A stretch of 64,000 nt of DNA from the NCBI GenBank assembly GCA_965219845.1, contig CBDCOP010000006.1, positions 294,670 through 358,669 of the forward strand. Reading direction: 5' to 3'. The stretch is from Dehalococcoidia bacterium. GTDB lineage: Bacteria; Chloroflexota; Dehalococcoidia; Lucifugimonadales; Australimonadaceae. Below are positions 1 through 64,000 of this stretch, piece by piece; positions within the stretch are counted from its first letter, which is position 1; each line of letters starts with the position of its first letter. The position numbers were made by a program, and so were the translations under genes. The notes beneath the pieces were generated by a model. That model was not told the origin of the DNA, made no database searches, and saw nothing but the letters and a program-made list of their open reading frames with translations.

Positions 1-484
1 GGTGCGCTAGGCTGGCCGTCGCCGGAAAGCCTAGGATGACGCGGCGGCATCAGCGGGGCTACTCCCAGCTTTGAACAACGTCCACGGGCACTACATCTAG
101 GCAGTAGGGACGCCCCAAGCAAGCTCTTGGGCAGTCCGGTTCTGCCTGTGGTCTCCCGTGTTTAGCGACGCTCAGGATACGAAGACCACGATTTAGGGAA
201 CTGATCAGTTGCAGGCCACCGGTTCGAGTCTCCCTAAGTACCCCTAGGGAGACTGTACTGCGAATGTTTGAGTGGGCGGTGACCCCGTAGCACTATTGGC
301 AGTGGTGGTCCGTTAGACTTCCGGACTGGTCACCACGACTGCCATGATTGTCGGTTGGCTAGGATAGCGCGTCTTCAATCGCTCTCGCCGTGTGCCCTTT
401 GGGGATTCAGTGAAGGCCGGCTCTCGTTGTCCGCTACAGTCTGCGGTGCTTCCGCGATTCTTGTGGCAATCTGTTCAGGTGGCG

Positions 485-811
485 CTAGTCGACCTCGACG
501 AACACTGCTCCATCCTCAACCCTGACGGGATACACGGTCAATGGCAGGCTCGAAGGACCCTCCAGTCGTTCCCCAGTTCGTACATTAAAGCGGCTGAAGT
601 GGCAGCTGCACTCGATCTCCTCCCCTTCGAGAGGTGGGTCGCCCAGTGGGCCGCCGATTATTTCACAGTCCGCATGGGGGCAGATGTTATTGAAAGCAAC
701 GATCTCACCGTCGATGTTCGCCAGCGCAACCTGAATTGTGTCGTCGATGGGCACGAGCACCATCTTCTCCGGCGTCACGTCATCGACTCGAGCGATCTCT
801 GTTTCCGCCAT
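485..811 (-). CDS. Rieske-type [2Fe-2S] ferredoxin component of an oxygenase system
   Basis: Lies in ORF 485..880(-). The internal ATG at 811 follows AAGGAGGG. Rieske ligand motifs are CPH...CSCH (CPHADC, CSCHFSRF). About 108 aa, the usual size of ferredoxin components. Confidence 0.85.
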   Translation of the reverse strand: MAETEIARVDDVTPEKMVLVPIDDTIQVALANIDGEIVAFNNICPHADCEIIGGPLGDPPLEGEEIECSCHFSRFNVRTGERLEGPSSLPLTVYPVRVEDGAVFVEVD

Positions 812-974
812 TCCTGCCCTCCTTCTCGCCTGCTCGGATTTCGCCAGCCGCTCGCCGATGGCGGATTCCGCCGCTAGCAATGAGTTTGCATGTCGCGGCT
901 TTGGATCGGCCTTTCGGGTATCGCCGTCGACTTTGGATTGGGGCGCTCGCCGCCGCTCGGGGCCGATGATACGT

Positions 975-1903
975 CCCGCTGTATTATCCGTAAATATCCG
1001 ACAGTGCCTCTTCTCCCCTCCTCAGGGGTGGACTGCAAGCCTAGGCTCAGGTGAGGCGATAGTAGTGGTAGGGGTGGAGGAACTCCTCTGAGTTCTGCTG
1101 GCACTCGGAGATGTCCTCCCTGGAGAAGTCCTCCCTACGGTCGTGTAGCCAGCCCTGACACCCTTGCGCATCGTCCGGTTGAAGCTCTCAATGTACTCCT
1201 GCTCGTTCTTCTTGTAAGGCTGAGCCACCCGATGCCGCTGACAGTAGGTCTGCACCCGGTGCGCGAAGGACTCTTTGAACTCACTGCCGCCGTCCGTTTG
1301 AATCAACTCCACCCAGCCATTGAAGCGCCGCGCCATGGCCTGCTCGAGAAAGGCACACCCATAGGCAGCCGTGAGGGCCGGGGCCACTAGGATGTCCGCC
1401 TCCTTGGTATAGATGGCTATGGCGGTGAAAGCGAACAGGCTGCCGAACATGACAGTGTCCATCTGGACTACCTGGCTTGGGCCGCTGGCGACCGGCACAG
1501 GTTCCCCTCCGACGACGTTTCTTCCACTTGGAGCGGATGACGTACCTCTCCCTGAGAATCTCGTAGATCTTGAGCACGGACAGATGTACCCCGTGCATTG
1601 CTCCAGGAAGTAGGCAATCTTCTGCCCACAGCATCCTGACTCCCGTTTCCTGATGGCCCGCACCCCGCGTTTCACGACAGGGTTGACCTGCCTCTTCAGC
1701 CCCTCCCGCTGGATACCACATAGCCACAAGTGGATGGTCTCCTGGTGTCTTCCTAGGCGCCCGGCGATCCGCGCCTTAGGGACTCCTTGCTGGTAGAGAC
1801 CCCAAGCCAGTGTGATCAACGTGAGGTTCGACATGTCCATGACCATATCCATGGACTGTCCGAGGTCTGTCGGGTTTCTACGAAAACAGTGCACCAACTT
1901 GAC
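975..1903 (-). mobile_element. Degenerate DDE insertion sequence (IS481/IS3 retroviral-integrase superfamily), copy 1 of 2
   Basis: 929-bp block repeated at 8604..9532 with constant offset 7629, no indels and about ten substitutions by eye. Imperfect subterminal inverted repeats: TGTATTATCCGTAAATATCCGACAG (980..1004) and TGTTTTCGTAGAAACCCGACAG (reverse strand of 1867..1888). Confidence 0.85.
980..1852 (-). pseudogene. DDE transposase disrupted by at least four frameshifts
   Basis: The frame of ORF 1022..1963 holds the HTH (VPKARIAGRLGRHQETIHLWL) and DDE contexts (VVQMDTV, IQTDGGSEF, NEQEYIESFNRTMRK). The expected continuations lie in other frames: HGVHLSVLKIYEILRERYVIRSKWKK (ORF 1281..1727 frame), CQGWLHDRREDFSREDISECQQNSEEFLHPYHYYR (third frame, my translation) and PHLSLGLQSTPEE (ORF 874..1104 frame). 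Confidence 0.8.
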
Positions 1904-1961
1904 TCCACTTCGTGCATCCCAGATACTGGCGCTTGCGATTCCGAAAACGAAAGGTGATGAC

Positions 1962-2948
1962 ATGGCTGACGATCACCGAATTGGCGCCGTTTACTGGATC
2001 GATCACTACGTAGTAGCTACCAACGACGTCCTGCGTTGGCGCGACTTTTATGCAAATATGTTCTGCGGAGAGCCTTGGGCTCTCGGTGGGCTGACCACGC
2101 AGGAGCGAATGCATGGTGGGCCCATCCGCTGTTTCGTGGAGATGTCCAAGTACCACCATAACGGAGGCTTCCTCCAAGACGAGATGATGCCTCCCACGGA
2201 GGAGTTGGGGCGCGGCATGCCCCGCTACGGATACTTCATCGCGCCCGAAGACATCGACGAACATCTGCGGCGGCTTGAACAGTTTGATGTACCAAATTCG
2301 GGTCCCATCCGCACATCAGAGGATGGCCATGATGGGACAGCCATCTACTTCACGGACCCGGACGGCAATCAGTTGGAGCTATGGGCGCCGACTCGCATGC
2401 CGGAAGGGGCCATGGACACGGCCAACGTCGCCAAAGTGGGACGGATCAGCCACGTTGTCCAGGAGTCAAGGGACCTCAGCCGCACTGCAGAGTTCTACTC
2501 CCGTTACTGCGGCATCGACGTAATCGAGAGCTCTGACATCCCAAAAGATACGCTTTCCATGGAACTGCTGGCCGGCGGCCGGCTCGTATTCAAGCAGGTA
2601 GACGAACTCCATCCCCGCACGGGGAGTCAGAACAAGTGGATCGGGGTGCACACGGCACTCACCGTGCAGGACGACGAGTACCTCCCGGCATATCGAAACT
2701 TCTGGAAGGACTTACCTGAGTCGAATCTGATGCCCTACTCTAACGAGGCGAAGATGGCCGACGAGCAGTCCATGCCGCCCCACACGGAGCTTCACCCCGT
2801 CGTTGCGCGAGGTGTCTGGGAGAATAAGCTAGGCCGCGGTACCATGTTCTTCGATTGGGACACAGCCAACTACCACTTGGTCGGGGGCGTTCCCATCAAC
2901 GGCGGTATGGCTCACTATGGAAAACCAAGCTCGCCACAACTCGCGTAG
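1962..2948 (+). CDS. Two-domain VOC-fold protein (glyoxalase / extradiol-dioxygenase superfamily)
   Basis: Listed ORF 1812..2948 starts inside the IS repeat. The first ATG outside it is at 1962, preceded by AAAGGTGA. Two VOC-like modules: HRIGAVYWIDHYVV...AIYFTDPDGNQLELW and GRISHVVQESRDLSRTAEFY. Confidence 0.75.
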   Translation: MADDHRIGAVYWIDHYVVATNDVLRWRDFYANMFCGEPWALGGLTTQERMHGGPIRCFVEMSKYHHNGGFLQDEMMPPTEELGRGMPRYGYFIAPEDIDEHLRRLEQFDVPNSGPIRTSEDGHDGTAIYFTDPDGNQLELWAPTRMPEGAMDTANVAKVGRISHVVQESRDLSRTAEFYSRYCGIDVIESSDIPKDTLSMELLAGGRLVFKQVDELHPRTGSQNKWIGVHTALTVQDDEYLPAYRNFWKDLPESNLMPYSNEAKMADEQSMPPHTELHPVVARGVWENKLGRGTMFFDWDTANYHLVGGVPINGGMAHYGKPSSPQLA

Positions 2949-3391
2949 GATCCGCGAAGCACCCCTGTGCCCCGAACAAGTAGCCGGGGCGCCCTCCGAT
3001 TGACTTCGGAGGGCGGCTTCCCCTATCCGATGACTGCATCTCCTCGATGGCCACGAAACAGGCCGGATCGGGCAAACCGAGGACCGTAACCGTCGGCACC
3101 GCTCAGTCGTAAAACGCCGGGGAGAACGGGCCTTGTCCGAAGACATGAACGGTGTCCCCAGCTCGCACGACCTGGCTCGCCGACTCAGGCCAGCCCATCC
3201 TGGGTTGATTCGCTCTATATGCATGGAGTCCTCGTTCTCCTGCTTAGATATGGGTCTCTCTGCTACTGGTAGAGGATGCGCAAGTGGGGCGCGACGCAAT
3301 TCACATGGCCCGGTCACACGCCCACGGAGGGCCGATCGCGCCGTGGAGGGGACCTGCTCACACGCGAGCAACAGGTATGCGTGGAATCAGC

Positions 3392-4168
3392 CTAGGGCCG
3401 GGCTCCAGCGGGCTCGGAGCGAGCACCTTTCAGGTGCGCCTCCAAGAACGCAAGCGTCCTAGCCCAAGAGTCCTTCGCAGCCTCCCTGTGGTACGTGCGG
3501 CCGCCCTTTTGGAGAAAGCCGTGGTCTGCTCCAGGGTAGAGGTGGAGCTCGATGTCCTTCTTCAGCTCTCGCATCCTAGACTCGAAGGCGCGGTAGGTAT
3601 CCATCGGGATGCGTTGATCGCTATCGCCAAAGAATCCAATCATTGGGCACGTGATAGCCGCACTATAATCGATGGGATTGTCGGTTTGCAGGAGCTCGTT
3701 CAATGGTGCATCGTTCCGGGGCATGATGCCCCCACCATAATAGATCACGGAGCATGCGATGCCCGATACGCGCGACGCCGCGATGAATGAGGTGCGCCCG
3801 CCCTGGCAGCAGCCCATCACACCGATGCTTTCCTCATCGACGTAGGGCGTGCTCTGGAGATGATCCATTAAGACTTTCAGGTCGTCGACGATCCCGTTGT
3901 CGGTCATGCCAACGCGAAGCGGAGCCGTCTCCTCCATTGTCGTTGCGAACCCATTGCGCGTCGCCCTATGGTACAAGTTCGGTGCGACGGCACAGTAGCC
4001 CTCGTCGGCGAAGGCGCGGGCCAGGTCCTTGATTTGCTGGTCGACCCCCATGGCCGCCTGACAGACGATGACAGTTGGGAACGAACCATCGCCTTCTGGA
4101 CGATAAGTGAAGGTCACCATCTCACCATCAGGCACCTTGAGCTCTACGCTGCCGGAAACCACCGACAC
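3392..4168 (-). CDS. Dienelactone hydrolase family protein
   Basis: ORF 3392..4168(-) with a GTG start after GAGGAGG. DLH-type nucleophile elbow G-C-C-Q-G-G and C-terminal GADHGF. 258 aa. Confidence 0.8.
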   Translation of the reverse strand: MSVVSGSVELKVPDGEMVTFTYRPEGDGSFPTVIVCQAAMGVDQQIKDLARAFADEGYCAVAPNLYHRATRNGFATTMEETAPLRVGMTDNGIVDDLKVLMDHLQSTPYVDEESIGVMGCCQGGRTSFIAASRVSGIACSVIYYGGGIMPRNDAPLNELLQTDNPIDYSAAITCPMIGFFGDSDQRIPMDTYRAFESRMRELKKDIELHLYPGADHGFLQKGGRTYHREAAKDSWARTLAFLEAHLKGARSEPAGARP

Positions 4169-4199
4169 AATCCCACCTCCTCAACTGTTATAAATCGGC

Positions 4200-5372
4200 C
4201 TACTCGATAGCGGCGATCCCCTCGATTGCCACGAGGCAGTCTGGGTTGGGCAACCCAAGAACGGCGAAGTCTGTGCTTGTTGGAGGCGCCCCGGCGTAGA
4301 AGGCCTCGCGCGCCTTGCGTACGTTGGGGAAGTAGTCTGGTCGGGCCATGTAAGTCGTTGTCCGCACCATGCTGGACCGGCTCCCCCCGGCCGCCCCCAG
4401 AGCAGCATCCAGATTCTGGTACACTTGGTCGAGTTGGGCGTCGATGTCACCCTTGCCTACGACATTGCCGGAGGGGTCCATAGCGGCTTGCACAGCAATA
4501 TAGGCGATGCCGTCAGCCACCACTACCTGGCTAGACCCGTCGACCGGCGTCATCAGCGTCGGAGGGTTGAGGTACCGCTTCTCACCACCAATTACAGCCG
4601 TCGCCTCGACTTCAATCACACCGACGGGGTCAGGACCAACGCTCCACACGCACATCGACGTGCAGGCGGGAGCGTGGTCGCCGTAGAACTCTGCCTGGGC
4701 CGTCACGGCACCCTCATAGTAGCGGAAATGGGTGAAATACGTGAGGTGGCGGACGACATCGTTCTTGGTGGCTCCTGCCGCGTGGAGGACATTCTCCATA
4801 TGCCGGTAGGACATCTCCGCCTGAACCCCAACGTCGCACGGGCCAACCATCTTGCCGTAGTCCCGGGCCATCTGCCCAGTGGTGTACACGACGTTACCCG
4901 CCCTGGCGCCTTGGGGGTGCCCGCTGGTCTGCTGTATCTCCGGTGGGTTGATGGGTTGGAGGGTTGCTGCTGTAGTGCCAACCGAACCGATGGCGTCGAC
5001 TTCCACTAGTACGTTGGAGCCGACATGGGCTGGTATGACTACGGTGGTGCTCGCGGCCGGACGCGCCCCGCTGGATAGCACAGGCAGATACTCTTCGCGC
5101 GCGCGCACAACCGCTCCGAAGTACTCCGGCCGCGTTACATAGATGCTAACCTTGAGGACGCTATGCATCCCGCTACCGACGGACGCAAGGGCGTCCGCCA
5201 CGCCCTTGAAGGCTAGGGACGCTTGGGCATCGGCGTCGCCGATGCCCAAGACCTCACCGCCAGGGCCAAAGGGGCCGTGCCCGGCAACATAAACAGTGTC
5301 GCCCGCGCGCACCACCTCGCTGACCGAACCAAGTGGCCCAATACCCGCAGGGTTGTTTCGCTCGATTGCCAT
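4200..5372 (-). CDS. Single polypeptide with three tandem RidA/YjgF/L-PSP domains
   Basis: 390-aa ORF. Three ~125-130 aa modules each show the RidA pattern, for example VRAGDTVYVAGHG...VLKVSIYV...VEVDAIG; ARAGNVVYTTGQ...VVRHLTYF...IEVEATA; VVADGIAYIAVQ...MVRTTTYM...VAIEGIAAIE. Confidence 0.8.
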   Translation of the reverse strand: MAIERNNPAGIGPLGSVSEVVRAGDTVYVAGHGPFGPGGEVLGIGDADAQASLAFKGVADALASVGSGMHSVLKVSIYVTRPEYFGAVVRAREEYLPVLSSGARPAASTTVVIPAHVGSNVLVEVDAIGSVGTTAATLQPINPPEIQQTSGHPQGARAGNVVYTTGQMARDYGKMVGPCDVGVQAEMSYRHMENVLHAAGATKNDVVRHLTYFTHFRYYEGAVTAQAEFYGDHAPACTSMCVWSVGPDPVGVIEVEATAVIGGEKRYLNPPTLMTPVDGSSQVVVADGIAYIAVQAAMDPSGNVVGKGDIDAQLDQVYQNLDAALGAAGGSRSSMVRTTTYMARPDYFPNVRKAREAFYAGAPPTSTDFAVLGLPNPDCLVAIEGIAAIE

Positions 5373-5412
5373 GCTATGGTTGTCTGCTCTCTCCGCCTGT
5401 GCGCTTTCCCTG

Positions 5413-6600
5413 CTAGCCGCCCAGCGTTCGCATTTTCATTTCCAGCTTGCCGAGCCGCCGCGCGCCGTTGGATTCGACAACAATCGTGTTTCCTGCGCGG
5501 TTGCGGCGCTTGCCGTCAGCCGTGACGACTGCTGGCTTGAGGATGAAGCACTGCCCTTGCCTGACGAGCTGACCGTCCATGGTGCCAGGCCGGACCATCG
5601 GGCCGTCCTCGGCGAGGCCCATACCGTGCCCTAAGAATCCGCCCGTGTATTCGGAACTGTACTTCTTGATGGTGTCCTGGGTAATCTGAATCAGATCGTT
5701 CCATGGCACGCCGGGCTTCATCGCCTCCAACACGGCGTTGAAGCAGTCAAGCGAGATATCGAACAGCGTTTGGTACTCCTGAGGAGGCGTGCCGACGCAA
5801 AAGGTCTCGTCTCCTTGGGCCATGTAGCCCATGTATTTGGCGTCGAACTCAGTGAAGATGATGTCGTTGGCCCCGAGGCTCCGGAACGTGGGCATCAGCC
5901 ATGTCTGGTTGGGCTCGGGCTCTGCTACGAAAAGAGCCATCGTGGGCAACTCCCCGCCGCCGCGAACCATGGCGCTTATCATCTGGCCGTACACTTCGTG
6001 CTCGGTCACGCCGGGACGGGCCGATTCAAAAAGTGCCTCACTTGCCTTGTCTGCGAGATCGGCTGCACGCTCCATGAAGACGATCTCCTCCGGACTCTTT
6101 TCCATCCGGACTTCCTGCATCATCTCGGTAACGTCTTCGAAATGCGCCTCCCGCAGCCCCGAGCGAACGTTCTCCCACTCGGTGTGGGAAACCGAGCCCT
6201 CGGGGTCGCGGAGGTGCCCCTGCAGCCCGACGACGCCGATTCTCCCGCTTTCGTGGCCCGCATCCTTGACCGCTTGGACGATCGACTCGCTCCACATACC
6301 AGTCTTGCCCCGAGTGTCCTCCACCCAGTTCTGAGCACGCTTCCACCACTCCCGCCGCTGCGGGTCACGCACGATGGCAACCGGGTCGCCCTCAATCGGG
6401 AACACTGCCGCAACGCCCGTGCAATTGCCTCCAATGCCCGTTAGGTAGCGAATATCAATTTGATAGTTGTCCCAGTCCCCGTTGCTGTGGGGTAATACCA
6501 GACAGTCCAACCCCTGCGCCACCATCTGGGCTCGAACCGCCCCATAGCGGCGATCTCGCTCCTCCTTCGAGAACCTCGGGAAACTGACTTCGTCCAACAT
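5413..6600 (-). CDS. M24-family metallohydrolase (creatinase / Xaa-Pro dipeptidase-like)
   Basis: ORF 5413..7059(-) is over-extended; the ATG at 6600 follows GGAGGGG. Creatinase/prolidase-type N-domain followed by a pita-bread domain (FTEFDAKYMGYMAQGDETF..., GHGMGL). 395 aa. Confidence 0.75.
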   Translation of the reverse strand: MLDEVSFPRFSKEERDRRYGAVRAQMVAQGLDCLVLPHSNGDWDNYQIDIRYLTGIGGNCTGVAAVFPIEGDPVAIVRDPQRREWWKRAQNWVEDTRGKTGMWSESIVQAVKDAGHESGRIGVVGLQGHLRDPEGSVSHTEWENVRSGLREAHFEDVTEMMQEVRMEKSPEEIVFMERAADLADKASEALFESARPGVTEHEVYGQMISAMVRGGGELPTMALFVAEPEPNQTWLMPTFRSLGANDIIFTEFDAKYMGYMAQGDETFCVGTPPQEYQTLFDISLDCFNAVLEAMKPGVPWNDLIQITQDTIKKYSSEYTGGFLGHGMGLAEDGPMVRPGTMDGQLVRQGQCFILKPAVVTADGKRRNRAGNTIVVESNGARRLGKLEMKMRTLGG

Positions 6601-6677
6601 GTGCGCCCCTCCATGTGCGAATGCCCCTAACGCGTAAGCCCTGAATCTCAGCACAACGGGCCCGGACAGCCCGTGTG

Positions 6678-7547
6678 TCAACGGATGGTCGATACTCCCA
6701 TGGAGCGGAACATCCTCTCTGTCTGATCGCGAGTATCGCCGATGTACGGGACATGCTCCGGGCGATGCTCGTCGTCTGTGACTGCCGCCGCGGTATACCC
6801 GCCGTCCACGTACCAGACCGCTCCGGTTACGAACTTCGCCTCCTCGGTCGCCAGGAAGATCGCTGGACCGACTAGGTCCTCCTCGCGGCCAACCCTGCCG
6901 AGCGGCAGACGCCGCAACCGCTCCTTGACCTCGGCGAGTTGCCCGCCAGTGTGCGCCTGGCGACCATGTCCCAGACTGTTGACGCGGATGCCGTAGCCGC
7001 CCATGGCGTGGGCCATCGCCCGCATCATTGCATCGCGTGCACCGCATATCGCGCTCCAAGGGACAGCGCCACCCGATCCCAGCCGCGACACGATGGACGT
7101 GAGGTTGATGATGCTTCCGCTACCACGTCGCGCCATCTCTTTGCCAAGGTACTGGCAGGTGAGGAAGTAGCTCTTCACTCCGAGATCGATACCCTGGTCC
7201 CAATCGTCAACGGACAACTCAAATATGACACCGTGGGTGTTACGGCCGCCAGGTGTGTTAACGAGGACGTCCACCCTCCCAAACTTCGCGAGCACGTCCT
7301 CGGTCAACCGGGCAACCTCCGACCCTCTGGTAACGTCGTAGATACCCGACTCGACCCGCTGTCCCACGCGTGCACCTTCGTCCGTGGAGGACGTCTCCGA
7401 CGCGATGATGAGCAGGGGACCCTCGCTTCCTGGGGCCTCTTGCAGGAACAGGTCGGCTCCTTCCCGAGCGTAACCGAGAGCAATAGCTCGCGCCAGAGGG
7501 CCTGATGCTCCGGTGATGACTGCTACTTTGCCTGCGAGCCGTTTCAC
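6678..7547 (-). CDS. SDR-fold protein, atypical (catalytic Tyr and Lys positions replaced)
   Basis: In ORF 6678..7700(-). GTG at 7547 lies 5 nt after GGAGG. Rossmann motif VITGASGPLARAI. Where classical SDRs have YxxxK it reads PWSAICGAR. Confidence 0.7.
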   Translation of the reverse strand: MKRLAGKVAVITGASGPLARAIALGYAREGADLFLQEAPGSEGPLLIIASETSSTDEGARVGQRVESGIYDVTRGSEVARLTEDVLAKFGRVDVLVNTPGGRNTHGVIFELSVDDWDQGIDLGVKSYFLTCQYLGKEMARRGSGSIINLTSIVSRLGSGGAVPWSAICGARDAMMRAMAHAMGGYGIRVNSLGHGRQAHTGGQLAEVKERLRRLPLGRVGREEDLVGPAIFLATEEAKFVTGAVWYVDGGYTAAAVTDDEHRPEHVPYIGDTRDQTERMFRSMGVSTIR

Positions 7548-7605
7548 TGTGACCTCCACTCGTGATCGAGATTCGTACTGGCAACAATCCCGCAGGTTCT
7601 CATCG

Positions 7606-8436
7606 CTACTTGCCCTTATAGCGCTGAGGAGGCCGGACCTCGTCCTTCCCCTCGGGACGGTGCTCCGCATCGGTCGTCGCTGCAACGGTGTAGCCACCAT
7701 CGGCGTAGAGCACCGTCCCGGTCACCCAGTCGGAGTCGGAAGTCGCCAGGAAGATGGCGGGGCCAACCACGTCGTTGTGCAGCCCAAGGCGCCCGAATGG
7801 CAGACGGCGCAGTCGCTCGTGCTGACCGGGGTTCGTCGGTGCCGACGAACCATCGCTACGCGTATGGCCGCGAGCGAGAGCGTTAACGTTCACTCCGTAT
7901 AATCCCAACGCATGCGCCTGCGCCTTGGTCATGCCGTCCACGCCGCCCCTGGCGGCACTCCAAGGCACCGCCCCGCCCGAGCCGAGCACGCCTACGACGG
8001 AAGATAAGTTGATAATCTTGCCACTAGCGTTGCGGGCCATCTCCTTCCCGATGTGTTTCACCGTCAGGAAGTAGCTCTTGAGCCCCACCGCCATGCAGCG
8101 ATCCCACTGGTCCTCGGTGATGTCGAAAAAGACCCCATGTGCGCCGTCCGCTGCCGTGTTCACCAGGATGTCAATCCTTTTGAAGTCGGTCATAGCCTGC
8201 TTCGTCATGTCGACTACAGCGCGTTCGTCGGTAATGTCGAACACACCGGTACTGACCTTGCGTCCGTCGCCACCCGCAGCCTTGACAGTCTTGAGGACAT
8301 CCTTCATCCTTTCATGATTCTTGGGGAAGAACTGAAGGTAGAGGTCGGCTCCCTCCCGAGCGAACCCGCACGCTATGGCCTGCGCGAACTGGCCATCCGC
8401 ATCCGTAATGACGGCCACTTTGCCTTCCAATCTCAT
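7606..8436 (-). CDS. SDR-fold protein, atypical paralog (Tyr->Trp, Lys->Arg; degenerate Gly-rich motif)
   Basis: In ORF 7606..8580(-), ATG at 8436. N-terminal motif VITDADGQFAQAI instead of TGxxxGxG. The active-site stretch IINLSSVVG...PWSAARGGV aligns to NxSS...AYSASKAAV. Confidence 0.7.
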   Translation of the reverse strand: MRLEGKVAVITDADGQFAQAIACGFAREGADLYLQFFPKNHERMKDVLKTVKAAGGDGRKVSTGVFDITDERAVVDMTKQAMTDFKRIDILVNTAADGAHGVFFDITEDQWDRCMAVGLKSYFLTVKHIGKEMARNASGKIINLSSVVGVLGSGGAVPWSAARGGVDGMTKAQAHALGLYGVNVNALARGHTRSDGSSAPTNPGQHERLRRLPFGRLGLHNDVVGPAIFLATSDSDWVTGTVLYADGGYTVAATTDAEHRPEGKDEVRPPQRYKGK

Positions 8437-8603
8437 CGCATTTCCTCGTGAAGTGAACTTGGTGTCGGACGGCTTAGCTGTTGGAATCAAACGCTGCGAA
8501 TTTCCTCCATAAACCTCGGTACAGGCGAGTTTACCTTGAGAGGACATCTCCAATACCCAAACGTGGGGTTCCTTTATCATGGCTCCTGAGTCATGTCAAG
8601 GCC

Positions 8604-9532
8604 CCCGCTGTATTATCCGTAAATATCCGACAGTGCCTCTTCTCCCCTCCTCAGGGGTGGGCTGCAAGCCTAGGCTCAGGTGAGGCGATGGTAGTGGTAG
8701 GGGTGGAGGAACTCCTCTGAGTTCTGCTGACACTCGGAGATGTCCTCCCTGGAGAGGTCCTCCCTACGGTCGTGTAGCCAGCCCTGATACCCTTGCGCAT
8801 CGTCCGGTTGAAGCTCTCAATGTACTCCTGCTCGTTCTTCTTGTAAGGCTGAGCCACCCGATGCCGCTGACAGTAGGTCTGCACCCGGTGCGCGAAGGAC
8901 TCTTTGAACTCACTGCCGCCGTCCGTTTGAATCAACTCCACCCAGCCATTGAAGCGCCGCGCCATGGCCTGCTCAAGAAAGGCACACCCATAGGCAGCCG
9001 TGAGGGCCGGGGCCACTAGGATGTCCGCCTCCTTGGTATAGATGGCTATGGCGGTGAAAGCGAACAGGCTGCCGAACATGACAGTGTCCATCTGGACTAC
9101 CTGGCTTGGGCCGCTGGCGACCGGCACAGGTTCCCCTCCGACGACGTTTCTTCCACTTGGAGCGGATGACGTACCTCTCCCTGAGAATCTCGTAGATCTT
9201 GGGCACGGACAGATGCACCCCGTGCATTGCTCCAGGAAGTAGGCAATCTTCTGCCCACAGCATCCTGACTCCCGTTTCCTGATGGCCCGCACCCCGCGTT
9301 TCACGACAGGGTTGACCTGCCTCTTCAGCCCCTCCCGCTGGATACCACATAGCCACAAGTGGATGGTCTCCTGGTGTCTTCCTAGGCGCCCGGCGATCCG
9401 CGCCTTAGGGACTCCTTGCTGGTAGAGACCCCAAGCCAATGTAATCAACGTGAGGTTCGACATGTCCATGACCATATCCATGGACTGTCCGAGGTCTGTC
9501 GGGTTTCTACGAAAACAGTGCACCAACTTGAC
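8604..9532 (-). mobile_element. Degenerate DDE insertion sequence, copy 2 of 2
   Basis: Same 929-bp block as 975..1903. Flanked by AAGGCC (8598..8603) and AAAGCC (9533..9538), 5/6 identical, possibly a decayed 6-bp target duplication. Confidence 0.85.
8609..9481 (-). pseudogene. DDE transposase with the same frameshifts as copy 1
   Basis: ORFs 8651..9616(-) and 8973..9356(-) reproduce the frame pattern of copy 1 (same garbage tails, same out-of-frame HGVHLSVPKIYEILRERYVIRSKWKK segment). Confidence 0.8.
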
Positions 9533-9590
9533 AAAGCCTACCGATTCTGGTAAAGCATCGCTTGCAGGTGGTTCCCTGCGGGAGGTCCAG

Positions 9591-10760
9591 ATGGATTTGT
9601 CATCACTTTTTCGCAAAGGTTTGGTGCTCGCGGTCGTAGCACTTGGAAGCTCGGTGCTCCTCGGCTCTTGTGGTAGCGACGACCCGACACCAACGTTAGA
9701 GCCTCAGCCCACCGCGACTCCGGTGCCTCAAGCCGCCACTGCGACTCCGACGTTAACGGCCTTGCAAAGACTCATTGAGGCCGCCGCAGCCGAGGGGCAG
9801 GTCATCATTGAAGGAGGCCCCTTTGATGAGCCTGAGGCCGCCAACGAAGCCGAGGCTGCGATCAAGGCCATGTGGGGGATCGACTTGGATATCCAGCAGG
9901 TTCCCAACCCAGTTGGAAGTCAGAACGCGCACGCGGCCAAGCTGATCAAGGAGGCCGAGGCCGGTCAGCGTCACTCGACAGACATGTTTACTGGCACACA
10001 GTCCACCGCGCCATTACTTATCACGTCAGGCGTGGCCCAGAGGGTGAACTGGCGCGCCTTCGATCCGAGCATCCCAGAGGATGCTGTTGACGGAATGGGC
10101 GCTGCGCTAGCTTTTGGAACCCGCATGGGCGGCATCGCCTACAACACAAACGAAGTCTCCCCCGACGACGTTCCGAAGTCCTTCGACGACCTACTGGATC
10201 CGAAATGGAAGGGCCGGATCGCAACCACCCCGTACGTGGCGGTCTGGGACAGGGCCACGCTATATACCCCTGGTGAGGAGATTGAGGCCTTCCTCAAAGA
10301 GCTGTCGGATAATGGCAACCTTGCGGGGCTCATTGGCTGTGGTGGTGATGTGGACCGTATCGTGACCGGGGAGTTCGCGATGCTGGCCATGATCTGTAGC
10401 GACAACGGTGTGTATCAGCTTCAGGACAAGGGCGCGCCGATCGAGATCGCCTTCATTCCTGAGACTACCGACATCTCGCACGGCTACCTGGTCATACCGC
10501 AGCCGGACACGATTAACCACCCGAATGCGGCCATACTGTATGCAATCTTCAATCTGACCCCAGAGGGGCAGGCCCTCCACCGGAAGTACAACTTCTGGGA
10601 CCTGCACTACATAGAGGGCAATGAAACTTACAATCGTGTTGAGGCGCTCCGTGCCCAGGGTATCAATCCGCCAGTGATCGACACAGACGACGTGATCGCT
10701 GAGCAGGAATCCTTCTCCGCGTGGGCGGCCAAGTTCCGAACCATCGTCCGAGGAGGCTAG
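9591..10760 (+). CDS. ABC transporter substrate-binding lipoprotein (family-1 SBP; Fe3+/polyamine/thiamine-like class)
   Basis: Listed ORF 9450..10760 starts in the IS. ATG at 9591 follows GGGAGG. Signal peptide with lipobox LLGSC, then a Pro/Thr-rich linker. Matching permease and ATPase genes lie at 15.0-18.0 kb. Confidence 0.8.
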   Translation: MDLSSLFRKGLVLAVVALGSSVLLGSCGSDDPTPTLEPQPTATPVPQAATATPTLTALQRLIEAAAAEGQVIIEGGPFDEPEAANEAEAAIKAMWGIDLDIQQVPNPVGSQNAHAAKLIKEAEAGQRHSTDMFTGTQSTAPLLITSGVAQRVNWRAFDPSIPEDAVDGMGAALAFGTRMGGIAYNTNEVSPDDVPKSFDDLLDPKWKGRIATTPYVAVWDRATLYTPGEEIEAFLKELSDNGNLAGLIGCGGDVDRIVTGEFAMLAMICSDNGVYQLQDKGAPIEIAFIPETTDISHGYLVIPQPDTINHPNAAILYAIFNLTPEGQALHRKYNFWDLHYIEGNETYNRVEALRAQGINPPVIDTDDVIAEQESFSAWAAKFRTIVRGG

Positions 10761-10796
10761 TCCTTCACGGGGCTGCGTAAGTGACGGTAGCGATAG

Positions 10797-10834
10797 CAGG
10801 CAGGCCACGCCCCCGAAAGGGTGTGGCTTGCCTG
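10797..10834 (+). terminator. Strong hairpin just after the SBP stop codon (terminator candidate, weak U-tract)
   Basis: CAGGCAGGCCACGCCC-ccgaaa-GGGTGTGGCTTGCCTG: a 16-bp stem with two G-U pairs. The following sequence is not U-rich. Confidence 0.4.
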
Positions 10835-10874
10835 TGTCCGGTGCGCTTCAGAGGCAAGGGAAGGCCGCTATATT

Positions 10875-11215
10875 GCCTTTCATTCGTGAGACCACGACAT
10901 TCTGGAAGCTTCCCGGCTATCCCACAGCCGAACCGAATCACCCACCCGCGTGTGGCCCCACTGTACGCGATCTCCCAACTGGGCCCCGGGGCCGGCCCTT
11001 CCACCGAAAGTGCAACTTCCGGGACCTGCACTTAATCGAGGGTATCGAAACCACGAGCGTGTTGATGTGCTGCTTGCCGAGGGCATCGCCACGGGACTCT
11101 TCCCTCCAAGTGGACCGACCAAGTTCCGAACGATCGCCCAGGACGCCAGTCCCCGGGCCGCGTAAGTGGCGGTAGCGACAGTGCAGGGCACAGCCTTCGG
11201 AGCGTAGCCCTTTGC
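10875..11215 (+). pseudogene. Degenerate tandem duplicate of the 3' end of the SBP gene plus its downstream region
   Basis: 10875.. aligns with 10449..~10836, for example CACCGAAAGTGCAACTTCCGGGACCTGCAC vs CACCGGAAGTACAACTTCTGGGACCTGCAC and CGTAAGTGGCGGTAGCGACAG vs CGTAAGTGACGGTAGCGATAG. There are multiple indels. Fragments translate as HRKCNFRDLHLIEG vs HRKYNFWDLHYIEG. Confidence 0.75.
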
Positions 11216-11270
11216 TGTATCCCTGTACCTGGCTGGCCCGAGATGGGGGCGACGGGGCTCCCTTACGCAG

Positions 11271-11304
11271 AGATGGCGCTGAGTTTGCTTGCACAGCGCC
11301 ATCT
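11271..11304 (+). terminator. Intrinsic-terminator-like hairpin between convergent genes
   Basis: Perfect 11-bp stem AGATGGCGCTG / CAGCGCCATCT with a 12-nt loop, followed by TCCTGTTCTATT on the + strand. Lies between the SBP remnant (+) and the oxygenase gene end (-). Confidence 0.5.
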
Positions 11305-11347
11305 TCCTGTTCTATTGGCGGGGCCCTTGCTTGCCCAAGACTCCGCG

Positions 11348-12649
11348 CTAGGCGAAGGTCATCTCCTGGAACTTCGCCAGTTCCTTCCAGGCCTCCCGCC
11401 AGTCCTCCCCTTTCTCCAGGACGGTGACGTAGCCACCCATGAGCGGGAACCGATTGTCCTCCGGCCTCCGTATGTCGAGGGGAACCTCCCCGGTTTCCAT
11501 CATGTGCCGGATAGCCTGGATTGTGACCTTCCGCGCGAGGGCAACGGCCTTGTCTCCGGGAGCCAAGTGCTCCCGGGTCCGGTCCTCGATGAACCCTTGA
11601 CCCTCCGTCGCCATCGCGTCATGGACGTTGAAGTTGGGTCCGAGGCCGATGAAGCTCCGGGACACCATCTCCTCACGATCCTGGAGGTAACGGTTGCTCC
11701 CATTCCGCCGAAGGGTGTAGTCGGGAAGGACGTCTCGGTCCTGACGGGAATACTCGAGCCGTTCGATGTCCAGAGGCTCGACAATCGTGTGGCCGAAGCT
11801 GAACTTCCAGTGGTGGTGATCGTCGATCGGCACGTGCCAATTGACGCTGTAGCCGTCGCCTCGCGGGCGATTGCCCGAGAAGATGCCAATGCTTGGGTAG
11901 ACGAAGTTGTTCATACGTACGTAGGTCCGGCCATCGTCCGTGATCCGTAGCGCCCACAACCGGACTCCGAAGTCGGCCTCTTCGGCTTCGACCCGTGGCG
12001 CTACGTCGCGGCTCACTAGGGCGTTGGCGGTAGTGCTAGCTCCCGGCACATTCGAGCTCTGGGCGGATCGGCTTTGTGCGTCCTCGCGGATGAACTTGTG
12101 CAAGTAGGAGATATGCGGAGGGTCGATCTCGCCCTCCAGTCCCTGGAGGAAGTTGCACTCCTGGTAGACCTTGTTGCAGGTCCGCTTATCCTCGGACACG
12201 ACCAAGAAGGAGTAGCGCGGGGGCAGGGGAGGCTTGTCCGGCCCCATGTACGTGAGGATAACGCCGCCCATCTCAACGCAAGGGTAGGCGGGGTGCTGGA
12301 TGCGGTCCTTGAAAGTGCTGCTCGCGGACTCCGCTGGCTGGTCGAGGCATTGCCCGTTGATGTCGTACAGCCAGCCGTGGTATACACAGCGGATGCCTCC
12401 GTCCTCGAGACGACCGAAGCTCAGGTCGGCCTGCCGGTGCGAGCAGTGCCGCGCGAGCAGGCCCGGCCGCCCTGCGTCATCCCTGAAGAGCACGAGATCC
12501 TCGCTCAGCAGTCGCACCGGCTTCGGAGGGGAACCGTGTGGGAGCTCCTCGCTCAGGGCGACGGGGTTCCAGTACCTGCGGTGAAACCTGCCAGCCGGCG
12601 TTCCGGGACCGGTCTGGGTTATCAGATCGTTCTCCTCCCGAGTCAGCAT
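11348..12649 (-). CDS. Rieske non-heme iron oxygenase, alpha (catalytic) subunit
   Basis: 433-aa ORF; ATG follows AAGGAGG. Rieske motif CSHRQADLSFG...CVYHGWLYD. The N-terminus LTREENDLITQTGPGTPAGRFHRRYWNPV is typical of the phthalate/VanA-type family. Confidence 0.85.
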   Translation of the reverse strand: MLTREENDLITQTGPGTPAGRFHRRYWNPVALSEELPHGSPPKPVRLLSEDLVLFRDDAGRPGLLARHCSHRQADLSFGRLEDGGIRCVYHGWLYDINGQCLDQPAESASSTFKDRIQHPAYPCVEMGGVILTYMGPDKPPLPPRYSFLVVSEDKRTCNKVYQECNFLQGLEGEIDPPHISYLHKFIREDAQSRSAQSSNVPGASTTANALVSRDVAPRVEAEEADFGVRLWALRITDDGRTYVRMNNFVYPSIGIFSGNRPRGDGYSVNWHVPIDDHHHWKFSFGHTIVEPLDIERLEYSRQDRDVLPDYTLRRNGSNRYLQDREEMVSRSFIGLGPNFNVHDAMATEGQGFIEDRTREHLAPGDKAVALARKVTIQAIRHMMETGEVPLDIRRPEDNRFPLMGGYVTVLEKGEDWREAWKELAKFQEMTFA

Positions 12650-12675
12650 TCTGTCCTCCTTTGCTACTTTAGCCC

Positions 12676-13254
12676 CTATCGCACGCCGTCGAGCCCAACC
12701 GCCTCCTCCTTGCGGAGGCCGCCAAGGCGCGCATTGAGCCTGCCACGATTCATCACCGCCAAGCCTACGAGTATCTCATTGTCCAGTGGGGCATCGGGCA
12801 CGGCTACGGTAATCGTGTCGTAGTGCGACCGCACCCAGATGGCGTCCTTGTAGCAGGTGGGGATGTCCATCGACGCGCCGGCACTCGCCCGCTTGGTAAC
12901 AGAGGGCAGCCACGCCTTGGCCCCGCCGATACGCTCGCGGAAAGCGTCGCCGAACACACTAGTCAGGCACGCATTCGCATGCTCCTGCTCACCGGCGAGG
13001 CCAACCACGGCACCCTTCCCGTAGCTCTCTACGTCCGTGGCCAGCGCCTCTACCGCGCGATTGGCGAGAAGGCTGGCGAGCTCACCTGAAGCCTCTGACA
13101 GGCCATCGAGGGACTCAGCGTACGGCTGGAGCGCGTAGGGGTTTCGGATGACCGCGAGGGCAGCGACCTTCCGGAGGGAGTCGCCTTGGTCGGAGCGCCC
13201 TCCCTCTAACCAGATCTCCTCGCTGATGACAACAACTTTCCTAATGTCCAGCAT
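12676..13254 (-). CDS. 'Amino acid synthesis' (PF06684-like) family protein, function unknown
   Basis: 192-aa ORF 26 nt upstream of the oxygenase gene on the same strand. Family call is from memory of its size and sequence pattern (IRKVVV...EGGR...AAAVIRNPY); needs an HMM check. Confidence 0.55.
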   Translation of the reverse strand: MLDIRKVVVISEEIWLEGGRSDQGDSLRKVAALAVIRNPYALQPYAESLDGLSEASGELASLLANRAVEALATDVESYGKGAVVGLAGEQEHANACLTSVFGDAFRERIGGAKAWLPSVTKRASAGASMDIPTCYKDAIWVRSHYDTITVAVPDAPLDNEILVGLAVMNRGRLNARLGGLRKEEAVGLDGVR

Positions 13255-13699
13255 CCCGCGCTCTCCTCTTGAGGATCTGGATCGTGGAGGCGGAGCAGTC
13301 TTTCTGACGGATTGCCCATCTCAGCGCTGTGCGGCGCCTGAGGCTTCGCCACCACCCCCAGTGTGGTGAGCATACTGACTACGAGTGGCAGCGTCAATCC
13401 TACTATCACGCCTGAGGAAAGCCCGCTAATCGTACGTGCCGCCGCGTTCGCAGCGCTGTTTCGTCTGGGGCACCATCGGCCCGACGCACCAGGGGAATGG
13501 GCTGAGGCGACGCTTGACGCGCCCCGAGGCCGTGGGGACAATGCCCAAGCTGTCGAGGATGTATCGGGAGCGTCTGAGCCGGCGTGAGGGGCTGCCGAGG
13601 TGCATCCCCCCCAGCTACCAACGGGAGGTGCGCGCCTTCTGGGCATCGACAGGCCCGACTTGTCCTGTCATTGAATTTCAACAAAAAGGGGGCACAACG

Positions 13700-14881
13700 A
13701 TGGCAACCCTAGGCATCAAGAACATAGGTATCCTCGTATCGGGCGCTCTGGACAGAGGGCTCATCGATGCCGACACTGTTCTGTGTGAGGACGGGAAAAT
13801 CGCCCGCATCGGTAACGGACTTGACATGGCGTCCGCGGACGTCGTCGTGGACGCCCTTGGAACCACCGTCATGCCGGGGCTCATCGATTCTCACTGCCAC
13901 GTCGTCATCGGTGACTTCACGCCGAGGCAAAAGACGGTGGACTTCCTCGAATCGTACGTCCACGGGGGTGTGACGAGCGTAATCAGTCCTGGGGAGATTC
14001 ACGCCCCTGGACGTCCCAAGACGGCCGTGGGAGTGAAAGCCCTTGCCGTCGCGGCCCACGAATGCTTCTTGAACTTTCATCCCTTGGGCATGAAGTGCCA
14101 CGCAGGCTCAGTGATCATCGAGCCGACCCTCTCGCGGGGGGACTTCCAAGACATCGCTTCGCAGGGTGTGTGGCTGGCCAAGTACGGGTTCGGCGCCTTC
14201 GCCGACCCCGCCGACGGCGAGCCACAGGTGCGGTGGGCACAGGAGGCCGGGCTTAACGTGATGTGTCACTCGGGGGGGGCATCCATACCCGGCTCCAAGC
14301 CAATCACTGCCGACCATCTGATGATGCTAGCACCGAATATCGCAGGCCATGTCAATGGCGGCCCGACGGCCCTGACCGACGACGGCGTGCGCATGCTCGT
14401 TCTCGAGTCAAGCATGTACCTGCAGATCGTGCAGGCTGGGAACCTCAAGAAAACCTTCGAAATCGTCAACCTGGCCGCCGAATCTGGGGTACTGCCCCGT
14501 GTCATAGTTGGCAGTGACACTCCAACCGGGACCGGCGTCATGCCATTGGGAGTGCTGAAGACCATATGCGAAGTTGCCTCGATGACTGGCCTAGCCCCTG
14601 AGAAAACGCTCGCCCTGGCCCAGGGTAACAATGCACGCGCCTTCGACCTTAACCAGGGAGTCGTCGAGGAGGGAGCAGCGGCTGACCTCGTCGTACTGGA
14701 CACGCCATGGGGGTCGGTCGGCACTAACGCGCTCGAGGCAATCGCCCGTGGCGATATCCCCGGAATCTCCGCCATGATTCTCGACGGCAGAGTCCGAACG
14801 CTCCGAAGCCGGAACACGCCAGCTGCTGCACGCATGGCGCAGGTGGAGCCGTCCATGGGGTGGCTAGCGGACGGTCATTAG
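13700..14881 (+). CDS. Metal-dependent amidohydrolase (enamidase / imidazolonepropionase-like)
   Basis: ORF 13436..14881 is over-extended; ATG at 13700 follows AAAGGGGG. The N-terminal beta-sandwich start MATLGIKNIGILVSG and the metal motif GLIDSHCHVV are typical of the amidohydrolase superfamily. Confidence 0.75.
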   Translation: MATLGIKNIGILVSGALDRGLIDADTVLCEDGKIARIGNGLDMASADVVVDALGTTVMPGLIDSHCHVVIGDFTPRQKTVDFLESYVHGGVTSVISPGEIHAPGRPKTAVGVKALAVAAHECFLNFHPLGMKCHAGSVIIEPTLSRGDFQDIASQGVWLAKYGFGAFADPADGEPQVRWAQEAGLNVMCHSGGASIPGSKPITADHLMMLAPNIAGHVNGGPTALTDDGVRMLVLESSMYLQIVQAGNLKKTFEIVNLAAESGVLPRVIVGSDTPTGTGVMPLGVLKTICEVASMTGLAPEKTLALAQGNNARAFDLNQGVVEEGAAADLVVLDTPWGSVGTNALEAIARGDIPGISAMILDGRVRTLRSRNTPAAARMAQVEPSMGWLADGH

Positions 14882-15013
14882 CCTCCGGCCATCGCCCTGC
14901 CGGGAATTGACATGTGGTCGTGCCACGCGTACATTCCGTCCTGCGTTGGGGAATCGCTATTGGAGTATCGATTCGTAACGAGACGAACCGATGCGTCGGT
15001 CGAGGATGCAACG

Positions 15014-16759
15014 ATGTTGTCTGCGGCTCAAATGAGAACGTCACTAGCTAGGGCGGTGACGCCTTCACTCCTCGACGGCCGCTTTGTGATCGTCGGATTC
15101 AGCATGACTGTTCTGTTGATGGTCGTGGGTCTGCTCGCGGTCGTCGTGCTGATTGCATTTCAGGACCACCGTGACACATCTCTGTATACCCTTGAGAACT
15201 TCCGCGACCTCTACGGTGACCCCTTTGTTTACAAGGCCCTCTGGAACACGCTGTACTACACGATCGTTGTCGTCATTACGTCGTTGGTATTCGCCGTTCC
15301 TATCGCGCTAATTGCCGAGAGGACCGACCTTCCCGGGCGAGGTGCGATTTTCCCACTGATGACGGGGACGATTATCGTCCCGGGGTTCCTGACGGCTCAG
15401 GGCTGGCTGCTGATGTTCCACCCGCGTATCGGTGCGGTGAACATTTGGCTAAGGGACCTGCTCCCTTGGATGGATAGCGGACCGATCAACATCACGACCA
15501 TTCCGGGAATGGGGGTAGTAACGGGGCTGGGGCTATCCTCTGTGGCCTTCATCATGGTCGCGGGGACATTCAGGAACATGGACCCTGCATTGGAGGAGAG
15601 TGCGCAGATTCATGGACTCGGGTCCTTCACCCGCTTCCAGCGTATCGTGTTCCCTTTGGCCTGGCCAGGTGTGCTCGCCGCTGGACTCTATGTGGCCGCG
15701 ATCGGCATGGCCGCATTCGACGTCCCTGCCGTGCTGGGCTTGACCAACCGGATCTTCGTGTTTAGCACACTCGTCTGGACACAGACGAACCCGGAGGAGG
15801 GCGCACCGAACTTCAGCATCGTAGGAGCGCAGGCGGTCTTCATGATAGGCGTTGCGTTGCTCGTCAGCTGGTGGTATCTGCGGACCATACGCCACTCGCA
15901 CCGCTACGCCGTGATCACTGGCAAGAACTACCGCCCCAAGCTACTCAAGCTCGGTCGCTGGTGGATTGCAGCATGGGCGTTCGTGGGCATCAAACTCCTG
16001 TTCAGTGTCGTGCTACCAGTCCTTATGGTGTTCTGGGGCTCCCTGCATCGGTTCATCCGGCCCATCAATGCCACGACCATCTCTGAGGCAAACTTCGACA
16101 ACTACAGCCAAATCCCGTACGAGTTGTTCTGGTTCTCGGTGAAGAACACGGGCATGCTCGTGTTCAGCGTGCCTACGCTGCTGGTGCTCATTGGGCTCGC
16201 CATATCGTGGGTGGTTATCCGCTCTGGAATCAGGTTCTCGTGGTTGTTTGACTTAGGCGCGTTCATTCCCCATGCAGTGCCCAACTTGATTTTCGCTGTG
16301 GCTATTCTTGTGGCGGCCCTCTTCTATATCCCCAAGTGGTTACCCTTCTATGGTACGATATTCATCCTGATCTTCATCTTTACAATCACGCGGATTAGCT
16401 TCACCACCCGACTGTTCAACAGTTCCTTGCTGCAAATCCATCGGGAACTAGATGAAGCTGGATATGTGTTTGGCTTAATGCCGTTGCAGGTGGTACGATA
16501 TATCCTCATTCCGCTGCTTCTTCCGGCAATCTTCTATGCTTGGATATGGATGGCTTTGCTCGCCTTTCGCGAGCTTACCCTAGCGGCGTTCGTCACCAGC
16601 GGTTCCAACCTGACGCTGCCCGTTTTTGTCATCAATCTGATACGCAGCGGTGACGGGCCTATCGGAGCTGCGCTGTCCATGCTCATCATGGGCGTGATGG
16701 CGCCGCTCGTCGTTGCGTACTTCATCTTGGCGCGGCGACGGATGCAGTTCACGTTGTAA
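15014..16759 (+). CDS. ABC transporter permease, duplicated (two-module, ~12 TM) FbpB/ThiP-type
   Basis: In ORF 14912..16759; start uncertain (ATG 15014 chosen). Long hydrophobic protein with two binding-protein-dependent permease modules. Confidence 0.75.
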   Translation: MLSAAQMRTSLARAVTPSLLDGRFVIVGFSMTVLLMVVGLLAVVVLIAFQDHRDTSLYTLENFRDLYGDPFVYKALWNTLYYTIVVVITSLVFAVPIALIAERTDLPGRGAIFPLMTGTIIVPGFLTAQGWLLMFHPRIGAVNIWLRDLLPWMDSGPINITTIPGMGVVTGLGLSSVAFIMVAGTFRNMDPALEESAQIHGLGSFTRFQRIVFPLAWPGVLAAGLYVAAIGMAAFDVPAVLGLTNRIFVFSTLVWTQTNPEEGAPNFSIVGAQAVFMIGVALLVSWWYLRTIRHSHRYAVITGKNYRPKLLKLGRWWIAAWAFVGIKLLFSVVLPVLMVFWGSLHRFIRPINATTISEANFDNYSQIPYELFWFSVKNTGMLVFSVPTLLVLIGLAISWVVIRSGIRFSWLFDLGAFIPHAVPNLIFAVAILVAALFYIPKWLPFYGTIFILIFIFTITRISFTTRLFNSSLLQIHRELDEAGYVFGLMPLQVVRYILIPLLLPAIFYAWIWMALLAFRELTLAAFVTSGSNLTLPVFVINLIRSGDGPIGAALSMLIMGVMAPLVVAYFILARRRMQFTL

Positions 16760-16831
16760 GGAACCGTGTGGCTTTCTACAGCAGCTCTATCCCCAAGGCT
16801 TGAGGGCTGGCTGTTCGACGGAGGCAAGCAA

Positions 16832-17968
16832 ATGATCACGATCGAGCGAGTGTTCAAGACGTTCCAGACCGGAGCCCTCGGGTCCGTCGTTGCCTTGGGA
16901 GGGATTGATGTGGAGATTGGTGACGGCGAATTCTTCGTGCTACTCGGTCCCAGCGGGTCGGGCAAAACGACGCTTATGCGTTGTGTGGCCGGACTCGAGA
17001 CTCCAGACTCCGGCGTTATCCGCATCGGCGATGACCTTGTATTCTCCGGTATCGGGAAGATATCCATGCCGCCTGAGAGGCGCGGGGTAGGCATGGTATT
17101 CCAGTCCTATGCGATCTGGCCACATATGACCGTATGGCAGAACGTCGCTCTGCCGTTGACCCGAGGAAAGATGAGAGTGCCGCAAGGAGAAGTCGTCCAC
17201 AAGGTGGACCGCGCGCTGACGCTGGTGGGTATGCAGGACCTCGGCGCACGGCCGGCGCCGCTGTTGAGCGGGGGACAGCAGCAGCGTGTGGCCTTGGCCC
17301 GGGCCCTGGCCGTGGAGCCACGTGTGCTGCTGATGGACGAGCCGCTCAGTAACCTGGATGCGCGACTTCGCGAGGAGGTCCGCGCCGAGATCAAGAGCGT
17401 TGTTGAAGACCTGGGCGTCACGGTCCTCTACGTGACTCATGATCAGACCGAGGCCATGGACCTGGCGAACCGCATCGCAGTCATGCACATGGGCAACATC
17501 GTTCAGATTGGCTCGGCTGAGGAGCTCTACACCAATCCGAAGAACCCGCTGGTCGCTCAGTTCTTCGGGGAGATGAACTGGCTCGAGGCTGAGATTGCCG
17601 ATGGCTTGACGGTGAAAACGCAACTAGGAACTCTTCACGTCCAGGCTTCAGATGCCACGCAGCGCGGAGGCCAAGTCTTGGTGGGAATTCGGCCTGAGCG
17701 TATTCAGATGGCGGAGGTGGCCTCCGCCTTCGATGGGGCTAGCGAGAACGTCTTCTCATGCAACATTGCCTCGTCGAGTTTTCTCGGAGACCATTGTAAG
17801 TACTGGCTGGCCGTCGGCGACAAGCACCTTATGGTCAAACATGCGTCGGTTCCGCGCCTCAGTGGGACCGTCAGCGTCAGGATTCCCAAGGAGGGCATCC
17901 TGTGTTTCCCTGGGGAACAGCCCCCCGTCGAGAATGAGCCTGTGACCGGATCTCAGGTAACCACGTAG
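16832..17968 (+). CDS. ABC transporter ATP-binding protein (PotA/FbpC/MalK-type with C-terminal TOBE-like domain)
   Basis: ATG at 16832 follows GGAGG. Walker A GPSGSGKT, signature LSGGQQQRV, Walker B LLMDEP. Confidence 0.9.
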   Translation: MITIERVFKTFQTGALGSVVALGGIDVEIGDGEFFVLLGPSGSGKTTLMRCVAGLETPDSGVIRIGDDLVFSGIGKISMPPERRGVGMVFQSYAIWPHMTVWQNVALPLTRGKMRVPQGEVVHKVDRALTLVGMQDLGARPAPLLSGGQQQRVALARALAVEPRVLLMDEPLSNLDARLREEVRAEIKSVVEDLGVTVLYVTHDQTEAMDLANRIAVMHMGNIVQIGSAEELYTNPKNPLVAQFFGEMNWLEAEIADGLTVKTQLGTLHVQASDATQRGGQVLVGIRPERIQMAEVASAFDGASENVFSCNIASSSFLGDHCKYWLAVGDKHLMVKHASVPRLSGTVSVRIPKEGILCFPGEQPPVENEPVTGSQVTT

Positions 17969-18176
17969 AACTCGGATGGCTCCTCACGCCGATGTGAGGA
18001 TGTCCGCACCGTCACTCGTCTTTGGGCTTACGTGAAAGTGGTACTTCCTTTCGACTGCTTTCCTAAGACAACCAGCTCCACTTCCCCAGTTGGTCAAGGA
18101 TAGGTAGTTGGGCAATGAGGCCCACCTAGAGATGGATCGCTTGGAAAGAGCTAGGTGTAGTTCCCAGGGACGTTGT

Positions 18177-18376
18177 TTACAGGCGGGAGGCGGGAGTAGC
18201 TCCGCCGATGCCGCCGTGTGGACGCCGGTGATTGTAATACGCAAGGAACCCAGGCAGCGTGTCGAGCCGCTTGCGGTTGGAGTAGTACGGGCGCTGGTAG
18301 GCCCACTCGGCCTGCAGTATCTTGTTGAGCGCCTCCGCCTTGTCGTAACAGCGAGGCTCCTCACCTATAAACCACC

Positions 18377-18380
<4 letters not shown>
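18177..18380 (-). pseudogene. C-terminal fragment of an IS481-type integrase/transposase
   Basis: ORF 18177..18380(-) reads ...AEWAYQRPYYSNRKRLDTLPGFLAYYNHRRPHGGIGGATPASRL, the conserved C-terminus only. No N-terminal part is present. Confidence 0.7.
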
Positions 18381-21730
<3,350 letters not shown>

Positions 21731-21740
<10 letters not shown>

Positions 21741-24597
21741 CGCTTGCCCCGGCTGAACTCGTTAACCCGGCAGACGTGTTTGAACGCGCAGTAGGAGGGA
21801 CACGGACTTACCTGCGGGTTGACTCGGAAGTCGCCAGATGTGACGGCGTCGCGCATGTCCTTGGAAATCTCGACGACGTCCTCCAATGCCTTCTCGCCAT
21901 CGCTCTCGGAGGAGTCGATCTCCCACCGGCGGTGGTTGGGGTTAAGCCAGGCGTAGCGGGCGATGACCCGCCCTGCGCCAGCCCTCTCACGTGCCAGGTG
22001 GGCGTAGAGCTGGAGTTGAACACGGCGGCCGTCCACCACCTGGGCCCTGGGTATCTCGCGCCCCGACTTGTAGTCGACGATCACGACGAGATCGTCGCCC
22101 TCATCGAGCCGGTCGAGCTTGGCGTATACGCGGAGGGGCGGGTCGAGGGGGAGGGCGGTCTTGATCTCCTCCTCAGCGCCGATGATACGGGCGACGCCGG
22201 AGTGTTCGCCGGCTTCGGCCTCTCTCTCAAGGAGGATCTCCATCTCCTGAAAGGCGGTCTGGGCTTCGAGTCGCCAGAGGGCGGCACGGCCGAAGCCATA
22301 CGTCCGCGGCGCCGCGTCCCAGATGCCGGGGCCGTTGGCCATGAGCCGGGCGGTTGCCTCGTCCAGCGTGTCCGACCTCAGGGGTAGGCCGCGCTCGATC
22401 AAGGGCTTCAGGGCGTCCTGCAAGATATCGTGGATGACAGTCCCGCGCGTGCCGGCGTCGGCGGCGTCCATCTCCTGGTCCAACTCCCTTAGGCGCAGGG
22501 CGTACTGGCTGAAGAACTGGAACGAGCATGTTCGGTAGGACTCGAGCCGCGAGGCGCTCCAAACGGCATCACTGTTCGTGAGCAGGGGTACGAGGCCTGG
22601 GTCTAGGCGGCCCTCGTACACCCCGGCGTTGCCCCACGAACGGCGGCGTTGCTCGTTGACCGCCGCCGACCGGATGACCGGCCACACCACAGACCCCGGG
22701 GGCCGACGCCGTTCGTGGGCAGACCACCGCTGGGTGCAGGCGATGGCGAGCTCGCGGAGGGAGGCGGCGCGCTCGGGGGCCGTCGTACGCAGTTCGTCAT
22801 ACGGCTGCGCCTCCTGATCGGAAGTCAACAAATCGAAGTAGTACGAGGGGGCGGCAGGTCATCCCCGATCGTCGAGGCGGGTCTTCCACAGGGCGAGGCC
22901 CGCCGCGTTCAACGCCTCCCGGGCGTCATCGTCGAGCAGGTCGGTCCCGGTGCGTTGCGCAGGGAACTCCCCTTCGATGAGACCACCGAAGGCGACGAAC
23001 TCGAAACGCAGGCCGTGGACGGTGTGCATCGGCGCGAGCAGTACGCCCCCGGCTTCCCGCAGGAGCACCGCGGGCGCGTCAATCTCACGTTTGAGGTGGG
23101 CCACGAACGCTCCGAATGGTCCCAGTCCCTTACCAAGCGTCTCCTGCGCGGCAGGATACCCCGGAGGTAGCCTCGGAGAGCGTCGATCTCCACGTCCACG
23201 CCGGGAAGCTCCCGGGAGGACAGGGGAACGAGGCCATTCGCACCGAACAGCGGATCGTCGAGGCGCCGCGCATAGTCGGCGGAGAGGGACGGCGGCGGCT
23301 CGAGCAGCGCGCGCAGCTCCTCAATGGCATTGGCCATGCCGTCGGCGGTCCGGCGCAGCATCCCGCGGGCTGGGTCAGGCGTCTGGTCCGCATCGGCCTC
23401 CGTTCGCAGCGCGGCCAGGATGTCCTGCAGCTTGTCGTGCCCCGCCCAGAAGTTGTTGTCCCGCCCCTTCCGCATAAACCTCGCCACGTCATTGGGGGAG
23501 AGATCCCATCGCTGAAAGGTCGATGAAACCGCTCGAAAGCGCAGCGGCCAGATCGCGCAGACGCCAGCCGTCCTGGGCAAGGCGCAGTAGGCGGCGGAGC
23601 CAGACGCCAAGAGGGCGGGCGCTGAGACGTTCCCCGGCGGCGGGATCGAGCGGCAGGTCATACTCAGCGAATACCTGCCGAGCGAGGCTGAGATAGGGCA
23701 ACGCCTGCCTGAATGCGACCGCACAGTCGGACGGGCGGAGCGCGGGGTTGTCGGTGAGACGCTGCTTGATCTGCCGGGCGATGGCGCGCAACTGGCCTTC
23801 ACGGTCTGGGGCGGCGTCAGCGGTCACCGTCAGGGGATGAGCCGGCGTGCTGTCCTGTAGCTCTAGGACAGTGGCGGTGAGAAAGCGTTTGAAGAGCCGT
23901 TCGTAGTCGTGCTGGGACCGCGCTCCAGCGTTTGGGTCGATGGCGACGACAACCTCCGCCCGCTCGGCTAGCGCTTCTAGGAGCACGCCCTCCGTCCCCC
24001 TGAAGAGATGGAAGCCGTCGACCACCACCAAGCCGGGCATAGGGGCACCAGCTCTGACGGCGTCGGTTCCCGCGATGGCGGCCTGCGCGGGGTGCAGCCA
24101 GCGGCGTTGTTCGAGCTCGGAGGAGTACGCGGTGAAGATGGCGCTCAGAGCAGTAATGCGGGCGACACCCGCCCTGTCGGCGGCTTTACTTAACACCTGT
24201 GGGTGTATTCCCTCCGCAAGCAGGTTGCCGACGGCGGCACTCAGGAGGTCGCCGATCCCCTCGGTTTCCGCGATAGGTTTGAAGTAGGCGCCGGGGCCGT
24301 ATTGAACTTCGCGTCGAATCGTTCGCGCAAGGAGTTCCTCGGCGAGAATGTAGGACGGCGCCTTCGCAGCGGGAGCCAGCCCCCAGCTGGAGTGAGCAAT
24401 CGTCTCCACGCGGAGTCGCAGAGCCACTCCGCATCGACTGATGAGGCGGCGGCGGAACTGGTCGCGTGACGCAGGGTCGGTACGAGCACCACCGTCTCGG
24501 AGAACGGGTCGCCCTCGTATCGGGCGGCCAGCCTTGAGACAACCTCCCCGGTCTTTCCACTGCCCGGGCCACCGATGATGAACGTTACGCTGGACAT
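21731..24597 (-). pseudogene. addB: AddB-type helicase-nuclease subunit, three frameshifts plus an in-frame TGA
   Basis: Starts MSSVTFIIGGPGSGKT (ORF 24241..24597). It continues in the frames of ORFs 23489..24649, 22909..23802 and 22859..23104, with an in-frame TGA at 22859..22861. ORF 21731..22831 then carries the nuclease/Fe-S Cys pattern (YRTCSFQFF, VDYKSG, CPSYCAFKHVC). Confidence 0.75.
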
Positions 24598-24699
24598 GAT
24601 CCTGCCTAATCCAGAGGAGTGAGCGGCTCCACCGGCGGCGGCCCATCATTCCGATAGGTCATCCGACTGTTCAGGCACCGTCACTTCATGTGCGGCTGC

Positions 24700-25010
24700 G
24701 ATGCCCGAGAGGCGGAGGCCAAGCCGATTACCACGACCTTGATCATACCCTGCCACGGTGTTCGCCAGCGCGTCGTAGCCGCGCTGCCGCACCCATTTCA
24801 TGACCAACCTGCTGTGCAAGGTCCCGCGCCGCGTTCCACCAAGGAGCAGGTCTGGTCCAACAACCCGCAGGAGCGGCTCAACAAGGAGTTCAGACGGCGC
24901 GCCGACATGGTGGACATCTTCCCAACCGCGCATCGATCCGGCGCCTCAGCGGCGCAGTCCTGGCCGAGCAGCATGATGAGTGGCAGGCCGTGAGGCGCAG
25001 TCCGATGCGC
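24700..25010 (+). mobile_element. Remnant of an IS256-family (mutator-type) transposase gene
   Basis: Out-of-frame pieces RCRTHFMTNLLCKVPRR, NPQERLNKEFRRRADMVDIFP and NRASIRRLSGAVLAEQHDEWQ (my translations) match conserved IS256 C-terminal motifs. There is an internal deletion and frameshifts. Confidence 0.6.
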
Positions 25011-28000
25011 TACGGGTCTGGTTCGAAGATGAGCTCTGGAACCACCACTTCCCAGCCATCGCAGCGGAGGCCATCCCGGTACTCTGGCTCCGAACGCTCT
25101 CTGTCCCAAGTAGCGATAGCGAAGACTGTGGCGGCTAGCAATGCATGTTCTGCGGAGGCTCGAACCCACCCGCAAGCAGCCCCACGACAACCCCTTCCTG
25201 GTCGAGGAGTTGCCAGCGTCCGACTCCACGCTGACTCGCAATGAGTCCCCCTGCAACAGCGCAGCGATGGCATGGTGCACGGCGTGTTCAGGACTCCGGT
25301 ATCCCGCGAAGCTCAGGAAGACATCGCGCAGGCCGAGCCGCCGATAGCGCCTGGCCAGCTCCGGCGCTGGCGACGGCATGTCCACGGGTGACCGGCGGCG
25401 CAATACGGAGGGCCTCTCCGTCAGATCACCCAGGGTGGGGTGTGGGCCGGAGAGAGTGGCCAAGGTGAGCGTCTGCCGGGCCCTTGTCATGGCAACGTAG
25501 TAGAGTCGCCGCGGCGCGTCCGTGTCTTCGCCCTGACCAACACGGTCCCAGCCACCGTCCAGCACCACGACATGGTCGAACTCCAAACCCTTGGCACGAT
25601 GGGCGGTGCGCAACAGAAGTCCGCTCTGGCGGCGGCGCGCTTCCCTGCCCCATTCGGCCAGCCATTCGACGAAATGGTCTACCGGCACTTCCGAGCCGCC
25701 CGTCTCTATCGCGTAGTCCGACACGGCTTCTTGCAGGAATGCGGTCCAAGGCCCTTGGGGCTGACGGGCCACCCAACTGTTCAGGTCTACGCCCTTCACC
25801 AAGCGCGAGCCCCGCCCTCATAGCCAGTGGACGAAGGGCCGGGTCTCGCGAAGATGCCAGAACCCCGAGAAGTCCTCATTCGCCATCTGCACGGGGATCC
25901 CCTCGGCCTCGCACAGAGAGCGCACCGGGTCCAGGAACCTCCACTCCCGCGCAACGACGGCGCAGGCAGACCAGTTCCAGTCCTGACCGAGACTGGACAG
26001 CCGCTTCAATTCGACGACGGCCGTCTGGGCTTGAGTGATAGCCGAGTCACCCGCTGGCAGCAACTGAACTCGACCGCGGGCTACCGGGTCCAGTCCCACC
26101 CACGCACCACCGGGCGGTTCGTTCACGCGATTTCGGTCGACGCCGATGGGATGTCCGGCCTTCATCCGTTTTCGTGCGGGCTCGATCACAGCATTCGCCG
26201 TGGCAACGACGTGTCCGCTGGAGCGGTAATTGTCTGTCAGGAAGACGGGCTTGGCCCCGTAGTCCTCCTCGAAGCGGTAGATGAATTCCGAGGAGGCGCC
26301 ATCGAAGGCATAGATGTTCTGATCGTCGTCGCCTACTGCGAAGAGGCTCAGCTTGTCGTCCCCATCAGGCAGAGTCCTCCCTGCGAGGGCGGAGATGAGT
26401 TCGTATCGTGCCGGGTTGATGTCCTGGTATTCGTCCACCAGTATCCAGCGGAAGCCGGCCAGCAGCCGCTCCCTGCTCTCATCGGCCTCGTCGGGGGGCA
26501 ATCCCTCGCCCTGCAACAGGGCAACGGCCTGCCGTAGCACGTCGTCAAAGTCGCCATCGCGCAGGCGGTTCGCACGGCCAGCGAAACTCGCTCCGACCAG
26601 CCGCATCGCGAGCGCGTGACAGGTGAGCACCATCACGCCACGGGCGTCGTCCCCGATGAGGTCGGCGAGGCGGCGTCGTATCTCGACAGCGGCATGCCGG
26701 TTGAAAGCCAGCGTCAGGATGCCGCGGGGATTCTCCCGCTTCATGCGTATCAGGTATGCGATGCGGTGCACCAACACCCGCGGTCTTGCCGGAGTCGGGT
26801 TCGGCAAGCACCAGCACGGTCGTCTGTAACGATCCTGCGCTGGACCGGATTCCTGAGACTCTCAACGATGGTTCTCCACGATTCCAGCGTGGTCTGCAGC
26901 AGAGTCTCCCTGCCCCGATCCGGCAACCAGCGCTGCAGGAAGTCCTTCTTGGGGAGGCTGAAATAGTCCATGGCCAGGCGCAGGGCATCAGCCATGGGCC
27001 CAAGGCCCTGCTGCGCGAACTCCGCCATCACGTGGATCTGCAGCACCTGTTCGTCGTAGTGGAAAAAGAGGTGCGAAGTCGCCCTGAGCGAAGCGCCGTC
27101 TTTCCTGTCCGAGGCGGATCATCATGGCCGAACGGAACACCGCGAGGCCCTTGTGCAGCCGGATGACCTCCTGCTCGTGCAGCCACATCAGTGCGCGGCC
27201 CATCAACTTCACAGGATCCCTGACCTCGCTCTTCAGCACCAGGTCGGAGTTGATCGCCGCCAACAGCTTGCCCTGGGTCGTCGCAGCCTGCAGGTCCTTG
27301 CCCTGGCTCCCACGCGGGAGGCAGGCGAGCAGGTGGCCCAGCAAGCGCCTGGCCGCTGCGCGCCTCAGTTCGGCTGTTTTCTCCAGGGCTGTCCACCCGC
27401 GTTGCAACGTTACCTGTACGGTCTCCGTGCCGTGTCGCCGCAGGCCGAGGCTTCCCCTGCCCCCCTCCTCGCCCTGCCCATCGGCAGTGATGCTTCGGAC
27501 GATTTGCCACAGGTGCTCCGGCAGGGCGTAGGAATGGCCGTCGTCCCTGAGCCGTTGGTTGACCAGACGGAGATGCAGCGGCCAGGTTTCGCCTACGTCC
27601 ACGTCCGGTGCCGTTTCGCGCAGCAGGCCGATCAGAGCATGCTCCAGGGCCTCCGCCTGCTCGAAGCGCCTCCGCGATGAATCCTCCACCCCGGCATGGA
27701 CGAAGGCAGTCAACACAGTGTCGTTACTGGCGATGCCCAACGCTTCGAGGTCATGGAGCGCCCCCGCACCTCCTCCGGGGTCAGGCGTGCCGTATTCATC
27801 AATTCGTCAGTCGAGATGCCCTCGTCGGCGTCGGCTTCTATCAGCTTCCCGACTATCGCCAGTAGTTGGCGGCGGCGGTCATCTGTGACACGAGCTTGCA
27901 CGAGCTTGGCGCGGGCCTCATCCAACGTCGCCACCCGCATGGAGGAGGGGAACACCTGGACGAGGTTCTCCTCCCTGCTCAGCAACACCGCATCCTCCAG

Positions 28001-28400
28001 CCATGCAACGGCGGTCCGAACGCGCGTGTCGTCGGTCGCGGAGTCCCGTTCGAATGCGCGCTCTTCGTCCTCGCGGAGGATCTCCCCTGGGGTCGCTATG
28101 ACCTCGCCGTCCAGGCGCTTCTTCCGATCCAGGTTCCAGAGCGCCTTAAGACTCTGCGGAAGGCGTTGGACGACTACCGCGCCAGGGAGTCGGCGCAGGC
28201 GGAGAAGCCGGTGCTGGGCAAGCACATCGTCGAGTGGGCGCGCCGGGCTGGCGACAGGCTGGACGACCTGTCGGACAAGGGGTGAAGGGAGGTGCTGCGC
28301 CTCCTCTTGGATGGGGCGACCATCGACAGGGACAACAAGGTCAACCTGACGCTGGCCATCCCGATTGAGGATGTTGTGTCGATTGTAGGACTGGAGCCGT
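25010..28400 (-). pseudogene. Large RecQ-remnant/UvrD-type helicase, N-terminally truncated, with about five frameshifts and one in-frame TGA
   Basis: UvrD motifs are spread over several frames: LAEPDSGKT, RVLVHRIAYLI, WILVDEYQDIN, DDDQNIYAF, TDNYRSS, TAHRAKGLEFDHVVV, YYVAMTRA. In-frame TGA at 25818..25820. Frame switches near 27763 (C5 run), 27062 (A5 run), 26818, 26785 and ~25170. The C-terminus WEVVVPELIFEPDP ends at 25010. Confidence 0.7.
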
Positions 28401-28413
28401 CTTTCCCGCCCAC

Positions 28414-28716
28414 ATGAAGGCTCTCGCCGGACCCCGCCCCAACGACGGCGCGAAGGTGCGCGCTGCACAAGCCTTCCTCACGCGCGCTCTTGCTGACGGT
28501 CCACGGCCCGCTGGCAACGTCGAGCGAGAGGCTGCGCTCATCGGCCTCTCGAAGAGCGCCCTTCACCGCGCCCGCTCCGTCTGCGGCGTGCGCTCAACCC
28601 GTGTCAGCACGCCCGGAGTCCCCAGCGGTCCGGGTGCGTGGTACTGGTCGCTGCACCACGCCCCGGTGCAACGGAATGAAACACCCGCCGCCCTGCCTGA
28701 AGTTGTGAACAGGTGA
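28414..28716 (+). CDS. Small HTH-like protein, probably a remnant of a mobile-element primase/RepA-type protein
   Basis: 100-aa ORF. The pattern AQAFLTRALADGPRPAGNVEREAALIGLSKSALHRARSVCGV...AWYWSL resembles C-terminal DNA-binding domains of integrative-element replication proteins (from memory). Confidence 0.35.
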   Translation: MKALAGPRPNDGAKVRAAQAFLTRALADGPRPAGNVEREAALIGLSKSALHRARSVCGVRSTRVSTPGVPSGPGAWYWSLHHAPVQRNETPAALPEVVNR

Positions 28717-29177
28717 AATCTTGTTGCCTTGTTCCCAGGAAGCAGGCCGTGGCTTCGAAAACACCCCATTGCAAGGAGATCAAGAATGTCAAAAGGTATC
28801 CCGGTTCCACTCGTATCATCCGGAACAAGAAACTCATCGAAACGCACCGTTGAGTTCCTTGTTCACGAGTGTCCCTCGGCCTCTCCCGAAGACTCCGAAC
28901 GCGGCATGCCGGTGCTGACCATCGAAAGGAAGCGTATGCCTGGAGGCGCCGCTCCGAGATCGCCTACTTTCACTGCTCGTGTGACCCGCCCCTCTCTTGT
29001 CTGCCTCCTTCCTGGCGTGGCTCTTCTCTCTCCTTGGAAGAGGAGCCGGATGTGAGGGTTGACGAAACGCCGCGACCCCGCAGCGCGAAGCAGCGCCGCC
29101 AGCGTCGCCGGGCCCTCGCGAGCGGCATCGCTCAACCCACTGTGGCAAAGGGCGCGGCGCAACGGTAGCATCGCGCC

Positions 29178-30485
29178 ATGGTCGAGGAGCAGCAACAAGC
29201 GCCGGACGCGGAGCGGGGGGGGCGGGGGCGCGCTGAAGCGCGTCCCGCCTCCGCGGGAACGGCGGGTCCCGGACGTCGCCGCTGGCCCCGGACATTCGAC
29301 GCGCTCGCGGTGCCCGCGTACCGCAACTACTTCGTCGCGATGGTGTTCTTCTTGGGCGCGATGCAGGCGACGATGCTGGCGCGCCCCATCCTGGCCTACG
29401 ACCTGGCCGACCGCGCCCCCATCGTGCTGGGCCTCGTCCTCGCGGCGAACAACGCTCCGTCGCTCGTGCTGTCGCCGTTCGCGGGAGCGCTTGCGGACCG
29501 GGTCTCCATGCGGAACATCCTCATCATCGCGGCGGGGCTCATGTCCGCATTCGCCGGCATCACGGCGATCGGCGTCGTGCTGGACGTGCTGGAGTGGTGG
29601 CACGTCATGGTCATCGGCGTGTTCCAGGGCTCGGTGATGGTGTTCATCACGCCGGCGCGCCGCGCAATCATCGGCGGGCTCGTGGACGAGCGGCTGCTGC
29701 TGAATGCCACGGGCCTCCACACGATGGCGCATAACGCGACCCGGACGCTGCTGCCGCTGGTGGCCGGGCTCATCTTTGCGCGGGCGGGGCCGGAGTGGGC
29801 CTACCTGCTCGTGGTGGTGCTGTACGTCCTGGCGCTGGGCCTGCTGTTCTTCACGCCCGTGCGGGGCGTGGCGGCCCCGCGGCGGCGAAACCGCAGCGGC
29901 TCGACGCTGGAGGGCTTCAGGTACGCGTGGCAGGTGCCCGAGATCCGCACGCTGCTGCTCGTGGGGTTTGTCGTCACCGTGTTCGGACAGCCGTTCCAGA
30001 ACCTGCTGCCCCTTGCCCAGGACTTTCTGCAGATAGAGGCGGACGGCGTGGGCCTGTTGTTCACGTTCTACGGGCTCGGGTCGCTGCTGGGCTCGACGAC
30101 GGCCGCGTCGCTGGGGGACTTCCAGCGGAAGGGCCTGCTGTTGGTGGGCTTCTTCATGCTGTTCGGCGCCGGCGTCGTGGCGTTCGCGGCGTCGAGCTGG
30201 TACGCGCTCTCGCTGCTGCTCATGCTGCCTGCAGGGATGGGACACTCCGGGAGGATAGTGGTGCACCTCGCCATGCTGCAGACCTACTCGGAACCGGAGA
30301 TGCGCGGGCGCGTGCAGGCTCTGAACGCGATGATGGGCGGGCTGATGCCGCTGGCCATCCTGGGCATTGCGGGGCTGGCGGACCTGTACGGGGGCCGCGT
30401 TGCGCTCGGGGCGACGGGCGGCGTCATCGTGGCCTACGGCCTGTGGGAGACGCTGTTCTCAAAGACGCTGCGCAGGCTCCGGTAG
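29178..30485 (+). CDS. MFS transporter
   Basis: 435-aa ORF. Charged N-terminal tail, then ~12 hydrophobic segments. The FRNYF-type start (YRNYFVAMVFFLG) is typical of the EntS/MFS_3 group. Confidence 0.8.
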   Translation: MVEEQQQAPDAERGGRGRAEARPASAGTAGPGRRRWPRTFDALAVPAYRNYFVAMVFFLGAMQATMLARPILAYDLADRAPIVLGLVLAANNAPSLVLSPFAGALADRVSMRNILIIAAGLMSAFAGITAIGVVLDVLEWWHVMVIGVFQGSVMVFITPARRAIIGGLVDERLLLNATGLHTMAHNATRTLLPLVAGLIFARAGPEWAYLLVVVLYVLALGLLFFTPVRGVAAPRRRNRSGSTLEGFRYAWQVPEIRTLLLVGFVVTVFGQPFQNLLPLAQDFLQIEADGVGLLFTFYGLGSLLGSTTAASLGDFQRKGLLLVGFFMLFGAGVVAFAASSWYALSLLLMLPAGMGHSGRIVVHLAMLQTYSEPEMRGRVQALNAMMGGLMPLAILGIAGLADLYGGRVALGATGGVIVAYGLWETLFSKTLRRLR

Positions 30486-30589
30486 GGGAGATGTCCTTCC
30501 GAGCGAAGCCGAGGAATCTCTCAGGGGCCTCGGACATGGCAATGCACCCCGAGAGATGCCTCGACTCCGCTGCGCTCCGCCCAGCATGA

Positions 30590-31135
30590 CATACCTCCAC
30601 CGCTGCCCCCCGACCCTCACCCCCAGCCCCTCTCCCGCTCAGCGGGTGAGGGGCGCCGTACACCCCGCACCTCCCCATCTCACAGTACCCTCACCCTAGC
30701 CCTCTCCCCTTGTAGAGACCTTTTGCATAACCCGTCCACACCGCCCCGGAGTACCCTCACCCTAGCCCTCTCCCCTTGTAGAGACCTTTGCATAACCCGT
30801 CCACACCGCCCCGGAGTACCCTCACCCTAGCCCTCTCCCCTTGTAGAGACCTTTTGCATAACCCGTCCACACCGCCCCGGAGTACCCTCACCCTAGCCCT
30901 CTCCCCTTGTAGAGACCTTTTGCATAACCCGTCCACACCGCCCCGGAGTACCCTCACCCTAGCCCTCTCCCCTTGTAGGGAGAGGGGATCAGGCCTCTCG
31001 CCACTCCTCCCAAAGCGCCCTCGCCACAGTTACGCAAAGGTCTCCTTGTAGGGAGAGGGGATAAGTCCACTCCCCCCGCCCCACGAGAGGCTCGCTGTGC
31101 CGCTCCCTGGATTCCCGCCTGCGCGGGAATGACGA
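30590..31135. repeat. REP cluster (families A, C and variants)
   Basis: Palindromes CCCCTCTCCCGCTCAGCGGGTGAGGGG, CCCTCTCCCCTTGTAGGGAGAGGGGATC (twice) and GGATTCCCGCCTGCGCGGGAATGAC fill the spacer between two convergent genes. Confidence 0.9.
30685..30992. repeat. Tandem array, 66-bp unit x ~4.6
   Basis: Unit GTACCCTCACCCTAGCCCTCTCCCCTTGTAGAGACCTTTTGCATAACCCGTCCACACCGCCCCGGA starts at 30685, 30751, 30816, 30882 and 30948 (periods 66/65/66/66). Only the last unit has the complete REP-A palindrome. Confidence 0.95.
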
Positions 31136-31149
31136 GGTTCACGTGCCGC

Positions 31150-31746
31150 CTATCCGCGCTCGCCCGAGCCTTCGCTTCCGCCGCCGTCGTGCTTACCCGA
31201 GCCTTCGTCTTCGCGGTCGCTGCCGTGCTCGCCGGAGCCTTCGTCTTCGCGATCGCTGGTGTGCTCTTCGATGCCCTGAGGACCGACCTCCGCGTGCGGG
31301 TTCCAGGTGTCGAAGGGCTGGGCCGACGCGGGGAGAGTTACGCTGATCATCTGTCCTGATGCGAGGTCAACGGGAGTGGTGGGTCCGAGTTCGATCCCGT
31401 TGGAGAGGTGGACCTCGACGCGCACGTTCGAGAGGGTGGCGTTGGTGGTGTTCTCGACTGTGCCGGTGAAGGCGTTGGCCGCAGCATCGTAGCGGAGGAT
31501 GAGACGCGCGCCTGCGCGGACCTGGTCGAAGGTCTGCTCCTTCGTAAGCAGGTTGCGGGCCTCTTCGCCGCCGCCCTCTTCGGAACCTTCCTCGCTGCCG
31601 CCCTCTGAGCCTTCGTACTCTTCGCTTTCTGCGGCTTCCGTGTGGCTTTCGGAGTTGTCAGTGGTGCAGCCTGCGATGCCGCCTCCAAGGATGCTCATCA
31701 GGGCGAGCGCCGCGGTAATCACAAGCATCATCTGTCGTTTCTTCAT
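31150..31746 (-). CDS. Acidic lipoprotein of unknown function
   Basis: In ORF 31150..31797(-); ATG at 31746 follows AGAGGAG. Signal peptide with lipobox GGIAGC, a Glu/Gly/Ser-rich linker, and a C-terminal direct repeat SDREDEGSGEHG / SDREDEGSGKHD. Confidence 0.65.
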   Translation of the reverse strand: MKKRQMMLVITAALALMSILGGGIAGCTTDNSESHTEAAESEEYEGSEGGSEEGSEEGGGEEARNLLTKEQTFDQVRAGARLILRYDAAANAFTGTVENTTNATLSNVRVEVHLSNGIELGPTTPVDLASGQMISVTLPASAQPFDTWNPHAEVGPQGIEEHTSDREDEGSGEHGSDREDEGSGKHDGGGSEGSGERG

Positions 31747-31904
31747 CAGGCTCCTCTTTGTTGGGACTGGATGGCGCGCCGGTACGCGTCGTTCCATGAA
31801 CGGCTGCGTCCAACGCGGTCAGGGGATGTCAAGGAACACTACGAAGAGACGAAGTATCTGGATCTATCGGACAGTCGGCGCGTTATGCGAATCCGGGACC
31901 CTTG

Positions 31905-32165
31905 CGCAACCCATCCACCCGCCCCCGAGTACCCTCACCCTCGCCCTCTTGTAGGGAGCTTTGCGTAACGCCATCGCATCCCCCAAACCCCGCGATTCAC
32001 CCCCATCCTAACCTTCCCCCATCGAGGGGGAAGGGATCAAATAGCCCCGCCCCGCATCCCCTCTCACGGTTATGCAAAGGTCTCCTTGTAGGGAGAGGGG
32101 ATCGAATACACCGGCTCACGCAGGGCCCTCATCCTGGCCCTCTCCCTCAGGAGAGGGAATCAAGC
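31905..32165. repeat. REP cluster (A, B, A, A' units)
   Basis: Contains an intact REP-B unit (GATTCACCCCCATCCTAACCTTCCCCCATCGAGGGGGAAGGGATCAA, 31995..32040) followed by REP-A and REP-A' (CCCTCTCCCTCAGGAGAGGGA). Confidence 0.9.
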
Positions 32166-32564
32166 CTACCGTGAGCGCGGCAGGCGCCAGGAACGGGTGA
32201 GGTTGTCCCAGCCGAGGTGTCCGTAGAATGCGTGCCCTTCCTCACTGGAGTGAAGGATGATTGTGCACTCGTCGCCGGCCTGCTCGCGGAAGCGCCGCAG
32301 CAGCTCCCGCCCGATGCCCAGGCGCTTGTAGGGCGCCGCGACGGCGAGCTCCGTCACGAGGGCGTAGACCGCGAAATCGGCGAGCCCGCGAACGATGCCA
32401 ACGAGCGCGCCGCCGTCCCGCGCCGTAACGATGACGTCGGCGTTGTTCAGCATCCGCTCGACGCGCCGGAGGTCGTCGAGCGGCCGGTTGAAGCCTCCTG
32501 CGCGGAGCAGGTCGGCCACCTCGGCTGCGCCTGGCATGTCGTCTGTTGAATAGGTGACGCTCAT
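32166..32564 (-). CDS. GNAT-family N-acetyltransferase
   Basis: ORF 32166..32798(-) is over-extended into REP DNA; ATG at 32564. GNAT motif A region ELAVAAPYKRLGIGRELLRRF. 132 aa. Confidence 0.75.
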   Translation of the reverse strand: MSVTYSTDDMPGAAEVADLLRAGGFNRPLDDLRRVERMLNNADVIVTARDGGALVGIVRGLADFAVYALVTELAVAAPYKRLGIGRELLRRFREQAGDECTIILHSSEEGHAFYGHLGWDNLTRSWRLPRSR

Positions 32565-32619
32565 GCTTTCCAACTGTCTCCTGACACCCTCACCTGCCGT
32601 GCTTCCCCACGGGGCACGA

Positions 32620-32790
32620 GGGGCTGCGAGGTTCCTGCCTGCGCAGGAACGACGGCTCCGCCGTCCCACGCCCCGCCACGCTACCTGACGGACGGCCTGG
32701 ATTCCAGCGGAGGCTGGAATGACGGGTGGGATGCTGGAATGACGGGTGGGATGCTGGAATGACGGGTGGAATGCTGGAATGACGGGAAGG
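32620..32790. repeat. REP cluster (D unit plus 20-bp tandem repeat of a C-type half site)
   Basis: AGGTTCCTGCCTGCGCAGGAACGAC, then GCTGGAATGACGGGTGGGAT repeated ~3.7 times (32713..32786). Confidence 0.9.
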
Positions 32791-32879
32791 GCGCGCATTC
32801 CTTGACACTTCCCCCCGCTAATCCTACGATGCGGCAGAATCTATATGGAAGGCTTGAATGGGGCGAAAGGAGCGGAGTC

Positions 32880-34097
32880 ATGCCGGAAGAGAATGTCCGG
32901 GCAGACAGGCTGGGAGGAAGAGCGACGCGGCGCAACATCGGCGGTCGCGACCTGACCGGCGAGGGCGATATCGATTACAAGTACATCTCAGCGGATAACC
33001 ACATAGACCTCGTCTGGTATCCGCACGACGTCATCCAGTCACGCATCGAACCGGAGTTCAGGGAGAAGGCCCCGAAGGTCGTCGAGTCGCATAAGGGCAC
33101 AGCGTGGCAGTGGGAAGACGACATCCACGCGTTCGCCGCCGACGGCAAGGACTGGGCGACTCACGCCAAGCGGTTCCTGCCCATCGAGGTCGAGGAGGGC
33201 CGGCTGCCGCCGTCCGACCCGGAGATACTGCTCCATCACATGGACATCGGCGAGTTTTACGCGGGCGTCTACTACGGGAATACCCGCAAATGGGTGTTCA
33301 AGGACAAGGAGCTGGAGAAGGCGGTCTACCGGGCGTTCAACGACTGGGCGGCGGAGCTGTGCTCCTACTCCCCGGACCGGTTGATCGTGCTGCCGTGGTT
33401 GCATGCAGCCTTCCCCGAGACGTGCGCTGCTGAACTGTACCGGCTCGCCGATCAGGGCATCCGCGCCGTCGAACTCAGCCCGAACGACATGGCGGAGGGC
33501 GTCTGGTCGCCCGTGTGGGAGCCTGTGTGGGCCGCGGCTGAAGAGACGCGCACGGTGATCTGCGGGCACATCGGCGACGCGGCGGGCACACCGTACCCGC
33601 CGAACGAGCACGGGCAATCGCTCGCACACTTCTCGCAGGTGCCGTTCAACCCGGCGGGCAAGCATATCGCCCAGTACGTGTTCAGCGGCATGTTCGACCG
33701 CCACCCGGACCTGCACGTCTCGATCGCGGAGTGCCGCATCGGGTGGCTGCCGTTCCTCTTCCAGTGGATGCAGCGCTGCTACAGCGACCGTGTGCGGGAC
33801 ACCATCCACCATCTGGACCAGGAGCCGCTGCACTACCTCAAGAACAACATGTCCTTCACGTTCGAGGAGGACTACATCGGCGCGAAGATGATTCCCGACC
33901 CCGAGTTCCTGATACGCGACAGCGTCATCTGGGGCTGCGACTACCCGCACGAGCAGGGGCAGACGTGGCCGGACGCGACGCCTGCGATGGAGCGCATGTT
34001 CACCGGCGTCGACCCGGACCTTGTGCACGAGGTCGTCTGGGGACGGTCGCAGCGTATCTTCCGCATCCAGGGACCGAACGGATCGAACGGGGGTTAG
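32880..34097 (+). CDS. Amidohydrolase_2 (ACMSD/TIM-barrel metal-dependent hydrolase or decarboxylase) family protein
   Basis: ATG at 32880, 8 nt after AAGGAG. N-terminal metal motif ISADNHID and C-terminal VIWGCDYPHEQG are typical of PF04909-type enzymes. 405 aa. Confidence 0.75.
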   Translation: MPEENVRADRLGGRATRRNIGGRDLTGEGDIDYKYISADNHIDLVWYPHDVIQSRIEPEFREKAPKVVESHKGTAWQWEDDIHAFAADGKDWATHAKRFLPIEVEEGRLPPSDPEILLHHMDIGEFYAGVYYGNTRKWVFKDKELEKAVYRAFNDWAAELCSYSPDRLIVLPWLHAAFPETCAAELYRLADQGIRAVELSPNDMAEGVWSPVWEPVWAAAEETRTVICGHIGDAAGTPYPPNEHGQSLAHFSQVPFNPAGKHIAQYVFSGMFDRHPDLHVSIAECRIGWLPFLFQWMQRCYSDRVRDTIHHLDQEPLHYLKNNMSFTFEEDYIGAKMIPDPEFLIRDSVIWGCDYPHEQGQTWPDATPAMERMFTGVDPDLVHEVVWGRSQRIFRIQGPNGSNGG

Positions 34098-34158
34098 GCG
34101 CTTGGCCGAGAACCGCCACAAGAAAGAGGTGCTGCTCGGCGACGAGCGCAACCGGCAG

Positions 34159-35277
34159 ATGGCCGCCGTGCTCCGCTACGGCCCCTACGTCTTCCTCTCC
34201 AGCTCCGACGGCTACCGCGACCTAGAGACGCAGCAGATCGACACGGAGTTGGACGGCCAGGCGACCCCGCAGTGCAACAACGCCTACGGGCGTCAGGCGC
34301 GGCGCCTGGAGCAGGTGGGCTACGGCGGCGACGCAGCGGTGTGGATAGAGAACTTCACGTCCGGCCAGTCGTGGCGTCTGGAGCGCATGGCGACTTGGCC
34401 GGACCACTTCGGCGAGGAAGGCCACAAGCTCGCGGTCAGCTTCGGCGCGCAGTGCAAGATGGCGGGGGTCAACATGCTCACCGCCGTCGTGATGGCGATG
34501 ACGCCCGACCTGGAAAGGCAGGTGTTCGTACACCAGCCGCACCGGGGGCGGGCGTCCCGCATCACACGCTGCGGCGACTTCACGTACGTCATCGGCGTAC
34601 GCGGCCGCTCCAACCCGTTCACGGAGGAAGAGGCGATCGAGGAGACGCCGGAGCAGTTCAACACGGAGCTGTTCTACACCTACGAGTGGCTCCGCTCACA
34701 CCTCGAGAAGGGCGGCGGCAGCCTGGACGACCTCGTGCGGACGGACTGCGCGCTGAAGCGCATCGGCGACGTGGGGCCGTACTACGACGAGCTGAAGGAG
34801 CGCTTCGGCGGCAGCGTGCCGTTCGCGGCGTACTCGGTGGGGACGCTCCTCGGCGGGCGCGGCGTCATGGAGATCGGCGGCCTCGCCATCAACCCCGGCG
34901 GGGTGAAGGAGACGGCGTGGCTGGCCGAGGACCCGGACCGGACGCAGGCCGTGCGGGCCAACGGACTCGTGTTCGCATCGAGCGCATCAGGGCTCGCGGA
35001 CGAGCAGACCGGCGCGGTGAAGCAGGAGCTGTACGGCGACCGCACCGGCCAGGCGCGGCAGGCGCTGCGACGACTGGACGCCGCGCTCAACCGGTTCGAC
35101 ACGTCGCTGGAGAACGTGCTGCGGCTCGACGTCTTCTTGGACGACATCTACTTCGAGGACGAGTTCGTTGCGCTCGCGGCGGAGCACTGGGGCGGCGACC
35201 CGCCGACGATGAACGTCGTCGGCGTCGACCTGCACGGCAACGCTGAGGTCGAACTCTCCTGCATCGCGGGTGCGTAG
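34159..35277 (+). CDS. Second single-chain triple-RidA/YjgF-domain protein
   Basis: In ORF 34021..35277. Start is ATG 34159, or TTG 34102 just after the upstream stop. Three RidA-like modules; the third is the clearest (VRANGLVFASSASG...VLRLDVFLDD...VELSCIAGA). Confidence 0.7.
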   Translation: MAAVLRYGPYVFLSSSDGYRDLETQQIDTELDGQATPQCNNAYGRQARRLEQVGYGGDAAVWIENFTSGQSWRLERMATWPDHFGEEGHKLAVSFGAQCKMAGVNMLTAVVMAMTPDLERQVFVHQPHRGRASRITRCGDFTYVIGVRGRSNPFTEEEAIEETPEQFNTELFYTYEWLRSHLEKGGGSLDDLVRTDCALKRIGDVGPYYDELKERFGGSVPFAAYSVGTLLGGRGVMEIGGLAINPGGVKETAWLAEDPDRTQAVRANGLVFASSASGLADEQTGAVKQELYGDRTGQARQALRRLDAALNRFDTSLENVLRLDVFLDDIYFEDEFVALAAEHWGGDPPTMNVVGVDLHGNAEVELSCIAGA

Positions 35278-35280
35278 GAC

Positions 35281-35802
35281 ATGACGGAGGCGAAGCCGGT
35301 CGCGGTCGGGGTCGAGGCGTCGGTCATCATGGCGGAGTTGCGTTCGCTGGGTATAGACCACGTCATCTGCATCCCGGACTCCTACCAGAAGACGCTCATC
35401 GTTGCACTGCAGGACGACCCGTCCATGCGCTTCATCACGGCATGCACCGAGGACGAGGCGATAGGCATCAACGCCGGGCTGTACATGGGCGGCAGGAACG
35501 CGATGCTGGTCATCCAGAACAACGGGATCTTCGCGTCCATCAACACGATCAAGGCGATCCCGCTGGACGCGCGCATCCCCACGTTCATCTTTGTGGGCCA
35601 GTTCCAGCGCGACCCGATGGTGCCCATAGAGGAGAGCAGGTCCCGCGCCGTTCGCATGGTGGAACCGACGCTGGACGTGTGGGGCGTGCCGCACTGGCGG
35701 TTGGAGGGGCCGGGCGATCTCGGCAACATCCGTGCGGCCCACGAGCGCGCGCACGAGACGCTGGGGCCCGCGGCGCTCATCGTGGGAGCGCCGACGCTGT
35801 AG
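35281..35802 (+). CDS. TPP-dependent decarboxylase, alpha (PYR-domain) subunit; sulfopyruvate/phosphonopyruvate decarboxylase-like
   Basis: 173 aa, starting 4 nt after the upstream stop. The pattern IDHVICIPDSYQKTLI...ACTEDEAIGINAG matches ComD-type N-terminal TPP-binding halves. Confidence 0.7.
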   Translation: MTEAKPVAVGVEASVIMAELRSLGIDHVICIPDSYQKTLIVALQDDPSMRFITACTEDEAIGINAGLYMGGRNAMLVIQNNGIFASINTIKAIPLDARIPTFIFVGQFQRDPMVPIEESRSRAVRMVEPTLDVWGVPHWRLEGPGDLGNIRAAHERAHETLGPAALIVGAPTL

Positions 35803-35804
35803 CC

Positions 35805-36368
35805 ATGGAACGCAACGAGGCCATAGAGATAATCGCGGAGGGGCGCGGCGACGCCGTCTCTGTCGTGACGATGCAGTCGATATACCCGTGGCACCAGGCA
35901 GGGCAGGGCGAGATACTCCACGTCGACGCCTCACAGTGCATGGGGAGCGCGTCGTCCATCGGTCTGGGGCTCGCGATGGCGCGCCCCGACAAGAAAGTCA
36001 TCGTGCTGGACGGCGACGGCAGCCTGCTCATGCAGTTGGGCTCGCTGGTCACCAACGCAGGGCAATCGCCCGCGAACCTCTACCACTTCGTCTTCGCCAA
36101 CGGCCTGCACCAGAGCACCGGCAACCAGCCTTTGCCCGCCGTCGGGCAGTTCGACTGGGTTGGGCTCGCGAAGTCCTCGGGGTACGCGGACGCACTCCGC
36201 ATCGAGGCGGCGGAGGACCTGCTGGAGCGTCTGCCGGAGGTGCTGGAGATGACGGGACCGGTGCTCATCGAACTCACCATCGAGCGGGAGGACCGCGACC
36301 CGCTCTGGGCGGGCGTGCCGATGTGGAAACAGACTGCGCTGCTCAAAGAGCAACTGGAGGCGTCATGA
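35805..36368 (+). CDS. TPP-dependent decarboxylase, beta (PP-domain) subunit
   Basis: ATG at 35805, 3 nt after the alpha stop. TPP/Mg motif VLDGDGSLLMQLGSLVT...N. 187 aa. Confidence 0.7.
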   Translation: MERNEAIEIIAEGRGDAVSVVTMQSIYPWHQAGQGEILHVDASQCMGSASSIGLGLAMARPDKKVIVLDGDGSLLMQLGSLVTNAGQSPANLYHFVFANGLHQSTGNQPLPAVGQFDWVGLAKSSGYADALRIEAAEDLLERLPEVLEMTGPVLIELTIEREDRDPLWAGVPMWKQTALLKEQLEAS

Positions 36369-37786
36369 GCGATGGCGGCTATTGGCGACTCTCCGCCACG
36401 GAACTGATCGAGGGGTACCGGAGGCGCGATTTCTCGCCCGTCGAGGTGATACGGGAGGTGTTCGAGCGCATCGAGCGGATCGATCCGAATCTGAGCGCGT
36501 TCCTCGCGGTGAACACGGACGACGCCATGAAGGCGGCCGAAGCTGCGGAAGCAGCCTGGCTCGGCTCGGGCGAGCGCGGCCTGCTCTGCGGCGTGCCGAT
36601 CTCGCTGAAGGACAGCATCGAGATGGCGGGTCACCCGACGACCTACGGCTCGCTGGCGTTCGTCGATAACCGGCAGCCGGACTCGGAGATAGCGCGGCGC
36701 ATCCGGCGCGAGGGCGGCGTGCTCATCGGCAAGACGAACCTGCCTGAGTTCGCGCTGCACGGCGCGGTGGACAATCGCATCAGCCCGCCGGGGCGCAATC
36801 CGTGGAACCTCGATCACACGTGCGGCGGCTCCAGCGGCGGCGCGGGCGCGCAGGTCGCAGCGGGCCTCGGTCCGCTTGCCATCGGCACAGACTCGGGCGG
36901 CTCGATACGGATGCCCGCTGCGATCAACGGGGTCTTCGGCATCAAGCCGACGTACCAGCGCATACCGGCTGCGCAGACGTGGCGCGCGGCGCCCGGACGC
37001 TCGCACAACGGCCCGCTGACGCGCACCGTGCGCGACTCCGCGCTCGTGCTCCAGGCGCTCGCGGGCTATGACCCGCGCGATGGGGAGTCCAACCTATCGC
37101 CGGTGAGCGACTACTTCGCGTTCGCGTCGGGCGACCTGCGCGGGCTGCGCGTCGCGGTGAGCTACGACTTCGGCAGGGGCTTCGCGATGGACGGTGAGGC
37201 GCTGGAGCACGTGCGCGACACCGCGCGCTTCTTCGAGGACGCGGGCTGCATCCTGATCGAAGCGGACCCGCCGACCATCGAAGAGCCGGAGGAGCTGGAA
37301 CCGGGCATCTGGGCGTATTCCGGCGACCACTACGCCGCCGCCGAGGCGATGGTCCCCGGCTTCCTGGAGAAGCACCTGGAAGACCTGAGCGACGTGGCGC
37401 GTCCTGTCTACGAGGCCGGGCCGCATGCGAAGGCGTGGCAGTCGCGGCGCATAGTGCGGCGCAACCGGGGGTACGGCCTGCGCGTGCAGGAGTGGTTCCG
37501 CAACTACGACCTGCTGCTGAGCCCGCTGATGGGTCCGGCGCAGCGGATAGACGCCGTGCGGATGCCGGACCGGTCGCGCCCGCCGCAGAGTTTCAGCACA
37601 CCGTTCAACCACGCGTACAACCCGGCGGCTGCCGTCCCCGTGGGTTTCCACTCGAACGGGCTGCCGCTCTCCGTGCAGATAGTGGGGCGTCTGTACGACG
37701 ACGTAGGCGTGCTGCGGGCGTCGGCAGCGCTGGAGCGCTCCCGCCCGTGGGGGCACAACTGGCCATCGCTGGCGGAGCAAGGGTAG
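36365..37786 (+). CDS. Amidase-signature (AS) family amidase
   Basis: ATGA overlap with the upstream stop. AS motifs GVPISLKDS and GGSSGGAGAQVAAGLGPLAIGTDSGGSIRMPA. 473 aa. Confidence 0.85.
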   Translation: MSDGGYWRLSATELIEGYRRRDFSPVEVIREVFERIERIDPNLSAFLAVNTDDAMKAAEAAEAAWLGSGERGLLCGVPISLKDSIEMAGHPTTYGSLAFVDNRQPDSEIARRIRREGGVLIGKTNLPEFALHGAVDNRISPPGRNPWNLDHTCGGSSGGAGAQVAAGLGPLAIGTDSGGSIRMPAAINGVFGIKPTYQRIPAAQTWRAAPGRSHNGPLTRTVRDSALVLQALAGYDPRDGESNLSPVSDYFAFASGDLRGLRVAVSYDFGRGFAMDGEALEHVRDTARFFEDAGCILIEADPPTIEEPEELEPGIWAYSGDHYAAAEAMVPGFLEKHLEDLSDVARPVYEAGPHAKAWQSRRIVRRNRGYGLRVQEWFRNYDLLLSPLMGPAQRIDAVRMPDRSRPPQSFSTPFNHAYNPAAAVPVGFHSNGLPLSVQIVGRLYDDVGVLRASAALERSRPWGHNWPSLAEQG

Positions 37787-37789
37787 GGG

Positions 37790-37993
37790 CTAGGCCTCGA
37801 CTAACTCGTAGGAGTGGGGTTCGGGTACCGGCAGGCCGTCTTCCTGTAGAGCTTCGAGATAGAGTTGGATGGCCTCGCGGATGAGCGTATCGACTTCTTC
37901 CCTGGTTTCTGCTGCGGCTACGCAGCCGGGCAGGTCCGGCACATACGCACCGTAACTGGTAGGGCCCTTCTCGATGATGACGGCGTACTTCAT
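37790..37993 (-). CDS. hicB: HicB-family antitoxin (short, UPF0150 type)
   Basis: ATG at 37993 overlaps the hicA stop (ATGA). MKYAVIIEKGPTSYGAYVPDLPGCVAAAETREE is the HicB N-domain signature. Confidence 0.8.
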   Translation of the reverse strand: MKYAVIIEKGPTSYGAYVPDLPGCVAAAETREEVDTLIREAIQLYLEALQEDGLPVPEPHSYELVEA

Positions 37994-38196
37994 CGGTTCG
38001 CTCTCTTGTCGAGACCAGCTTGCTTCAAGATATTCTCCCACGTCCCTTGCGGTATATCCACACCCGGGTGCCCCGATATGACGGTGGCCCCCGGTTTCGT
38101 TGGATGTTTGTACACCCGGTGGCTTCCCCTCGTTCTCACATGCTGCCATCCGTCCCGCTCAACCATGCGGATGGCATCCCTCACCTTTGGCGGCAT
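37990..38196 (-). CDS. hicA: HicA-family mRNA interferase toxin
   Basis: ATG at 38196 in ORF 37990..38268(-). The pattern VRDAIRMVERDGWQHVRTRGSHRVYKHP...IPQGTWENILKQAGL is the YcfA/HicA pattern including GSH. Confidence 0.8.
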   Translation of the reverse strand: MPPKVRDAIRMVERDGWQHVRTRGSHRVYKHPTKPGATVISGHPGVDIPQGTWENILKQAGLDKRANR

Positions 38197-38338
38197 ACCG
38201 TTCGTGCTCCCTGAACGTGCTTTGCTGAATGGTCTATGTGTGCACACTAAGGAGAGCGGCGGCAACATAACAAGGGGCAGATGTCACAAGACTGGCGTGG
38301 GTAGTCCTCCCTACCTGGCCGGAGGTCGCGGAAGAGAG

Positions 38339-38425
38339 CTAGACCTCGACCACGATGGCGGCGCTCGTGGGTTCGGGGATGGGGTCGCCGTGCTCGCGCA
38401 TCAGTTCGAGGTGGAGGCAGTTGGC
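38339..38425 (-). pseudogene. C-terminal fragment of another HicB-like antitoxin
   Basis: My translation of the - strand gives ...ANCLHLELMREHGDPIPEPTSAAIVVEV*, the usual HicB C-terminal 'GEPIPEP' segment, with no N-terminal part. Confidence 0.4.
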
Positions 38426-38506
38426 AGGTGCGCCACCTGCCAACCATCAGGGACTTGCGCCGCTCTCGCCGTCAACCCGCCTTAGCAACATCCGGGACAG
38501 CGACTT

Positions 38507-38815
38507 CTATCTCCACCATCTGAAACGTGGTCGATAGCGAGGGTTCGGGTTTACCAACTCGGCGTAGGAACGCAGAACGTCTTCCGGGAGCGGTTCGTTA
38601 TGGTGGGCAATGGCATCGTCGATGGACATCCTGGGTTCCGGGAGCGGCTCACCCTGCTCCAGCAGGTCCTCGATGTGGAACGCGAGAGCCTCGCGAATCA
38701 TCGCCTGCATCTCTTCCCAGGTCTTGCCGGTGCTGATGCAGCCCGGCACGTCCGGCACATAGGCGCCGTAATTGTTGGGGGTCTGCTGGAAAACGACGGC
38801 GTAGCGCAGCTTCAT
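38507..38815 (-). CDS. HicB-like antitoxin, orphan (no adjacent hicA)
   Basis: ATG at 38815 in ORF 38507..38860(-). MKLRYAVVFQQTPNNYGAYVPDVPGCISTGKTWEEMQAMIREAL...GEPLPEP. 102 aa. Confidence 0.7.
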   Translation of the reverse strand: MKLRYAVVFQQTPNNYGAYVPDVPGCISTGKTWEEMQAMIREALAFHIEDLLEQGEPLPEPRMSIDDAIAHHNEPLPEDVLRSYAELVNPNPRYRPRFRWWR

Positions 38816-38914
38816 TGCATGTAGTTGCTCCTTGACTCCCCACGCCTGTTCAGCCTTCACTGCATCTTGCGCGCTATAGGTCTCCCCGAGAGGATGTCGC
38901 GCGCTAAAGCACGG

Positions 38915-39107
38915 GCTTCGCTCAACATGACAACTCCCCTACTCCCCCACTCCCACAGGGCCCTCACCCTAACCCTCTCCCTCAGGAGAGGGGACCGAGC
39001 CCTCACCCCCTCGCCCCCGCAGTACCCTCACCCTCGCCCTCTCCCCTTGTAGAGACCTTTGCATAACCCCATCGCACACCCCAGACCCCGCCGATTCACC
39101 CCCATCC
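38915..39107. repeat. REP cluster (A', A, left half of a B unit)
   Basis: Ends ...GATTCACCCCCATCC, which is the left half of REP-B, cut by the IS110-family element. Confidence 0.9.
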
Positions 39108-39281
39108 TTGTATGGTGATGGAAGGCGGGGCAGGCCGCCCCATCCTGGGTCCCAAAAGACCGCAGGTTAGCTTGACCGCCCCGCCCCCATTCACCCGCCC
39201 TACCGGCTGCCCGAACAGTTGCCTGAGCCAACGAGCTCGTATCACAAGGCTGGGCACGGCAGGGCGCAAGGAGGATACCGC
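39108..39281 (+). ncRNA. Candidate bridge (guide) RNA of the IS110-family element
   Basis: CCCCATCCT (39138..39146) equals the left flank. GGTTAG (39165..39170) is the reverse complement of right flank CTAACC. A small hairpin GGTC-ccaaaa-GACC lies between them. ACAGTTGC (39215..39222) equals the element's right end (40230..40237). Confidence 0.45.
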
Positions 39282-40220
39282 ATGGACTCGACCCTCTGCA
39301 TCGGCATCGACGTCTCTCAGGACTGGCTCGACCTGACCGCTCACCCAGCCGGACAACCCCGGCGCTTCAAGACCACCCCTGACGGCCTCCGCTCTCTTGT
39401 CGAGCACTGCCGCGACGCTCAGCCCCGCTTGATCGCCTTCGAGGCCTCCGGCGGCTACGAACGCCCGCTCGCGGACACGCTCATCCAAGCGCAACTCCCC
39501 TTCGTCATCCTCAACCCCCGCAACGTTCGCTACCACGCCCGCTCCACCGGCATCCTGGCCAAGACGGACCGGATCGACGCTGCCGTCATCGCTCAGTTCG
39601 TCTACCGCAACGAGGTGCAGCCGAAGCCTGCGCCGTCGCCCGCGGAGCAGGCCGTGCGCGATCTGGCCACTCACCGCAACCAACTCGTCGATGCCCGGAC
39701 GCGCGCGATGCACGAGGGCCGGCACTTCACAGGGACGAGCTCGGCCAGCACCCAGCGCCATATCGCCTTCCTCGAACGGGAGATTGCTGCCATGGAGCAG
39801 GAGCTGCGGGAGGTCATCGCCCAGGACGTCTTCTTGCGCGAGCGCTCGGAGCGGCTGCGGAGCGTTCCCGGCGTCGGGGAGACGCTGGCGGCGGTGCTGC
39901 TCGGGGCCATGCCGGAACTGGGGCGCCTGAACCGGGGCGCCGTCGGCAAGCTGGCAGGTCTGGCCCCGCACGCCCGCGACAGCGGGAAGCGCGAGGGGAA
40001 GCGCTTCTGCTGGGGTGGGCGTGCGAACGTGCGGAGGGTGCTCTACATGCCTATGCTCGCGGCCATCCAGCACAACCCCGTGATCCGCGCCTTCTACCAG
40101 CGGCTGGTTGGCCAGGGCAAACCGAAGAAGGTGGCGCTGGTAGCCTGCATGCGCAAGATGCTGACGATACTGAACGCCATCCTACGGGAGGGGACCACCT
40201 GGAACCCACACATCGCTTGA
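39282..40220 (+). CDS. IS110-family transposase/recombinase (DEDD N-domain + C-terminal Ser domain)
   Basis: ATG at 39282 follows AAGGAGGA. The start CIGIDVSQDWLD and the blocks AFEASGGYE, KTDRIDA, VPGVGETLAAVLL and AGLAPHARDSGK are classic IS110 family features. 312 aa. Confidence 0.9.
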   Translation: MDSTLCIGIDVSQDWLDLTAHPAGQPRRFKTTPDGLRSLVEHCRDAQPRLIAFEASGGYERPLADTLIQAQLPFVILNPRNVRYHARSTGILAKTDRIDAAVIAQFVYRNEVQPKPAPSPAEQAVRDLATHRNQLVDARTRAMHEGRHFTGTSSASTQRHIAFLEREIAAMEQELREVIAQDVFLRERSERLRSVPGVGETLAAVLLGAMPELGRLNRGAVGKLAGLAPHARDSGKREGKRFCWGGRANVRRVLYMPMLAAIQHNPVIRAFYQRLVGQGKPKKVALVACMRKMLTILNAILREGTTWNPHIA

Positions 40221-40237
40221 CCCGCAATCACAGTTGC

Positions 40238-40329
40238 TAACCTTCCCCCATCGAGGGGGAAGGGATCAAATAACCCCGCACCGCATCTCCCTCACGGTTA
40301 TGTAAAGGTCCCCTTGTAGGGAGAGGGGA
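40238..40329. repeat. REP cluster (right half of the B unit, then an A unit)
   Basis: Starts TAACCTTCCCCCATCGAGGGGGAAGGGATCAAATA; ends CCCCTTGTAGGGAGAGGGGATCAA. Confidence 0.9.
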
Positions 40330-41193
40330 TCAATTCCCGAGATACGCCTCGCGGGCGGAGCGGTAGTCGGCGGTCCCGGTGGCGATGCCCATCATCTCCG
40401 GAGTCGGCTCGCGGCCGGCGAGGTCGGCGGAGGGCGCGCCGGACGCCTGGTGCGCGAGCGATTCGTAGACGGTGCGGACGGTCTGCGTGAACGTGCCGTG
40501 TCCGCGCAGCACGATCTTCACACCGTAGCGGGCGAGGATGTCGGTCGTGAGCGCCCCCGGCGTGCTGCCGAGCATGAAGGGCAGGCCCGTGAGGGCGCGC
40601 GCGGCCTGCAGGTGCGCCTCCTCCCGCACGCCCATGAGGAAGATGCCGTCCACGCCGGTCTCCGCATAGGCGGCGACGCGCACGAGCGCATCGTCGAGGC
40701 TGGTGGCGTTGATGGCGTGGGTGCGCCCCAGGATGACGGTCGCGTCGTCCTGCCGGGCGGCGACGGCGGCGCGCAGCTTGCCGGTCATCTCGTCGACCGG
40801 GATGAGCTCCTCCTTGCCGCCTGAGCCGTACCGGCTGGGAAGCGACGTGTCCTCGATGGTCATGCCGCTCGCGCCCGCATCCTCCAGTTCGCGGACGGTG
40901 CGCATGACGTTCAGCGCATTGCCGTAGCCGTTGTCGGCGTCGATCATCTGGCTGATGTCGGATGCGCGGGTGATGCGGCGCACCTGGTCGGCGAGCTCGG
41001 TGAGGGTCATCACGGCGACGTCCGGCGCTCCGAGGATGACGGCGCTCGCTATTGAGCCGCCGAGCATGCCGACTTCGAATCCGAGGGCGTAGGCGGTGCG
41101 CGACGAGACGGGGTCGAACACGGATGCGGGACGGATGCAGCCCTCGCGCTGGAGGTAGTCGCGCAGGCGTCGGCGGCGGTCGGTGACGTGCAT
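40330..41193 (-). CDS. Isocitrate lyase / PEP mutase superfamily enzyme (oxaloacetate decarboxylase / methylisocitrate lyase-like)
   Basis: 287-aa ORF. Family patterns DADNGYGNA and GMTIEDTSLP. Lacks the EDKxxxxxNS signature of true PEP mutases. Confidence 0.7.
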   Translation of the reverse strand: MHVTDRRRRLRDYLQREGCIRPASVFDPVSSRTAYALGFEVGMLGGSIASAVILGAPDVAVMTLTELADQVRRITRASDISQMIDADNGYGNALNVMRTVRELEDAGASGMTIEDTSLPSRYGSGGKEELIPVDEMTGKLRAAVAARQDDATVILGRTHAINATSLDDALVRVAAYAETGVDGIFLMGVREEAHLQAARALTGLPFMLGSTPGALTTDILARYGVKIVLRGHGTFTQTVRTVYESLAHQASGAPSADLAGREPTPEMMGIATGTADYRSAREAYLGN

Positions 41194-41269
41194 GGCGTGG
41201 CTCCTGTGACACCGGCCCGTAGCGGATTCGCGGGGCAGGCCGGTAGTTTGGGTCGGCAGCGATGATAGC

Positions 41270-41475
41270 CCATCGCAGGAACGACGGGAGGGACGCCGGG
41301 CCTCCCCAGCCCCCGGTTCACCCTCACCCTAACCCTCTCCACTCAAGGGAGAGGGGATCAGACGGGAATGACGAAAGGGACACCGGGCCGGTTCACCCCC
41401 ATCCTGGCCTTCCCCCATCGAGGGGGAAGGGACCAAGCAGGGGCGAGGTTCCTGCCTCCGCAGGAACGACGAGGT
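41270..41475. repeat. REP cluster (D-half, A', C-half, B, D)
   Basis: Contains CCCTCTCCACTCAAGGGAGAGGGGATC, TTCACCCCCATCCTGGCCTTCCCCCATCGAGGGGGAAGGGACCAAGC and AGGTTCCTGCCTCCGCAGGAACGACG. Confidence 0.9.
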
Positions 41476-41519
41476 TGCCCATCGGCCTACAGTGGTATCA
41501 TTGATAAGATGGAGGCAGA

Positions 41520-42512
41520 ATGACACAGGCGCACTATGCGATAGAAGCGACAAACATCTACAGGCGGTTCGGCGAGGTGCGCGCCGTCGAGGGCGTCAGC
41601 CTCGCGGTGAGTCCGGGCGAGATCTACGGCTTCCTCGGCCCCAACGGAGCGGGGAAGACCACCATGCTCCGAGTGCTGACGACGCTGCTCCTCCCGTCGG
41701 GCGGCAGCGCGACGGTTGCCGGGTTCGACGTGGTGTCGGAGGCGGTGCAGGTCCGGCTGAAGATCGGGACGGCGTTGCAAGATGTGGGGCTGGACCCGAA
41801 GCAGTCCGGCTTGGAGCTGCTGCGCCTGCAGGGCTCGCTGTACGGACTCTCCCGCAGGGAAACGAAACGCCGCATCGAGGAGCTCGAGCACCTCGTGGAC
41901 ATCGGCGACGCGATGAGCCGCCTCATCGGGACGTACTCCGGCGGCATGAAACGCCGCCTCGACCTCGCCGCGTCGCTGATCCACGCGCCGGAGGTGCTCT
42001 TCCTCGACGAGCCAACCACAGGCCTCGACCCCATCAGCCGCGCCCGCGTGTGGGACTACGTGCGGGCCATCAACCGGGAGATGGGCGTGACGATCTTTCT
42101 GACGACCCAGTACCTGGAGGAGGCTGACGCGCTCGCGGAGCGGGTCGGCATCATCAACCACGGCGTGGTGTCCGCGGAAGGCACGCCCGCCGAACTCAAA
42201 CGTTCGGTCGGCTCCGACGTGATCGTTGCCACTGTGGGCGAACCGGAGCAGGGCCGAGCCGCGCTGGAGCGGGTTGGTTCCGTACAGCAGGTGGACGTGT
42301 ACGAGAACGAGATATCCATCTCAACAGCGAACGGCGCGGCGTTGATAAGCGACGTTGCGCTCGCGCTCAATCATGCGGGGGTGACGGTGAACTCGCTTAC
42401 GCTGCGCACTCCAACCTTGGACGACGTGTTCCTGCAGGTCACCGGAGCGCGCATGGAAGCGGAGGCGGAGGGCTCCACCCACGACACCGAGCCGCAGGGG
42501 GTGGCATCGTGA
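41520..42512 (+). CDS. ABC-2 type exporter, ATP-binding protein (DrrA-like)
   Basis: ATG follows GGAGG. Walker A GPNGAGKTT, signature YSGGMKRRL, Walker B LFLDEPTTGLD. Confidence 0.9.
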   Translation: MTQAHYAIEATNIYRRFGEVRAVEGVSLAVSPGEIYGFLGPNGAGKTTMLRVLTTLLLPSGGSATVAGFDVVSEAVQVRLKIGTALQDVGLDPKQSGLELLRLQGSLYGLSRRETKRRIEELEHLVDIGDAMSRLIGTYSGGMKRRLDLAASLIHAPEVLFLDEPTTGLDPISRARVWDYVRAINREMGVTIFLTTQYLEEADALAERVGIINHGVVSAEGTPAELKRSVGSDVIVATVGEPEQGRAALERVGSVQQVDVYENEISISTANGAALISDVALALNHAGVTVNSLTLRTPTLDDVFLQVTGARMEAEAEGSTHDTEPQGVAS

Positions 42513-43327
42513 CCACCGCCACGCAGTCCATGACGCCGGTTACAGCGCGCCGGGCGGGCTTCCTGCGCGACGTGATGAGCCTAGGCGGGCGGGCGTTGCG
42601 CTCCATCCCGCGCGACGTCGAGACGCTCGTCCCCGCGCTCATCATCCCGGTCTTCTTCTTCATCATCAACGTCGGAGCGTTGCAGGACCTGACGGAGATA
42701 CCCGGTGGAGCGGCGGCGGCAGGGTTCGACTACAAGGCGTTCCAGATACCCGTCGCCATCCTGTTCGCCGTGACCGGACTGAGCCGGGCGAACATACTGG
42801 TGCTGGACATCCAGAACGGCTACTTCGACCGGCTCGCGTTGTCGCCGGTGAACCGCCTGGCGATGCTCCTGGGGTTCATGGTGGCGGACATGGCGCTCGC
42901 CGTCGCGATGTCGGTGCCGGTGTTCGTGCTCGCGTTCGCTATAGGGGTGGACTTCGTGACAGGGCTGCTCGGCATCGCTGCGCTGCTCGTGCTCACGGTC
43001 ATCTGGGCGATCGTCTACAACGGCTTCCCGTACGCGATCGCGCTGAAGACGGGCAATCCCGCGGCGGTGAACTCCAGCTTCATCATCTTCTTCCCCGTGG
43101 TATTCCTGAGCCCGGTGTTCGTTCCCCAGGAGGCGATGACCGGTTGGATGGAGACCATCGTCCAGTACAACCCGGTGACGTACCTGCTGCGCGGGATGCG
43201 CTCGCTCATCAGCGAGGGCTGGGCGCCGGAGGACATCTTTGTCGCGTTGCTCGGTATCGCGGCCATCGGGGTCGTCACGATTCCGCTTGCGACGCTGGCG
43301 CTGCTGGGGCGCGTCCGGAGGTCGTAG
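42509..43327 (+). CDS. ABC-2 type exporter permease
   Basis: GTG overlaps the upstream TGA (GTGA). 272-aa six-TM-type hydrophobic protein directly coupled to the ATPase gene. Confidence 0.8.
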   Translation: MTTATQSMTPVTARRAGFLRDVMSLGGRALRSIPRDVETLVPALIIPVFFFIINVGALQDLTEIPGGAAAAGFDYKAFQIPVAILFAVTGLSRANILVLDIQNGYFDRLALSPVNRLAMLLGFMVADMALAVAMSVPVFVLAFAIGVDFVTGLLGIAALLVLTVIWAIVYNGFPYAIALKTGNPAAVNSSFIIFFPVVFLSPVFVPQEAMTGWMETIVQYNPVTYLLRGMRSLISEGWAPEDIFVALLGIAAIGVVTIPLATLALLGRVRRS

Positions 43328-43374
43328 GGGCGTGGGGCGGAGGGGTTGCGAGACGCCCCCATACCCACGCCCCC

Positions 43375-43650
43375 ACGGTACGCTCACCCGTGCTCTCCCG
43401 CCATGTATGGACCCTTGCGTAACCCATCGCATACCCCACGTCCCGCCAACCCTCACCCCAGCCCTCTCCCGCCATCGGGAGAGGGAGCAGGCAGCCTCCC
43501 CACCACATCCGCCCTGGGCTGCGAGATTCCCGCTTCGCGGGAATGATGGAAGGGGGTGGGAATGGCGGAGGAAAGGGGCTGCGAGGTCCCTGCCTGCGCA
43601 GGAACGACGGGGGAACGTCCCGAGAGATGTTTCGGCTACGCTCAACATGA
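43375..43650. repeat. REP cluster (A variants, C, D)
   Basis: Contains CCCTCTCCCGCCATCGGGAGAGGGA, GAGATTCCCGCTTCGCGGGAATGATGG and GAGGTCCCTGCCTGCGCAGGAACGACG. Confidence 0.9.
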
Positions 43651-43682
43651 CAAGAGGTGGGGGCGTGTATGGTAGGGGCCTC

Positions 43683-44975
43683 ATGGAGAACGGCCCTGCG
43701 CCCATACAACATCTGCCCCGCCTGTGGCCGTCCCGCGCCTACTACGGCTGGGCCATCGTCTTCACCAGCTTCTTCATCTCCATCGCGCAGGTGCCGATGT
43801 ACGGCCCGGTCTTCTCCGTGTTCGTCAGGCCCATCGCTGACGACCTCGGCTGGACCCGCACCACCGTAACCGTCGCGTTCACCGTGGGGAGTCTGGGAGG
43901 CGCGCTGCTCGCCTCAGTTGTCGGCCCGGTGGTGGACCGGTACGGCGCGCGGGGCGTGATGGGAGCGACCGGCCTGCTGGTGACAGCAGGACTCCTGGGC
44001 ATCGCGGCGATGAGCGAGCCGTGGCAATTCTGGGTTGCGTACGGCGCGGCGCGGACCGTGTCCGTGGCGGGCGTGGGGCTCGGCACGTCGGTCGCCATCG
44101 CGAACTGGTTCATCCGCAAGCGCGGGCGCGCCATCGCGATGCGCGCCGCCGGACAGCGTGGAGGGCAGGCCATCATGCCGCTGCTCATCCTGCCGGTGCT
44201 GCTCACACTGGGGTGGCGCGAGTCGTTCGTCGTGCTGGGAGTGGTGGCCGCGCTGTTCATCACCGTCCCCTCGTTGCTGTTCATCCGGCGCAGGCCGGAG
44301 GACTTCGGACTCCGACCCGACGGCGACAGCGGTGAGTCCTCCGATGCGTCTCGCGCCCGTATGTCCGCCGAGTATTCGTGGACCCTCCGCCAGGTGCGGG
44401 CGACGCGGACGCTCTGGATGTTGACGGTGGGGATGGCTGCCGGGTTGGCGGCGCAGATCGCCATCAACGTGCACGCGGTGGCGAACTTCGAGGACAAGGG
44501 CATCTCGCAGGGGCTCGCGGTGACGGTTGCGAGCATCTTCACCGGCGTGGCGGCGGTCTCGATGGTGGGCTGGGGCGTGCTGGTGGAACGCATCCACGTG
44601 CGCTACGTGAGCATGGCGGCGATGGCGCTCTTCTTCCTGGCGATGGGAGTGCTGCTCGTTGCGGAGACGTACCCGATGGCAGTGCTCTTCGCGTTGCTGT
44701 TCGGCCTCGGAACAGGTGGGTGGACGGTGGCCCAGATGATCATGATCCCGAATTATTTTGGACGTCTCCACGCGGGATCGATCAAGGGGTTCATCTCGCC
44801 GGTCGAAGGATTGCTGGGCATCAGCGGCCCGCTGGTGGCCGCGCGAGTGTTCGACGCGACGGGCAGCTACGATGCAGCGTTCGTCGGCGCCGCGGTGACG
44901 TTCGCCGTGGGCATTGCCGCGTTCTACGTCGCGAAACCGCTGCGCGCGCCGTCGGCGGTGGGAGCGCCGGCCTGA
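43683..44975 (+). CDS. MFS transporter (oxalate/formate-antiporter-like), paralog 1
   Basis: ORF 43239..44975 is over-extended through REP DNA; ATG 43683 chosen (start uncertain). YYGWAIVFTSFFI...MYGPVFSVF is similar to the downstream paralog. Confidence 0.75.
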   Translation: MENGPAPIQHLPRLWPSRAYYGWAIVFTSFFISIAQVPMYGPVFSVFVRPIADDLGWTRTTVTVAFTVGSLGGALLASVVGPVVDRYGARGVMGATGLLVTAGLLGIAAMSEPWQFWVAYGAARTVSVAGVGLGTSVAIANWFIRKRGRAIAMRAAGQRGGQAIMPLLILPVLLTLGWRESFVVLGVVAALFITVPSLLFIRRRPEDFGLRPDGDSGESSDASRARMSAEYSWTLRQVRATRTLWMLTVGMAAGLAAQIAINVHAVANFEDKGISQGLAVTVASIFTGVAAVSMVGWGVLVERIHVRYVSMAAMALFFLAMGVLLVAETYPMAVLFALLFGLGTGGWTVAQMIMIPNYFGRLHAGSIKGFISPVEGLLGISGPLVAARVFDATGSYDAAFVGAAVTFAVGIAAFYVAKPLRAPSAVGAPA

Positions 44976-46345
44976 TGCGCGAGCAGCAGCACCAGCCGCT
45001 CCCCCGGCTCTGGCCGTTCAAAAAGGTCTTCTACGGCTGGGCGATCGTCGGCACGTCCGTCGTGGTGACGTTCGCGCAGGTGCCGATGTACGGGCCCGTG
45101 CTGTCCGTGTTCGTGACGCCCATCGAGCAGGAGCTGGGGTGGGCGCGCTGGGAGACCGCAATGGCGTTCACCATCGGCAGCCTGGGCGGGTCGATCGGAT
45201 CGGCGCTGGTCGGACACCTGCTGGACCGTTACGGCGCGCGGGCGGCGGTAGTGGTTTCGGGGATGCTGGTCACCGGGGCGCTGCTGGGCCTTGCGGTCAT
45301 GCAGGAAGTCTGGCAGTTCTGGGGGCTGTTCGGACTTGGCCGGACGGCGGCGCTCACCGGCGTGAACCTCGGCGTCACGGTTGCGCTGGGCAACTGGTTC
45401 ATCCGCAAGCGCGGCCGGGCGCTCTCGTTCATGACCGTGGGTCTGCGGGCGGGGCAGGCGCTCGTACCGCTGGTCATCGTGACACCGCTCATACTTGCCT
45501 ACTCGTGGCGGCACGCCTACGTTGCACTGGCGGTCCTGGCGTTCGTCTTCGTCGCTCTTCCAGGCTGGCTGTTCATCCGGCGGAGGCCGGAGGACTTCGG
45601 ACTGCTGCCGGATGGGGAGAGGGGACCAGGCGAGGTTCCTGCCTCCGCAGGAACGACGACCAGTGGTGCAGGAACGACGACCAATGGTGCAGGAACGACG
45701 ACCAGTGGGGCAGGAACGGCGGACGGAGAGGTGTCGTTCACGCTGGCAGAGGCGAAGCGCACACCGGCCTTCTGGCTGCTGACCATCGCGACGATGACGG
45801 TGATCTTCGCGCAGACCGCGGTGAACGTGCACGCGGTGCCGAGCGTGGAGGACAGGGGGGTGAGCCAGGCGTTCTCCGGCACGTTCGTCTTCATCATCAT
45901 GGGCACGGCGGCGCTCTCGGCCTACGGCTGGGGGGCGCTGATGGACAAGATCCACGTGCGGTGGGCGACCATCATCGCCACGCTCTTCTCGGCAGTAGCG
46001 ATGATCGTGCTCATCTTCGCCGACACCATCCTCATGGCGGCGGTGTTCGGCGTCCTGTTCGGGCTCGGCACGGGCGCCTGGACGATCTCGCAGATACTGC
46101 TGTTCGCCAACTACTTCGGCCGGCGGCACCTCGGCGCGATACGCGGGCTCTCGCAACTGCTGGCCGCGCCGCTCTCGTCGTTCGGCGCGGTGCTGGCGGG
46201 AGCGATCCAGACAGTGACGGGCGGCTACACGCTGGCGTTCCTCATCTTCTTCGTATCGCTGGTGATCGTGGTGGTGGCGCTTCTGCTGGCCAAGCCGCCG
46301 CGCAAGCCCGCGCCGGCCAGCCACACCGGTTCACCCCATTCCTAA
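44975..46345 (+). CDS. MFS transporter, paralog 2, carrying a REP-derived in-frame insertion
   Basis: ATG overlaps the upstream TGA (TGATG). Colinear with paralog 1 except for ~30 extra residues in the central loop. The last codons and the TAA stop lie inside a REP-B unit. Confidence 0.8.
   Translation: MREQQHQPLPRLWPFKKVFYGWAIVGTSVVVTFAQVPMYGPVLSVFVTPIEQELGWARWETAMAFTIGSLGGSIGSALVGHLLDRYGARAAVVVSGMLVTGALLGLAVMQEVWQFWGLFGLGRTAALTGVNLGVTVALGNWFIRKRGRALSFMTVGLRAGQALVPLVIVTPLILAYSWRHAYVALAVLAFVFVALPGWLFIRRRPEDFGLLPDGERGPGEVPASAGTTTSGAGTTTNGAGTTTSGAGTADGEVSFTLAEAKRTPAFWLLTIATMTVIFAQTAVNVHAVPSVEDRGVSQAFSGTFVFIIMGTAALSAYGWGALMDKIHVRWATIIATLFSAVAMIVLIFADTILMAAVFGVLFGLGTGAWTISQILLFANYFGRRHLGAIRGLSQLLAAPLSSFGAVLAGAIQTVTGGYTLAFLIFFVSLVIVVVALLLAKPPRKPAPASHTGSPHS
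45613..45720 (+). repeat. REP A'/D composite plus 21-bp tandem repeat inside a coding region
   Basis: GGGAGAGGGGACCAGGCGAGGTTCCTGCCTCCGCAGGAACGACG closely resembles the intergenic composite near 41428..41470. GCAGGAACGACGACCAGTGGT repeats at 45647, 45668 and 45689 (plus a partial unit), encoding AGTTTSG x3. Confidence 0.9.
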
Positions 46346-46437
46346 CCTTCCCCCATCGAGGGGGAAGGGATAGAACACCGCCCTGCATGCACCTTCCCCA
46401 AGGCTATGCAAGGGTCTCCATGCAGGGAGAGGGGAGC
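46331..46437. repeat. REP cluster (B, A variant)
   Basis: TTCACCCCATTCCTAACCTTCCCCCATCGAGGGGGAAGGGATAGAA and TCTCCATGCAGGGAGAGGGGAGCC lie between convergent genes. Confidence 0.9.
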
Positions 46438-47685
46438 CTACACGAAGCCTCGCAGCTTGATGGCTCGGGCGACGCGCTCGACGCCGATCTCCATCGCCGT
46501 CTCGCGGTACGCGCATCCCGCCTCCCGCGCCTTCGCCGCGACCGCGCGGTAAGCGGCAACGATGCGCCGCTGCAGTTCCTCGTTCACGCGCTCCTCCGTC
46601 CAGCTGAATTGTTGTAAGTTTTGCGTCCACTCGAAGTAGGAGACGGTGACGCCCCCGCCATTGACGAGGATGTCCGGCAGGACGGGGATGCCGCGTTCCG
46701 CGAGGATACGGTCTGCCTCGGGTGTCGTGGGGTGGTTGGCGGCTTCGAGTACGAGTTTCGCCGGCAGCGTCCCCGCGTTCTCCTCCGTGAGTGCGTTCTC
46801 CATCGCAGCGGGGACGAACACGTCGCACTCGACCGAGAAGATGTCCTCGGTGCGGCAGTTCTCGCCGCCCGTGAACCCAGCGACGGTGTGGTGTTCCCCG
46901 GCGTATTCGGCGAGCGCAGGAATGTCCAGCCCGTTCGCGTTGCAGATCGAGCCGTGCAGGTCGGCGACAGCGACGACGCGCAAGCCCTCCTCGTGCGCTA
47001 TTCTTGCGAACCACGAGCCGACGTTGCCGAAGCCCTGCACCGCGACCCGCGCGCCCTGCACCTGCATGTCGAGGTCGTGCATCGCCTCTGTCAGCACGAA
47101 CACCGCGCCGCGTCCGGTGGCCGCCTCGCGCCCCGCCGAGCCGCCCAGTTCGATGGGCTTGCCGGTCACGACGGACGGGTTGTAGCCGTGCAACTGGCCG
47201 TACTCGTCCATCATCCACGCCATCGTCTGCGCGTTGGTGCCCATGTCAGGCGCGGGAATATCGCGATGGGGGCCGAGGAGGTGCTGGATGCTGCGGGTGT
47301 AGCGCCGCGTAACGCGGTTCAGCTCAGCTTCGCTCAGCGTGTGGGGGTCGAGTTCGATGCCGCCCTTCGCGCCGCCGAACGGGATGTCGAGCAGGGCGGT
47401 CTTCCACGTCATCAGCGAGGCGAGGGCGCGCACCTCGTCTTCGTCGGCGTGGGGGTGGTAGCGGAGGCCGCCCTTGTACGGTCCGCGCACGGCGTTGTGC
47501 TGCACGCGGTAGCCAATGAAGACCTCGATCCGGCCGTCGTCCATCCGCACGGGGAGGGAGACGCGGAGCTCCCGCCACGGCTCGACGAGCATGTTGCACA
47601 AGCCCTGCGGCAACCCCAGGCGCTCCGCCGCGTAGTCGAACGAGCATCGGACGTCTTCCTGTGCGCTTCGCTCTTTGACGGCCAT
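46438..47685 (-). CDS. gdhA: NAD(P)-dependent glutamate dehydrogenase
   Basis: ATG at 47685 follows GAGGAG. The Glu/Leu/Phe/Val dehydrogenase signature LLDIPFGGAKGGI and a Rossmann motif VAVQGFGNVG. 415 aa. Confidence 0.9.
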   Translation of the reverse strand: MAVKERSAQEDVRCSFDYAAERLGLPQGLCNMLVEPWRELRVSLPVRMDDGRIEVFIGYRVQHNAVRGPYKGGLRYHPHADEDEVRALASLMTWKTALLDIPFGGAKGGIELDPHTLSEAELNRVTRRYTRSIQHLLGPHRDIPAPDMGTNAQTMAWMMDEYGQLHGYNPSVVTGKPIELGGSAGREAATGRGAVFVLTEAMHDLDMQVQGARVAVQGFGNVGSWFARIAHEEGLRVVAVADLHGSICNANGLDIPALAEYAGEHHTVAGFTGGENCRTEDIFSVECDVFVPAAMENALTEENAGTLPAKLVLEAANHPTTPEADRILAERGIPVLPDILVNGGGVTVSYFEWTQNLQQFSWTEERVNEELQRRIVAAYRAVAAKAREAGCAYRETAMEIGVERVARAIKLRGFV

Positions 47686-47739
47686 CGTGGTCTCCTCTCG
47701 ATCCGGGACCTCGTGCAACCTCACCGCTCCCCACTTCAC

Positions 47740-47792
47740 CCCGGAGTACCCTCACCCTAGCCCTCTCCCCTTGTAGGGAGAGGGGATCGGAG
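47740..47792. repeat. REP-A unit
   Basis: GGAGTACCCTCACCCTAGCCCTCTCCCCTTGTAGGGAGAGGGGATCGG. Confidence 0.9.
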
Positions 47793-47896
47793 TCCTCAAT
47801 TCGAGGATATCACCCTGCCTGCCGTGGCCCGTTCGAGACTGACGCGCTATCGGGAAGCGGAGGCTGCTATGCTCGCGGCATGGTGACCGGTAGCGC

Positions 47897-49123
47897 ATGA
47901 GCGTGTCAGGCCAGCGGCGGCGGGCCGCCTTGACCCACGCCCCCATCTTCTTCTCCTTCTTCACGTGGGGGTTCGGCACGGGCGCTCAGAACCTGGGACG
48001 CCCGTTGTTCGCACTGGCCGTTACGGGCAACGTCTTCCTGGTTGGGGTGCTGCTTGCGGCCAACGCCATACCACGCGCCTTCACCGGCCCGGTAACCGGC
48101 TTCCTCACGGACAAGCTGGGCCGCAAGCCGATGGTGCTGATGGGCCCCATCGTGCGCGGCGTAACCAACATCGGACAGTTCTTCGCGGACGACTACGCCA
48201 CATTCTTCGTGCTCGAAATGATCGGCCAGGTGGGCGTCGCCATGTGGGCAACGAGCTCCAACGTCCTCCTTTCCGACGTCACCAGCACTGAGAGCCGTGG
48301 TCGTGTGCTGGCGCTGCGCAACATGGCGACACGGCTGGGGTTCGTTGCCGGCCCCGCGGTGGGAGGGGTGCTGGCTCTGACGTTCGGGCTGGAGTCGGTC
48401 TTCCTGCTCAATGGGGTGAGCAAGATCGTTATCGTGGTTGTGGTGCTGACGATGGTGAAGGAGACGCGTCCGCAAGAGCTTGCCGAGGCGGGGAGCCCGG
48501 GACGGCAGGGGGCGCGGCTCTCGTTCGAACCGTTCCGCGACCGGACGTTCGCGGTCGTGGCGGTGGCGACCGCCGCGTTTGCAATGAGCAATGCGGGCAT
48601 CGCGCAGGCACTCCTGCCGGTGCATGCGGTGGACGCGTTGATGCTGGACGAAGCGGTTGTGGGGTTCCTCATCAGCCTCACCTCCGCACTCACCTTCTTG
48701 TGGGCATTTCCCAACGGCATGATCGCGGACCGTTTCGGGCGGAAGTGGTCGCTCGGGCCCGGGCTGCTGATAATGGCGGCGGCAGCAGTGGCGCTAACCG
48801 TGGGCGACGTGTATGCGGCGCTGCTGGTGGCGGCGGTGCTCATCGGCATCGGCGAGGCAGCGGGCATGGGGACCTCACAGACATTCGCGATGGACATGGC
48901 GCCACCGGAGAAGCGGGGGATGTACCTGGGCCTCTTCATGCTGGCGCAGTCGGTGGGTGCAACGATAGGGCCGTTGCTGTTGACCGCTCTTTACCATTTC
49001 GTTTTCCCGGACCTGTCGTTCGCTACGATGGCGGTGCTGTTGGTGCTGGCCGCCCTCATGCTGGCGTTGATGGCACGGGAGACCGGCGGACGCGCCCGGC
49101 TCCGCCAGGCTGACGCTCCGTAG
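47897..49123 (+). CDS. MFS transporter
   Basis: 408-aa ORF with 12 predicted hydrophobic segments. MFS motif GFLTDKLGRKP between TM2 and TM3. Confidence 0.85.
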   Translation: MSVSGQRRRAALTHAPIFFSFFTWGFGTGAQNLGRPLFALAVTGNVFLVGVLLAANAIPRAFTGPVTGFLTDKLGRKPMVLMGPIVRGVTNIGQFFADDYATFFVLEMIGQVGVAMWATSSNVLLSDVTSTESRGRVLALRNMATRLGFVAGPAVGGVLALTFGLESVFLLNGVSKIVIVVVVLTMVKETRPQELAEAGSPGRQGARLSFEPFRDRTFAVVAVATAAFAMSNAGIAQALLPVHAVDALMLDEAVVGFLISLTSALTFLWAFPNGMIADRFGRKWSLGPGLLIMAAAAVALTVGDVYAALLVAAVLIGIGEAAGMGTSQTFAMDMAPPEKRGMYLGLFMLAQSVGATIGPLLLTALYHFVFPDLSFATMAVLLVLAALMLALMARETGGRARLRQADAP

Positions 49124-50355
49124 TGCCTCCATCGGGCCTGACGTGCGACCCAGGCGGATTGACCCCCGCAGCGCGGACGGCGCATCATCGCAACATCGAA
49201 GCGTACGTTGCATCCGCTCCCGCCCCAGCCTCCGCTCCGCCGCACTCGTTCGTCAACGAGCAGCGGGCGCTCGACGACGCTGTCGCAGCGCTCGCGTCCG
49301 GTTCCGTAGTGGCCATCGACACGGAGGCTGACAGCCGCCACCACTACCCGGAGAAGGTCTGCCTGCTCCAGCTCTCCGATGGCGCACACAGCTACCTCGT
49401 CGATACGCTCGCAGGCCTGGACTACGGCGCGCTGGGCGCTCTCTTCCTCGATGCCTCGGTGCAGAAGGTGCTGCACGGCGGCGACTTCGACCTGCGCGGG
49501 TTGAATCGCGACTTCGGCTTCACGTTCGCCAACTGCTACGACACGTCCATAGCGGCGCGGTTCGCGGGCATCGAACGCTTCGGCCTCGCGTCGCTGCTCG
49601 AGGAGTTGCTGGACGTCCGCATCCCGAAGGACCAGCGTCTGCGGCGGGCGGACTGGTCGCGGCGTCCGCTGGAGAAGGACGCGCTCGCCTACGCGGCGTC
49701 GGACGTGGCGTACCTGCCTACGCTTCGCGACGTGCTGGACGAGCGATCGCGCGCGCTGGGCAGGGAGTCGTGGGTTACGGAGGAGTGCGAGCGCCTCACA
49801 GAGATCAGGCACGTTCCGCCTGACCCGGACATGGCGTGGCTGTCGGTGAAGGGTGCCCACGTGCTCGACGGGAGGGGTCTGGCGGTGCTCAAACCGCTGT
49901 TCGAATTTCGGGAGGTCGAGGCACGGCGGCTCGACCGTCCTCCGGGGTACGTGCTTCCCGCGCAGGCGCTCGTGCATATCGCAGCGCATCCTGGCGCGGC
50001 GGTGGAGGACGTGCCAGGGATGAACGCGACCCTCGTGCGGCGCTACGGGCGGGGCGTCCGCGCTGCCGTGAAGACCGGCGTGGCGTCGCCTCCGCTGCAG
50101 CGCCCGCGCCCACCGCAGCCGCTCTTTCCTCGCATGACCAAGGCCGAGCTGTCACGACTCGGTCGGCTCAAGCGGTGGCGCGCAGGCCTCGGGGCCGACT
50201 TGGGGGTCGACCCCTCCATCCTCTGGCCGATGCGGAGCCTGGAACGGCTGGCCCGCGCGCCGGGGTCGCTCGACGCCGAGTGCGCGTCGGCGGAGGTGCG
50301 GGTGTGGCAGCGGGAGCGGTTCGCCGAGCCGCTGCGGCGGGAACTGGGGCAGTAG
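49123..50355 (+). CDS. rnd: Ribonuclease D (DEDD 3'-5' exonuclease + HRDC domain)
   Basis: GTG start overlaps the upstream TAG (TAGTG); start uncertain. Exo motifs VAIDTEAD, LHGGDFD and YAASDVAYL, with an HRDC-like C-terminal half. Confidence 0.8.
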   Translation: MPPSGLTCDPGGLTPAARTAHHRNIEAYVASAPAPASAPPHSFVNEQRALDDAVAALASGSVVAIDTEADSRHHYPEKVCLLQLSDGAHSYLVDTLAGLDYGALGALFLDASVQKVLHGGDFDLRGLNRDFGFTFANCYDTSIAARFAGIERFGLASLLEELLDVRIPKDQRLRRADWSRRPLEKDALAYAASDVAYLPTLRDVLDERSRALGRESWVTEECERLTEIRHVPPDPDMAWLSVKGAHVLDGRGLAVLKPLFEFREVEARRLDRPPGYVLPAQALVHIAAHPGAAVEDVPGMNATLVRRYGRGVRAAVKTGVASPPLQRPRPPQPLFPRMTKAELSRLGRLKRWRAGLGADLGVDPSILWPMRSLERLARAPGSLDAECASAEVRVWQRERFAEPLRRELGQ

Positions 50356-50395
50356 AGAGCCTTGCAGAACCATCAGCACACCCCAATCTCCACCC

Positions 50396-50448
50396 CTCGG
50401 AGTACCCTCACCCTAGCCCTCTCCCCTTGTAGGGAGAGGGGATCAACA
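50396..50448. repeat. REP-A unit
   Basis: GGAGTACCCTCACCCTAGCCCTCTCCCCTTGTAGGGAGAGGGGATCAA. Confidence 0.9.
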
Positions 50449-50527
50449 CCCCGTTCCACCCTTCGCCTAGGCTAGGCAGAGGTCTCAGTAGCGGAGAACG
50501 AATCGTGCAGGGAAGCGAGAGGACAAC

Positions 50528-51508
50528 GTGATGCGACCGCCGACGCTACGGGACGTTTACGAAGCGCGAAAGACCATTGCACCCTATCTGGCCCGTACGC
50601 CGTTGCAGTACTCGGCGGGGCTGAGCCGGTTGTTCGATGCCGAGGTGTACCTGAAGCATGAGGAGCACCATCCACTGGGCGCCTTCAAGGCGCGCGGCGG
50701 CATCAACCTGCTGGCGCACATGACCGAAGAGGAACGGAGCCGGGGACTGATCACCGCATCGACCGGCAACCACGGGCAGTCGATCGCCAACGCTTGCCGC
50801 ATATTCGAAGCAAGGGCGCTCATCGCGTTGCCGCAGAGGGACCCCAACCCGCTGAAGGTGGCAGCCATGGAAGCGTTGGGCGCAGAGCTGGTCTTCCACG
50901 GGGAAAACTTCGACGAGGCGAAGGCCTACTCCGAACGGCTGGCCGCGGAAGAGGGCTACCGCTATGTGCATCCCGCGAACGAACCACTGCTCATAGCGGG
51001 CGTGGCAACGCAGGCGTTGGAGATCATCGAAGACCTGCCTGACGTGGAGGTGCTGTACCTCCCGTTGGGAGGCGGCAGCGGCGTAGCCGGCGCCTGCGTG
51101 GTCGCCAGTGCGGTCGCTCCGGACATCAGGGTCCGGGCCGTGCAGTCGGAAGGAGCGCCGGCCGGTTACCTGTCCTGGCAGCGAGGCGAAATGGCGTTTG
51201 CTCCGATGAACACGTTTGCGGAGGGCATAGCCACGATGTCCGGCAACGAACTTCCCCAGCAGATCATCCGTCATACGTTGGACGACTTCGTGCTCGTCAG
51301 CGACGACGAGATACGCCAGGCCGTCGGTCTGCTGATCGAGAAGGCGCACACGATGGCAGAAGGCGCGGGGGCGGCGGCCACGGCGGGAGCGTACAAGCAA
51401 CGGGCATCGTTGACCGGCAGGAAGGTGTCCATCACCGTGAGCGGCGGAAACACCACCACAGCCCAGCTCATCGACGCGCTGGAAACGTACGCTAGGATGC
51501 GGGAGTAG
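50528..51508 (+). CDS. PLP-dependent threonine/serine dehydratase (catabolic type, no ACT domain)
   Basis: GTG-ATG start after GAGAGGA. PLP-Lys context HHPLGAFKARGG and glycine loop LGGGSGVAG. 326 aa. Confidence 0.85.
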   Translation: MMRPPTLRDVYEARKTIAPYLARTPLQYSAGLSRLFDAEVYLKHEEHHPLGAFKARGGINLLAHMTEEERSRGLITASTGNHGQSIANACRIFEARALIALPQRDPNPLKVAAMEALGAELVFHGENFDEAKAYSERLAAEEGYRYVHPANEPLLIAGVATQALEIIEDLPDVEVLYLPLGGGSGVAGACVVASAVAPDIRVRAVQSEGAPAGYLSWQRGEMAFAPMNTFAEGIATMSGNELPQQIIRHTLDDFVLVSDDEIRQAVGLLIEKAHTMAEGAGAAATAGAYKQRASLTGRKVSITVSGGNTTTAQLIDALETYARMRE

Positions 51509-51537
51509 GCTCCCGCACACCCAACCCCACCCACAAA

Positions 51538-51648
51538 GGCCCTCACCCTAACCCTCTCCCTCAGGAGAGGGGACCAGCCCGCGTACACCCACCCCGCCCC
51601 CGGAGTACCCTCACCCTAGCCCTCTCCCCTTGTAGGGAGAGGGGATCG
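51538..51648. repeat. REP cluster (A', A)
   Basis: GGCCCTCACCCTAACCCTCTCCCTCAGGAGAGGGGACCAGCC and GGAGTACCCTCACCCTAGCCCTCTCCCCTTGTAGGGAGAGGGGATCGG. Confidence 0.9.
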
Positions 51649-51709
51649 GCCGGTGCTGCGGGGCGGGCGTGCTATCCTTGCCGTATCCCTGTTCCCTGCC
51701 GGAGTTGCG

Positions 51710-53959
51710 ATGGTTGCTCAACCCACCGGGCGCGCTATCGGTGTGCCCACCCCCCGAGTCGACGGCGTCGAGAAAGCAACGGGCCGCGCCGTCTACACCG
51801 CCGACGTACAGTTGGATGGGGCGCTCTTTGCCAAGACGCTGCGTTGTCCCTTTCCCCATGCCCGCATCCTCTCCATAGACACGTCCGCGGCAGAGCGGGC
51901 GCCCGGCGTGCACGCCGTTGTCACCGGCGCGGACATCTACGAGGGCGCTCGGCACGGACGCGCGGTGCTGGACGTTCCCGTGCTTGCGCAGGGCGTCGCC
52001 CGGTTCATCGGCGAGCAGGTCGCGGCCGTGGCCGCGGACGACGAGGACATCGCACAGCGCGCACTCGACCTCATCGAAGTGGAATACGAAGAGTTGCCCG
52101 CCGTGCTGACGATGGACGAAGCGAAGGCGGAGGGCGCGCCGCTCGTGCACGAGGACATGCTGCAGGTGAAGGGCTACCCGAAGGAGGTAACCGAGCCGAG
52201 CAACGTCTACACCGTCTGGGAGTGGGCGAAGGGCGACGTCGAGGCGGGGATGGCGGAGGCCGACGTGATCGTGGAGAACACGTTCACGACGCCGCGCCAG
52301 CACCAGGCGTACCTGGAGCCGCACACCTGCCTCGTGGCGGCGCACCCGTCAGGCAAGGTGGACGTGTGGGCTGCGAACAAGTCGCCCCACCCGGGCAAGC
52401 GGATGGTGGCCATGGCGCTAGGGCTGGACGCCGGGGACGTGGTATTCAACCCCGTCACCATAGGCGGCGACTTCGGGGGCAAGGGCTCCGCGATGGCGAT
52501 ACCCATCGCGTGGATGCTTTCCACGCGCTCCGACAGGCCAGTGAAGATCGTGTTCGACTACTCGGAAGACCTCACGTCCGCTAACCCACGCCACGAGTCC
52601 CGTGTCACAGTGCGCACCGGCGCGACGCGCGAAGGCATCATCCTGGCGCATGAGGCGCTGGTGGAATACAACAGCGGCGCGTACGCCGGCTTCAAGCCCG
52701 GCGGGCACCTCGGCGGCGCCAGCGCCGCGGCGGGACCGTACCGGGCGGCGAACACACGCATCGTGGAGCACCAGGTCTACACGAACAACGTGCCGTGCGG
52801 GTACATGCGCGGCCCGGGAGAGCCGCAGGCGATGTTCGCGGTGGAGTCGCAGATCGACTGCCTCGCGGCGGCGCTGGGGATGGACCCCGCGGAGTTGCGC
52901 CGCCGGAACCTCGTTATCGAGGGCGAGCAGGACTCGCTTGGCACCGTGTTCGAGCAGGTGCGTTCCATCGAAACGCTGGATGCCGCACTGGACGCGGCGG
53001 GCTATGCCAAGCCGAGGCCCTCGGACGAACGTCTCGCTTATGGCAGGGGCGTCGCCATCGGCGAGCGCGTGCAGGCAGGCGGCGAGACGCACGCGGGTGT
53101 GACGTTGCACCCGGACGGATCGGTAACGGTCAACACCTCCGTCTTCGAACAGGGCACCGGCTCCTACACCGTGATGCAGCAGATCGTCGCGGACGAACTG
53201 CGCCTGCCGATCGAGCAGGTGCGCGTCGCCGTGTGGGACACTGCGAGCACGTCGTTCGACTCCGGCATCGGCGGCGCGCGGGTGACGCGGATGGCGAGCG
53301 CGGCGGTGTGGAACGCGGCGCAGGCCGCCAAGGGCGAACTGTTCAAGCTGGCGGCGGACATCCTCGGCTGGCCGGAGGACACGTTGGAGGTGGACGGACC
53401 GGCGCTGCGGCGGACCGACTCCAGCGAGACCATCGAGTGGGCGTCGCTGGCGGAGCGCACCGGCGCCCCCATCGTGGGCCTGGGCGACGTGCAGGACACG
53501 GCCAGGAACCCCTACACCGCGTTCACGGCGCAGGTCGCCGAGGTGGCGGTCGACCGGGAGACGGGACAGGTGAGACTGCTGACGATGACCACGGCTCACG
53601 ACACCGGCAAGATACTCAATCCCATCGGCCACCAGGGGCAGGTCAACGGCGGGCTCGTGCAGGGCATCGGTTTCGGCCTGCAGGAGGAGTTGGCGGTCGA
53701 GGACGGACGCGTCACCACGGCATCGTTCGCCGACTACAAGATCCCAACGGTTGCCGACCTTCCGGAGCTGCGCACGGTGCTGCTGGACGAGGACCAGGGC
53801 GGCGGTTGGGGCCCGTACCAGGTCAAGGGCATCGGCGAGCAGTCCAACTCGCAGGCCGCCCCCGCCATAGCGAACGCCGTCGCCGACGCCGTTGGGGTGC
53901 GCATACGCGACCTTCCCGTAACGGCGGAGAAGGTGTACCAGGCACTGCACGCTCGATGA
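51710..53959 (+). CDS. Molybdopterin-binding subunit of a xanthine dehydrogenase / aldehyde oxidase / CoxL-family oxidoreductase
   Basis: ATG at 51710 in ORF 51653..53959. N-terminal a/b-hammerhead pattern PRVDGVEKATGRAVYTADV...HARILSIDTS..A...PGVHAVVTGADI. 749 aa. Confidence 0.85.
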   Translation: MVAQPTGRAIGVPTPRVDGVEKATGRAVYTADVQLDGALFAKTLRCPFPHARILSIDTSAAERAPGVHAVVTGADIYEGARHGRAVLDVPVLAQGVARFIGEQVAAVAADDEDIAQRALDLIEVEYEELPAVLTMDEAKAEGAPLVHEDMLQVKGYPKEVTEPSNVYTVWEWAKGDVEAGMAEADVIVENTFTTPRQHQAYLEPHTCLVAAHPSGKVDVWAANKSPHPGKRMVAMALGLDAGDVVFNPVTIGGDFGGKGSAMAIPIAWMLSTRSDRPVKIVFDYSEDLTSANPRHESRVTVRTGATREGIILAHEALVEYNSGAYAGFKPGGHLGGASAAAGPYRAANTRIVEHQVYTNNVPCGYMRGPGEPQAMFAVESQIDCLAAALGMDPAELRRRNLVIEGEQDSLGTVFEQVRSIETLDAALDAAGYAKPRPSDERLAYGRGVAIGERVQAGGETHAGVTLHPDGSVTVNTSVFEQGTGSYTVMQQIVADELRLPIEQVRVAVWDTASTSFDSGIGGARVTRMASAAVWNAAQAAKGELFKLAADILGWPEDTLEVDGPALRRTDSSETIEWASLAERTGAPIVGLGDVQDTARNPYTAFTAQVAEVAVDRETGQVRLLTMTTAHDTGKILNPIGHQGQVNGGLVQGIGFGLQEELAVEDGRVTTASFADYKIPTVADLPELRTVLLDEDQGGGWGPYQVKGIGEQSNSQAAPAIANAVADAVGVRIRDLPVTAEKVYQALHAR

Positions 53960-54006
53960 GGCGTCAGCCGGAGACCGGGGAGGCACCCCTTGGTCAGGAG
54001 GGGACC

Positions 54007-55224
54007 GTGGGGGGACGCGGACCCCGCACGTTCTCGGCGATGGCGTACGCACAGTACCGGCGCTTGTGGGGCGGCACGTTCTTCACGTTCTCCGCAGGGC
54101 AGATGACCATCATCGCACGTCCGTGGCTCGCCTACGAACTGACAGGGTCCGCGTTCTGGGTGGGGGTTGTGGCGCTCGGACAGGGCATCCCCATGTTCTT
54201 CATGTCACCACTGGGCGGAGTGGCAGCGGACAAGCTCTCGAAACGGGCGGTGCTGCTCGCCTCGCAGACCGCGTTGTTGGTGATGGCGCTCGTCCTCGTC
54301 GTGGTGCTCTACCTTGAGGTCGTGGAAGTCTGGCACCTCTTGGTGCTTGCGCTCGTACACGGCTCAGCGATGCCGTTCAACATGCCGGTACGGCAGTCAT
54401 ACGTTCCCTTGCTGCTGCCGAGGCGGCTGATCCCGAACGGCGTCGCGTTGCAAGCGGCGGGGCGGAACGTCAACCAGGTCGCCGCGCCGGGCGTTGCCGG
54501 CATCCTGCTGGGGATCGACCCACTCATCGCGTTCGTCACCATAGCGTCGTTCCACGTGCTCTCGATGGCGATGTCGCTGACCTTCCCGGCGGGGCGCCCG
54601 GAACAGCAGCGCAGCCGCGGGATGCGCGGCGAGCTGCTGTTGGGGTTCCGCTACGTCTTCTCGACGCCGCTTCTGCGGCTGCTGTTCGGAATGTTGGTCA
54701 TCATGCTGGTGCTCGGCATGCCTTACGTGCACCTGTTGCCGGTGTTCCAGGAGGTGCTGAGCATCGGCCCGGAACTGCTGGGCTTCATGTACGCGGCGAC
54801 AGGTCTGGGCGGGTTCTGCGGGTCGCTGACGGTCGCGTCGTTCACGCGGCTGGCTGGCGGCCTGCCGCAGATGATCGCTGGGATAGGTTTCGGAGTGGCG
54901 CTGGCGGCATTCGCGCTGTCGCCCTCCTACGCACTCAGCATCGCGCTGCTCTTCTGCACGGGCTTCGCGCACCAGGCGTACACCACCATCAACCAGACGC
55001 TCATCATCACGCGGACGGACCCGGCACTGTACGGGCGCGTGATGAGCATCAACCTCATGATGCGCTCGTTCATCACCATGGCCATCCTGCCGTTCGGTGC
55101 GCTGGTCGACCAGTTCGGCGCGCCGGTCACCCTCGCGGCCGCCGGCGGGATACTCGCCGGATCGCTGCTGCTCATCGGCCTGGTGCGAGGAACGACGATA
55201 CCGGAGGGCGTGCGGGGTGCGTGA
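54007..55224 (+). CDS. MFS transporter (MFS_3/EntS-like)
   Basis: Tail of ORF 52795..55224. GTG at 54007 lies 4 nt after AGGAGGG (an ATG at 54040 is also possible). YRRLWGGTFFTFSAGQM start typical of this group. Confidence 0.8.
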   Translation: MGGRGPRTFSAMAYAQYRRLWGGTFFTFSAGQMTIIARPWLAYELTGSAFWVGVVALGQGIPMFFMSPLGGVAADKLSKRAVLLASQTALLVMALVLVVVLYLEVVEVWHLLVLALVHGSAMPFNMPVRQSYVPLLLPRRLIPNGVALQAAGRNVNQVAAPGVAGILLGIDPLIAFVTIASFHVLSMAMSLTFPAGRPEQQRSRGMRGELLLGFRYVFSTPLLRLLFGMLVIMLVLGMPYVHLLPVFQEVLSIGPELLGFMYAATGLGGFCGSLTVASFTRLAGGLPQMIAGIGFGVALAAFALSPSYALSIALLFCTGFAHQAYTTINQTLIITRTDPALYGRVMSINLMMRSFITMAILPFGALVDQFGAPVTLAAAGGILAGSLLLIGLVRGTTIPEGVRGA

Positions 55225-55315
55225 TGGGGGGCGTGCCGTCCCCCATGTCCCATCGGGTAGACTCTGTGATGCCTCGCAAGGGCGCCGCCCGGGGTACAGT
55301 TGGCAGGAGGGCAGA

Positions 55316-55834
55316 GTGGGTGTGCAAGCGATGACGGTCTCGGTGACGGAAGACGTCCTCGCCGTCCAGCTGTCGGACGGTCGCGACATCTCCGTGCCGT
55401 TGTCCTGGTACCCCCGGCTGGTCCATGCGACGCCGGAGGAGCGAGGACGCTGGGAACTCATCGGCGGGGGAGAGGGCATCCATTGGCCCGACCTGGACGA
55501 AGACATCAGCGTCGAGATGCTGCTGGCGGGCCGAAAGTCGGGTGAGAGCCGGCGGTCCTTCAAGCAGTGGCTGGAGGCGAAACGGGCGGGCAGGGGACTC
55601 ACTCTGTACGAGCTCCCGGTTACGAGGAAAAAGCCGGTGGGTGAGCACGACGCCTCAAAGAGCCGGCTCGACACCGACGGGCCGGTGATCACGAAGCACA
55701 GCAAGCCTGTCGCTCGCGTCGTTCCCTATGACCGCCGGGACGCCGACCTCATCGGGAGCCTGCGGCACAAGATCGAAGTGAAGGGCGACATCTTCACGAC
55801 CGGCGTCCGCTGGGATGCAGTTGCTGAATCTTGA
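55316..55834 (+). CDS. DUF2442-domain protein fused in frame to a truncated Phd/YefM-type antitoxin
   Basis: GTG at 55316 lies 5 nt after AGGAGG (ATG at 55331 also possible). N-terminal half LAVQLSDGRDISVPLSWYPRLVHATPEERGRWELIGGGEGIHWPDLDEDISVEMLL. C-terminal half GPVITKHSKPVARVVPY...GSLRHKIEVKGDIFTTGVRWDA. Confidence 0.6.
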   Translation: MGVQAMTVSVTEDVLAVQLSDGRDISVPLSWYPRLVHATPEERGRWELIGGGEGIHWPDLDEDISVEMLLAGRKSGESRRSFKQWLEAKRAGRGLTLYELPVTRKKPVGEHDASKSRLDTDGPVITKHSKPVARVVPYDRRDADLIGSLRHKIEVKGDIFTTGVRWDAVAES

Positions 55835-56001
55835 TATGGCGTCCCGTTGCTTACGCGCGACCGCGTCATGAGGCGCTCGAAGGCTGTCCCCATAGCCTCG
55901 TAGAGGCCGTTCCGTACCGGCACACAGCGTGGTACGGCGTTGCCCGCCGCCGCCGCGCTCGGTAGACTGCGAATGCGTGGAACGCACAGGGAGAGCGCGT
56001 T

Positions 56002-56310
56002 ATGACGACGGACGACCGCAACTCAGACGTCATCAGAGCAATGGCGCAAGGCATGGAAGACCTCATCGCTGGCCAAGTGCGGCTGGGGGCCGCGTTAGAG
56101 CAACTTGCGGATGGCCAGCGGATGATAGTGACTGCCCTCGAAGACCTGACCAAAGCGCAGGCTGAACTAGCCAGAGCGCAGGGCAGTATCGAGGAAGTCG
56201 TGCGGGAACTGGCGGACACGCAACGGCAACTGGCCAGCACGCAGCAGTCAATCATCAAGGTGGTCAGCCAGTTGCAGGTGGATGTGGCAACATTGATCGA
56301 GCGAGAGTGA
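56002..56310 (+). CDS. Coiled-coil protein of unknown function
   Basis: 102-aa ORF after GGGAGAG. Heptad-rich, low-complexity A/Q/E/L sequence. No recognisable catalytic motif. Confidence 0.45.
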   Translation: MTTDDRNSDVIRAMAQGMEDLIAGQVRLGAALEQLADGQRMIVTALEDLTKAQAELARAQGSIEEVVRELADTQRQLASTQQSIIKVVSQLQVDVATLIERE

Positions 56311-56327
56311 CGGGACCAGACCCTGTA

Positions 56328-56485
56328 CAGGGCTGCTGGATTCCCGCCTTCGCGGGAATGACGGAGAAGGGTGGGAGTGACAGGACCGGGCCCCCGATCC
56401 AGGGCTGCTGGATTCCCGCTTTCGCGGGAATGACGAGAAGGGCGGGGATGACGGGAAAGTTGGGATGACGAGAAGGCGAGAGTGA
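56328..56485. repeat. REP cluster (two C units in a ~70-bp tandem duplication)
   Basis: CAGGGCTGCTGGATTCCCGCCTTCGCGGGAATGACGGAGAAGGG... occurs twice (from 56328 and 56400). Confidence 0.9.
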
Positions 56486-56505
56486 CGGCCTCTTGGAGGT
56501 ATGAG

Positions 56506-57882
56506 ATGGACGAACGTATCCGTGACCGGGTCGAGGCTGCTCTGAAAGAAGCGGGCGGCCAGTACGTCGAGGTGCACGTCGAGGAGGCGTCGTCCTCCAC
56601 CATCCGCTACCGTGCCCGCGAGCTTGAGGAGATCGGGCGCGGCAGCGCGATCGGCGGCAACGTCCGGGCGCTCGCAGGCGGCGGCTGGGGGTTCGCGTCG
56701 TTCAACGACCTGGACAGCCTCGAAGCCAAGGTGCGCCAGGCGGTCGATCAGGCGCGCGTCATCGGCGGTGAGCGCGTCGAGCTCGCGGAGACGCCCCCGG
56801 TGGTGGACCACGTTCCGCCCGTGCTGGGGCGCGACCCCGGCGCGCTGTCGCTCGCAGAGAAGAAGGCGGTGCTGGACGAGTATGCGGACGTGATGATGGG
56901 CACGCCGGGCGTGCAGTCCTCCACCGTCGGCTACACGGACGCGCGGCGCCACATGGTGTACGCCAACTCGGAGGGCTCGTACATAGACCAGGAGCGCGTG
57001 GATATCAATCTGCGGCTGAACGCGCAGGCGCGGAACGGCGCGGACGTGCAGCAGTACGGCATCAGCCTGGGCAGCCTGGGCGATTTCGAGTTCGTCATGG
57101 ACCTCCGTGAGAGCGCGAGCGAGGCGGCGGAGAAGGCCGTCGCGCTGTTGAACGCGCCGGAGGTTAAGGGCGGCGAGTACACCGTGATCCTCGACCCCAT
57201 CCTCGCGGGCGTTTTCATCCACGAGGCGTTCGGCCACCTCTCCGAGGCGGACCACATCTACGCGGAGCCGCGCCTGCAGGAACTGATGAAGCCCGGCAAG
57301 CGGTTCGGCGGCCCACACCTGAACGTGAAGGACGGTGCGACCATCCCCCGTCCAACGCTGCGAGGCTCCTACCAGTACGACGACGAGGGCGTGCAGGGCC
57401 AGCAGACCGACCTCATCCACGAGGGTGTGCTCGTGGGGCGACTGCACTCGCGAGAGACGGCGGCGAAGCTCGGCGAGCGCCCGACGGGCAACGCGCGGGC
57501 GCTGAACTACCGCTTCGCGCCCATCGTGCGCATGACCAATACGTTCATCGTCCCCGGCGAATCCAGCGTGGACGACCTGTTCGCGGACGTCGAGGATGGG
57601 TTGTACGTGAAGAACTGGTACGGTGGCATGACCTCCATGGAGATGTTCACCTTCTCCGCGGGAGAGGCGTACCGCATCCGCAATGGGAAGATCGCAGAGT
57701 TGTGCAGGCCGGTGATGCTGTCCGGCAACGTCTTCACGACGCTGCACAACATAGACGCCATCGCGGGCGACCTGGAGATGAACGAGGGCGGTGGCTGCGG
57801 CAAGGCGGGGCAGAGCCCCCTGCCGGTCTCCAACGGCAGCCCCCACATCCGCATCCGCCAGTGCCTCATCGGAGGAGCGTAG
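56506..57882 (+). CDS. tldD: TldD-family metalloprotease
   Basis: ATG at 56506, 6 nt after GGAGG. HExxxH-type motif HEAFGHLSEADH and C-terminal GGCGKAGQ. 458 aa. Confidence 0.9.
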   Translation: MDERIRDRVEAALKEAGGQYVEVHVEEASSSTIRYRARELEEIGRGSAIGGNVRALAGGGWGFASFNDLDSLEAKVRQAVDQARVIGGERVELAETPPVVDHVPPVLGRDPGALSLAEKKAVLDEYADVMMGTPGVQSSTVGYTDARRHMVYANSEGSYIDQERVDINLRLNAQARNGADVQQYGISLGSLGDFEFVMDLRESASEAAEKAVALLNAPEVKGGEYTVILDPILAGVFIHEAFGHLSEADHIYAEPRLQELMKPGKRFGGPHLNVKDGATIPRPTLRGSYQYDDEGVQGQQTDLIHEGVLVGRLHSRETAAKLGERPTGNARALNYRFAPIVRMTNTFIVPGESSVDDLFADVEDGLYVKNWYGGMTSMEMFTFSAGEAYRIRNGKIAELCRPVMLSGNVFTTLHNIDAIAGDLEMNEGGGCGKAGQSPLPVSNGSPHIRIRQCLIGGA

Positions 57883-59219
57883 CCATCGTTTCCCCAGAGC
57901 AGGCCAGAGCTGCGGCGGAAGGGATACTGGAGAGAGCACTCCGTTCCGCCGACGAGGCGGAAGTCTTCTACGCCGCGTCGTCCAGCACGCCCGTGCATTT
58001 CGAAGCGAACGTCATCAAGGGGGTGGACGCGAACGATGCGATGGGTGCGGCGCTCCGCATCATCAAGGACGGGCGCGTCGGCTTCAGCTCCACGTCCAAC
58101 CTGGACGATCCGCAGGCGCTGGTGGACGCCGCAGTCGAGACAGCCCCGTTCGGCGCTGAGGCGCAGTTCGAGTTTCCCGAAGTCCAGACCTACCCGGACG
58201 TGCGCCCCTATGACTCCTCCGTGGACGAAGCGACGCTCGAAGAGATGGTGGCGCTGGGCGAACGGGCCATCGCGGAACTGCGCGCGTACTCTACTGAGGC
58301 GCAGGTAGAGGGCGGCGTCGGCAAGTCCACGTCCACCATCGCGCTGGTCAACAGCAGGGGCGGCAGCGTTGCTTACGAGCGGTCCCGTTTCCAGCTGGGG
58401 TTCGAAGGCACCGTGATACGCGGCGAGGACATGCTGTTCACGATGGACAGTGAGAGCAGTATCTCCGCTCTGAGCGACCCCTCCGGCGTCGTGGCTTCGG
58501 TCATCCGCCAGCTCGAATGGGCGAAAGAGACCGCATCGGTCGAGACGAAGTCCATGCCCGTCGTGATGATGCCAACCGCGGTGCGGAGCGTGCTCCTTGC
58601 TCCGTTGCTCGCCGGGCTGAACGGCAAGTCAGTCCTGCAGGGCACGTCGCCGCTAGTGGGGCGGCTGGGCGAGCGCATCGTGGACGAACGGTTCAGCCTG
58701 ACGGACGACCCCACGCTCGCGGGCGTGGCGGGGGCCCGCCCCGCTGACGACGAGTGTGTGGCGAGCCGCCGCCTGCCGCTCATCGCCTCCGGCGCTGCGT
58801 CTGCGTTCTTCTACGACCTGCAGACGGCTGGGCAGGCGGGCGCCGCAAGCACCGGATCAGGCGAGCGCGGGCTCGGCTCGCTGCCGGGGCCGTCGGCGAG
58901 CGTGCTCCTCGTGGACGAGGGCGACGCGACACTGGACGACATCATCGCAAGCATGGACGAGGCGATCATCGTGGAGCGGCTGCTCGGGGCAGGGCAGAGC
59001 AACGTGCTTGGCGGAGACTTCAATGCGAACGTGCTGCTGGGATATAAGGTGGAGCGCGGCCGGGTGGTCGGCCGAGTGAAGAACACGATGATTTCCGGCA
59101 ACGCATACCGGGCGCTGAACGACGTGCTGGCGCTGGGCAGCGAGGGCCGCTGGATGGGCGGCGGGCTACACGCGCCCCCCATAGCGGTCGGTGGCATATC
59201 GGTCTCCAGCAAGGGGTAG
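57861..59219 (+). CDS. pmbA: PmbA/TldE-family protein (TldD partner)
   Basis: Tail of ORF 57702..59219. Conserved N-terminus begins ~57885 (IVSPEQARAAAEGILERAL). Start codon unresolved: GTG 57861 has no SD; ATC 57885 has a perfect SD. Confidence 0.8.
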   Translation: MPHRRSVAIVSPEQARAAAEGILERALRSADEAEVFYAASSSTPVHFEANVIKGVDANDAMGAALRIIKDGRVGFSSTSNLDDPQALVDAAVETAPFGAEAQFEFPEVQTYPDVRPYDSSVDEATLEEMVALGERAIAELRAYSTEAQVEGGVGKSTSTIALVNSRGGSVAYERSRFQLGFEGTVIRGEDMLFTMDSESSISALSDPSGVVASVIRQLEWAKETASVETKSMPVVMMPTAVRSVLLAPLLAGLNGKSVLQGTSPLVGRLGERIVDERFSLTDDPTLAGVAGARPADDECVASRRLPLIASGAASAFFYDLQTAGQAGAASTGSGERGLGSLPGPSASVLLVDEGDATLDDIIASMDEAIIVERLLGAGQSNVLGGDFNANVLLGYKVERGRVVGRVKNTMISGNAYRALNDVLALGSEGRWMGGGLHAPPIAVGGISVSSKG

Positions 59220-59221
59220 AC

Positions 59222-60151
59222 GTGACGCTCGGAGACGTCATCCCCCGACTGCTCGACGCCGGTAGCGAACTGAAGCCGTCGCTCCTTGGAAAGCTCAGCG
59301 GCCTGACACTCGAGGAGCAGCGGGAACTGCTGGGGAGATGGGGTGACATCCCCACGTCCCGGCGGCTCATGATCATCCGCGCCGTGACCGGTATGGCTGA
59401 GGACAACATCGAGATGGAGTTTACCGGGCTGCTGTGCGCCGCGCTCGAGGACGGCGACGTTCCCGTACGGGTAAGCGCCGCTGCCGGACTGTGGGAGACG
59501 GGCGACCGCACCGTCATCGCGCCGCTTGCGGCGATGTTGGAGTGCGACGAGTCCCACGAGGCACGCGCCGCCGCCGCCAGTGCGCTTGGCCACTTCGCCG
59601 AGCTCGCAGAGGAAGGGAAACTGATCGAGCGCGACGCCGCACTGGTGCGGAACGCACTCCTTGGCGCGCTGGAAGACGGCGAGGAAGAGACCGCGGTGCG
59701 CCGCCGCGCGCTGGAAGCGATAGCGCGCATACGCCACCCGGACGTTCCCGGCTGGATACGGTGGGCGTACGGGAGCGGCGAGCCGCTGCTGCGGCAGAGC
59801 GCCGTCTACGCGATGGGGCGCACCTGCGACGCGGTGTGGCTGCCCTTCATCGAGCAGGAGTTCGACAGCAGCGTGGCGGCTATGCGTTTCGAGGCGGCCA
59901 ACGCTGCCCGTGAGCTCGCGGACCCGAAGACGCTGCCCCACCTCCACGGACTGGTGACCGACGACGACCCGCAGGTCGCGCTCGCCGCGGTGCAGGCTAT
60001 CGGAGGCATCGGCGGCGCGGCGGCGCGGAAGCTGCTCAAACACTACGTCGATGAGGGCGACCCCACGCTGAGCGAGGCCGCCCAGGAAGCGTTGCGCGTG
60101 CTCGAAGCCGACGAAGGGGACTTCTCGATGCTGACGCTGGAGGAGCGATAG
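59222..60151 (+). CDS. HEAT-repeat (PBS-lyase HEAT-like) protein
   Basis: GTG 3 nt after the pmbA stop. Repeated DxxVRxxAAxALG-type units (DGDVPVRVSAAAGLW, HEARAAAASALGH, ETAVRRRALEAIA, DPQVALAAVQAIG). Confidence 0.7.
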   Translation: MTLGDVIPRLLDAGSELKPSLLGKLSGLTLEEQRELLGRWGDIPTSRRLMIIRAVTGMAEDNIEMEFTGLLCAALEDGDVPVRVSAAAGLWETGDRTVIAPLAAMLECDESHEARAAAASALGHFAELAEEGKLIERDAALVRNALLGALEDGEEETAVRRRALEAIARIRHPDVPGWIRWAYGSGEPLLRQSAVYAMGRTCDAVWLPFIEQEFDSSVAAMRFEAANAARELADPKTLPHLHGLVTDDDPQVALAAVQAIGGIGGAAARKLLKHYVDEGDPTLSEAAQEALRVLEADEGDFSMLTLEER

Positions 60152-60244
60152 GCATGGCGGGCCCCGGGCGATCGGCAATCGCATATCCTGTGTGGGTCTG
60201 CCAGTGGTGGGCTTGCCGCAACGACCTCCGTTCTGCCTCGAAGG

Positions 60245-60478
60245 ATGGCCGTAGTGAAGAGGTCGCTTAGGAACGTCCGGCAGCGTCAGGCGGTGAGAGC
60301 TTTCGTGAGGCTTGGGGGCATCGAACTGAGAGGACGAGGGAAAGGCAGCCATAAACTGGTCCGTATGCCGAATGGCCATACGCTGACCATACCCGGCGGA
60401 ACGCTCAACGTCTGGCTGTTGCGAGGCGTACTGAAGGATGCGGACGTGGCCGAGGAGAAGTTCCTGGAGGCGTTGTGA
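60245..60478 (+). CDS. HicA/YcfA-like toxin
   Basis: 77-aa ORF. The pattern RQAVRAFVRLGGIELRGRGKGSHKLVRMPNGHTLTIPGGTLNVWLLRGVLKDADVAEEKF fits the YcfA/HicA fold signature (GSH...TIP..G.L....L..VLK.A). Confidence 0.65.
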   Translation: MAVVKRSLRNVRQRQAVRAFVRLGGIELRGRGKGSHKLVRMPNGHTLTIPGGTLNVWLLRGVLKDADVAEEKFLEAL

Positions 60479-60503
60479 AGGACTGTAGCGAGGAGCGGGC
60501 AAG

Positions 60504-61466
60504 ATGACGACGCAGGTGAGGCGAAAGACGATCGAGTATACGTGCGAGGATTGCGGCAAGACGTTTCAATCCGGCAGGAGGCGATCAGGCCCGCTGTACT
60601 GTGCGTCGTGCGTGGAGGAACGGAGGAAGGTTGGCCTCGGCCCGCGTCAAACTGCACCGGAAGGGAGGGCCGGGCACGTAGTGGTTGGAGGCGTTCGATA
60701 CAAAGTGCTCATCTATCCTGCTGAGGAGGGCGGGTTCTGGGGCAAGGCGCCGCAGTTCCCGGGTTGTTTCTCCCAAGGCGGGAGCGAGGAGGAATTGCGT
60801 GCGAACCTGGAGGACGCCGTCGCGGCAGTTATCGAGGCATCCGGCGTGCAGTTCGAGGATCAGATACGACTGAGCGTCGAGGAGTTCGTGCAGGAAGCGC
60901 CTCGGTGGCATGCAAAGTACCTAGCGCATAACCCCGGAGTGCCTGCACTCGAAGAGGCCATCGGCGAAAGCAGAGCGCGTGGGTATCTGGACAGGAGCGA
61001 TCTCAAAGGCGTCGTCCTGTGGGGCGGCAACCCCTACGGCATGTGGGGGAAGATCGATCGTCGCAACAGTGATGAACGGATAGCACGTTGCTCCTCCGAG
61101 GCCATCGAACTGCTCGCCGACCCGGAGGCAGCGCTGGAACGCATCACGGGAATCCATGGGCTCGGCGCGAGTTTCGGCAGCAAGGCACTGGCGTTCCTCT
61201 CCCCGCAGACCTGCCCCATCCTCGATTCCGTCATAGACAAGGGATGCCTTATCTGGGCGGACAACTGGACGCACCGCTATGCAGACCTGGCCGCTCTCTG
61301 CGGGCATATCGCGGCGCGTCAGCCGGGACCGAACCCCGCGAGGCCCAAAGGCGCATGGTACGTGCGCGATGCCGAGATGGCGTTGTTCCAGTTTGCATGG
61401 CGCGGTCCCGGAGAGCCCGGACGGTACATCGTGGGGAAACTCCCTCTTGGCGGCGCGGACCCATAG
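60504..61466 (+). CDS. Three-part fusion: N-terminal CxxC...CxxC zinc ribbon, HicB-like antitoxin domain, ~200-aa C-terminal domain with HhH-like motif
   Basis: 320-aa ORF 25 nt after the hicA-like gene. Zinc ribbon YTCEDCG...YCASC. HicB core YKVLIYPAEEGGFWGKAPQFPGCFSQGGSEEELRANLEDAV. C-terminal ITGIHGLGASFGSKALAFLSPQTCPILDSVI. Confidence 0.6.
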   Translation: MTTQVRRKTIEYTCEDCGKTFQSGRRRSGPLYCASCVEERRKVGLGPRQTAPEGRAGHVVVGGVRYKVLIYPAEEGGFWGKAPQFPGCFSQGGSEEELRANLEDAVAAVIEASGVQFEDQIRLSVEEFVQEAPRWHAKYLAHNPGVPALEEAIGESRARGYLDRSDLKGVVLWGGNPYGMWGKIDRRNSDERIARCSSEAIELLADPEAALERITGIHGLGASFGSKALAFLSPQTCPILDSVIDKGCLIWADNWTHRYADLAALCGHIAARQPGPNPARPKGAWYVRDAEMALFQFAWRGPGEPGRYIVGKLPLGGADP

Positions 61467-61468
61467 GT

Positions 61469-61915
61469 ATGGCGGGCGGTCTGCGGGTTGCTCAGGCGGT
61501 ATCCGCCGGCGGCGTTGTCTGCGAGGAGCATGAAGGCGGCGTGATGGTGGCGCTCTGCGGCCGTCTGAAGACCGGTTTGTGGGCGTTGCCCAAGGGCACG
61601 CCGGACGGAGCCGAATCGCTGGAAGAGACGGCGTTGCGCGAGGTGCGGGAGGAGACCGGGCTGGCCGTGGAGATAGCGGCTTCGCTGGGGCACATCGAGT
61701 ACTGGTTCACCCGCGACGCCGAGCGTATCCACAAGCGGGTCTACTTCTACCTGATGCGTCCGTGCGGCGGCTCGTTCGACGACCATGACCCGGAGTTCGA
61801 CGTCGTGCGCTGGGTCTCCCCGGCGGACGCGCTCGACACGCTGACCTACCCCTCGGAGCGCGAAGTGCTGCGCAGGGCGATGGCCGCGCTGGGAGCAGGA
61901 GAGGCCACAGCATGA
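61469..61915 (+). CDS. NUDIX hydrolase
   Basis: ATG 3 nt after the upstream stop. Complete Nudix box GTPDGAESLEETALREVREETGL (Gx5Ex7REUxEExGU). 148 aa. Confidence 0.9.
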   Translation: MAGGLRVAQAVSAGGVVCEEHEGGVMVALCGRLKTGLWALPKGTPDGAESLEETALREVREETGLAVEIAASLGHIEYWFTRDAERIHKRVYFYLMRPCGGSFDDHDPEFDVVRWVSPADALDTLTYPSEREVLRRAMAALGAGEATA

Positions 61916-62451
61916 CAGAGACCGGCATCCGCGGACAGAAGGTCGTGCTCCGCGAGAAGCGGATCGAGGACGGCGAGGACGACCACCGCTGGCGGTCGGA
62001 CCAGGAGCTTGCGGAGCTCGACGCCGCGCCGCGCCTGCGGCAGCCGCTCCCCGACTTCCTGCGCGACTACGGGAATGAGTTGAAGTACCCCACGCCGTGG
62101 GTGCGCCGCTACGGCATCGACACGCTGGAAGGTCTGCACATCGGCAACTGCATGGTCTACGACATCGACAACTTCAAGGGACAGTGCGAGGTCGGCGTCC
62201 TCGTCGGGGACCGGGACTACTGGGGCAGGGGCTACGGTCGGGAGGCGGTGCAACTGCTGGTGGAGCAGTGCTTCAAGAACACGGCGATGAACCGGCTCTA
62301 CCTGCACACGCTGGAGTGGAACGCCCGCGCTCGCCGCGCGTTCGCGATGTGCGGGTTCCGGGAAGTGAAGCCCGTGCGCCGCGCCGGTTACAACTTCATC
62401 CTGATGGAGCTGATCCGCGATGAGTGGGAGGCGATGCAGGACGGGGCGTAA
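61912..62451 (+). CDS. GNAT-family N-acetyltransferase (RimJ/RimL-like)
   Basis: ATGA overlap with the Nudix gene. The motif DYWGRGYGREAVQLLVEQCF and NARARRAFAMCGFRE are typical of the RimJ/L subgroup. 179 aa. Confidence 0.85.
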   Translation: MTETGIRGQKVVLREKRIEDGEDDHRWRSDQELAELDAAPRLRQPLPDFLRDYGNELKYPTPWVRRYGIDTLEGLHIGNCMVYDIDNFKGQCEVGVLVGDRDYWGRGYGREAVQLLVEQCFKNTAMNRLYLHTLEWNARARRAFAMCGFREVKPVRRAGYNFILMELIRDEWEAMQDGA

Positions 62452-62477
62452 CGGCCTCGCTCATCCCCAGCCCCGAC

Positions 62478-62565
62478 CATTCACCCCCATCCTAACCTTC
62501 CCCCATCAAGGGGGAAGGGATCAACCAGCCCCGTTCCACCCCTGGCCGACGCTATGCAAGGGTTT
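62478..62565. repeat. REP cluster (B unit, A-flank remnant)
   Basis: ATTCACCCCCATCCTAACCTTCCCCCATCAAGGGGGAAGGGATCAACC; an unoccupied IS110-type target site sits at 62492|62493. Confidence 0.9.
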
Positions 62566-62569
62566 CGGA

Positions 62570-62992
62570 CTAGCGCGACGGTAGCGCAACGACTGCCTCA
62601 CCCGTGGTCGTGCGGAGGCCCGCGCCGTTCTCAATCCAGATATCGCAGCGTACGGAGCCGGCCTCCTCGTCCCGCTCCACCACCGTTCCTTTGCACGTCA
62701 GCACGTCGCCCGGAACGTCCATCTCGCGGTAGCGCACGGAGAGCGACAGGAGCCGCCCCTCGGCGCCTGCCCAGTCCGTGACGAGCTGGCCGAGGTACGC
62801 GCTCTTCAGCGCGCCGTGGAGTATGACACCGGGCAGCCCCTGCGCGTTGGCGAAGTCCTTGTCGTAGTGGATCTCGTAGAAGTCGCCGGACGCGCCTGCG
62901 TACATCACCAGCTGGCGGGTCGTCGGCTCCTTAACCAGCGCGGGCAGCTCCGCGCCGACCGCGGCGTCGTCCAGGTAGGTCTGCGTGCTCAT
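62570..62992 (-). CDS. MaoC-like (R)-hydratase hotdog-fold subunit
   Basis: ATG at 62992 in ORF 62570..63493(-). Hydratase motif YAGASGDFYEIHYDKDFANAQGLPGVILHG. 140 aa. Confidence 0.8.
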   Translation of the reverse strand: MSTQTYLDDAAVGAELPALVKEPTTRQLVMYAGASGDFYEIHYDKDFANAQGLPGVILHGALKSAYLGQLVTDWAGAEGRLLSLSVRYREMDVPGDVLTCKGTVVERDEEAGSVRCDIWIENGAGLRTTTGEAVVALPSR

Positions 62993-63405
62993 GCTGCGGG
63001 CATCCTTATGACGGTGTTGCGCTGCGTGGCGGCGAGTTCGCCACGCTGGTTCGTGTAGCGAGTGAGGTAGGTGGCGATGAGCATCGCCCCCATGCGGCCC
63101 TCGCGCTCGATGAGCGTCTCCATCTGGGTGACGAACGTGATCGCGTCGCCCGGACGGACCGGTTCGCCGTACGTCCACTCGCTGCCGCCGTCCAGCGCCC
63201 GGGGCACGGCCTCGCTGTCGGGAAGGGGAGGGATGGCGAGGCCCACGGAGCGCAGGAACGTGGGTGGCGCCACGTCCGGATACGCGGGGTTGTCGTCGCC
63301 GATGGCGGCGGCGAAGCGCTGGATGGCGCCGCGTTCGATGAGTGCGGTGCGCGGTTCGCCGTCGCGTCCGACGGCAGCCTGCATCGCGGGGGTGAGTATG
63401 GACAC
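62989..63405 (-). CDS. MaoC N-terminal-type hotdog-fold subunit (non-catalytic partner)
   Basis: 138-aa ORF overlapping the downstream partner by ATGA. IQRFAAAIGDDNPAY and PPTFL are typical of the HadA/FAS1-dehydratase-like half. Confidence 0.75.
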   Translation of the reverse strand: MSILTPAMQAAVGRDGEPRTALIERGAIQRFAAAIGDDNPAYPDVAPPTFLRSVGLAIPPLPDSEAVPRALDGGSEWTYGEPVRPGDAITFVTQMETLIEREGRMGAMLIATYLTRYTNQRGELAATQRNTVIRMPAA

Positions 63406-63479
63406 GCCTCTGCTCCGGTATGGGGTCGGCGGGCAGGCTAGTGGCGCGCGTTGGGAGTGTCAAGCGTCGGTATCGGAAT

Positions 63480-64000
63480 GTGTGGTTGGTCAATGATTAT
63501 GTCAGTGGGTAAGTGGTCACTGATTATGTCAGTCCATGAAAGGACTGACGTTGAGCACGAGAGAGCAATCGCGGATACAGGTGTTGAACAAGATGATCGG
63601 GAAGGAAGTGCCGGTGGCTGATGCGGCCGGGCTGATGGGTGTGAGCGAGCGCCATGCGTGGCGACTACTGGCGGCGTATCGAGAGGAGGGAGCTGCCGCC
63701 ATAGCACACGGAAACAGAGGCAGGGGACCGTCGACCGCCACGGCTGCAGAGGTTCAGGAGCGGGTGCTGGCCCTGGCTCAAGGCCGCTACGCCGGTTTCA
63801 ACCACTCTCATCTGACCGAGATGCTGGCCGGGCGGGAGGGCATCCACCTCTCGCGCTCCACCGTCCGGCGAGTCTTGTTGGCGGGTGGGGTCCGCAGTCC
63901 CCGGCGCCGGCGCGCGCGCAGGCGCTACCTGCGCAGGGCACGCTACCCCCAGGAGGGGATGCTGCTGCAGATCGATGGGAGCCGTCACGACTGGCTGGAG
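63480..64000 (+). mobile_element. Left end of an insertion sequence; transposase gene (from 63536) runs off the window
   Basis: TGATTATGTCAGT occurs twice (63494..63506, 63521..63533) just upstream of ATG 63536. My translation is MKGLTLSTREQSRIQVLNKMIGKEVPVADAAGLMGVSERHAWRLL...HGNRGRGP...LLQIDGSRHDWLE: an HTH plus the start of a DDE core, ISNCY/IS481-like. Confidence 0.75.

What the first reader, a model, noticed from the sequence alone, without database searches (positions are those of the whole stretch)
39108..40237. IS110-family element inserted precisely in a REP unit, with a leader that looks like a bridge RNA programmed for that REP
A 1,130-bp insertion splits a REP-B unit. The joined flanks (...GATTCACCCCCATCC|TAACCTTCCCCCATCGAGGGGG...) are colinear over more than 130 bp with the uninterrupted copy at 31975..32110. 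There is no target duplication, only a CT dinucleotide at both junctions (39107-39108 and 40237-40238), as described for IS621-type IS110 elements. The 174-nt non-coding leader upstream of the recombinase gene contains three matching blocks. CCCCATCCT (39138..39146) is identical to the left flank including CT. GGTTAG (39165..39170) is the reverse complement of the right flank CTAACC, so the two blocks address opposite strands on either side of the core. ACAGTTGC (39215..39222) is identical to the element's own right end (40230..40237). A small hairpin (GGTC-ccaaaa-GACC) lies between the first two blocks. This is the layout reported in 2024 for IS110 bridge RNAs, with a target-binding loop followed by a donor-binding loop. 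The window holds further REP-B units: exact unoccupied target sites at 32008|32009 and 62492|62493, and sequence variants near 41400 and 46340. The element and its guide appear intact amid many decayed mobile elements.
Basis: partly seen in the sequence, partly recalled or inferred. Interest (0 to 1): 0.7.

Follow-up and report, generated by a model that had tools for sequence, protein, structure and literature searches.

The report
IS110 element with REP-targeting bridge RNA
This is an intact 1,130-bp jumping gene of the IS110/IS621 type, inserted precisely into a repeated palindromic sequence and carrying a guide ("bridge") RNA whose loops spell out both that target and the element's own ends; it is a clean textbook example of a mechanism described in 2024, not a new one.

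Summary
A 1,130-bp element (39109..40238) splits a REP unit. There is no target duplication, only a shared CT core. It encodes a 312-aa DEDD/Ser IS110 recombinase with all five catalytic residues.

The 173-nt leader folds into two stem-loops with internal loops. It also has handshake positions and a promoter (TTGACC-18-TATGGT) that exists only across a circle junction.

The decisive evidence is comparative. In four close lineages with the same ends, the leader differs almost only in the LTG and RTG blocks, and these track each lineage's own flanks. Across 31-34 more distant relatives the guides match their own flanks far better than permuted pairings (0/5000). The fold shows compensatory changes in 29 of 34 pairs.

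Compared with IS621 the element lacks the 5' stem-loop, as ISPpu10 does. REP targeting by IS110 elements and bridge RNAs are both established, so this is a new member of a known kind. Activity itself is untested.

The parts
39100..39108 (+). Left target half: LT CCCCATC plus core CT, part of the REP-B unit
   Evidence: Identical to the LTG at 39138-39146. The same 9-mer occurs in the empty sites at 32001-32009 and 62485-62493.
39109..40238 (+). IS110-group insertion sequence, 1,130 bp. The boundary is ambiguous by the shared CT, so it is equally 39107-40236.
   Evidence: The joined flanks are colinear over about 200 bp with the empty site near 31912-32108. There is no target duplication and there are no terminal inverted repeats.
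39111..39116 (+). TATGGT, the -10 half of the promoter that forms only across the circle junction
   Evidence: Direct reading. On a circle, TTGACC (40217-40222), an 18-nt spacer and TATGGT line up. The same layout (TTGCAG-17-TATTAT) is seen in E. coli IS621. No sigma-70-like site was found in the linear context.
39122..39267 (+). Predicted bridge RNA, about 145 nt. The 5' end is inferred from the -10 hexamer and the 3' end is not defined.
   Evidence: Match to covariance model R1, 171.6 bits. This match is expected, because the window is one of the sequences the model was built from. It is the only strong match in the window. The MFE fold gives two stem-loops with internal loops.
39124..39185 (+). 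Target-binding loop module: basal stem, internal loop and apical hairpin
   Evidence: The basal helix shows compensatory changes in 10 of 10 pairs across 44 relatives.
39138..39146 (+). Left target guide (LTG), CCCCAUCCU. It has the same sense as top-strand LT plus core, so it pairs with the bottom strand.
   Evidence: 9/9 match to 39100-39108. Reached in 35 of 20,000 shuffles. The block varies between lineages along with their left flanks.
39148..39161 (+). Apical hairpin of the target-binding loop, GGUC-CCAAAA-GACC
   Evidence: Three of its four pairs covary in relatives.
39164..39170 (+). Right target guide (RTG), AGGUUAG, the reverse complement of core plus RT (CTAACCT)
   Evidence: 7/7 match. 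Reached in 125 of 20,000 shuffles. It covaries with the right flank in all four close lineages and across the family.
39171..39172 (+). Handshake guide of the target-binding loop (CU). The C is complementary to donor position 7 (G40236).
   Evidence: The position is defined by analogy with IS621 A81/U82 (PMC11208158). Its first base is complementary to donor position 7 in 41 of 43 distinct relatives: C:G in 37 and U:A in 4.
39197..39265 (+). Donor-binding loop module: two-part basal stem, internal loop and apical hairpin
   Evidence: Helices 4-6 show compensatory changes in 15 of 18 pairs.
39215..39222 (+). Left donor guide (LDG), ACAGUUGC. It equals the last 7 nt of the right end plus core C. 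The next base, C39223, does not match core T.
   Evidence: 8-nt identity to 40230-40237. Reached in 37 of 20,000 shuffles. IS621 likewise has an 8-nt LDG that stops at core C (A123-C130; PMC11208158; sequence).
39241..39248 (+). Right donor guide (RDG), AU-C-ACAAG. It pairs with top-strand CTTGTAT (39107-39113) with C39243 bulged.
   Evidence: Direct reading. The contiguous 5-nt part was found. IS621 has the same discontiguous pattern, AU-UU-GCAAG (PMC11208158). The block is aligned in relatives.
39249..39250 (+). Handshake guide of the donor-binding loop (GC). The G is complementary to target position 7 (C39106).
   Evidence: Defined by analogy with IS621 G166/U167 (PMC11208158). Direct reading.
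39268..39274 (+). Shine-Dalgarno sequence AAGGAGG, 7 nt before the ATG
   Evidence: Direct reading.
39282..40220 (+). Recombinase gene, 312 aa
   Evidence: Pfam PF01548 DEDD_Tnp_IS110 (9.1e-22) and PF02371 Transposase_20 (3.5e-19). It is 31% identical to the IS621 transposase. D10, E54, D96, D99 and S234 align with IS621 D11, E60, D102, D105 and S241.
40217..40222 (+). TTGACC, the -35 half of the circle-junction promoter. It overlaps the stop codon TGA at 40218-40220.
   Evidence: Direct reading. TTGAC lies at the same distance from the core in the close lineages and in several distant relatives.
40230..40238 (+). Left donor: right-end terminus ACAGTTG plus core CT
   Evidence: ACAGTTGCT is conserved across most relatives.
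40239..40263 (+). Right target half (AACCT) running into the REP-B hairpin CCTTCCCCC-ATCGA-GGGGGAAGG (40241-40263)
   Evidence: The 9-bp hairpin appears in the DNA fold of the empty site. There are five copies of the hairpin in the window, all on the + strand.
32001..32014 (+). Exact unoccupied target CCCCATC-CT-AACCT
62485..62498 (+). Exact unoccupied target CCCCATC-CT-AACCT

Best explanation
The feature is an intact IS110-group (IS621-like) insertion sequence that chooses its insertion site with a bridge RNA encoded in its 173-nt left end.

**Inferred mechanism, by homology with IS621.**
1. The element excises as a circle. Joining the right end to the left end creates a promoter: TTGACC from the right end, an 18-nt spacer and TATGGT from the left end.
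2. That promoter transcribes a bridge RNA of about 145 nt, and probably also the recombinase mRNA.
3. The RNA's first internal loop binds the REP-B target. [quoted passage not shown] 4. The second internal loop binds the circle junction. [quoted passage not shown] 5. A tetramer of the DEDD/Ser recombinase exchanges strands at the CT core. The handshake bases (C39171 with donor G7, G39249 with target C7) stabilise the exchanged top strands.
6. Insertion leaves no duplication and splits the promoter, which quiets the resident copy.

**Shown here:** the precise insertion; the protein family and catalytic residues; the fold; all four guide-DNA complementarities; and their covariation with flanks in relatives.

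**Inferred:** transcription, RNA-protein binding, circle formation and present-day activity.
For: **Insertion.** It is precise, with CT at both junctions and no duplication.

**Protein.** The gene product has the IS110 DEDD domain and the Transposase_20 domain. All five IS621 catalytic residues are conserved.

**Guides in the window.** The leader contains core-anchored matches of 9, 7 and 8 nt in the correct order and strand sense. Each is rare in 20,000 shuffles (35, 125 and 37 occurrences).

**Four close lineages.** The window element and lineages at 81%, 74% and 72% amino-acid identity share ends TGTATGGTG...ATCACAGTTGCT. Their leaders differ almost only in the two target-guide blocks. The RTG matches each lineage's own right flank:
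- window: AGGTTAG / CTAACCT
- 81% lineage: GCGTAAG / CTTACGC
- 74% lineage: CAGGTGAG / CTCACCTG
- 72% lineage: GGGAGAG / CTCTCCC

The LTG matches 6-9 of 9 positions.

**Copies within one genome.** Thirteen copies with one leader in one MAG all sit in the same target. A second lineage with different guides, in the same genome, sits in a different target (L012).

**Family-wide guide-flank matching.**
- RTG against own right flank, 33 distinct elements: mean 4.18 consecutive matches beyond the core, against 0.55 for permuted pairings (0/5000).
- LTG against own left flank, 31 distinct elements: 4.68 against 2.37 (0/5000).
- The handshake base is complementary to donor position 7 in 41 of 43 elements, with C:G to U:A covariation.

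**Structure.** 94.9% of cells pair, against 67% in shuffles and 34-49% with slid partners. Twenty-nine of 34 pairs show compensatory changes.

**Parallels with IS621.** The donor ends are near-identical (ACAGTTG-CT-TGTAT against ACAGTAT-CT-TGTAT). Both have an 8-nt LDG that stops at core C, a discontiguous RDG and a split junction promoter (PMC11208158; PMC11208160).
Against: - No expression or activity data exist for this element.
- No second copy was found: there is only one model hit in the window, the protein is not on record elsewhere, and a metagenome scan gave only coincidental hits.
- Two exact target sites within 64 kb remain empty. The element may therefore be quiescent or poorly active.
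- My covariance model does not reach IS621 itself, and Rfam has no bridge-RNA family. Homology of the RNA to IS621 rests on shared layout and donor motifs, not on a model score.
- The structure counts were made on an alignment fitted to the model, which favours the structure.
- A possible outer helix, GGTGA (39114-39118) with TCACC (39192-39196), shows one compensatory change in the 81% lineage. It would require a transcript start upstream of the one predicted from the junction promoter. This is unresolved.
Confidence: 0.9

Rival explanations
1. The element is a structurally intact but currently immobile resident copy. Its identity is as described, but it no longer transposes, for example because of a silent promoter, host factors or subtle protein defects.
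For: There is a single copy in 64 kb, and two perfect empty targets lie nearby. No promoter-like site exists in the integrated context. No identical protein or element was found elsewhere.
Against: The reading frame is open and has a strong Shine-Dalgarno sequence. All five catalytic residues are present. The four guides and the junction promoter halves are intact, with LTG 9/9 and RTG 7/7. The LTG match is better than in several multi-copy relatives. Low copy number is normal for IS110 elements, whose promoter forms only on the circle.
Confidence: 0.25
2. The leader is mainly a regulatory 5' UTR or a sense/antisense sRNA pair that controls transposase expression. This is how ISPpu9 small RNAs and the Xanthomonas sX15/asX7 pair were originally read. 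On this view the protein alone sets target choice, and the matches to the flanks are incidental.
For: Rfam sX15 matches the minus strand of the leader below threshold (38.6 bits against a gathering score of 55). sX15 and asX7 were detected as complementary sRNAs (PMC3300014). The leader lies directly upstream of the ribosome-binding site.
Against: A purely regulatory role cannot explain why the only variable leader blocks change in step with each lineage's flanks. Nor can it explain why the handshake base tracks donor position 7. A regulatory role in addition to guiding is not excluded.
Confidence: 0.03
3. The short matches between leader and flanks are chance similarities in C-rich, low-complexity sequence.
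For: Both the leader and the REP are C-rich. The permuted left-flank control has a high baseline of 2.37.
Against: The shuffle frequencies are 35, 125 and 37 in 20,000, and the relaxed joint event occurred twice. No permuted pairing reached the observed values (0/5000 on both sides). The positions fall exactly in the two internal loops of a covarying fold.
Confidence: 0.01

Closest known systems
IS621 of Escherichia coli (IS110 group), the bridge RNA prototype (Durrant et al. 2024, PMC11208160; Hiraizumi et al. 2024, PMC11208158)
   Same: - DEDD plus Ser recombinase, 31% identity, with all catalytic residues aligned.
- CT core, no duplication, and insertion into a REP.
- Bridge RNA in the left end, with a target-binding loop followed by a donor-binding loop.
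- A 9-nt LTG of top-strand sense, and an RTG that is the reverse complement of core plus RT.
- An 8-nt LDG that stops at core C, and a discontiguous RDG.
- Handshake positions after the RTG and the RDG.
- Near-identical donor ends, ACAGTnn-CT-TGTAT.
- A -35 hexamer in the right end and a -10 hexamer in the left end.
   Different: - No 5' stem-loop: 29 nt from the core to the LTG, against 62 nt in IS621.
- The predicted RNA is about 145 nt, against 177 nt.
- The element is 1,130 bp with an 18-bp right end whose -35 hexamer overlaps the stop codon.
- The RTG is 7 nt, against 4 in IS621.
- The RDG has one bulged base, against two.
- The RDG pairs A:T at donor position 12, where IS621 has G:T.
- The target REP and the host are different: high G+C, with closest relatives in Chloroflexota (Dehalococcoidia-labelled) MAGs.
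- My model of this clade does not detect the IS621 leader.
ISPpu10 (and ISPpu9) of Pseudomonas putida, REP-targeting IS110 elements (bioRxiv 10.64898/2026.03.19.712850; PMC12288879)
   Same: - REP-specific insertion.
- A bridge RNA without the IS621-type 5' stem-loop.
- A promoter reconstituted on the circle.
- A hairpin in the target next to the insertion point.
   Different: In ISPpu10 the target hairpin lies on the left side and includes the LT. Here the 9-bp REP hairpin lies on the right, starts 2 nt after the core and overlaps RT positions 12-14. Whether the hairpin is required here is unknown.
Thirteen-copy relative in Dehalococcoidia MAG OZ252105.1 (L001-L011, L016, L017), and relatives L012 and L013-L015
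   Same: 81%, 74% and 72% amino-acid identity. They have the same termini, the same RNA scaffold and the same donor guides.
   Different: Their target guides and targets differ: TTTGCCCCT / GCGTAAG, TTAGCCCCT / CAGGTGAG and TCTCCCCCT / GGGAGAG. They are natural reprogrammed versions of one scaffold.
Rfam RF02234 sX15 (Xanthomonadaceae sRNA; Schmidtke et al. 2012, PMC3300014)
   Same: Full-length sub-threshold matches lie exactly over the bridge RNA in the window and in relatives L072, L066 and L001.
   Different: The matches are on the opposite strand and below the gathering score, so this is not a membership claim. The family was described as an sRNA with an antisense partner (asX7), not as a guide RNA.

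Membership tests
IS110 family, IS110 group (IS621-like bridge recombinase element) | Recombinase with an N-terminal DEDD RuvC-like domain (PF01548) and a C-terminal Tnp domain (PF02371) | tested here: met
   PF01548 scores 77.9 bits (cut-off 29). PF02371 scores 69.4 bits (cut-off 21.3).
IS110 family, IS110 group (IS621-like bridge recombinase element) | Catalytic D, E, D, D and the conserved serine nucleophile | tested here: met
   D10, E54, D96, D99 and S234 align with IS621 D11, E60, D102, D105 and S241 in BLASTP. The residue numbers come from PMC11208158.
IS110 family, IS110 group (IS621-like bridge recombinase element) | No terminal inverted repeats, no target-site duplication, and a shared core dinucleotide (CT) at both junctions | tested here: met
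   CT at 39107-39108 and 40237-40238, and the empty site is restored exactly.
IS110 family, IS110 group (IS621-like bridge recombinase element) | Long non-coding left end and short right end, with the RNA encoded in the left end | tested here: met
   The left end is 173 nt and the right end is 18 nt.
IS110 family, IS110 group (IS621-like bridge recombinase element) | Non-coding RNA with two stem-loops, each carrying a large internal loop (target-binding loop, then donor-binding loop) | tested here: met
   MFE fold. In 44 relatives 94.9% of cells pair and 29 of 34 pairs are compensatory (the alignment was fitted to the model).
IS110 family, IS110 group (IS621-like bridge recombinase element) | [quoted passage not shown] | tested here: met
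   9/9 and 7/7 in the window. Covariation is seen in four close lineages and family-wide in permutation tests (0/5000).
IS110 family, IS110 group (IS621-like bridge recombinase element) | LDG and RDG pair with the right-end and left-end termini of the circle junction | tested here: met
   The LDG has 8-nt identity to 40230-40237. The RDG AU-C-ACAAG is complementary to CTTGTAT with one bulge (direct reading). The right end located by the LDG lies next to an RTG-matching flank in most relatives.
IS110 family, IS110 group (IS621-like bridge recombinase element) | Handshake guides complementary to position 7 of the non-cognate DNA | tested here: met
   C39171 pairs with donor G7 and G39249 pairs with target C7. 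The first holds in 41 of 43 relatives, with C:G and U:A covariation.
IS110 family, IS110 group (IS621-like bridge recombinase element) | Promoter reconstituted across the right-end/left-end junction of the circle | tested here: inconclusive
   The sequence fits: TTGACC-18-TATGGT on the junction, none in the linear context, and TTGAC is conserved in the close lineages. The host promoter consensus and the transcription start are unknown.
IS110 family, IS110 group (IS621-like bridge recombinase element) | The RNA is expressed, binds the recombinase and directs recombination | not testable with these tools
   This needs RNA-seq, binding assays and recombination assays.
IS110 family, IS110 group (IS621-like bridge recombinase element) | 5' stem-loop preceding the target-binding loop, as in the IS621 bridge RNA (not a family-defining feature) | tested here: not met
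   Only 29 nt separate the core from the LTG, and the predicted start is at about 39122. ISPpu10 also lacks it (bioRxiv 10.64898/2026.03.19.712850).
REP (repetitive extragenic palindromic) element as the target | A short palindromic unit repeated many times in intergenic DNA | tested here: met
   The 23-nt hairpin occurs 5 times in the window against 0 expected. The DNA fold gives a 9-bp stem. The insertion lies between convergent coding regions. The genome-wide count is unknown.
Rfam RF02234 sX15 | Score at or above the gathering threshold, on the annotated strand | tested here: not met
   38.6 bits against a gathering score of 55, and on the minus strand.

The most novel reading that the evidence does not exclude
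The REP hairpin immediately right of the core may be a required structural part of target recognition in this clade, rather than merely a marker of where targets are abundant. It starts 2 nt after the CT, and its 5' arm overlaps the RT. This would be a right-side counterpart of the left-side 'structure gate' reported for ISPpu10. It would make this compact scaffold (312-aa enzyme, RNA of about 145 nt, no 5' stem-loop) a distinct, naturally multi-programmed bridge system from Chloroflexota.
Probability: 0.15. Interest if true: 0.45.

Novelty: new member of a known kind. Interest (0 to 1): 0.3.

Why it matters
It is a very clean natural illustration of bridge-RNA programming. One scaffold appears in four closely related lineages, and only the target-guide blocks have been rewritten to match four different repeat targets. 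Two of those versions coexist in one genome.

It adds a compact orthologue from a poorly sampled phylum: a 1,130-bp element with a 312-aa recombinase and an RNA of about 145 nt without the 5' stem-loop. That could interest groups mining bridge recombinases.

For annotating this window, it explains the insertion, predicts which REP-B units are insertion-competent (32001-32014 and 62485-62498), and shows that the element is not decayed.

It does not change what is known about the mechanism.

Tried and rejected
- **Rfam.** No bridge-RNA family matched. The only notable hit was sX15, on the opposite strand and below threshold. I treat it as a side observation.
- **Exact-protein look-up** for other copies of this element found nothing on record.
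- **Metagenome scan** with the 19-mer spanning the LTG gave 36 hits. All were coincidental matches in unrelated sequence and none was a bridge RNA.
- **Covariance model against IS621.** The model built from this clade gave no match at E up to 1 on the E. coli IS621 locus. The IS621 comparison was therefore made by direct reading against the published residue numbering.
- **RNAalifold on the four close lineages** paired part of the LDG with upstream sequence. I rejected that in favour of the IS621-like donor loop, which is also the single-sequence MFE and is supported by covariation in 44 relatives.
- **RNAalifold pairing of LTG CCUG with RTG CAGG** is specific to the window's target sequence and is broken in the other lineages, so I rejected it.
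- **Locating left ends with an exact 5-mer from the RDG** failed where position 12 is a G:T wobble. Allowing the wobble fixed this.
- **The long antisense ORF** at 39096-40073 was judged a typical high-G+C artefact opposite a real gene.
- **Promoter scan of the integrated context** found nothing. This is consistent with a junction-only promoter but is not proof.
Full report
**1. The observation**

Reading 38900-40500 shows the left junction ...GATTCACCCCCATCCT|TGTATGGTGATGG and the right junction ...CAATCACAGTTGCT|AACCTTCCCCCATCGAGGGGGAAGG. CT lies at 39107-39108 and at 40237-40238.

Deleting 1,130 bp (39109-40238, or equally 39107-40236) gives a sequence that aligns over about 200 bp with the uninterrupted unit at about 31912-32108, differing only by scattered substitutions and two small gaps. 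There is no target duplication and there are no terminal inverted repeats.

The three blocks reported in the leader are present as described:
- CCCCATCCT at 39138-39146;
- GGTTAG, which extends to AGGTTAG at 39164-39170;
- ACAGTTGC at 39215-39222.

In 20,000 dinucleotide-preserving shuffles of the leader, core-anchored matches of these lengths occurred 35, 125 and 37 times. The relaxed joint event (left at least 7 nt and right at least 6 nt) occurred twice.

The 14-mer target CCCCATCCTAACCT occurs intact at 32001-32014 and 62485-62498. It occurs with two mismatches at 29384, 41397 and 46335. That is 5 matches against 0.26 expected.

**2. The gene**

The ORF at 39282-40220 is preceded by AAGGAGG, 7 nt upstream. 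It encodes 312 aa with Pfam DEDD_Tnp_IS110 (9.1e-22) and Transposase_20 (3.5e-19).

I retrieved a genuine IS621 copy from an E. coli chromosome. The two proteins are 31% identical over their full length. D10, E54, D96, D99 and S234 align with the IS621 catalytic residues D11, E60, D102, D105 and S241 (residue roles from PMC11208158).

**3. The leader as a bridge RNA**

The published model (PMC11208160; PMC11208158) has these features:
- The LTG has the sense of the top-strand left target plus core, and pairs with the bottom strand.
- The RTG is the reverse complement of core plus right target.
- The LDG and RDG do the same for the circle junction.
- In IS621 the LDG is 8 nt and stops at core C.
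- The IS621 RDG is discontiguous, with two flipped bases.
- Two handshake bases follow each right guide.

The window's leader fits point by point:

| Feature | Coordinates | Sequence | Partner |
|---|---|---|---|
| LTG | 39138-39146 | CCCCAUCCU | left flank plus core, 9/9 |
| Apical hairpin | 39148-39161 | GGUC-CCAAAA-GACC | none |
| RTG | 39164-39170 | AGGUUAG | CTAACCT, 7/7 |
| Handshake | 39171 | C | donor G7 |
| LDG | 39215-39222 | ACAGUUGC | right end, 8 nt; next base C does not match core T (IS621 has a non-matching A131 here) |
| RDG | 39241-39248 | AU-C-ACAAG | CTTGTAT, one bulge |
| Handshake | 39249 | G | target C7 |

The MFE fold of the leader places the two target guides on opposite sides of one internal loop, and the two donor guides on opposite sides of a second.

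The donor ends are almost those of IS621: ACAGTTG-CT-TGTAT against ACAGTAT-CT-TGTAT.

On a circle, TTGACC (40217-40222, overlapping the stop codon), an 18-nt spacer and TATGGT (39111-39116) form a sigma-70-like promoter. IS621 has TTGCAG-17-TATTAT in the same positions. The integrated context has no such site.

The leader has no room for the IS621 5' stem-loop. Only 29 nt separate the core from the LTG, against 62 nt in IS621. ISPpu10 is reported to lack that stem-loop too (bioRxiv 10.64898/2026.03.19.712850).

**4. Comparative test**

A scan of one genome per species returned 80 loci.

*Close lineages.* The closest relatives are 13 full copies at 81% amino-acid identity in Dehalococcoidia MAG OZ252105.1, one copy at 74% in the same genome (L012), and three copies at 72% in OZ242299.1. 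All share the termini TGTATGGTG...ATCACAGTTGCT. In a 186-column alignment of the four leaders, most of the variation falls in the LTG and RTG blocks, with the rest in the apical loops and the 3' tail.

Each RTG is the reverse complement of its own right flank, and complementarity stops at the same place:

| Lineage | RTG | Right flank |
|---|---|---|
| window | AGGTTAG | CT\|AACCT |
| 81% | GCGTAAG | CT\|TACGC |
| 74% | CAGGTGAG | CT\|CACCTG |
| 72% | GGGAGAG | CT\|CTCCC |

The LTGs match 6-9 of 9 positions. Some of the mismatches are U:G-compatible.

The 13 copies with one leader all sit in one repeated target (...AAC[C/T]TGCCCCT|...|TACGCCATAGCCCC...). One of them, L001, lies in a different context that keeps GCCCCT|TACGCC.

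*Covariance model.* I built a model from the four leaders. It gave full-length, same-strand matches immediately upstream of the recombinase gene in nearly all of the more distant relatives (36-47% identity). It gave only one strong match in the window.

*Independent location of the ends.* In those relatives I located the right end from the LDG alone. The next bases then matched the RTG in most elements.

*Permutation tests*:
- RTG, 33 distinct elements: mean 4.18 consecutive matches beyond the core, against 0.55 for permuted pairings (0/5000).
- LTG, 31 distinct elements: 4.68 against 2.37 (0/5000).

*Handshake.* The handshake base after the RTG is complementary to donor position 7 in 41 of 43 elements. 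It switches from C to U where the donor has A instead of G.

*Structure.* On 44 matches, 94.9% of cells pair, against 67.2% in shuffles and 34-49% with slid partners. Twenty-nine of 34 pairs show changes on both sides. The caveat is that the alignment was fitted to the model.

**5. The target**

The REP-B unit has a 9-bp hairpin, CCTTCCCCC-ATCGA-GGGGGAAGG, that starts two bases after the core. It is present five times in the window, always on the + strand.

Among 34 distinct relatives, 9 have a perfect hairpin of at least 6 bp starting within 8 nt to the right of the core. Shuffles give 1.5 on average and at most 7. In five of the nine, the hairpin arm begins at the core C.

Hairpin-adjacent targeting is therefore recurrent in the family but not universal. 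Whether the hairpin matters mechanistically here is open.

**6. What is known, and novelty**

Several points are already established:
- IS110 elements target REPs. Choi et al. 2003 showed this for IS621, and Tobes and Pareja 2006 generalised it; both are cited in PMC11208160.
- The bridge-RNA mechanism was described in 2024.
- Bridge RNAs were predicted in about 86% of catalogued IS110-group elements (PMC11208160).
- A REP-targeting element without the 5' stem-loop has been described (ISPpu10).

This element passes every sequence-level membership test I could apply. It is a new member of a known kind, notable mainly for its compactness and for the tidy natural reprogramming series among its relatives.

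**7. Limits**

- No expression or activity data exist.
- No second copy of this exact element was found.
- Two perfect targets nearby are empty.
- The transcript ends are predictions.
- A possible outer helix, 39114-39118 with 39192-39196, would need an earlier transcription start. It is unresolved.

Noticed in passing
window 39111-39268 (minus strand); also L072 127-290, L066 1297-1471 and L001 1327-1493: Rfam RF02234 (sX15, a Xanthomonadaceae sRNA) gives full-length matches below threshold (38.6-44.1 bits, gathering score 55). They lie exactly over the bridge RNA but on the opposite strand. sX15 was described with a complementary partner, asX7, and with 10 homologues in Stenotrophomonas maltophilia (PMC3300014). 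The Rfam family is therefore probably the reverse complement of an IS110 bridge RNA.
   Followed up: partly
L081 (E. coli NZ_CP063349.1) 1577-1648, followed by the full IS621 from 1649: A 72-bp partial left end of IS621 (TGTATT... through its LTG ATCGGGCCT) sits directly in front of a complete IS621. It looks as if a copy recombined at the DNA that encodes the element's own LTG. The five best E. coli hits were all split into two pieces in the same way. This may relate to the 'half-match recombination' reported in bioRxiv 10.64898/2026.08.31.748434.
   Followed up: no
L012, against L001-L011, L016 and L017 (all from MAG OZ252105.1): Two related elements with the same ends but different target guides coexist in one genome. 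Each sits in its own target.
   Followed up: partly
window 40227-40231 and 39115-39119: There is a 5-bp subterminal inverted repeat, ATCAC / GTGAT, flanking the donor sequence. IS110-group elements are reported to have a short 2-3-bp subterminal repeat (PMC11208160). The left copy could also pair with TCACC at 39192-39196 in the RNA, and one compensatory change occurs in the 81% lineage.
   Followed up: no
window 38960-38994 and 39024-39058 (minus strand): A second type of REP hairpin (CCCTCTCC-CTCA-GGAGAGGG and its neighbours) gives weak Rfam matches to whalefall-1 RNA (24 and 12.7 bits, gathering score 37). These are probably just palindrome similarity. The 72% relatives (L013-L015) target a similar hairpin, CTCTCCC-GCT-GGGAGAG.
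   Followed up: no
window 29384-29397 and 41397-41410: These REP-B variants read CCCCATCCT|GGCCT. The left half is a perfect LTG match, but the two bases after the core differ from the RTG. They share 11 nt (CCCCATCCTGG) with the DNA that encodes the LTG in the leader (39138-39148). They would be candidates for half-matched off-target events.
   Followed up: no
window 39096-40073 (minus strand): A 325-aa ORF runs antisense to the recombinase gene. It is probably a high-G+C artefact.
   Followed up: no
L018 (OZ252105.1): This is a truncated relative that matches only residues 73-312 of the recombinase. It has no recognisable leader upstream and looks like a decayed copy.
   Followed up: no

Follow-up and report, generated by a model that had tools for sequence, protein, structure and literature searches.

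How hairpin repeats that normally lie between genes come to encode part of a membrane protein, and whether the protein has put them to use, is the question raised by an MFS transporter gene in the 64,000-nt stretch of DNA analyzed here (the window). The host is a SAR202/Dehalococcoidia (Chloroflexota) bacterium of a sponge-associated kind. Two MFS genes lie in tandem on the + strand: paralogue 1 (43683..44975, 430 aa; Pfam MFS_1, E=3.7e-39) and paralogue 2 (44975..46345, 456 aa; MFS_1, E=8e-37, 127 bits against a gathering cutoff of 33.4). They are followed by a convergent glutamate dehydrogenase gene (gdh; 46438..47685, - strand; Pfam ELFV_dehydrog, E=1e-76). The tandem, colinear arrangement of the MFS genes was confirmed, with a TGATG stop/start overlap and 44% identity between the proteins. 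Synteny of the MFS/gdh locus was conserved among the orthologous loci compared, and no intrinsic-terminator-like or sigma-70-like sites were found in 43300..46700.

Both REP-derived segments are in paralogue 2, which is 100% identical to database protein P0001; one of its homologues was named 'OFA family oxalate/formate antiporter-like' by JGI. It is under purifying selection, with dN/dS values of 0.11-0.27 against orthologues (0.1-0.2 in summary); the full range of values obtained was 0.04-0.27. The AlphaFold2 model (mean pLDDT 84) shows 12 TM helices (6+6) and a long central loop at residues 201-263. The pLDDT fell under 50 at residues 1-3, 218-250, and 449-456 and nowhere else, and K+R clusters were observed at the N-terminus, in loops 2-3 and 4-5, in the central loop, and at the C-terminus. 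By pLDDT and K+R clustering, both REP-coded stretches are predicted to be cytoplasmic and disordered, in agreement with the location expected for the loop.

REP-derived DNA in and around paralogue 2

The intergenic DNA of the window is packed with co-oriented hairpin repeats, namely REP-A, REP-B, and the CGTC-tagged REP-D. The core of REP-D is a 24-nt hairpin plus tag, and the composites measure 72-75 nt. With up to 3 mismatches allowed, the 25-nt core occurs four times in the window, whereas shuffled sequence gave an expectation of 0. Eight copies occur within 34 kb of the window, each with a GACG tag directly after the right arm. Read on the other strand, REP-D consists of CGTC, an 8-bp stem, and a 4-nt loop, which is the CGTC-1 layout. 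The stem of the in-gene subfamily opens with G-C and then T-A (GTTCCTGC), and its tail is CTC, whereas the CGTC-1 definition has A-T pairs and a CCA-like tail. A sister subfamily, CGTC-ATTCCCGC-N4-GCGGGAAT-CCA(G), at 31107, 56336, and 56408, fits that definition in its A-T pairs and tail. REP-D units are joined head-to-tail with REP-A/B hairpins, not in the head-to-head dimers that predominate among CGTC REPs. All units of the window are on the + strand, and 187 of 207 units at metagenome loci are on the majority strand of their locus.

A further 99 exact-pattern REP-D copies were found in 78 unrelated metagenome stretches. About four of them lie in ORFs with coding-like flanks on both sides; in this sample, ~96% of the copies appear extragenic and ~4% intragenic. 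Since REP clusters in these high-GC genomes hold few stop codons, gene callers over-extend neighboring ORFs through them. L090, coding-like by the ORF screen, was rejected, as the ORF is spurious and crosses a REP array. No Rfam family was detected at the gathering score; there were only sub-threshold matches, including whalefall-1 on a REP-A hairpin.

Comparison with the DNA of the REP-free alleles L001 and L011-L016 delimited a REP-derived segment of 104 nt in the TM6-TM7 loop of paralogue 2 (45617..45720, + strand, residues about E215-A249). It begins with the right-arm remnant of a REP-A'-type hairpin (45617..45630, GAGAGGGGACCAGG), whose left arm is absent. The remnant matches the right arm and tail of intergenic units, for example those at 51529..51580 and 38950..39001, and its GGAGAGGGGACCAGG stretch corresponds to the right arm of REP-A' seen at 51559. 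Next comes a REP-D hairpin (45635..45658), an exact copy of intergenic 41447..41471. Its left arm (45635..45642, GTTCCTGC), loop (45643..45646, CTCC), and right arm (45647..45654, GCAGGAAC) are directly followed by the GACG tag (45655..45658), and the other strand reads CGTC-GTTCCTGC. The DNA of 45616..45660 folds into an 8-bp stem with the 4-nt loop CTCC at -10.3 kcal/mol. The coding and intergenic sequences share an exact 31-nt match, GGCGAGGTTCCTGCCTCCGCAGGAACGACGA (45629..45659 and 41442..41472). The original prediction identified the loop DNA with an intergenic A'/D composite near 41428. The 31-nt identity upholds the resemblance, but the copy there is a REP-B/REP-D composite (41388..41472, + strand). 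The joint GGGACCAGGCG(A/G)GG is also present in REP-B/D composites of paralogue-1 loops. Directly upstream of paralogue 1, another REP cluster (43428..43611, + strand) contains REP-A, REP-D, and a CGTC-type unit in which an arm is reiterated.

Tandem Repeats Finder detected an in-frame array of 3.4 copies of a 21-nt unit (GCAGGAACGACGACCAGTGGT; 94% matches) at 45647..45718 (+ strand), which codes for GAGTTT[S/N] repeats. The unit starts with the right arm and tag of the hairpin, GCAGGAACGACG, as expected from the proposed expansion of the right arm of the palindrome. The peptides across the REP junctions are GPGEVPASAGTT, GAGTTTS, and HTGSPHS; the 47-aa REP-coded peptide gave no match in the protein database at E <= 0.01. 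The segment is bounded by CCGGAYGG and GGACGGAGAGGTG. The REP did enter the loop in frame, but the term insertion describes the event only in part: the 104 REP-derived nt replaced 53 ancestral nt, with a net gain of 17 aa. The loop exceeds that of REP-free orthologues by 17 residues and that of paralogue 1 by 22, not by the ~30 previously estimated.

At the 3' end of the gene, the last five codons and the TAA lie in a REP-B unit, as had been proposed. They fall within its conserved 5' flank (46330..46345, + strand; TTCACCCCATTCCTAA; TTCACCCCCATCCTAA), which codes for the last residues, ..SPHS, and the TAA at 46343..46345. The same flank is attached to the REP-B hairpins at 31996, 41392, and 62480, and its consensus, GGTTCACCCCCATCCTAA, is read as GSPPS-stop. 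The REP-B hairpin CCTTCCCCCATCGAGGGGGAAGGGA (46346..46370; present five times in the window, always on the + strand, with a chance expectation of 0) starts directly after the TAA. A second hairpin module of the composite (..GGTCTCCATGCAGGGAGAGGGGAG; 46381..46437, + strand; repeat families D10 and D14) fills the gap to the gdh stop (CTA, 46438..46440), which borders the composite. This module is absent from L001, whose MFS and gdh stops are 1 nt apart (...gccggacgaTGA-C-CTA(gdh)); in the window, ~120 nt of REP composite lie between gcgccggcc and CCTACACG. REP-free alleles end in ..PAPAGR-TGA, and this native TGA lies a single base away from the stop of gdh.

Orthologous alleles and recurrence of REPs

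The two tandem paralogues had been taken as a before/after pair. Paralogue 1 was rejected as the state before REP entry, since it is only 44% identical to paralogue 2 and orthologues supply the real empty site. Orthologues from SAR202/Dehalococcoidia genomes of the sponge type include REP-free alleles, which replace it as the true 'before' state. In these alleles, found at REP-poor or REP-free loci, the loop is always 117 nt long with zero REP similarity, and every longer loop matches the intergenic REP clusters of the window (E-values 1e-7 to 1e-20). Thus, the core reading survives the comparison with REP-free genomes: REP-poor and REP-free loci carry a different loop of constant length.

Copy number varies among alleles in steps of 7 aa, which bears out the suggested repeat-number polymorphism. 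REP-containing alleles hold 1.5, 2.4, 3.4, 4.4, 6, 7, 12, and 15.6 units, although some of these counts rest on short-read assemblies, in which arrays can be misjudged. Proteins P0006, P0008, and P0009 have 7, 6, and 15 units, respectively, and are identical at all 410 other residues.

The claim of fixation was not sustained. REP-containing and REP-free states coexist across lineages, and the REP-containing alleles are not monophyletic in a loop-masked tree. The window gene is itself a mosaic: its 5' half matches the REP-free L001, and its 3' half matches the REP-containing L006/L007. Loop alleles with and without REP therefore appear to have been exchanged between lineages by homologous recombination. 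In the REP core, one of 10 third-codon positions varies, as against 43 of 100 in the flanks (p about 0.05). This synonymous conservation is not predicted by pure neutrality; an account of it must invoke a recent spread of the REP, its conversion by genomic copies, or selection acting on the hairpin.

The central loop of paralogue 1 (44286..44387, 102 nt) is REP-free in this genome. Its orthologues in at least 10 other genomes carry other REP composites in the same loop, and the REP-free ones are always 102 nt long. Judged from these alleles, the TM6-TM7 loop is a recurrent landing site for REPs. The linker of a terminase large subunit carries the same REP as paralogue 2. Intragenic REPs were found only in the two MFS paralogues and this terminase, in each case in an inter-domain linker. 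Arm-plus-tag arrays outside genes have periods of 18, 19, 19, and 20 nt, whereas those inside loops have periods of 21 and 72 nt only; thus, a frame filter acts on the repeat period.

These alleles form an unusually complete natural series of selfish hairpin repeats turning into protein sequence: an empty site, a single unit, arrays of 2-15 units, a duplicated composite, a reverse-orientation composite, frameshifted alleles, and a REP-supplied stop. The whole series is seen in a single conserved pair of genes when related genomes are compared.

Proposed history and rival explanations

The core of the original prediction, in-frame entry of a REP, expansion of one arm by 21-nt slippage, and a second REP that gives the stop, is supported. 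Taken as a whole, the locus is very probably best explained by REP replacement, a slippage array, and a REP-B stop, all of them tolerated rather than adaptive. The 3' portion of an A'/D composite would have replaced 53 nt in the middle of the loop in an ancestor shared by several lineages. The reading frame would have been kept, with REP-D read as GEVPASAGTT. Since the right arm plus tag was present twice, 21 nt apart, slipped-strand mispairing may then have driven gains and losses of 21-nt (7-aa) units. The near-zero MFS-gdh spacer at the 3' end is occupied by a REP-B/A composite. This composite appears to have ousted the native TGA together with the two codons before it, and the 5' flank of REP-B now closes the MFS frame. 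The locus shows that REP entry can replace host codons and that recombination spreads the result between lineages.

Candidate routes of entry are a strand-specific, transposition-like event with ssDNA, and template switching or gene conversion from some nearby REP cluster. The junctions show only short G-rich microhomology. The IS200/IS605-style rule, insertion 3' of a CGTC target, was tried and rejected: the ancestral 3' junction has GACG, but this possible target is ambiguous by 2-3 nt, and the junctions of paralogue 1 disobey the rule. If the ends were joined by microhomology (GGG at the 5' junction, GACGGAG at the 3' junction), a simple join would predict a junction 4 nt shorter than that observed.

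The word 'co-opted' was not supported, and the data point to tolerance in disordered segments. Since the REP-coded stretches are predicted to be cytoplasmic and disordered and the gene is under purifying selection, they are probably tolerated selfish or repair-derived DNA and not an adaptation. We consider it unlikely that the linker or hairpin has been kept for a function, be it linker-length tuning as a contingency-type VNTR, an mRNA pause or stability element between the six-helix halves, or a protein-binding DNA site. Such a function would fit the low synonymous variation of the REP core and the hairpin, which is intact in nearly all intragenic copies and has a compensated stem change in L009. 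It would also fit the use of one frame (GEVPA[S/F]AGTT) by every forward insertion in both paralogues and the repeated arrival of REPs in the same loop. However, the conservation statistic is borderline and is explicable by recent recombinational spread or by conversion from many genomic copies. Moreover, the segment is predicted to be disordered, the copy number ranges without pattern from 1.5 to 15.6, and sister lineages still have REP-free alleles, on which purifying selection is the same. Equally doubtful is a broader proposal, in which the TM6-TM7 linker would be a targeted landing site for strand-polar REPs, the hairpin would be maintained at the nucleotide level by selection or continual conversion, and arm-plus-tag slippage would be a general source of tunable, low-complexity linkers between domains in these symbionts, the MFS and terminase genes being the first examples.

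One event spread by recombination has a somewhat stronger competitor, still improbable, in repeated independent insertions of the same composite at a targeted site. The scatter of REP-containing alleles on the loop-masked tree would be expected from it, and the REP-containing L002 and the REP-free L014 differ at 1% of residues. The loop has also clearly been used more than once: the composite of L004 is another one and runs in the reverse orientation, the 5' junction of L009 differs, and at least five configurations with a common GCTCCGG junction are seen in paralogue 1. Nevertheless, most REP-containing alleles of paralogue 2 have identical junctions on both sides and also have in common a 9-nt spacer, not of REP origin, within the 21-nt unit. 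In addition, recombination in the window gene is demonstrable, and its breakpoint falls close to the loop. An assembly artefact, in which a repeat-induced chimera made the in-gene REP or set the array length, is very improbable. Although 21-nt arrays can collapse or expand in short-read assemblers, and frameshifts occur inside the array in P0114 and before the REP-B stop in P0038, the same structure is found in independent assemblies with megabase contigs (L006, 3.0 Mb; P0005, 1.3 Mb; P0038, 3.5 Mb) and in NCBI MAGs from different studies, and the frame is kept in all alleles but one. Finally, the idea that the loop is ancestral and resembles REPs by chance, or that the REP family was seeded from paralogue 2, has nothing in its favor beyond the resemblance itself. 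We count it as refuted, because identity at 31 of 31 nt has an expectation of 0 by chance, the metagenome copies of REP-D appear mostly extragenic, and distant orthologues as well as all orthologues with 117-nt loops lack REP similarity at this place.

Comparison with known systems

Di Nocera, De Gregorio & Rocco 2013 (PMC3733652) had already described REPs inside genes as well as stop codons supplied by REPs. [quoted passage not shown] No dedicated transposase is reported there for CGTC REPs, and only GTAG repeats are listed for Chloroflexi. Like the CGTC-1 REPs (PMC3733652), REP-D has an unpaired terminal CGTC, an 8-bp stem, a 4-nt loop, and many dispersed, mostly intergenic copies. Unlike them, it occurs in a Chloroflexota SAR202 lineage, its units form co-oriented composites with unrelated hairpins in place of head-to-head dimers, and half of a REP (arm plus tag) became an in-frame VNTR. 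Furthermore, the stop here is a TAA from the 5' flank of an untagged hairpin, whereas in PMC3733652 it comes from a GTAG terminus. REP-D also differs by its CGTC from the RAYT-mobilised REP/REPIN elements, which have a GTAG tag and flank a gene for a RAYT, an IS200/IS605-like Y1 transposase.

In the accounts given in PMC10969869 and PMC3733652, the Rickettsia palindromic elements (RPE; Ogata et al. 2000, 2002) lie in frame in functional protein genes and are tolerated, and RPE-4 and RPE-6 are CGTC-tagged REPs. By these accounts, the present locus resembles RPE in the in-frame entry into a protein-coding gene, the dN/dS of 0.1-0.2, and the existence of REP-free alleles. On the same accounts, RPE-1-type elements measure about 150 bp (about 100-150 bp for RPE in general), have their own conserved peptide, and lie in dozens of unrelated genes, whereas ~4% of the sampled REP-D copies are intragenic here; another difference is that the event in paralogue 2 replaced host sequence.

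As in VNTR or contingency-type loci, the unit length is a multiple of 3 and the copy number differs between otherwise identical alleles. Unlike the usual VNTR, which is in a surface protein, the repeat comes from a REP arm and lies in the cytoplasmic linker of a transporter. The dRS3 elements of Neisseria serve as targets of phage integrases, a role for which no sign was seen in this analysis. The Neisseria dRS3/NIME arrays were classed as CGTC-1 by Di Nocera et al. (PMC3733652), and by description they resemble the sister subfamily of the window, which has an ATTCCC..GGGAAT core and forms mosaic intergenic clusters. The locus reveals no new kind of element or mechanism; it is a clean, well-documented example of a phenomenon known from other bacteria.

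REP units around the MFS genes

The two MFS_1 genes, paralogue 1 (43683..44975) and paralogue 2 (44975..46345), are in tandem as predicted; their stop and start codons overlap in TGATG, and their products are 44% identical. ABC ATPase and ABC-2 permease genes precede the pair, and a convergent glutamate dehydrogenase gene (gdh, 46438..47685, minus strand) lies downstream. The intergenic spaces here are filled with clusters of short hairpin repeats, namely REP-A (CCCTCACCCTNNCCCTCTCC..GGAGAGGG), REP-B (TTCACCCCCATCCTAA then CCTTCCCCCATCGAGGGGGAAGG), REP-D (GGTTCCTGC-CTCC-GCAGGAAC-GACG) and a sister form of REP-D (GGATTCCCGC-NNNN-GCGGGAAT-GACG). REP units span 30600..62600 of the window, and none was found in 1..30000. 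The REP-A, REP-B and REP-D units are all on the plus strand (28 of 28). Of 207 units in 42 metagenome loci (three or more units each), 187 share the majority strand of their locus. In L004, a related locus, every unit is reversed, whether within a gene or outside genes. Replication or transcription polarity may be the cause of this bias.

Several other features of the window were observed. At 30684..30978 (intergenic), 66-nt REP-A modules are repeated 4.5 times in tandem with 99% identity, and these copies carry AGAGACCTTTTGCATAAC in place of the hairpin right arm. The Rfam family whalefall-1 RNA gave a sub-threshold match to the REP-A hairpin at 38960..38994 on the minus strand (24 bits; gathering score, 37; E=0.037), which is probably a mere hairpin resemblance. 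A direct repeat of 929 bp (975..1903 and 8604..9532, 99% identical) sits in the REP-free part. Each copy contains a 313-aa ORF (1022..1963, minus strand) with an rve integrase-core match below the Pfam gathering score, and the repeats are probably two copies of one insertion sequence. The GC content is 59-62% over approximately the first 20 kb and 65-68% beyond, and this lower-GC region may have been acquired as an island. Upstream of paralogue 1, the REP cluster at 43239..43682 contains no stop codon in the paralogue-1 frame. The mechanical ORF reaches 578 aa and public orthologue calls are 467-543 aa, as compared with approximately 430 aa; the long calls, in the window and in L002, L003, L005 and L006, are N-terminal over-extensions through REPs.

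REP-derived codons in the loop and at the end of paralogue 2

The original prediction placed REP material in the central loop of paralogue 2, matching the intergenic REP near 41428..41470; this is the TM6-TM7 loop. The sequence at 45629..45659 is identical to 41442..41472 over 31 nt, and its 25-nt core occurs four times in the window but in none of 100 shuffles. A 21-nt unit, which starts at the hairpin right arm, is repeated at 45647..45718 (TRF, 3.4 copies, 94% matches). The array is in frame and is translated as repeated GAGTTT[S/N], in agreement with the predicted three and a half copies. The extra length of the loop had been overstated at about 30 residues: it exceeds paralogue 1 by 22 residues and REP-free orthologues by 17.

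The empty site in the orthologous locus L001 is CCGGACGGG-[53 nt]-GGACGGAGAGGTG. In the window, the DNA is CCGGATGGG-[104 nt REP-derived]-GGACGGAGAGGTG, and three pieces make up the 104 nt: an A'-type right hairpin arm, an entire REP-D, and the array. Since 53 nt of host sequence and 104 nt of REP-derived sequence lie between corresponding flanks, host codons were replaced. The REP material is in frame as predicted, but it did not enter by simple insertion.

The conserved 5' flank of the REP-B unit ends in the TAA at 46343..46345, and the hairpin of that unit starts at 46346. The predicted supply of the stop codon by the REP-B unit was therefore confirmed, the flank being its precise source. 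In the REP-free L001, the protein ends with ..PAPAGR-TGA, with a single base between this stop and that of gdh; the stops of paralogue 2 and gdh overlap in L020, sharing the bases CTAG. In the window, gcgccggcc and CCTACACG are separated by approximately 120 nt, made up of REP-B and a second hairpin module. The old gene has lost its final 9 nt, and the new end, ..SHTGSPHS-TAA, comes from the REP-B flank. The consensus flank GGTTCACCCCCATCCTAA is translated to GSPPS-stop, which is the exact end of many orthologues, including the distant L018, L019 and L035. In one database allele, P0038, a frameshift precedes the REP-B stop, and translation continues through the hairpin as ..LPNLPPSRGKG. These results show that the features originally described are all present, far beyond chance.

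The TAA stop of a GNAT acetyltransferase gene (61912..62451) is part of a GCGTAAC module, and copies of this module are found in REP composites (31963, 39061, 43417 and 62446). This may be another REP-supplied stop codon in the window.

Variation and recurrence among relatives

The close relatives of the paralogue-2 protein come from MAGs labelled Dehalococcoidia, SAR202 or Chloroflexota, several of them from sponge studies, and the gene order around the MFS pair is kept. The RRRPED-to-SFTL stretch is exactly 117 nt in all orthologues whose loop lacks REP similarity (102 nt in paralogue 1), and all longer loops match the intergenic REP clusters of the window (E, 1e-7 to 1e-20). More distant genomes have the plain 117-nt loop, with few or no REP units in their 7-kb loci; the refuting case proposed at the outset, a REP-like loop where the repeats are lacking, was not found among them. 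A before/after pair exists, but it is given by orthologues (L001 and the window) and not by paralogue 1, from which it had been taken.

In a loop-masked tree, paralogue-2 alleles with REP in the loop are scattered among those without it; L002 (with REP) and L014 (without) differ by only 1% of residues. The window gene is a mosaic, matching the REP-free L001 5' of the loop and the REP-bearing L006 and L007 3' of it. Much of the patchiness is therefore explained by homologous recombination whose breakpoint lies close to the loop, and the proposed fixation of the REP loop does not hold.

Among alleles with identical junctions, the unit count is 1.5 (L002), 2.4 (L006 and L007), 3.4 (window), 4.4 (P0002), 6, 7, 12 or 15.6, so that the anticipated repeat-number polymorphism is present. 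P0006, P0008 and P0009 have 7, 6 and 15 units, and all 410 residues outside the array are identical. Single counts taken from short-read assemblies are uncertain; however, several of the variable alleles are on megabase contigs, so short-read artefacts do not explain all of the variation. In P0114, a frameshift within the array ends the protein after 288 aa. P0114 and P0038 represent null alleles, variant alleles or errors of assembly.

The repeat family is itself prone to reiterate its right arm plus GACG tag. In extragenic copies, the periods are 18, 19, 19 and 20 nt (sites in L003 and L006 included); the window arrays are at 32709..32786 (20 nt), 56424..56476 (18 nt) and 43533..43570 (approximately 19 nt). 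Within the loops of both paralogues, in contrast, only 21 and 72 nt were observed, as a reading-frame filter predicts, although the sample is small.

The paralogue-1 loop is REP-free in the window, but it carries REP in L006, the closest relative found, and in L002, L003, L005, L007, L009, L010 and L012-L015. REP-A, REP-B plus REP-D, or longer composites are present there, and L010 has as many as five 72-nt composites in tandem. L013 differs from L029 by 53 nt gained and 8 nt lost, a nearly pure insertion. L004 has reverse-orientation composites in both loops and in the inter-paralogue spacer. In L005, a non-REP spacer sequence is common to both loops, which suggests conversion between the paralogues. 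The MFS central loop is thus a recurrent landing site for REPs.

REP-D was found a further 99 times in a scan of metagenome contigs, spread over 78 stretches, and five of these copies were flagged as intragenic by crude ORF and codon-position criteria. One is the MFS loop under study (L080) and two are in a terminase large subunit (PHROG 2, E=1.7e-39). Two others, in L090, were rejected because the ORF was spurious. In the terminase, REP-D lies after the N-terminal domain, in the linker between the two halves, in reverse orientation and read as VVPAEAGTS. The segment is 9 aa in L058 (position 4786; MKWU01000046.1) and a composite of approximately 70 aa in L095 (2437..3059; LXNJ01010121.1). Intragenic copies thus make up only a small share of REP-D (about 4%), and those identified lie in inter-domain linkers.

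Constraint and comparison with known REPs

With the loop excluded, dN/dS was 0.11-0.27 against eleven orthologues and 0.04-0.05 for close pairs. The AlphaFold2 model (42 sequences) contains 12 helices (mean pLDDT, 84); values below 50 occur only at residues 1-3, 218-250 and 449-456, the latter two segments being REP-coded. Lys/Arg clusters are located at the N-terminus, loops 2-3 and 4-5, the central loop and the C-terminus, and a DRYGAR motif follows TM2. These features agree with the accepted topology of MFS proteins and with the positive-inside rule. On this basis, the central loop, as anticipated, and the C-terminus are predicted to be cytoplasmic. The REP peptide would therefore lie where an unstructured insertion does least harm, and no evidence for the proposed co-option was found.

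In seven alleles with REP (window 45629..45658; L002, L003, L005, L006, L007 and L010), third codon positions varied at 1 of 10 sites in the REP core and at 43 of 100 in the flanks (Fisher p ~0.05). This is the sole hint of constraint at the nucleotide level. Either a recent spread or conversion by genomic REPs would be consistent with such low variation. In L009, a left-arm change in the in-gene REP is matched by a right-arm change. Spread, conversion and hairpin constraint are candidate explanations for the near-invariance of the core and for this arm pair.

The finding is real, and the original interpretation is essentially right. The comparative data give a fuller story than one window, and the event is well resolved; its entry mechanism and any function are what we infer. 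On the other strand, REP-D has the CGTC-1 layout of Di Nocera et al. 2013 (PMC3733652), CGTC followed by an 8-bp stem and a 4-nt loop, and the sister form also has the A-T first pairs and CCA tail of CGTC-1. That study described REPs wholly within ORFs in several species, clusters encoding up to 82 aa, REPs at ORF ends, stop codons supplied by GTAG REP termini, and Rickettsia RPE-4 and RPE-6 as CGTC REPs. In-frame RPE insertion has been reviewed (PMC10969869), and other in-frame repeat fusions are known (PMC3184786). A limited literature search found no description of REPs in sponge SAR202 genomes. The kind of event is already known, and the element is not of a new kind. The host phylum is one difference, since Di Nocera et al. 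list only GTAG repeats for Chloroflexi, and the REPs form co-oriented composites, whereas their CGTC REPs are predominantly head-to-head dimers. The stop codon comes from the flank of an untagged hairpin and not from a GTAG REP terminus. Further differences from these precedents are the replacement of host codons and the in-frame VNTR of the arm and tag.

Follow-up and report, generated by a model that had tools for sequence, protein, structure and literature searches.

How might an RNA-cutting toxin come under the control of a protein that inspects DNA bases? The question is raised by a two-gene toxin-antitoxin cassette of about 1.3 kb that sits inside a housekeeping operon in the genome of a marine member of the Chloroflexi. 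The window, meaning the whole 64,000-nucleotide stretch of DNA that was analysed, carries on its + strand a hicA gene (60245–60478) for a 77-amino-acid member of the HicA family of RNase toxins and, 25 nt downstream on the same strand, a fusion gene (X; 60504–61466) whose 320-amino-acid product combines a zinc ribbon, a HicB core and a PF21790 domain. These positions are those given in the original prediction. The hicA gene thus precedes the hicB-type gene, a GAGGAG Shine-Dalgarno sequence lies ahead of X, and the 25-nt spacer is kept at three further loci (L001, L003 and L004). The prediction had named a frameshift as a possible origin of X; because the window, two 99%-identical contigs and a 66%-identical orthologue all carry the reading frame unbroken, a frameshift artefact can be set aside. 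Both hicA and X are intact in four independent contigs, and both are under purifying selection (dN/dS of 0.17–0.22).

We found that the genes on either side belong to a pre-existing operon. Upstream is a HEAT-repeat gene (59222–60151, +; PF13646 HEAT_2, E = 2.7e-27), the last host-operon gene before the cassette; downstream are a Nudix gene (61469–61915, +; PF00293, E = 8e-21) and a GNAT gene (61912–62451, +; PF13302, E = 4.6e-19), both resident members of the host operon. All three lie outside the cassette. The gap between X and the Nudix gene is 2 nt, and not 3 nt as first reported, while the GNAT gene overlaps the Nudix stop codon by ATGA as described. A single unit of four genes, hicA to GNAT, had been proposed from this layout, together with a survey of its conservation. 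That survey points the other way: the host operon is TldD-PmbA-HEAT-Nudix-GNAT, and the Nudix gene comes immediately after HEAT in at least 15 related Dehalococcoidia/SAR202 genomes that have neither hicA nor X. The linkage of the cassette to Nudix and GNAT is therefore accidental.

The junctions of the cassette bear on how it arrived. A direct repeat, TAGGYATGGCGGGC, flanks a hicA-X insertion of 1315 bp. Its left copy, TAGGCATGGCGGGC (60149–60162, +), spans the stop codon of HEAT and 2 further nt and then repeats the opening 9 nt of the Nudix gene; its right copy, TAGGTATGGCGGGC (61464–61477, +), contains the X stop codon and the real Nudix start. A repeat search recovered the same pair as family D1 (60142–60162 and 61457–61477; 21 nt, 86% identity, spacing 1315). 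At sites without the insert, the repeat sequence is present as a single copy and the junction is intact. The cassette also differs from its surroundings in GC content (0.61–0.63, compared with 0.67–0.70 in the flanks) and in synonymous divergence (dS of 1.10, compared with 0.35–0.53). A neighbour-joining tree of the flanking genes does not place the two insert-bearing lineages as sisters; L016, whose distance missing data had inflated, was disregarded in reading it. These observations are best explained if 60163–61463 is a small, horizontally moving cassette of the HicAB kind, inserted exactly at the 2-nt HEAT/Nudix junction; the tiny gaps around the Nudix gene would then follow from a precise insertion with a duplicated 14-bp junction.

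The same junction may supply the cassette with expression signals. We found neither a sigma-70-like promoter nor an intrinsic terminator in 59000–62800, and Rfam and tRNA searches of the whole window gave no match. Transcription of the cassette would probably occur by read-through from the host operon. An unannotated leader reading frame of 38 codons, read from the sequence (60154–60270, +), begins with the duplicated start codon of Nudix and runs into the 5' end of hicA, where it stops, and may couple the translation of hicA to the upstream operon. The L001 locus has an analogous leader whose stop codon overlaps the hicA start (ATGGTGA); the leader peptide itself is not conserved. An alternative GTG start of hicA at 60254, used by one gene caller, has a better-placed GAAGGA Shine-Dalgarno sequence and would yield a 74-amino-acid form.

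The first gene had been called hicA-like, and the assignment holds. Its product matches PF07927 (HicA_toxin) with 29.6 bits, above the cut-off of 27, and its matches in the PDB include 1whz (E = 6.6e-4) and the Streptococcus pneumoniae HicA 5yrz (E = 3.4e-3). The histidine of the G-S-H motif is the catalytic residue of HicA proteins. Here, a GKGSH motif (His36) aligns to the GKGSH of 5yrz_B, and His36 is also kept in the L001 orthologue; dN/dS for hicA against L001 is 0.17. By family membership, the product is a putative HicA-type, ribosome-independent RNase toxin.

We then considered X domain by domain. Profile searches and a structural match of the HicB part confirm the predicted fusion of a zinc ribbon, a HicB core and a large C-terminal domain. 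The zinc ribbon (residues 14–36; 60543–60611, +) has the arrangement CxxC-x15-CxxC (C14-x2-C17-x15-C33-x2-C36), is followed by a GLGPRQ motif and weakly matches Zn_ribbon_8 and FmdB. Similar ribbons with a GLGP.Q motif precede PF21790-type domains in other proteins (P0003, P0007, P0026, P0047 and P0062) and lie in frame before such domains at four loci (L005, L028, L029 and L031). The ribbon is deleted from the L001 orthologue, and is thus dispensable in one of the two lineages that carry the fusion.

The HicB core occupies residues ~55–113 (60666–60842, +) and comprises four strands and one helix. In profile searches, HicB_lk_antitox (PF15919) aligns to residues 66–112 with E = 4e-4 and 20.9 bits, under the cut-off of 27, and UPF0150 matches with E = 2.6e-3. 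In an AlphaFold2 model of X (mean pLDDT 89.5), the core has the partial RNase H-like fold of HicB N-terminal domains by Foldseek, which matched it to the HicB structures 6u0i, 6hpb, 4p7d/4p78 and 6g1c with a probability of 1.0 and superposed it on solved HicB N-domains with an rmsd of 0.8–3.3 Å over 45–59 residues. Based on this family membership, X is predicted to be the antitoxin of HicA, with its HicB core binding and blocking the toxin. A search for an RHH or HTH domain in X gave no match; its C-terminus is instead the PF21790 domain. Against L001, dN/dS is 0.22 for X as a whole, 0.30 for the HicB core and 0.17 for the PF21790 domain. A homology search with residues 1–121, covering the zinc ribbon and the HicB core, returned no relatives.

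The C-terminal domain (residues 118–320; 60855–61463, +) is all-helical, and its domain model has a pLDDT of 96.1. A helix-hairpin-helix or OGG-like motif had been proposed for this segment, and it corresponds to PF21790, which Pfam describes as 'OGG', putative 8-oxoguanine DNA glycosylase-like. The profile aligns to residues 171–272 with E = 6.9e-6; the score is 26.3 bits in full-length X and 28.3 bits for residues 118–320 alone, on either side of the gathering cut-off of 27. The wider family comprises about 400 clusters at 50% identity, and PF21790 matches 46 of the 90 members examined (E <= 0.01; best 2.5e-11). Residues 215–243 (TGIHGLGASFGSKALAFLSPQTCPILDSV; 61146–61232, +) form an HhH-GPD-like motif in which a GLG hairpin, a loop SPQTCP and Asp241 align ungapped to the HhH-GPD motifs found in Ogg2 glycosylases and E. 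coli endonuclease III (Nth). Lys227 and Asp241, the latter 14 residues past the former, are invariant across the 90-sequence family alignment, and the pattern [FY][GAS]SK-x13-D occurs in 65 of 73 metagenomic relatives. The position of the canonical catalytic lysine of bifunctional glycosylases is Ser223 in X and Ser, Ala, Thr or Pro across the family; the invariant Lys227 lies 4 residues, or one helical turn, beyond it.

The fold-level checks of this domain, also suggested at the outset, gave a mixed answer: the PF21790 match stands, while the likeness to known glycosylase folds is weak. With the family profile, the best matches in the PDB are Ogg2-type 8-oxoguanine glycosylases, aligned through the HhH-GPD motif with E = 0.012. 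With Foldseek, 10 of 34 PDB matches of the C-domain are HhH-GPD glycosylases, at a TM-score of at most 0.30. An hhalign comparison of the family profile with the single E. coli Nth sequence fell short of significance at a probability of 0.4%, though the expected motif was aligned. On our best reading of these sequence comparisons, the PF21790 domain of X would be a very divergent HhH-GPD module of the base-flipping or base-inspecting type. Its retention of the conserved Asp and the invariant Lys makes it probable that the domain still has enzymatic activity, or at least reads bases.

We found the fusion in only two species-level lineages. Free-standing zinc ribbon-linker-PF21790 proteins also exist, and their variable linker is precisely where the HicB core of X is placed. 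The nearest relatives of X are Dehalococcoidia proteins of the zinc-ribbon form; these lie among metabolic genes, and the cassette itself is located outside any defence island. More distant family members keep other company. At L076, hicA and an HTH-bearing hicB are followed 3 nt later by a PF21790-type gene, as separate open reading frames; at L042, a PF21790-type gene is followed by hicB and hicA; and at L061, hicBA lies 1.5 kb away. The estimated enrichment of hicAB near PF21790-type genes is based on these 3 loci and an assumed background density. Elsewhere, type I restriction systems have a family member between hsdR and hsdM (L066, L068 and L112), and other members lie between a DUF1156 methylase and a PLD-SNF2 helicase (L080/L081), or next to a GmrSD+HNH enzyme (L046) or a REase-ARP enzyme (L044). 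IMG/VR viral contigs yielded no family member, scanning JGI metagenomes with the close-relative profile A1 gave none either, and the PADLOC-DB v2 defence models matched neither HicA nor X at E <= 0.1.

Another partner of the family is a domain that we label 'ND', which has no match in the PDB or Pfam. A GIY_YIG_3/PDC-M57B gene upstream at L005 suggested a general pairing of GIY-YIG nucleases with PF21790 domains. This pairing was rejected because the syntenic loci L027 and L028 lack the GIY-YIG gene, and because that gene is dissimilar to the 'ND' domain.

With a PF21790 domain where HicB antitoxins usually have a small DNA-binding domain, the cassette may place an RNA-cutting toxin under the control of a base-inspecting protein. 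In the mechanism that we propose, X would keep HicA in an inactive state and meanwhile survey DNA with its zinc ribbon and PF21790 domain. Its target would be a non-canonical or modified base, for instance one present in the DNA of an invading phage, and engaging or processing that target would free HicA, as would loss of X. Freed HicA would then cut RNA and arrest the cell. We consider it an evenly balanced call whether the cassette is such a HicAB-type module, with its antitoxin fused to a base-inspecting DNA domain and its toxin released by a DNA target or by loss of X. Under this mechanism, X is possibly a sensor of modified DNA. The sensor/effector idea of the original prediction gains indirect support from C-domain relatives that neighbour separate hicAB genes or lie within restriction-type operons. 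On the other side stand the Ser at the canonical lysine position, the lack of a PADLOC match and of a surrounding defence island, the metabolic gene neighbours of the closest relatives, the confinement of the fusion to two lineages, the dispensable zinc ribbon in one of these, the absence of family members from IMG/VR contigs and of a promoter-like site for the cassette, and the narrow base of the hicAB enrichment estimate.

The cassette resembles several known systems in part. Classical type II HicAB modules (E. coli HicAB, Y. pestis HicA3B3, B. pseudomallei HicAB; Gerdes classes 3 and 4) share the hicA-then-hicB order, a small dsRBD-type HicA with the GSH histidine and the fold of the HicB N-domain. 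Unlike X, however, classical HicB ends in an RHH or HTH domain for operator binding and dimerisation, where X has a ~200-amino-acid PF21790 domain in addition to its zinc ribbon. Large multidomain HicBs are described in classes 7 and 8, which have the hicBA order and domains other than those of X (PMC10865869). The architecture of X, judged unusual by the original prediction, is absent from the 14 published HicA contexts (PMC10865869). HhH-GPD glycosylases, including Ogg2-type 8-oxoguanine glycosylase/AP lyases (3fhg, 9o00/9o02) and endonuclease III, are of similar size to the C-domain and are likewise all-helical. Their GLG hairpin, Pro-rich loop and Asp, which lies 18 residues past the canonical Lys position, align ungapped with it. 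They differ in that the profile E-values are just 0.012–0.27, Foldseek TM-scores stay at or below 0.30, the nucleophile position is Ser, Ala, Thr or Pro, and the sequence of X shows no iron-sulfur cluster motif.

Three other systems provide a conceptual likeness. The EcoprrI type I restriction-modification enzyme keeps the PrrC anticodon nuclease latent until phage attack releases this RNase. As in that system, an RNase toxin would be silenced by a DNA-surveillance protein, and relatives of the X C-domain lie between hsdR and hsdM. The components are non-homologous, however: here the contact would be through a HicB domain and the DNA-facing part is glycosylase-like, with no restriction complex. 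In END nucleases, a PF21790-related domain sets specificity and senses hypermodified phage DNA (preprint 10.1101/2025.03.31.646159). END-PaCF1 and END-Mag couple this PF21790/EndoIII/Ogg-related domain to an effector that cleaves nucleic acid (10.1101/2025.03.31.646159). Their effector is a fused DNase (PLD or NucS-like) or McrB, while here it would be a separate RNase, HicA, joined through a HicB adaptor; profile searches found no nuclease domain in X. The END sensor lacks catalytic residues, and X keeps the Asp and the invariant Lys, with END proteins compared by description only. In CapRel-SJ46-type toxin-antitoxin systems, the antitoxin moiety doubles as an infection sensor (PMC10865869). 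CapRel is a single polypeptide that senses a phage capsid protein, whereas the ligand proposed here is DNA and the toxin and antitoxin are separate proteins.

We weighed this mechanism against simpler accounts of the cassette. It is possible, if somewhat doubtful, that the cassette is a plain addiction module with a fused cargo. Here, hicA and the HicB core just stabilise the cassette, while the zinc ribbon and PF21790 domain form a separate protein for DNA repair or DNA binding, or else a replacement DNA-binding domain for autoregulation, without signalling between the halves; with the cargo fused to the antitoxin, loss of the cargo would mean loss of the antitoxin. The zinc ribbon-linker-PF21790 arrangement alone is the ancestral one, with the HicB core placed in its variable linker. 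The housekeeping-like contexts of close relatives and the selfish manner of the insertion are in keeping with such a module, as is the classical HicB C-terminal domain, which serves DNA binding and autoregulation (PMC10865869). A single accidental fusion is nevertheless hard put to explain why, in unrelated subfamilies (L076 and L042), PF21790-type genes stand unfused beside hicAB. In addition, domains of the HhH-GPD type contact flipped bases and the DNA backbone, not particular operator sequences, which makes a sequence-specific repressor role of the C-domain unlikely.

A unit for the repair of oxidative damage can also be envisaged, in which X is an 8-oxoguanine-type glycosylase working with a MutT1-like Nudix enzyme in a GO-system-like operon, and HicA and HicB are mere nucleic-acid-binding accessories; this would be a functional form of the four-gene unit suggested at first. 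Three features lean this way: the Pfam name OGG-like; the gap of just 2 nt followed by the ATGA overlap; and, among NCBIfam models, a best hit of the Nudix protein to the N-terminal part of mycobacterial 8-oxo-(d)GTP phosphatase MutT1 (E = 8e-19, well under the model cut-off). Against it, Nudix and GNAT hold the same place and spacing in at least 15 genomes without hicA and X, on which ground their functional link to the cassette was rejected and the repair unit largely refuted; a Nudix gene lies beside none of the other family members examined, X lacks the canonical Ogg catalytic Lys, and hicA keeps its catalytic motif under purifying selection. We regard this account as highly improbable. 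Equally, the restriction of the fusion to two lineages, the loss of the zinc ribbon from one of them and the lack of a detected promoter could mark a decaying relic of a recent chimeric fusion with no maintained function. Intact reading frames in four independent contigs, dN/dS of 0.17–0.30 in every domain at a synonymous divergence of about 1.1, and the invariant family residues kept in X argue against a relic, which we consider highly improbable.

Returning to a HicAB-type module with a base-inspecting antitoxin, a bolder version is conceivable, and we offer it as speculation that is unlikely to hold in full. The antitoxin itself would read DNA chemistry, its PF21790/zinc-ribbon part recognising or excising non-canonical bases of incoming DNA and so releasing HicA, and PF21790-type proteins, as the relatives beside hicAB and inside restriction operons would then attest, would be general, still-catalytic sensors of modified bases that can be plugged into HicA, type I restriction enzymes, PLD-SNF2 helicases or the 'ND' domain.

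To our knowledge, how toxin-antitoxin systems sense phage infection is an open question, with few triggers known. An antitoxin carrying a base-inspecting domain would be a direct, testable candidate for one, with modified or damaged DNA as the trigger. The fusion ties the abundant HicAB family to the Ogg/EndoIII-like domains that are used as sensors of hypermodified phage genomes, and the small family to which its C-domain belongs could plausibly harbour a new activity, either as a DNA glycosylase or as a reader. Lastly, the clean insertion at an operon junction, with its duplicated start codon, shows how such cassettes borrow the expression signals of their host.

The hicA gene (60245–60478, 77 aa) and the 320-aa ORF that follows it (X, 60504–61466) lie on the forward strand and are separated by a 25-nt spacer carrying a GAGGAG Shine-Dalgarno sequence. 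On the same strand, a HEAT-repeat gene (59222–60151) lies upstream of hicA together with TldD and PmbA, and a Nudix gene (61469–61915) and a GNAT gene (61912–62451), both strong Pfam calls, follow X; MaoC-type dehydratase genes lie downstream of GNAT on the opposite strand. The originally predicted coordinates of hicA, X, Nudix and GNAT agree with the ORF list and raw sequence, and the ATGA by which GNAT overlaps the Nudix stop codon is present, while the gap between X and Nudix, first read as 3 nt, is 2 nt when the frame is checked. The assignment of a HicA/YcfA-like protein was confirmed: HicA scores 29.6 bits against HicA_toxin (PF07927, cut-off 27) and aligns to T. thermophilus 1whz and S. 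pneumoniae HicA 5yrz, with GKGSH on GKGSH. Searches of the 64-kb window (1–64000) for tRNA genes and for Rfam families at gathering threshold gave no hit.

The proposed combination of zinc ribbon, HicB core and C-terminal domain in X also holds. Pfam places a zinc ribbon at residues 11–38 (a weak match), HicB_lk_antitox at 66–112 (E = 4e-4) and PF21790 'OGG', a putative 8-oxoguanine DNA glycosylase-like domain, at 171–272 (E = 6.9e-6). In an AlphaFold2 model built on 40 homologues (mean pLDDT 89.5), residues ~55–113 form four strands and one helix that match the solved HicB N-terminal domains 6u0i, 6hpb, 4p7d/4p78 and 6g1c (Foldseek probability 1.0, rmsd 0.8–3.3 Å). The protein encoded next to hicA contains a HicB-fold domain.

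This arrangement is rare, with two lineages known and a function that is predicted; only four close homologues of X were present in a collection of 5.8 billion proteins. The PF21790-type family has a recurrent N-terminal module in which a GLGP.Q motif follows a zinc ribbon. It is found in P0003, P0007, P0026, P0047, P0052 and P0062, and the ribbon lies in frame upstream of P0004, P0005, P0020 and P0024, where gene callers missed it. This recurrence indicates a predicted ancestral architecture of zinc ribbon, linker and PF21790 domain. A HicB core occupies the linker only in X, its 99%-identical copies (P0001; contigs L003 and L004) and the 66%-identical orthologue P0002 from a second lineage (L001, 6001–6873); no HicB match was found in the other N-terminally extended family members. 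An in-frame deletion of ~28–30 aa has removed the ribbon from P0002, which keeps a GP.QT remnant, the HicB core and the PF21790 domain.

Modelled alone on 90 sequences, X residues 118–320 are all-helical (pLDDT 96.1, pTM 0.91). Foldseek found no significant PDB neighbour; 10 of its 34 weak PDB matches are HhH-GPD glycosylases (MutY/MUTYH, endonuclease III, SsOgg and mOGG1) at E = 0.4–9 and TM ≤ 0.30, and matches to viral structures were weak too. The first profile search gave 40 homologues, and a search of 1.84 billion representatives gave 409 clusters at E ≤ 1e-3, mainly ~200-aa single-domain proteins. Scanned alone, the domain scores 28.3 bits against PF21790 (cut-off 27), which 46 of its 90 relatives also match. 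X carries the two residues, Lys227 and Asp241, that form the sole invariant columns of the 90-sequence alignment (mean column identity 23%), and of 73 additional metagenomic relatives, 65 contain the motif [FY][GAS]SK-x13-D. The best PDB matches of the family profile are Ogg2-type 8-oxoguanine glycosylase/AP lyases (9o02, E = 0.012; 9o00, 0.24; 3fhg, 0.27), aligned ungapped across hairpin, loop and Asp; in hhalign these residues are also paired with E. coli endonuclease III, without significance. Asp241 aligns with the catalytic Asp of Ogg2-type glycosylases and endonuclease III. The canonical nucleophile Lys, 18 residues before this Asp, is Ser223 in X, a position variable in the family, and the invariant Lys227 lies one helical turn past it. 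The domain is thus a PF21790 member with an HhH-GPD-like motif and a retained Asp. It may be a glycosylase, mono- or bifunctional, or a base reader without catalysis; that Lys and Asp never vary speaks for a catalytic role. The OGG-like motif proposed in the original prediction was borne out by profiles, and the structure searches did not add a significant neighbour.

A ~140-aa domain, 'ND' (motifs FIGTA, CG..L.VSWA, W.W..M and GVY), found no counterpart in Pfam or the PDB. Its coding sequence immediately precedes zinc-ribbon/PF21790 genes (L002 5193–5924; also upstream of the family gene in L029 and L030), and the domain is fused to the PF21790 domain as the N-terminus of P0044, P0053 and P0058 (BLASTP E = 7e-15); it is likely a functional partner of the family. 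A 30%-identical paralogue of the P0020 type occurs in the same Dehalococcoidia genomes (L005 5076–6696; L027 and L028 around 4700–5700). Its ribbon lies upstream of the called start, hence was cut off by gene callers, and looks disrupted in L027. An ADP-ribosylglycohydrolase gene lies close to the paralogue in both L005 and L028; immediately before the paralogue, L005 alone carries an inserted GIY_YIG_3 gene that matches PADLOC candidate PDC-M57B (E = 1e-79).

With the HEAT protein as query, 185,579 species genomes yielded 17 loci in Dehalococcoidia/Chloroflexota/SAR202 MAGs (81–91% identity), and by tblastn every locus long enough (at least 15) carries TldD-PmbA-HEAT-Nudix-GNAT-MaoC without hicA or X. 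These sites are empty: 2–3 nt separate the HEAT stop from the Nudix ATG (...TAGGCATGGCGGGCGG...). The window holds the same 14 nt twice, at 60149–60162 and 61464–61477 (TAGG[C/T]ATGGCGGGC); this direct repeat extends to 21 nt at 86% identity, its copies are 1315 nt apart and the X stop codon lies inside the right-hand copy. In L001 both copies are perfect. The GC content is 0.61–0.63 in the insert versus 0.67–0.70 in the flanks. hicA and X are a precise, lower-GC, repeat-flanked insertion.

Compared with L001, hicA and X of the window have a synonymous divergence of 1.10, about twice the 0.35–0.53 of the five flanking genes. A neighbour-joining tree of the flanking genes groups L001 with insert-free lineages and not with the window, which is only suggestive; the radiation is star-like. 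Both insert-bearing lineages (L001 and L004, X proteins 66% identical) were assembled from one sample, ERZ25067264, which, with the doubled divergence, would fit lateral exchange between Dehalococcoidia living together. The empty sites, repeat, GC content, divergence, tree and shared sample indicate a cassette that moves laterally or has been repeatedly gained and lost. Because the pair is an insertion, its linkage to Nudix and GNAT is accidental; the proposed four-gene functional unit is refuted, and relatives keep HEAT-Nudix-GNAT without hicA and X.

The Nudix gene itself is a conserved resident of the TldD-PmbA-HEAT operon. Of the NCBIfam models, mycobacterial 8-oxo-(d)GTP phosphatase MutT1 matches the Nudix protein best, in the N-terminal half of that enzyme (E = 8e-19, far under the model cut-off), and the Nudix protein weakly matches PADLOC candidate PDC-S07 (E = 1e-6). 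Directly upstream of TldD, insert-bearing genomes carry a DUF2442 gene and small unannotated neighbours (L001 1318–1695, L003 4828–5331, L004 121–639), corresponding to roughly 55 kb in the window.

Read-through co-transcription of the cassette with the host operon is likely; no promoter- or terminator-like site was found in the cassette region. At the left junction, a leader ORF of 38 codons (60154–60270) begins at the duplicated Nudix start codon and terminates within the start of hicA; in the L001 equivalent (~5651–5757), the ORF stop and the hicA start overlap as ATGGTGA. The leader ORF looks like a by-product of repeat duplication. Its peptide is not conserved between the two, and so it may serve only to couple hicA translation to the host operon.

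A decaying chimera was considered and is opposed by the ORFs of hicA and X, intact in four contigs, which also speaks against a frameshift origin of the fusion, and by low dN/dS between the window and L001: 0.17 for hicA and 0.22 for X (HicB core 0.30, PF21790 domain 0.17), with flanking genes at 0.08–0.16. These ratios show both genes to be under purifying selection.

Metagenomes scanned with the family profile gave 80 loci. Neighbour analysis and Pfam scans show that the family recurrently adjoins hicAB and restriction-type genes. L076 encodes hicA, hicB with an HTH tail and, 3 nt on, a free-standing PF21790-type gene, and is the unfused counterpart of the hicA-X arrangement; in L042, a PF21790-type gene precedes hicB (50.8 bits) and hicA (62.4 bits), and in L061 a hicBA pair lies 1.5 kb downstream. 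With three hicAB pairs in some 0.35 Mb of flanking sequence, their density is ~ten-fold or more over the typical genomic value, a rough estimate that TA-rich phyla would lower. In type I restriction-modification operons, family genes with the conserved Lys/Asp motif lie between hsdR and hsdM (L066 1529–2110, L068 3857–4486, L112 900–1484), with gaps of 5–6 nt measured in L066 and L068; in L112, the upstream gene is unannotated and cut by the contig end, with hsdM and hsdS downstream. Such an embedded accessory component appears undescribed so far. Other family genes are flanked by a DUF1156 methylase and a PLD-SNF2 helicase (L080/L081 3827–4450), precede a GmrSD_N+HNH enzyme (L046 3824–4531) or lie downstream of a REase-ARP restriction endonuclease (L044 904–1845). 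The zinc-ribbon relatives closest to X lie among metabolic genes, X and HicA matched no PADLOC model, and no family member was found in IMG/VR.

In the literature searched, PF21790 is named only in a preprint on END nucleases, whose Ogg1/EndoIII-like C-terminal domain is related to PF21790, lacks catalytic residues and directs fused PLD, NucS-like or McrB modules to hypermodified phage DNA (10.1101/2025.03.31.646159). The survey of HicA contexts by Gerdes defines 14 classes, with the HicB of hicAB modules bearing an HTH, RHH or no DNA-binding domain and large HicBs in hicBA order only; its text lacks the words zinc, glycosylase and helix-hairpin, and it makes the case that HicA systems act in defence, citing CapRel-SJ46 as a sensor-antitoxin precedent (PMC10865869). 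In this literature, no paper that connects an antitoxin with a DNA glycosylase domain came up.

The cassette is a real, unusual HicAB variant and not a new kind of system. hicA and X probably form a toxin-antitoxin pair, in which HicA would be an RNase toxin neutralised by the HicB core of X, and the PF21790 domain and zinc ribbon would bind DNA and inspect or excise bases. Both activities could be coupled, such that X engaging non-canonical DNA, or loss of X, would free HicA; the coupling of DNA engagement to HicA release is the weakest step, and we consider it unlikely. The chief alternative is an addiction cassette in which DNA-repair or DNA-binding cargo simply came to be joined to the antitoxin. 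Read as a toxin-antitoxin pair, the cassette provides a concrete hypothesis of foreign-DNA sensing by such a module. It also draws attention to a glycosylase-like family that is uncharacterised and has ties to restriction systems.
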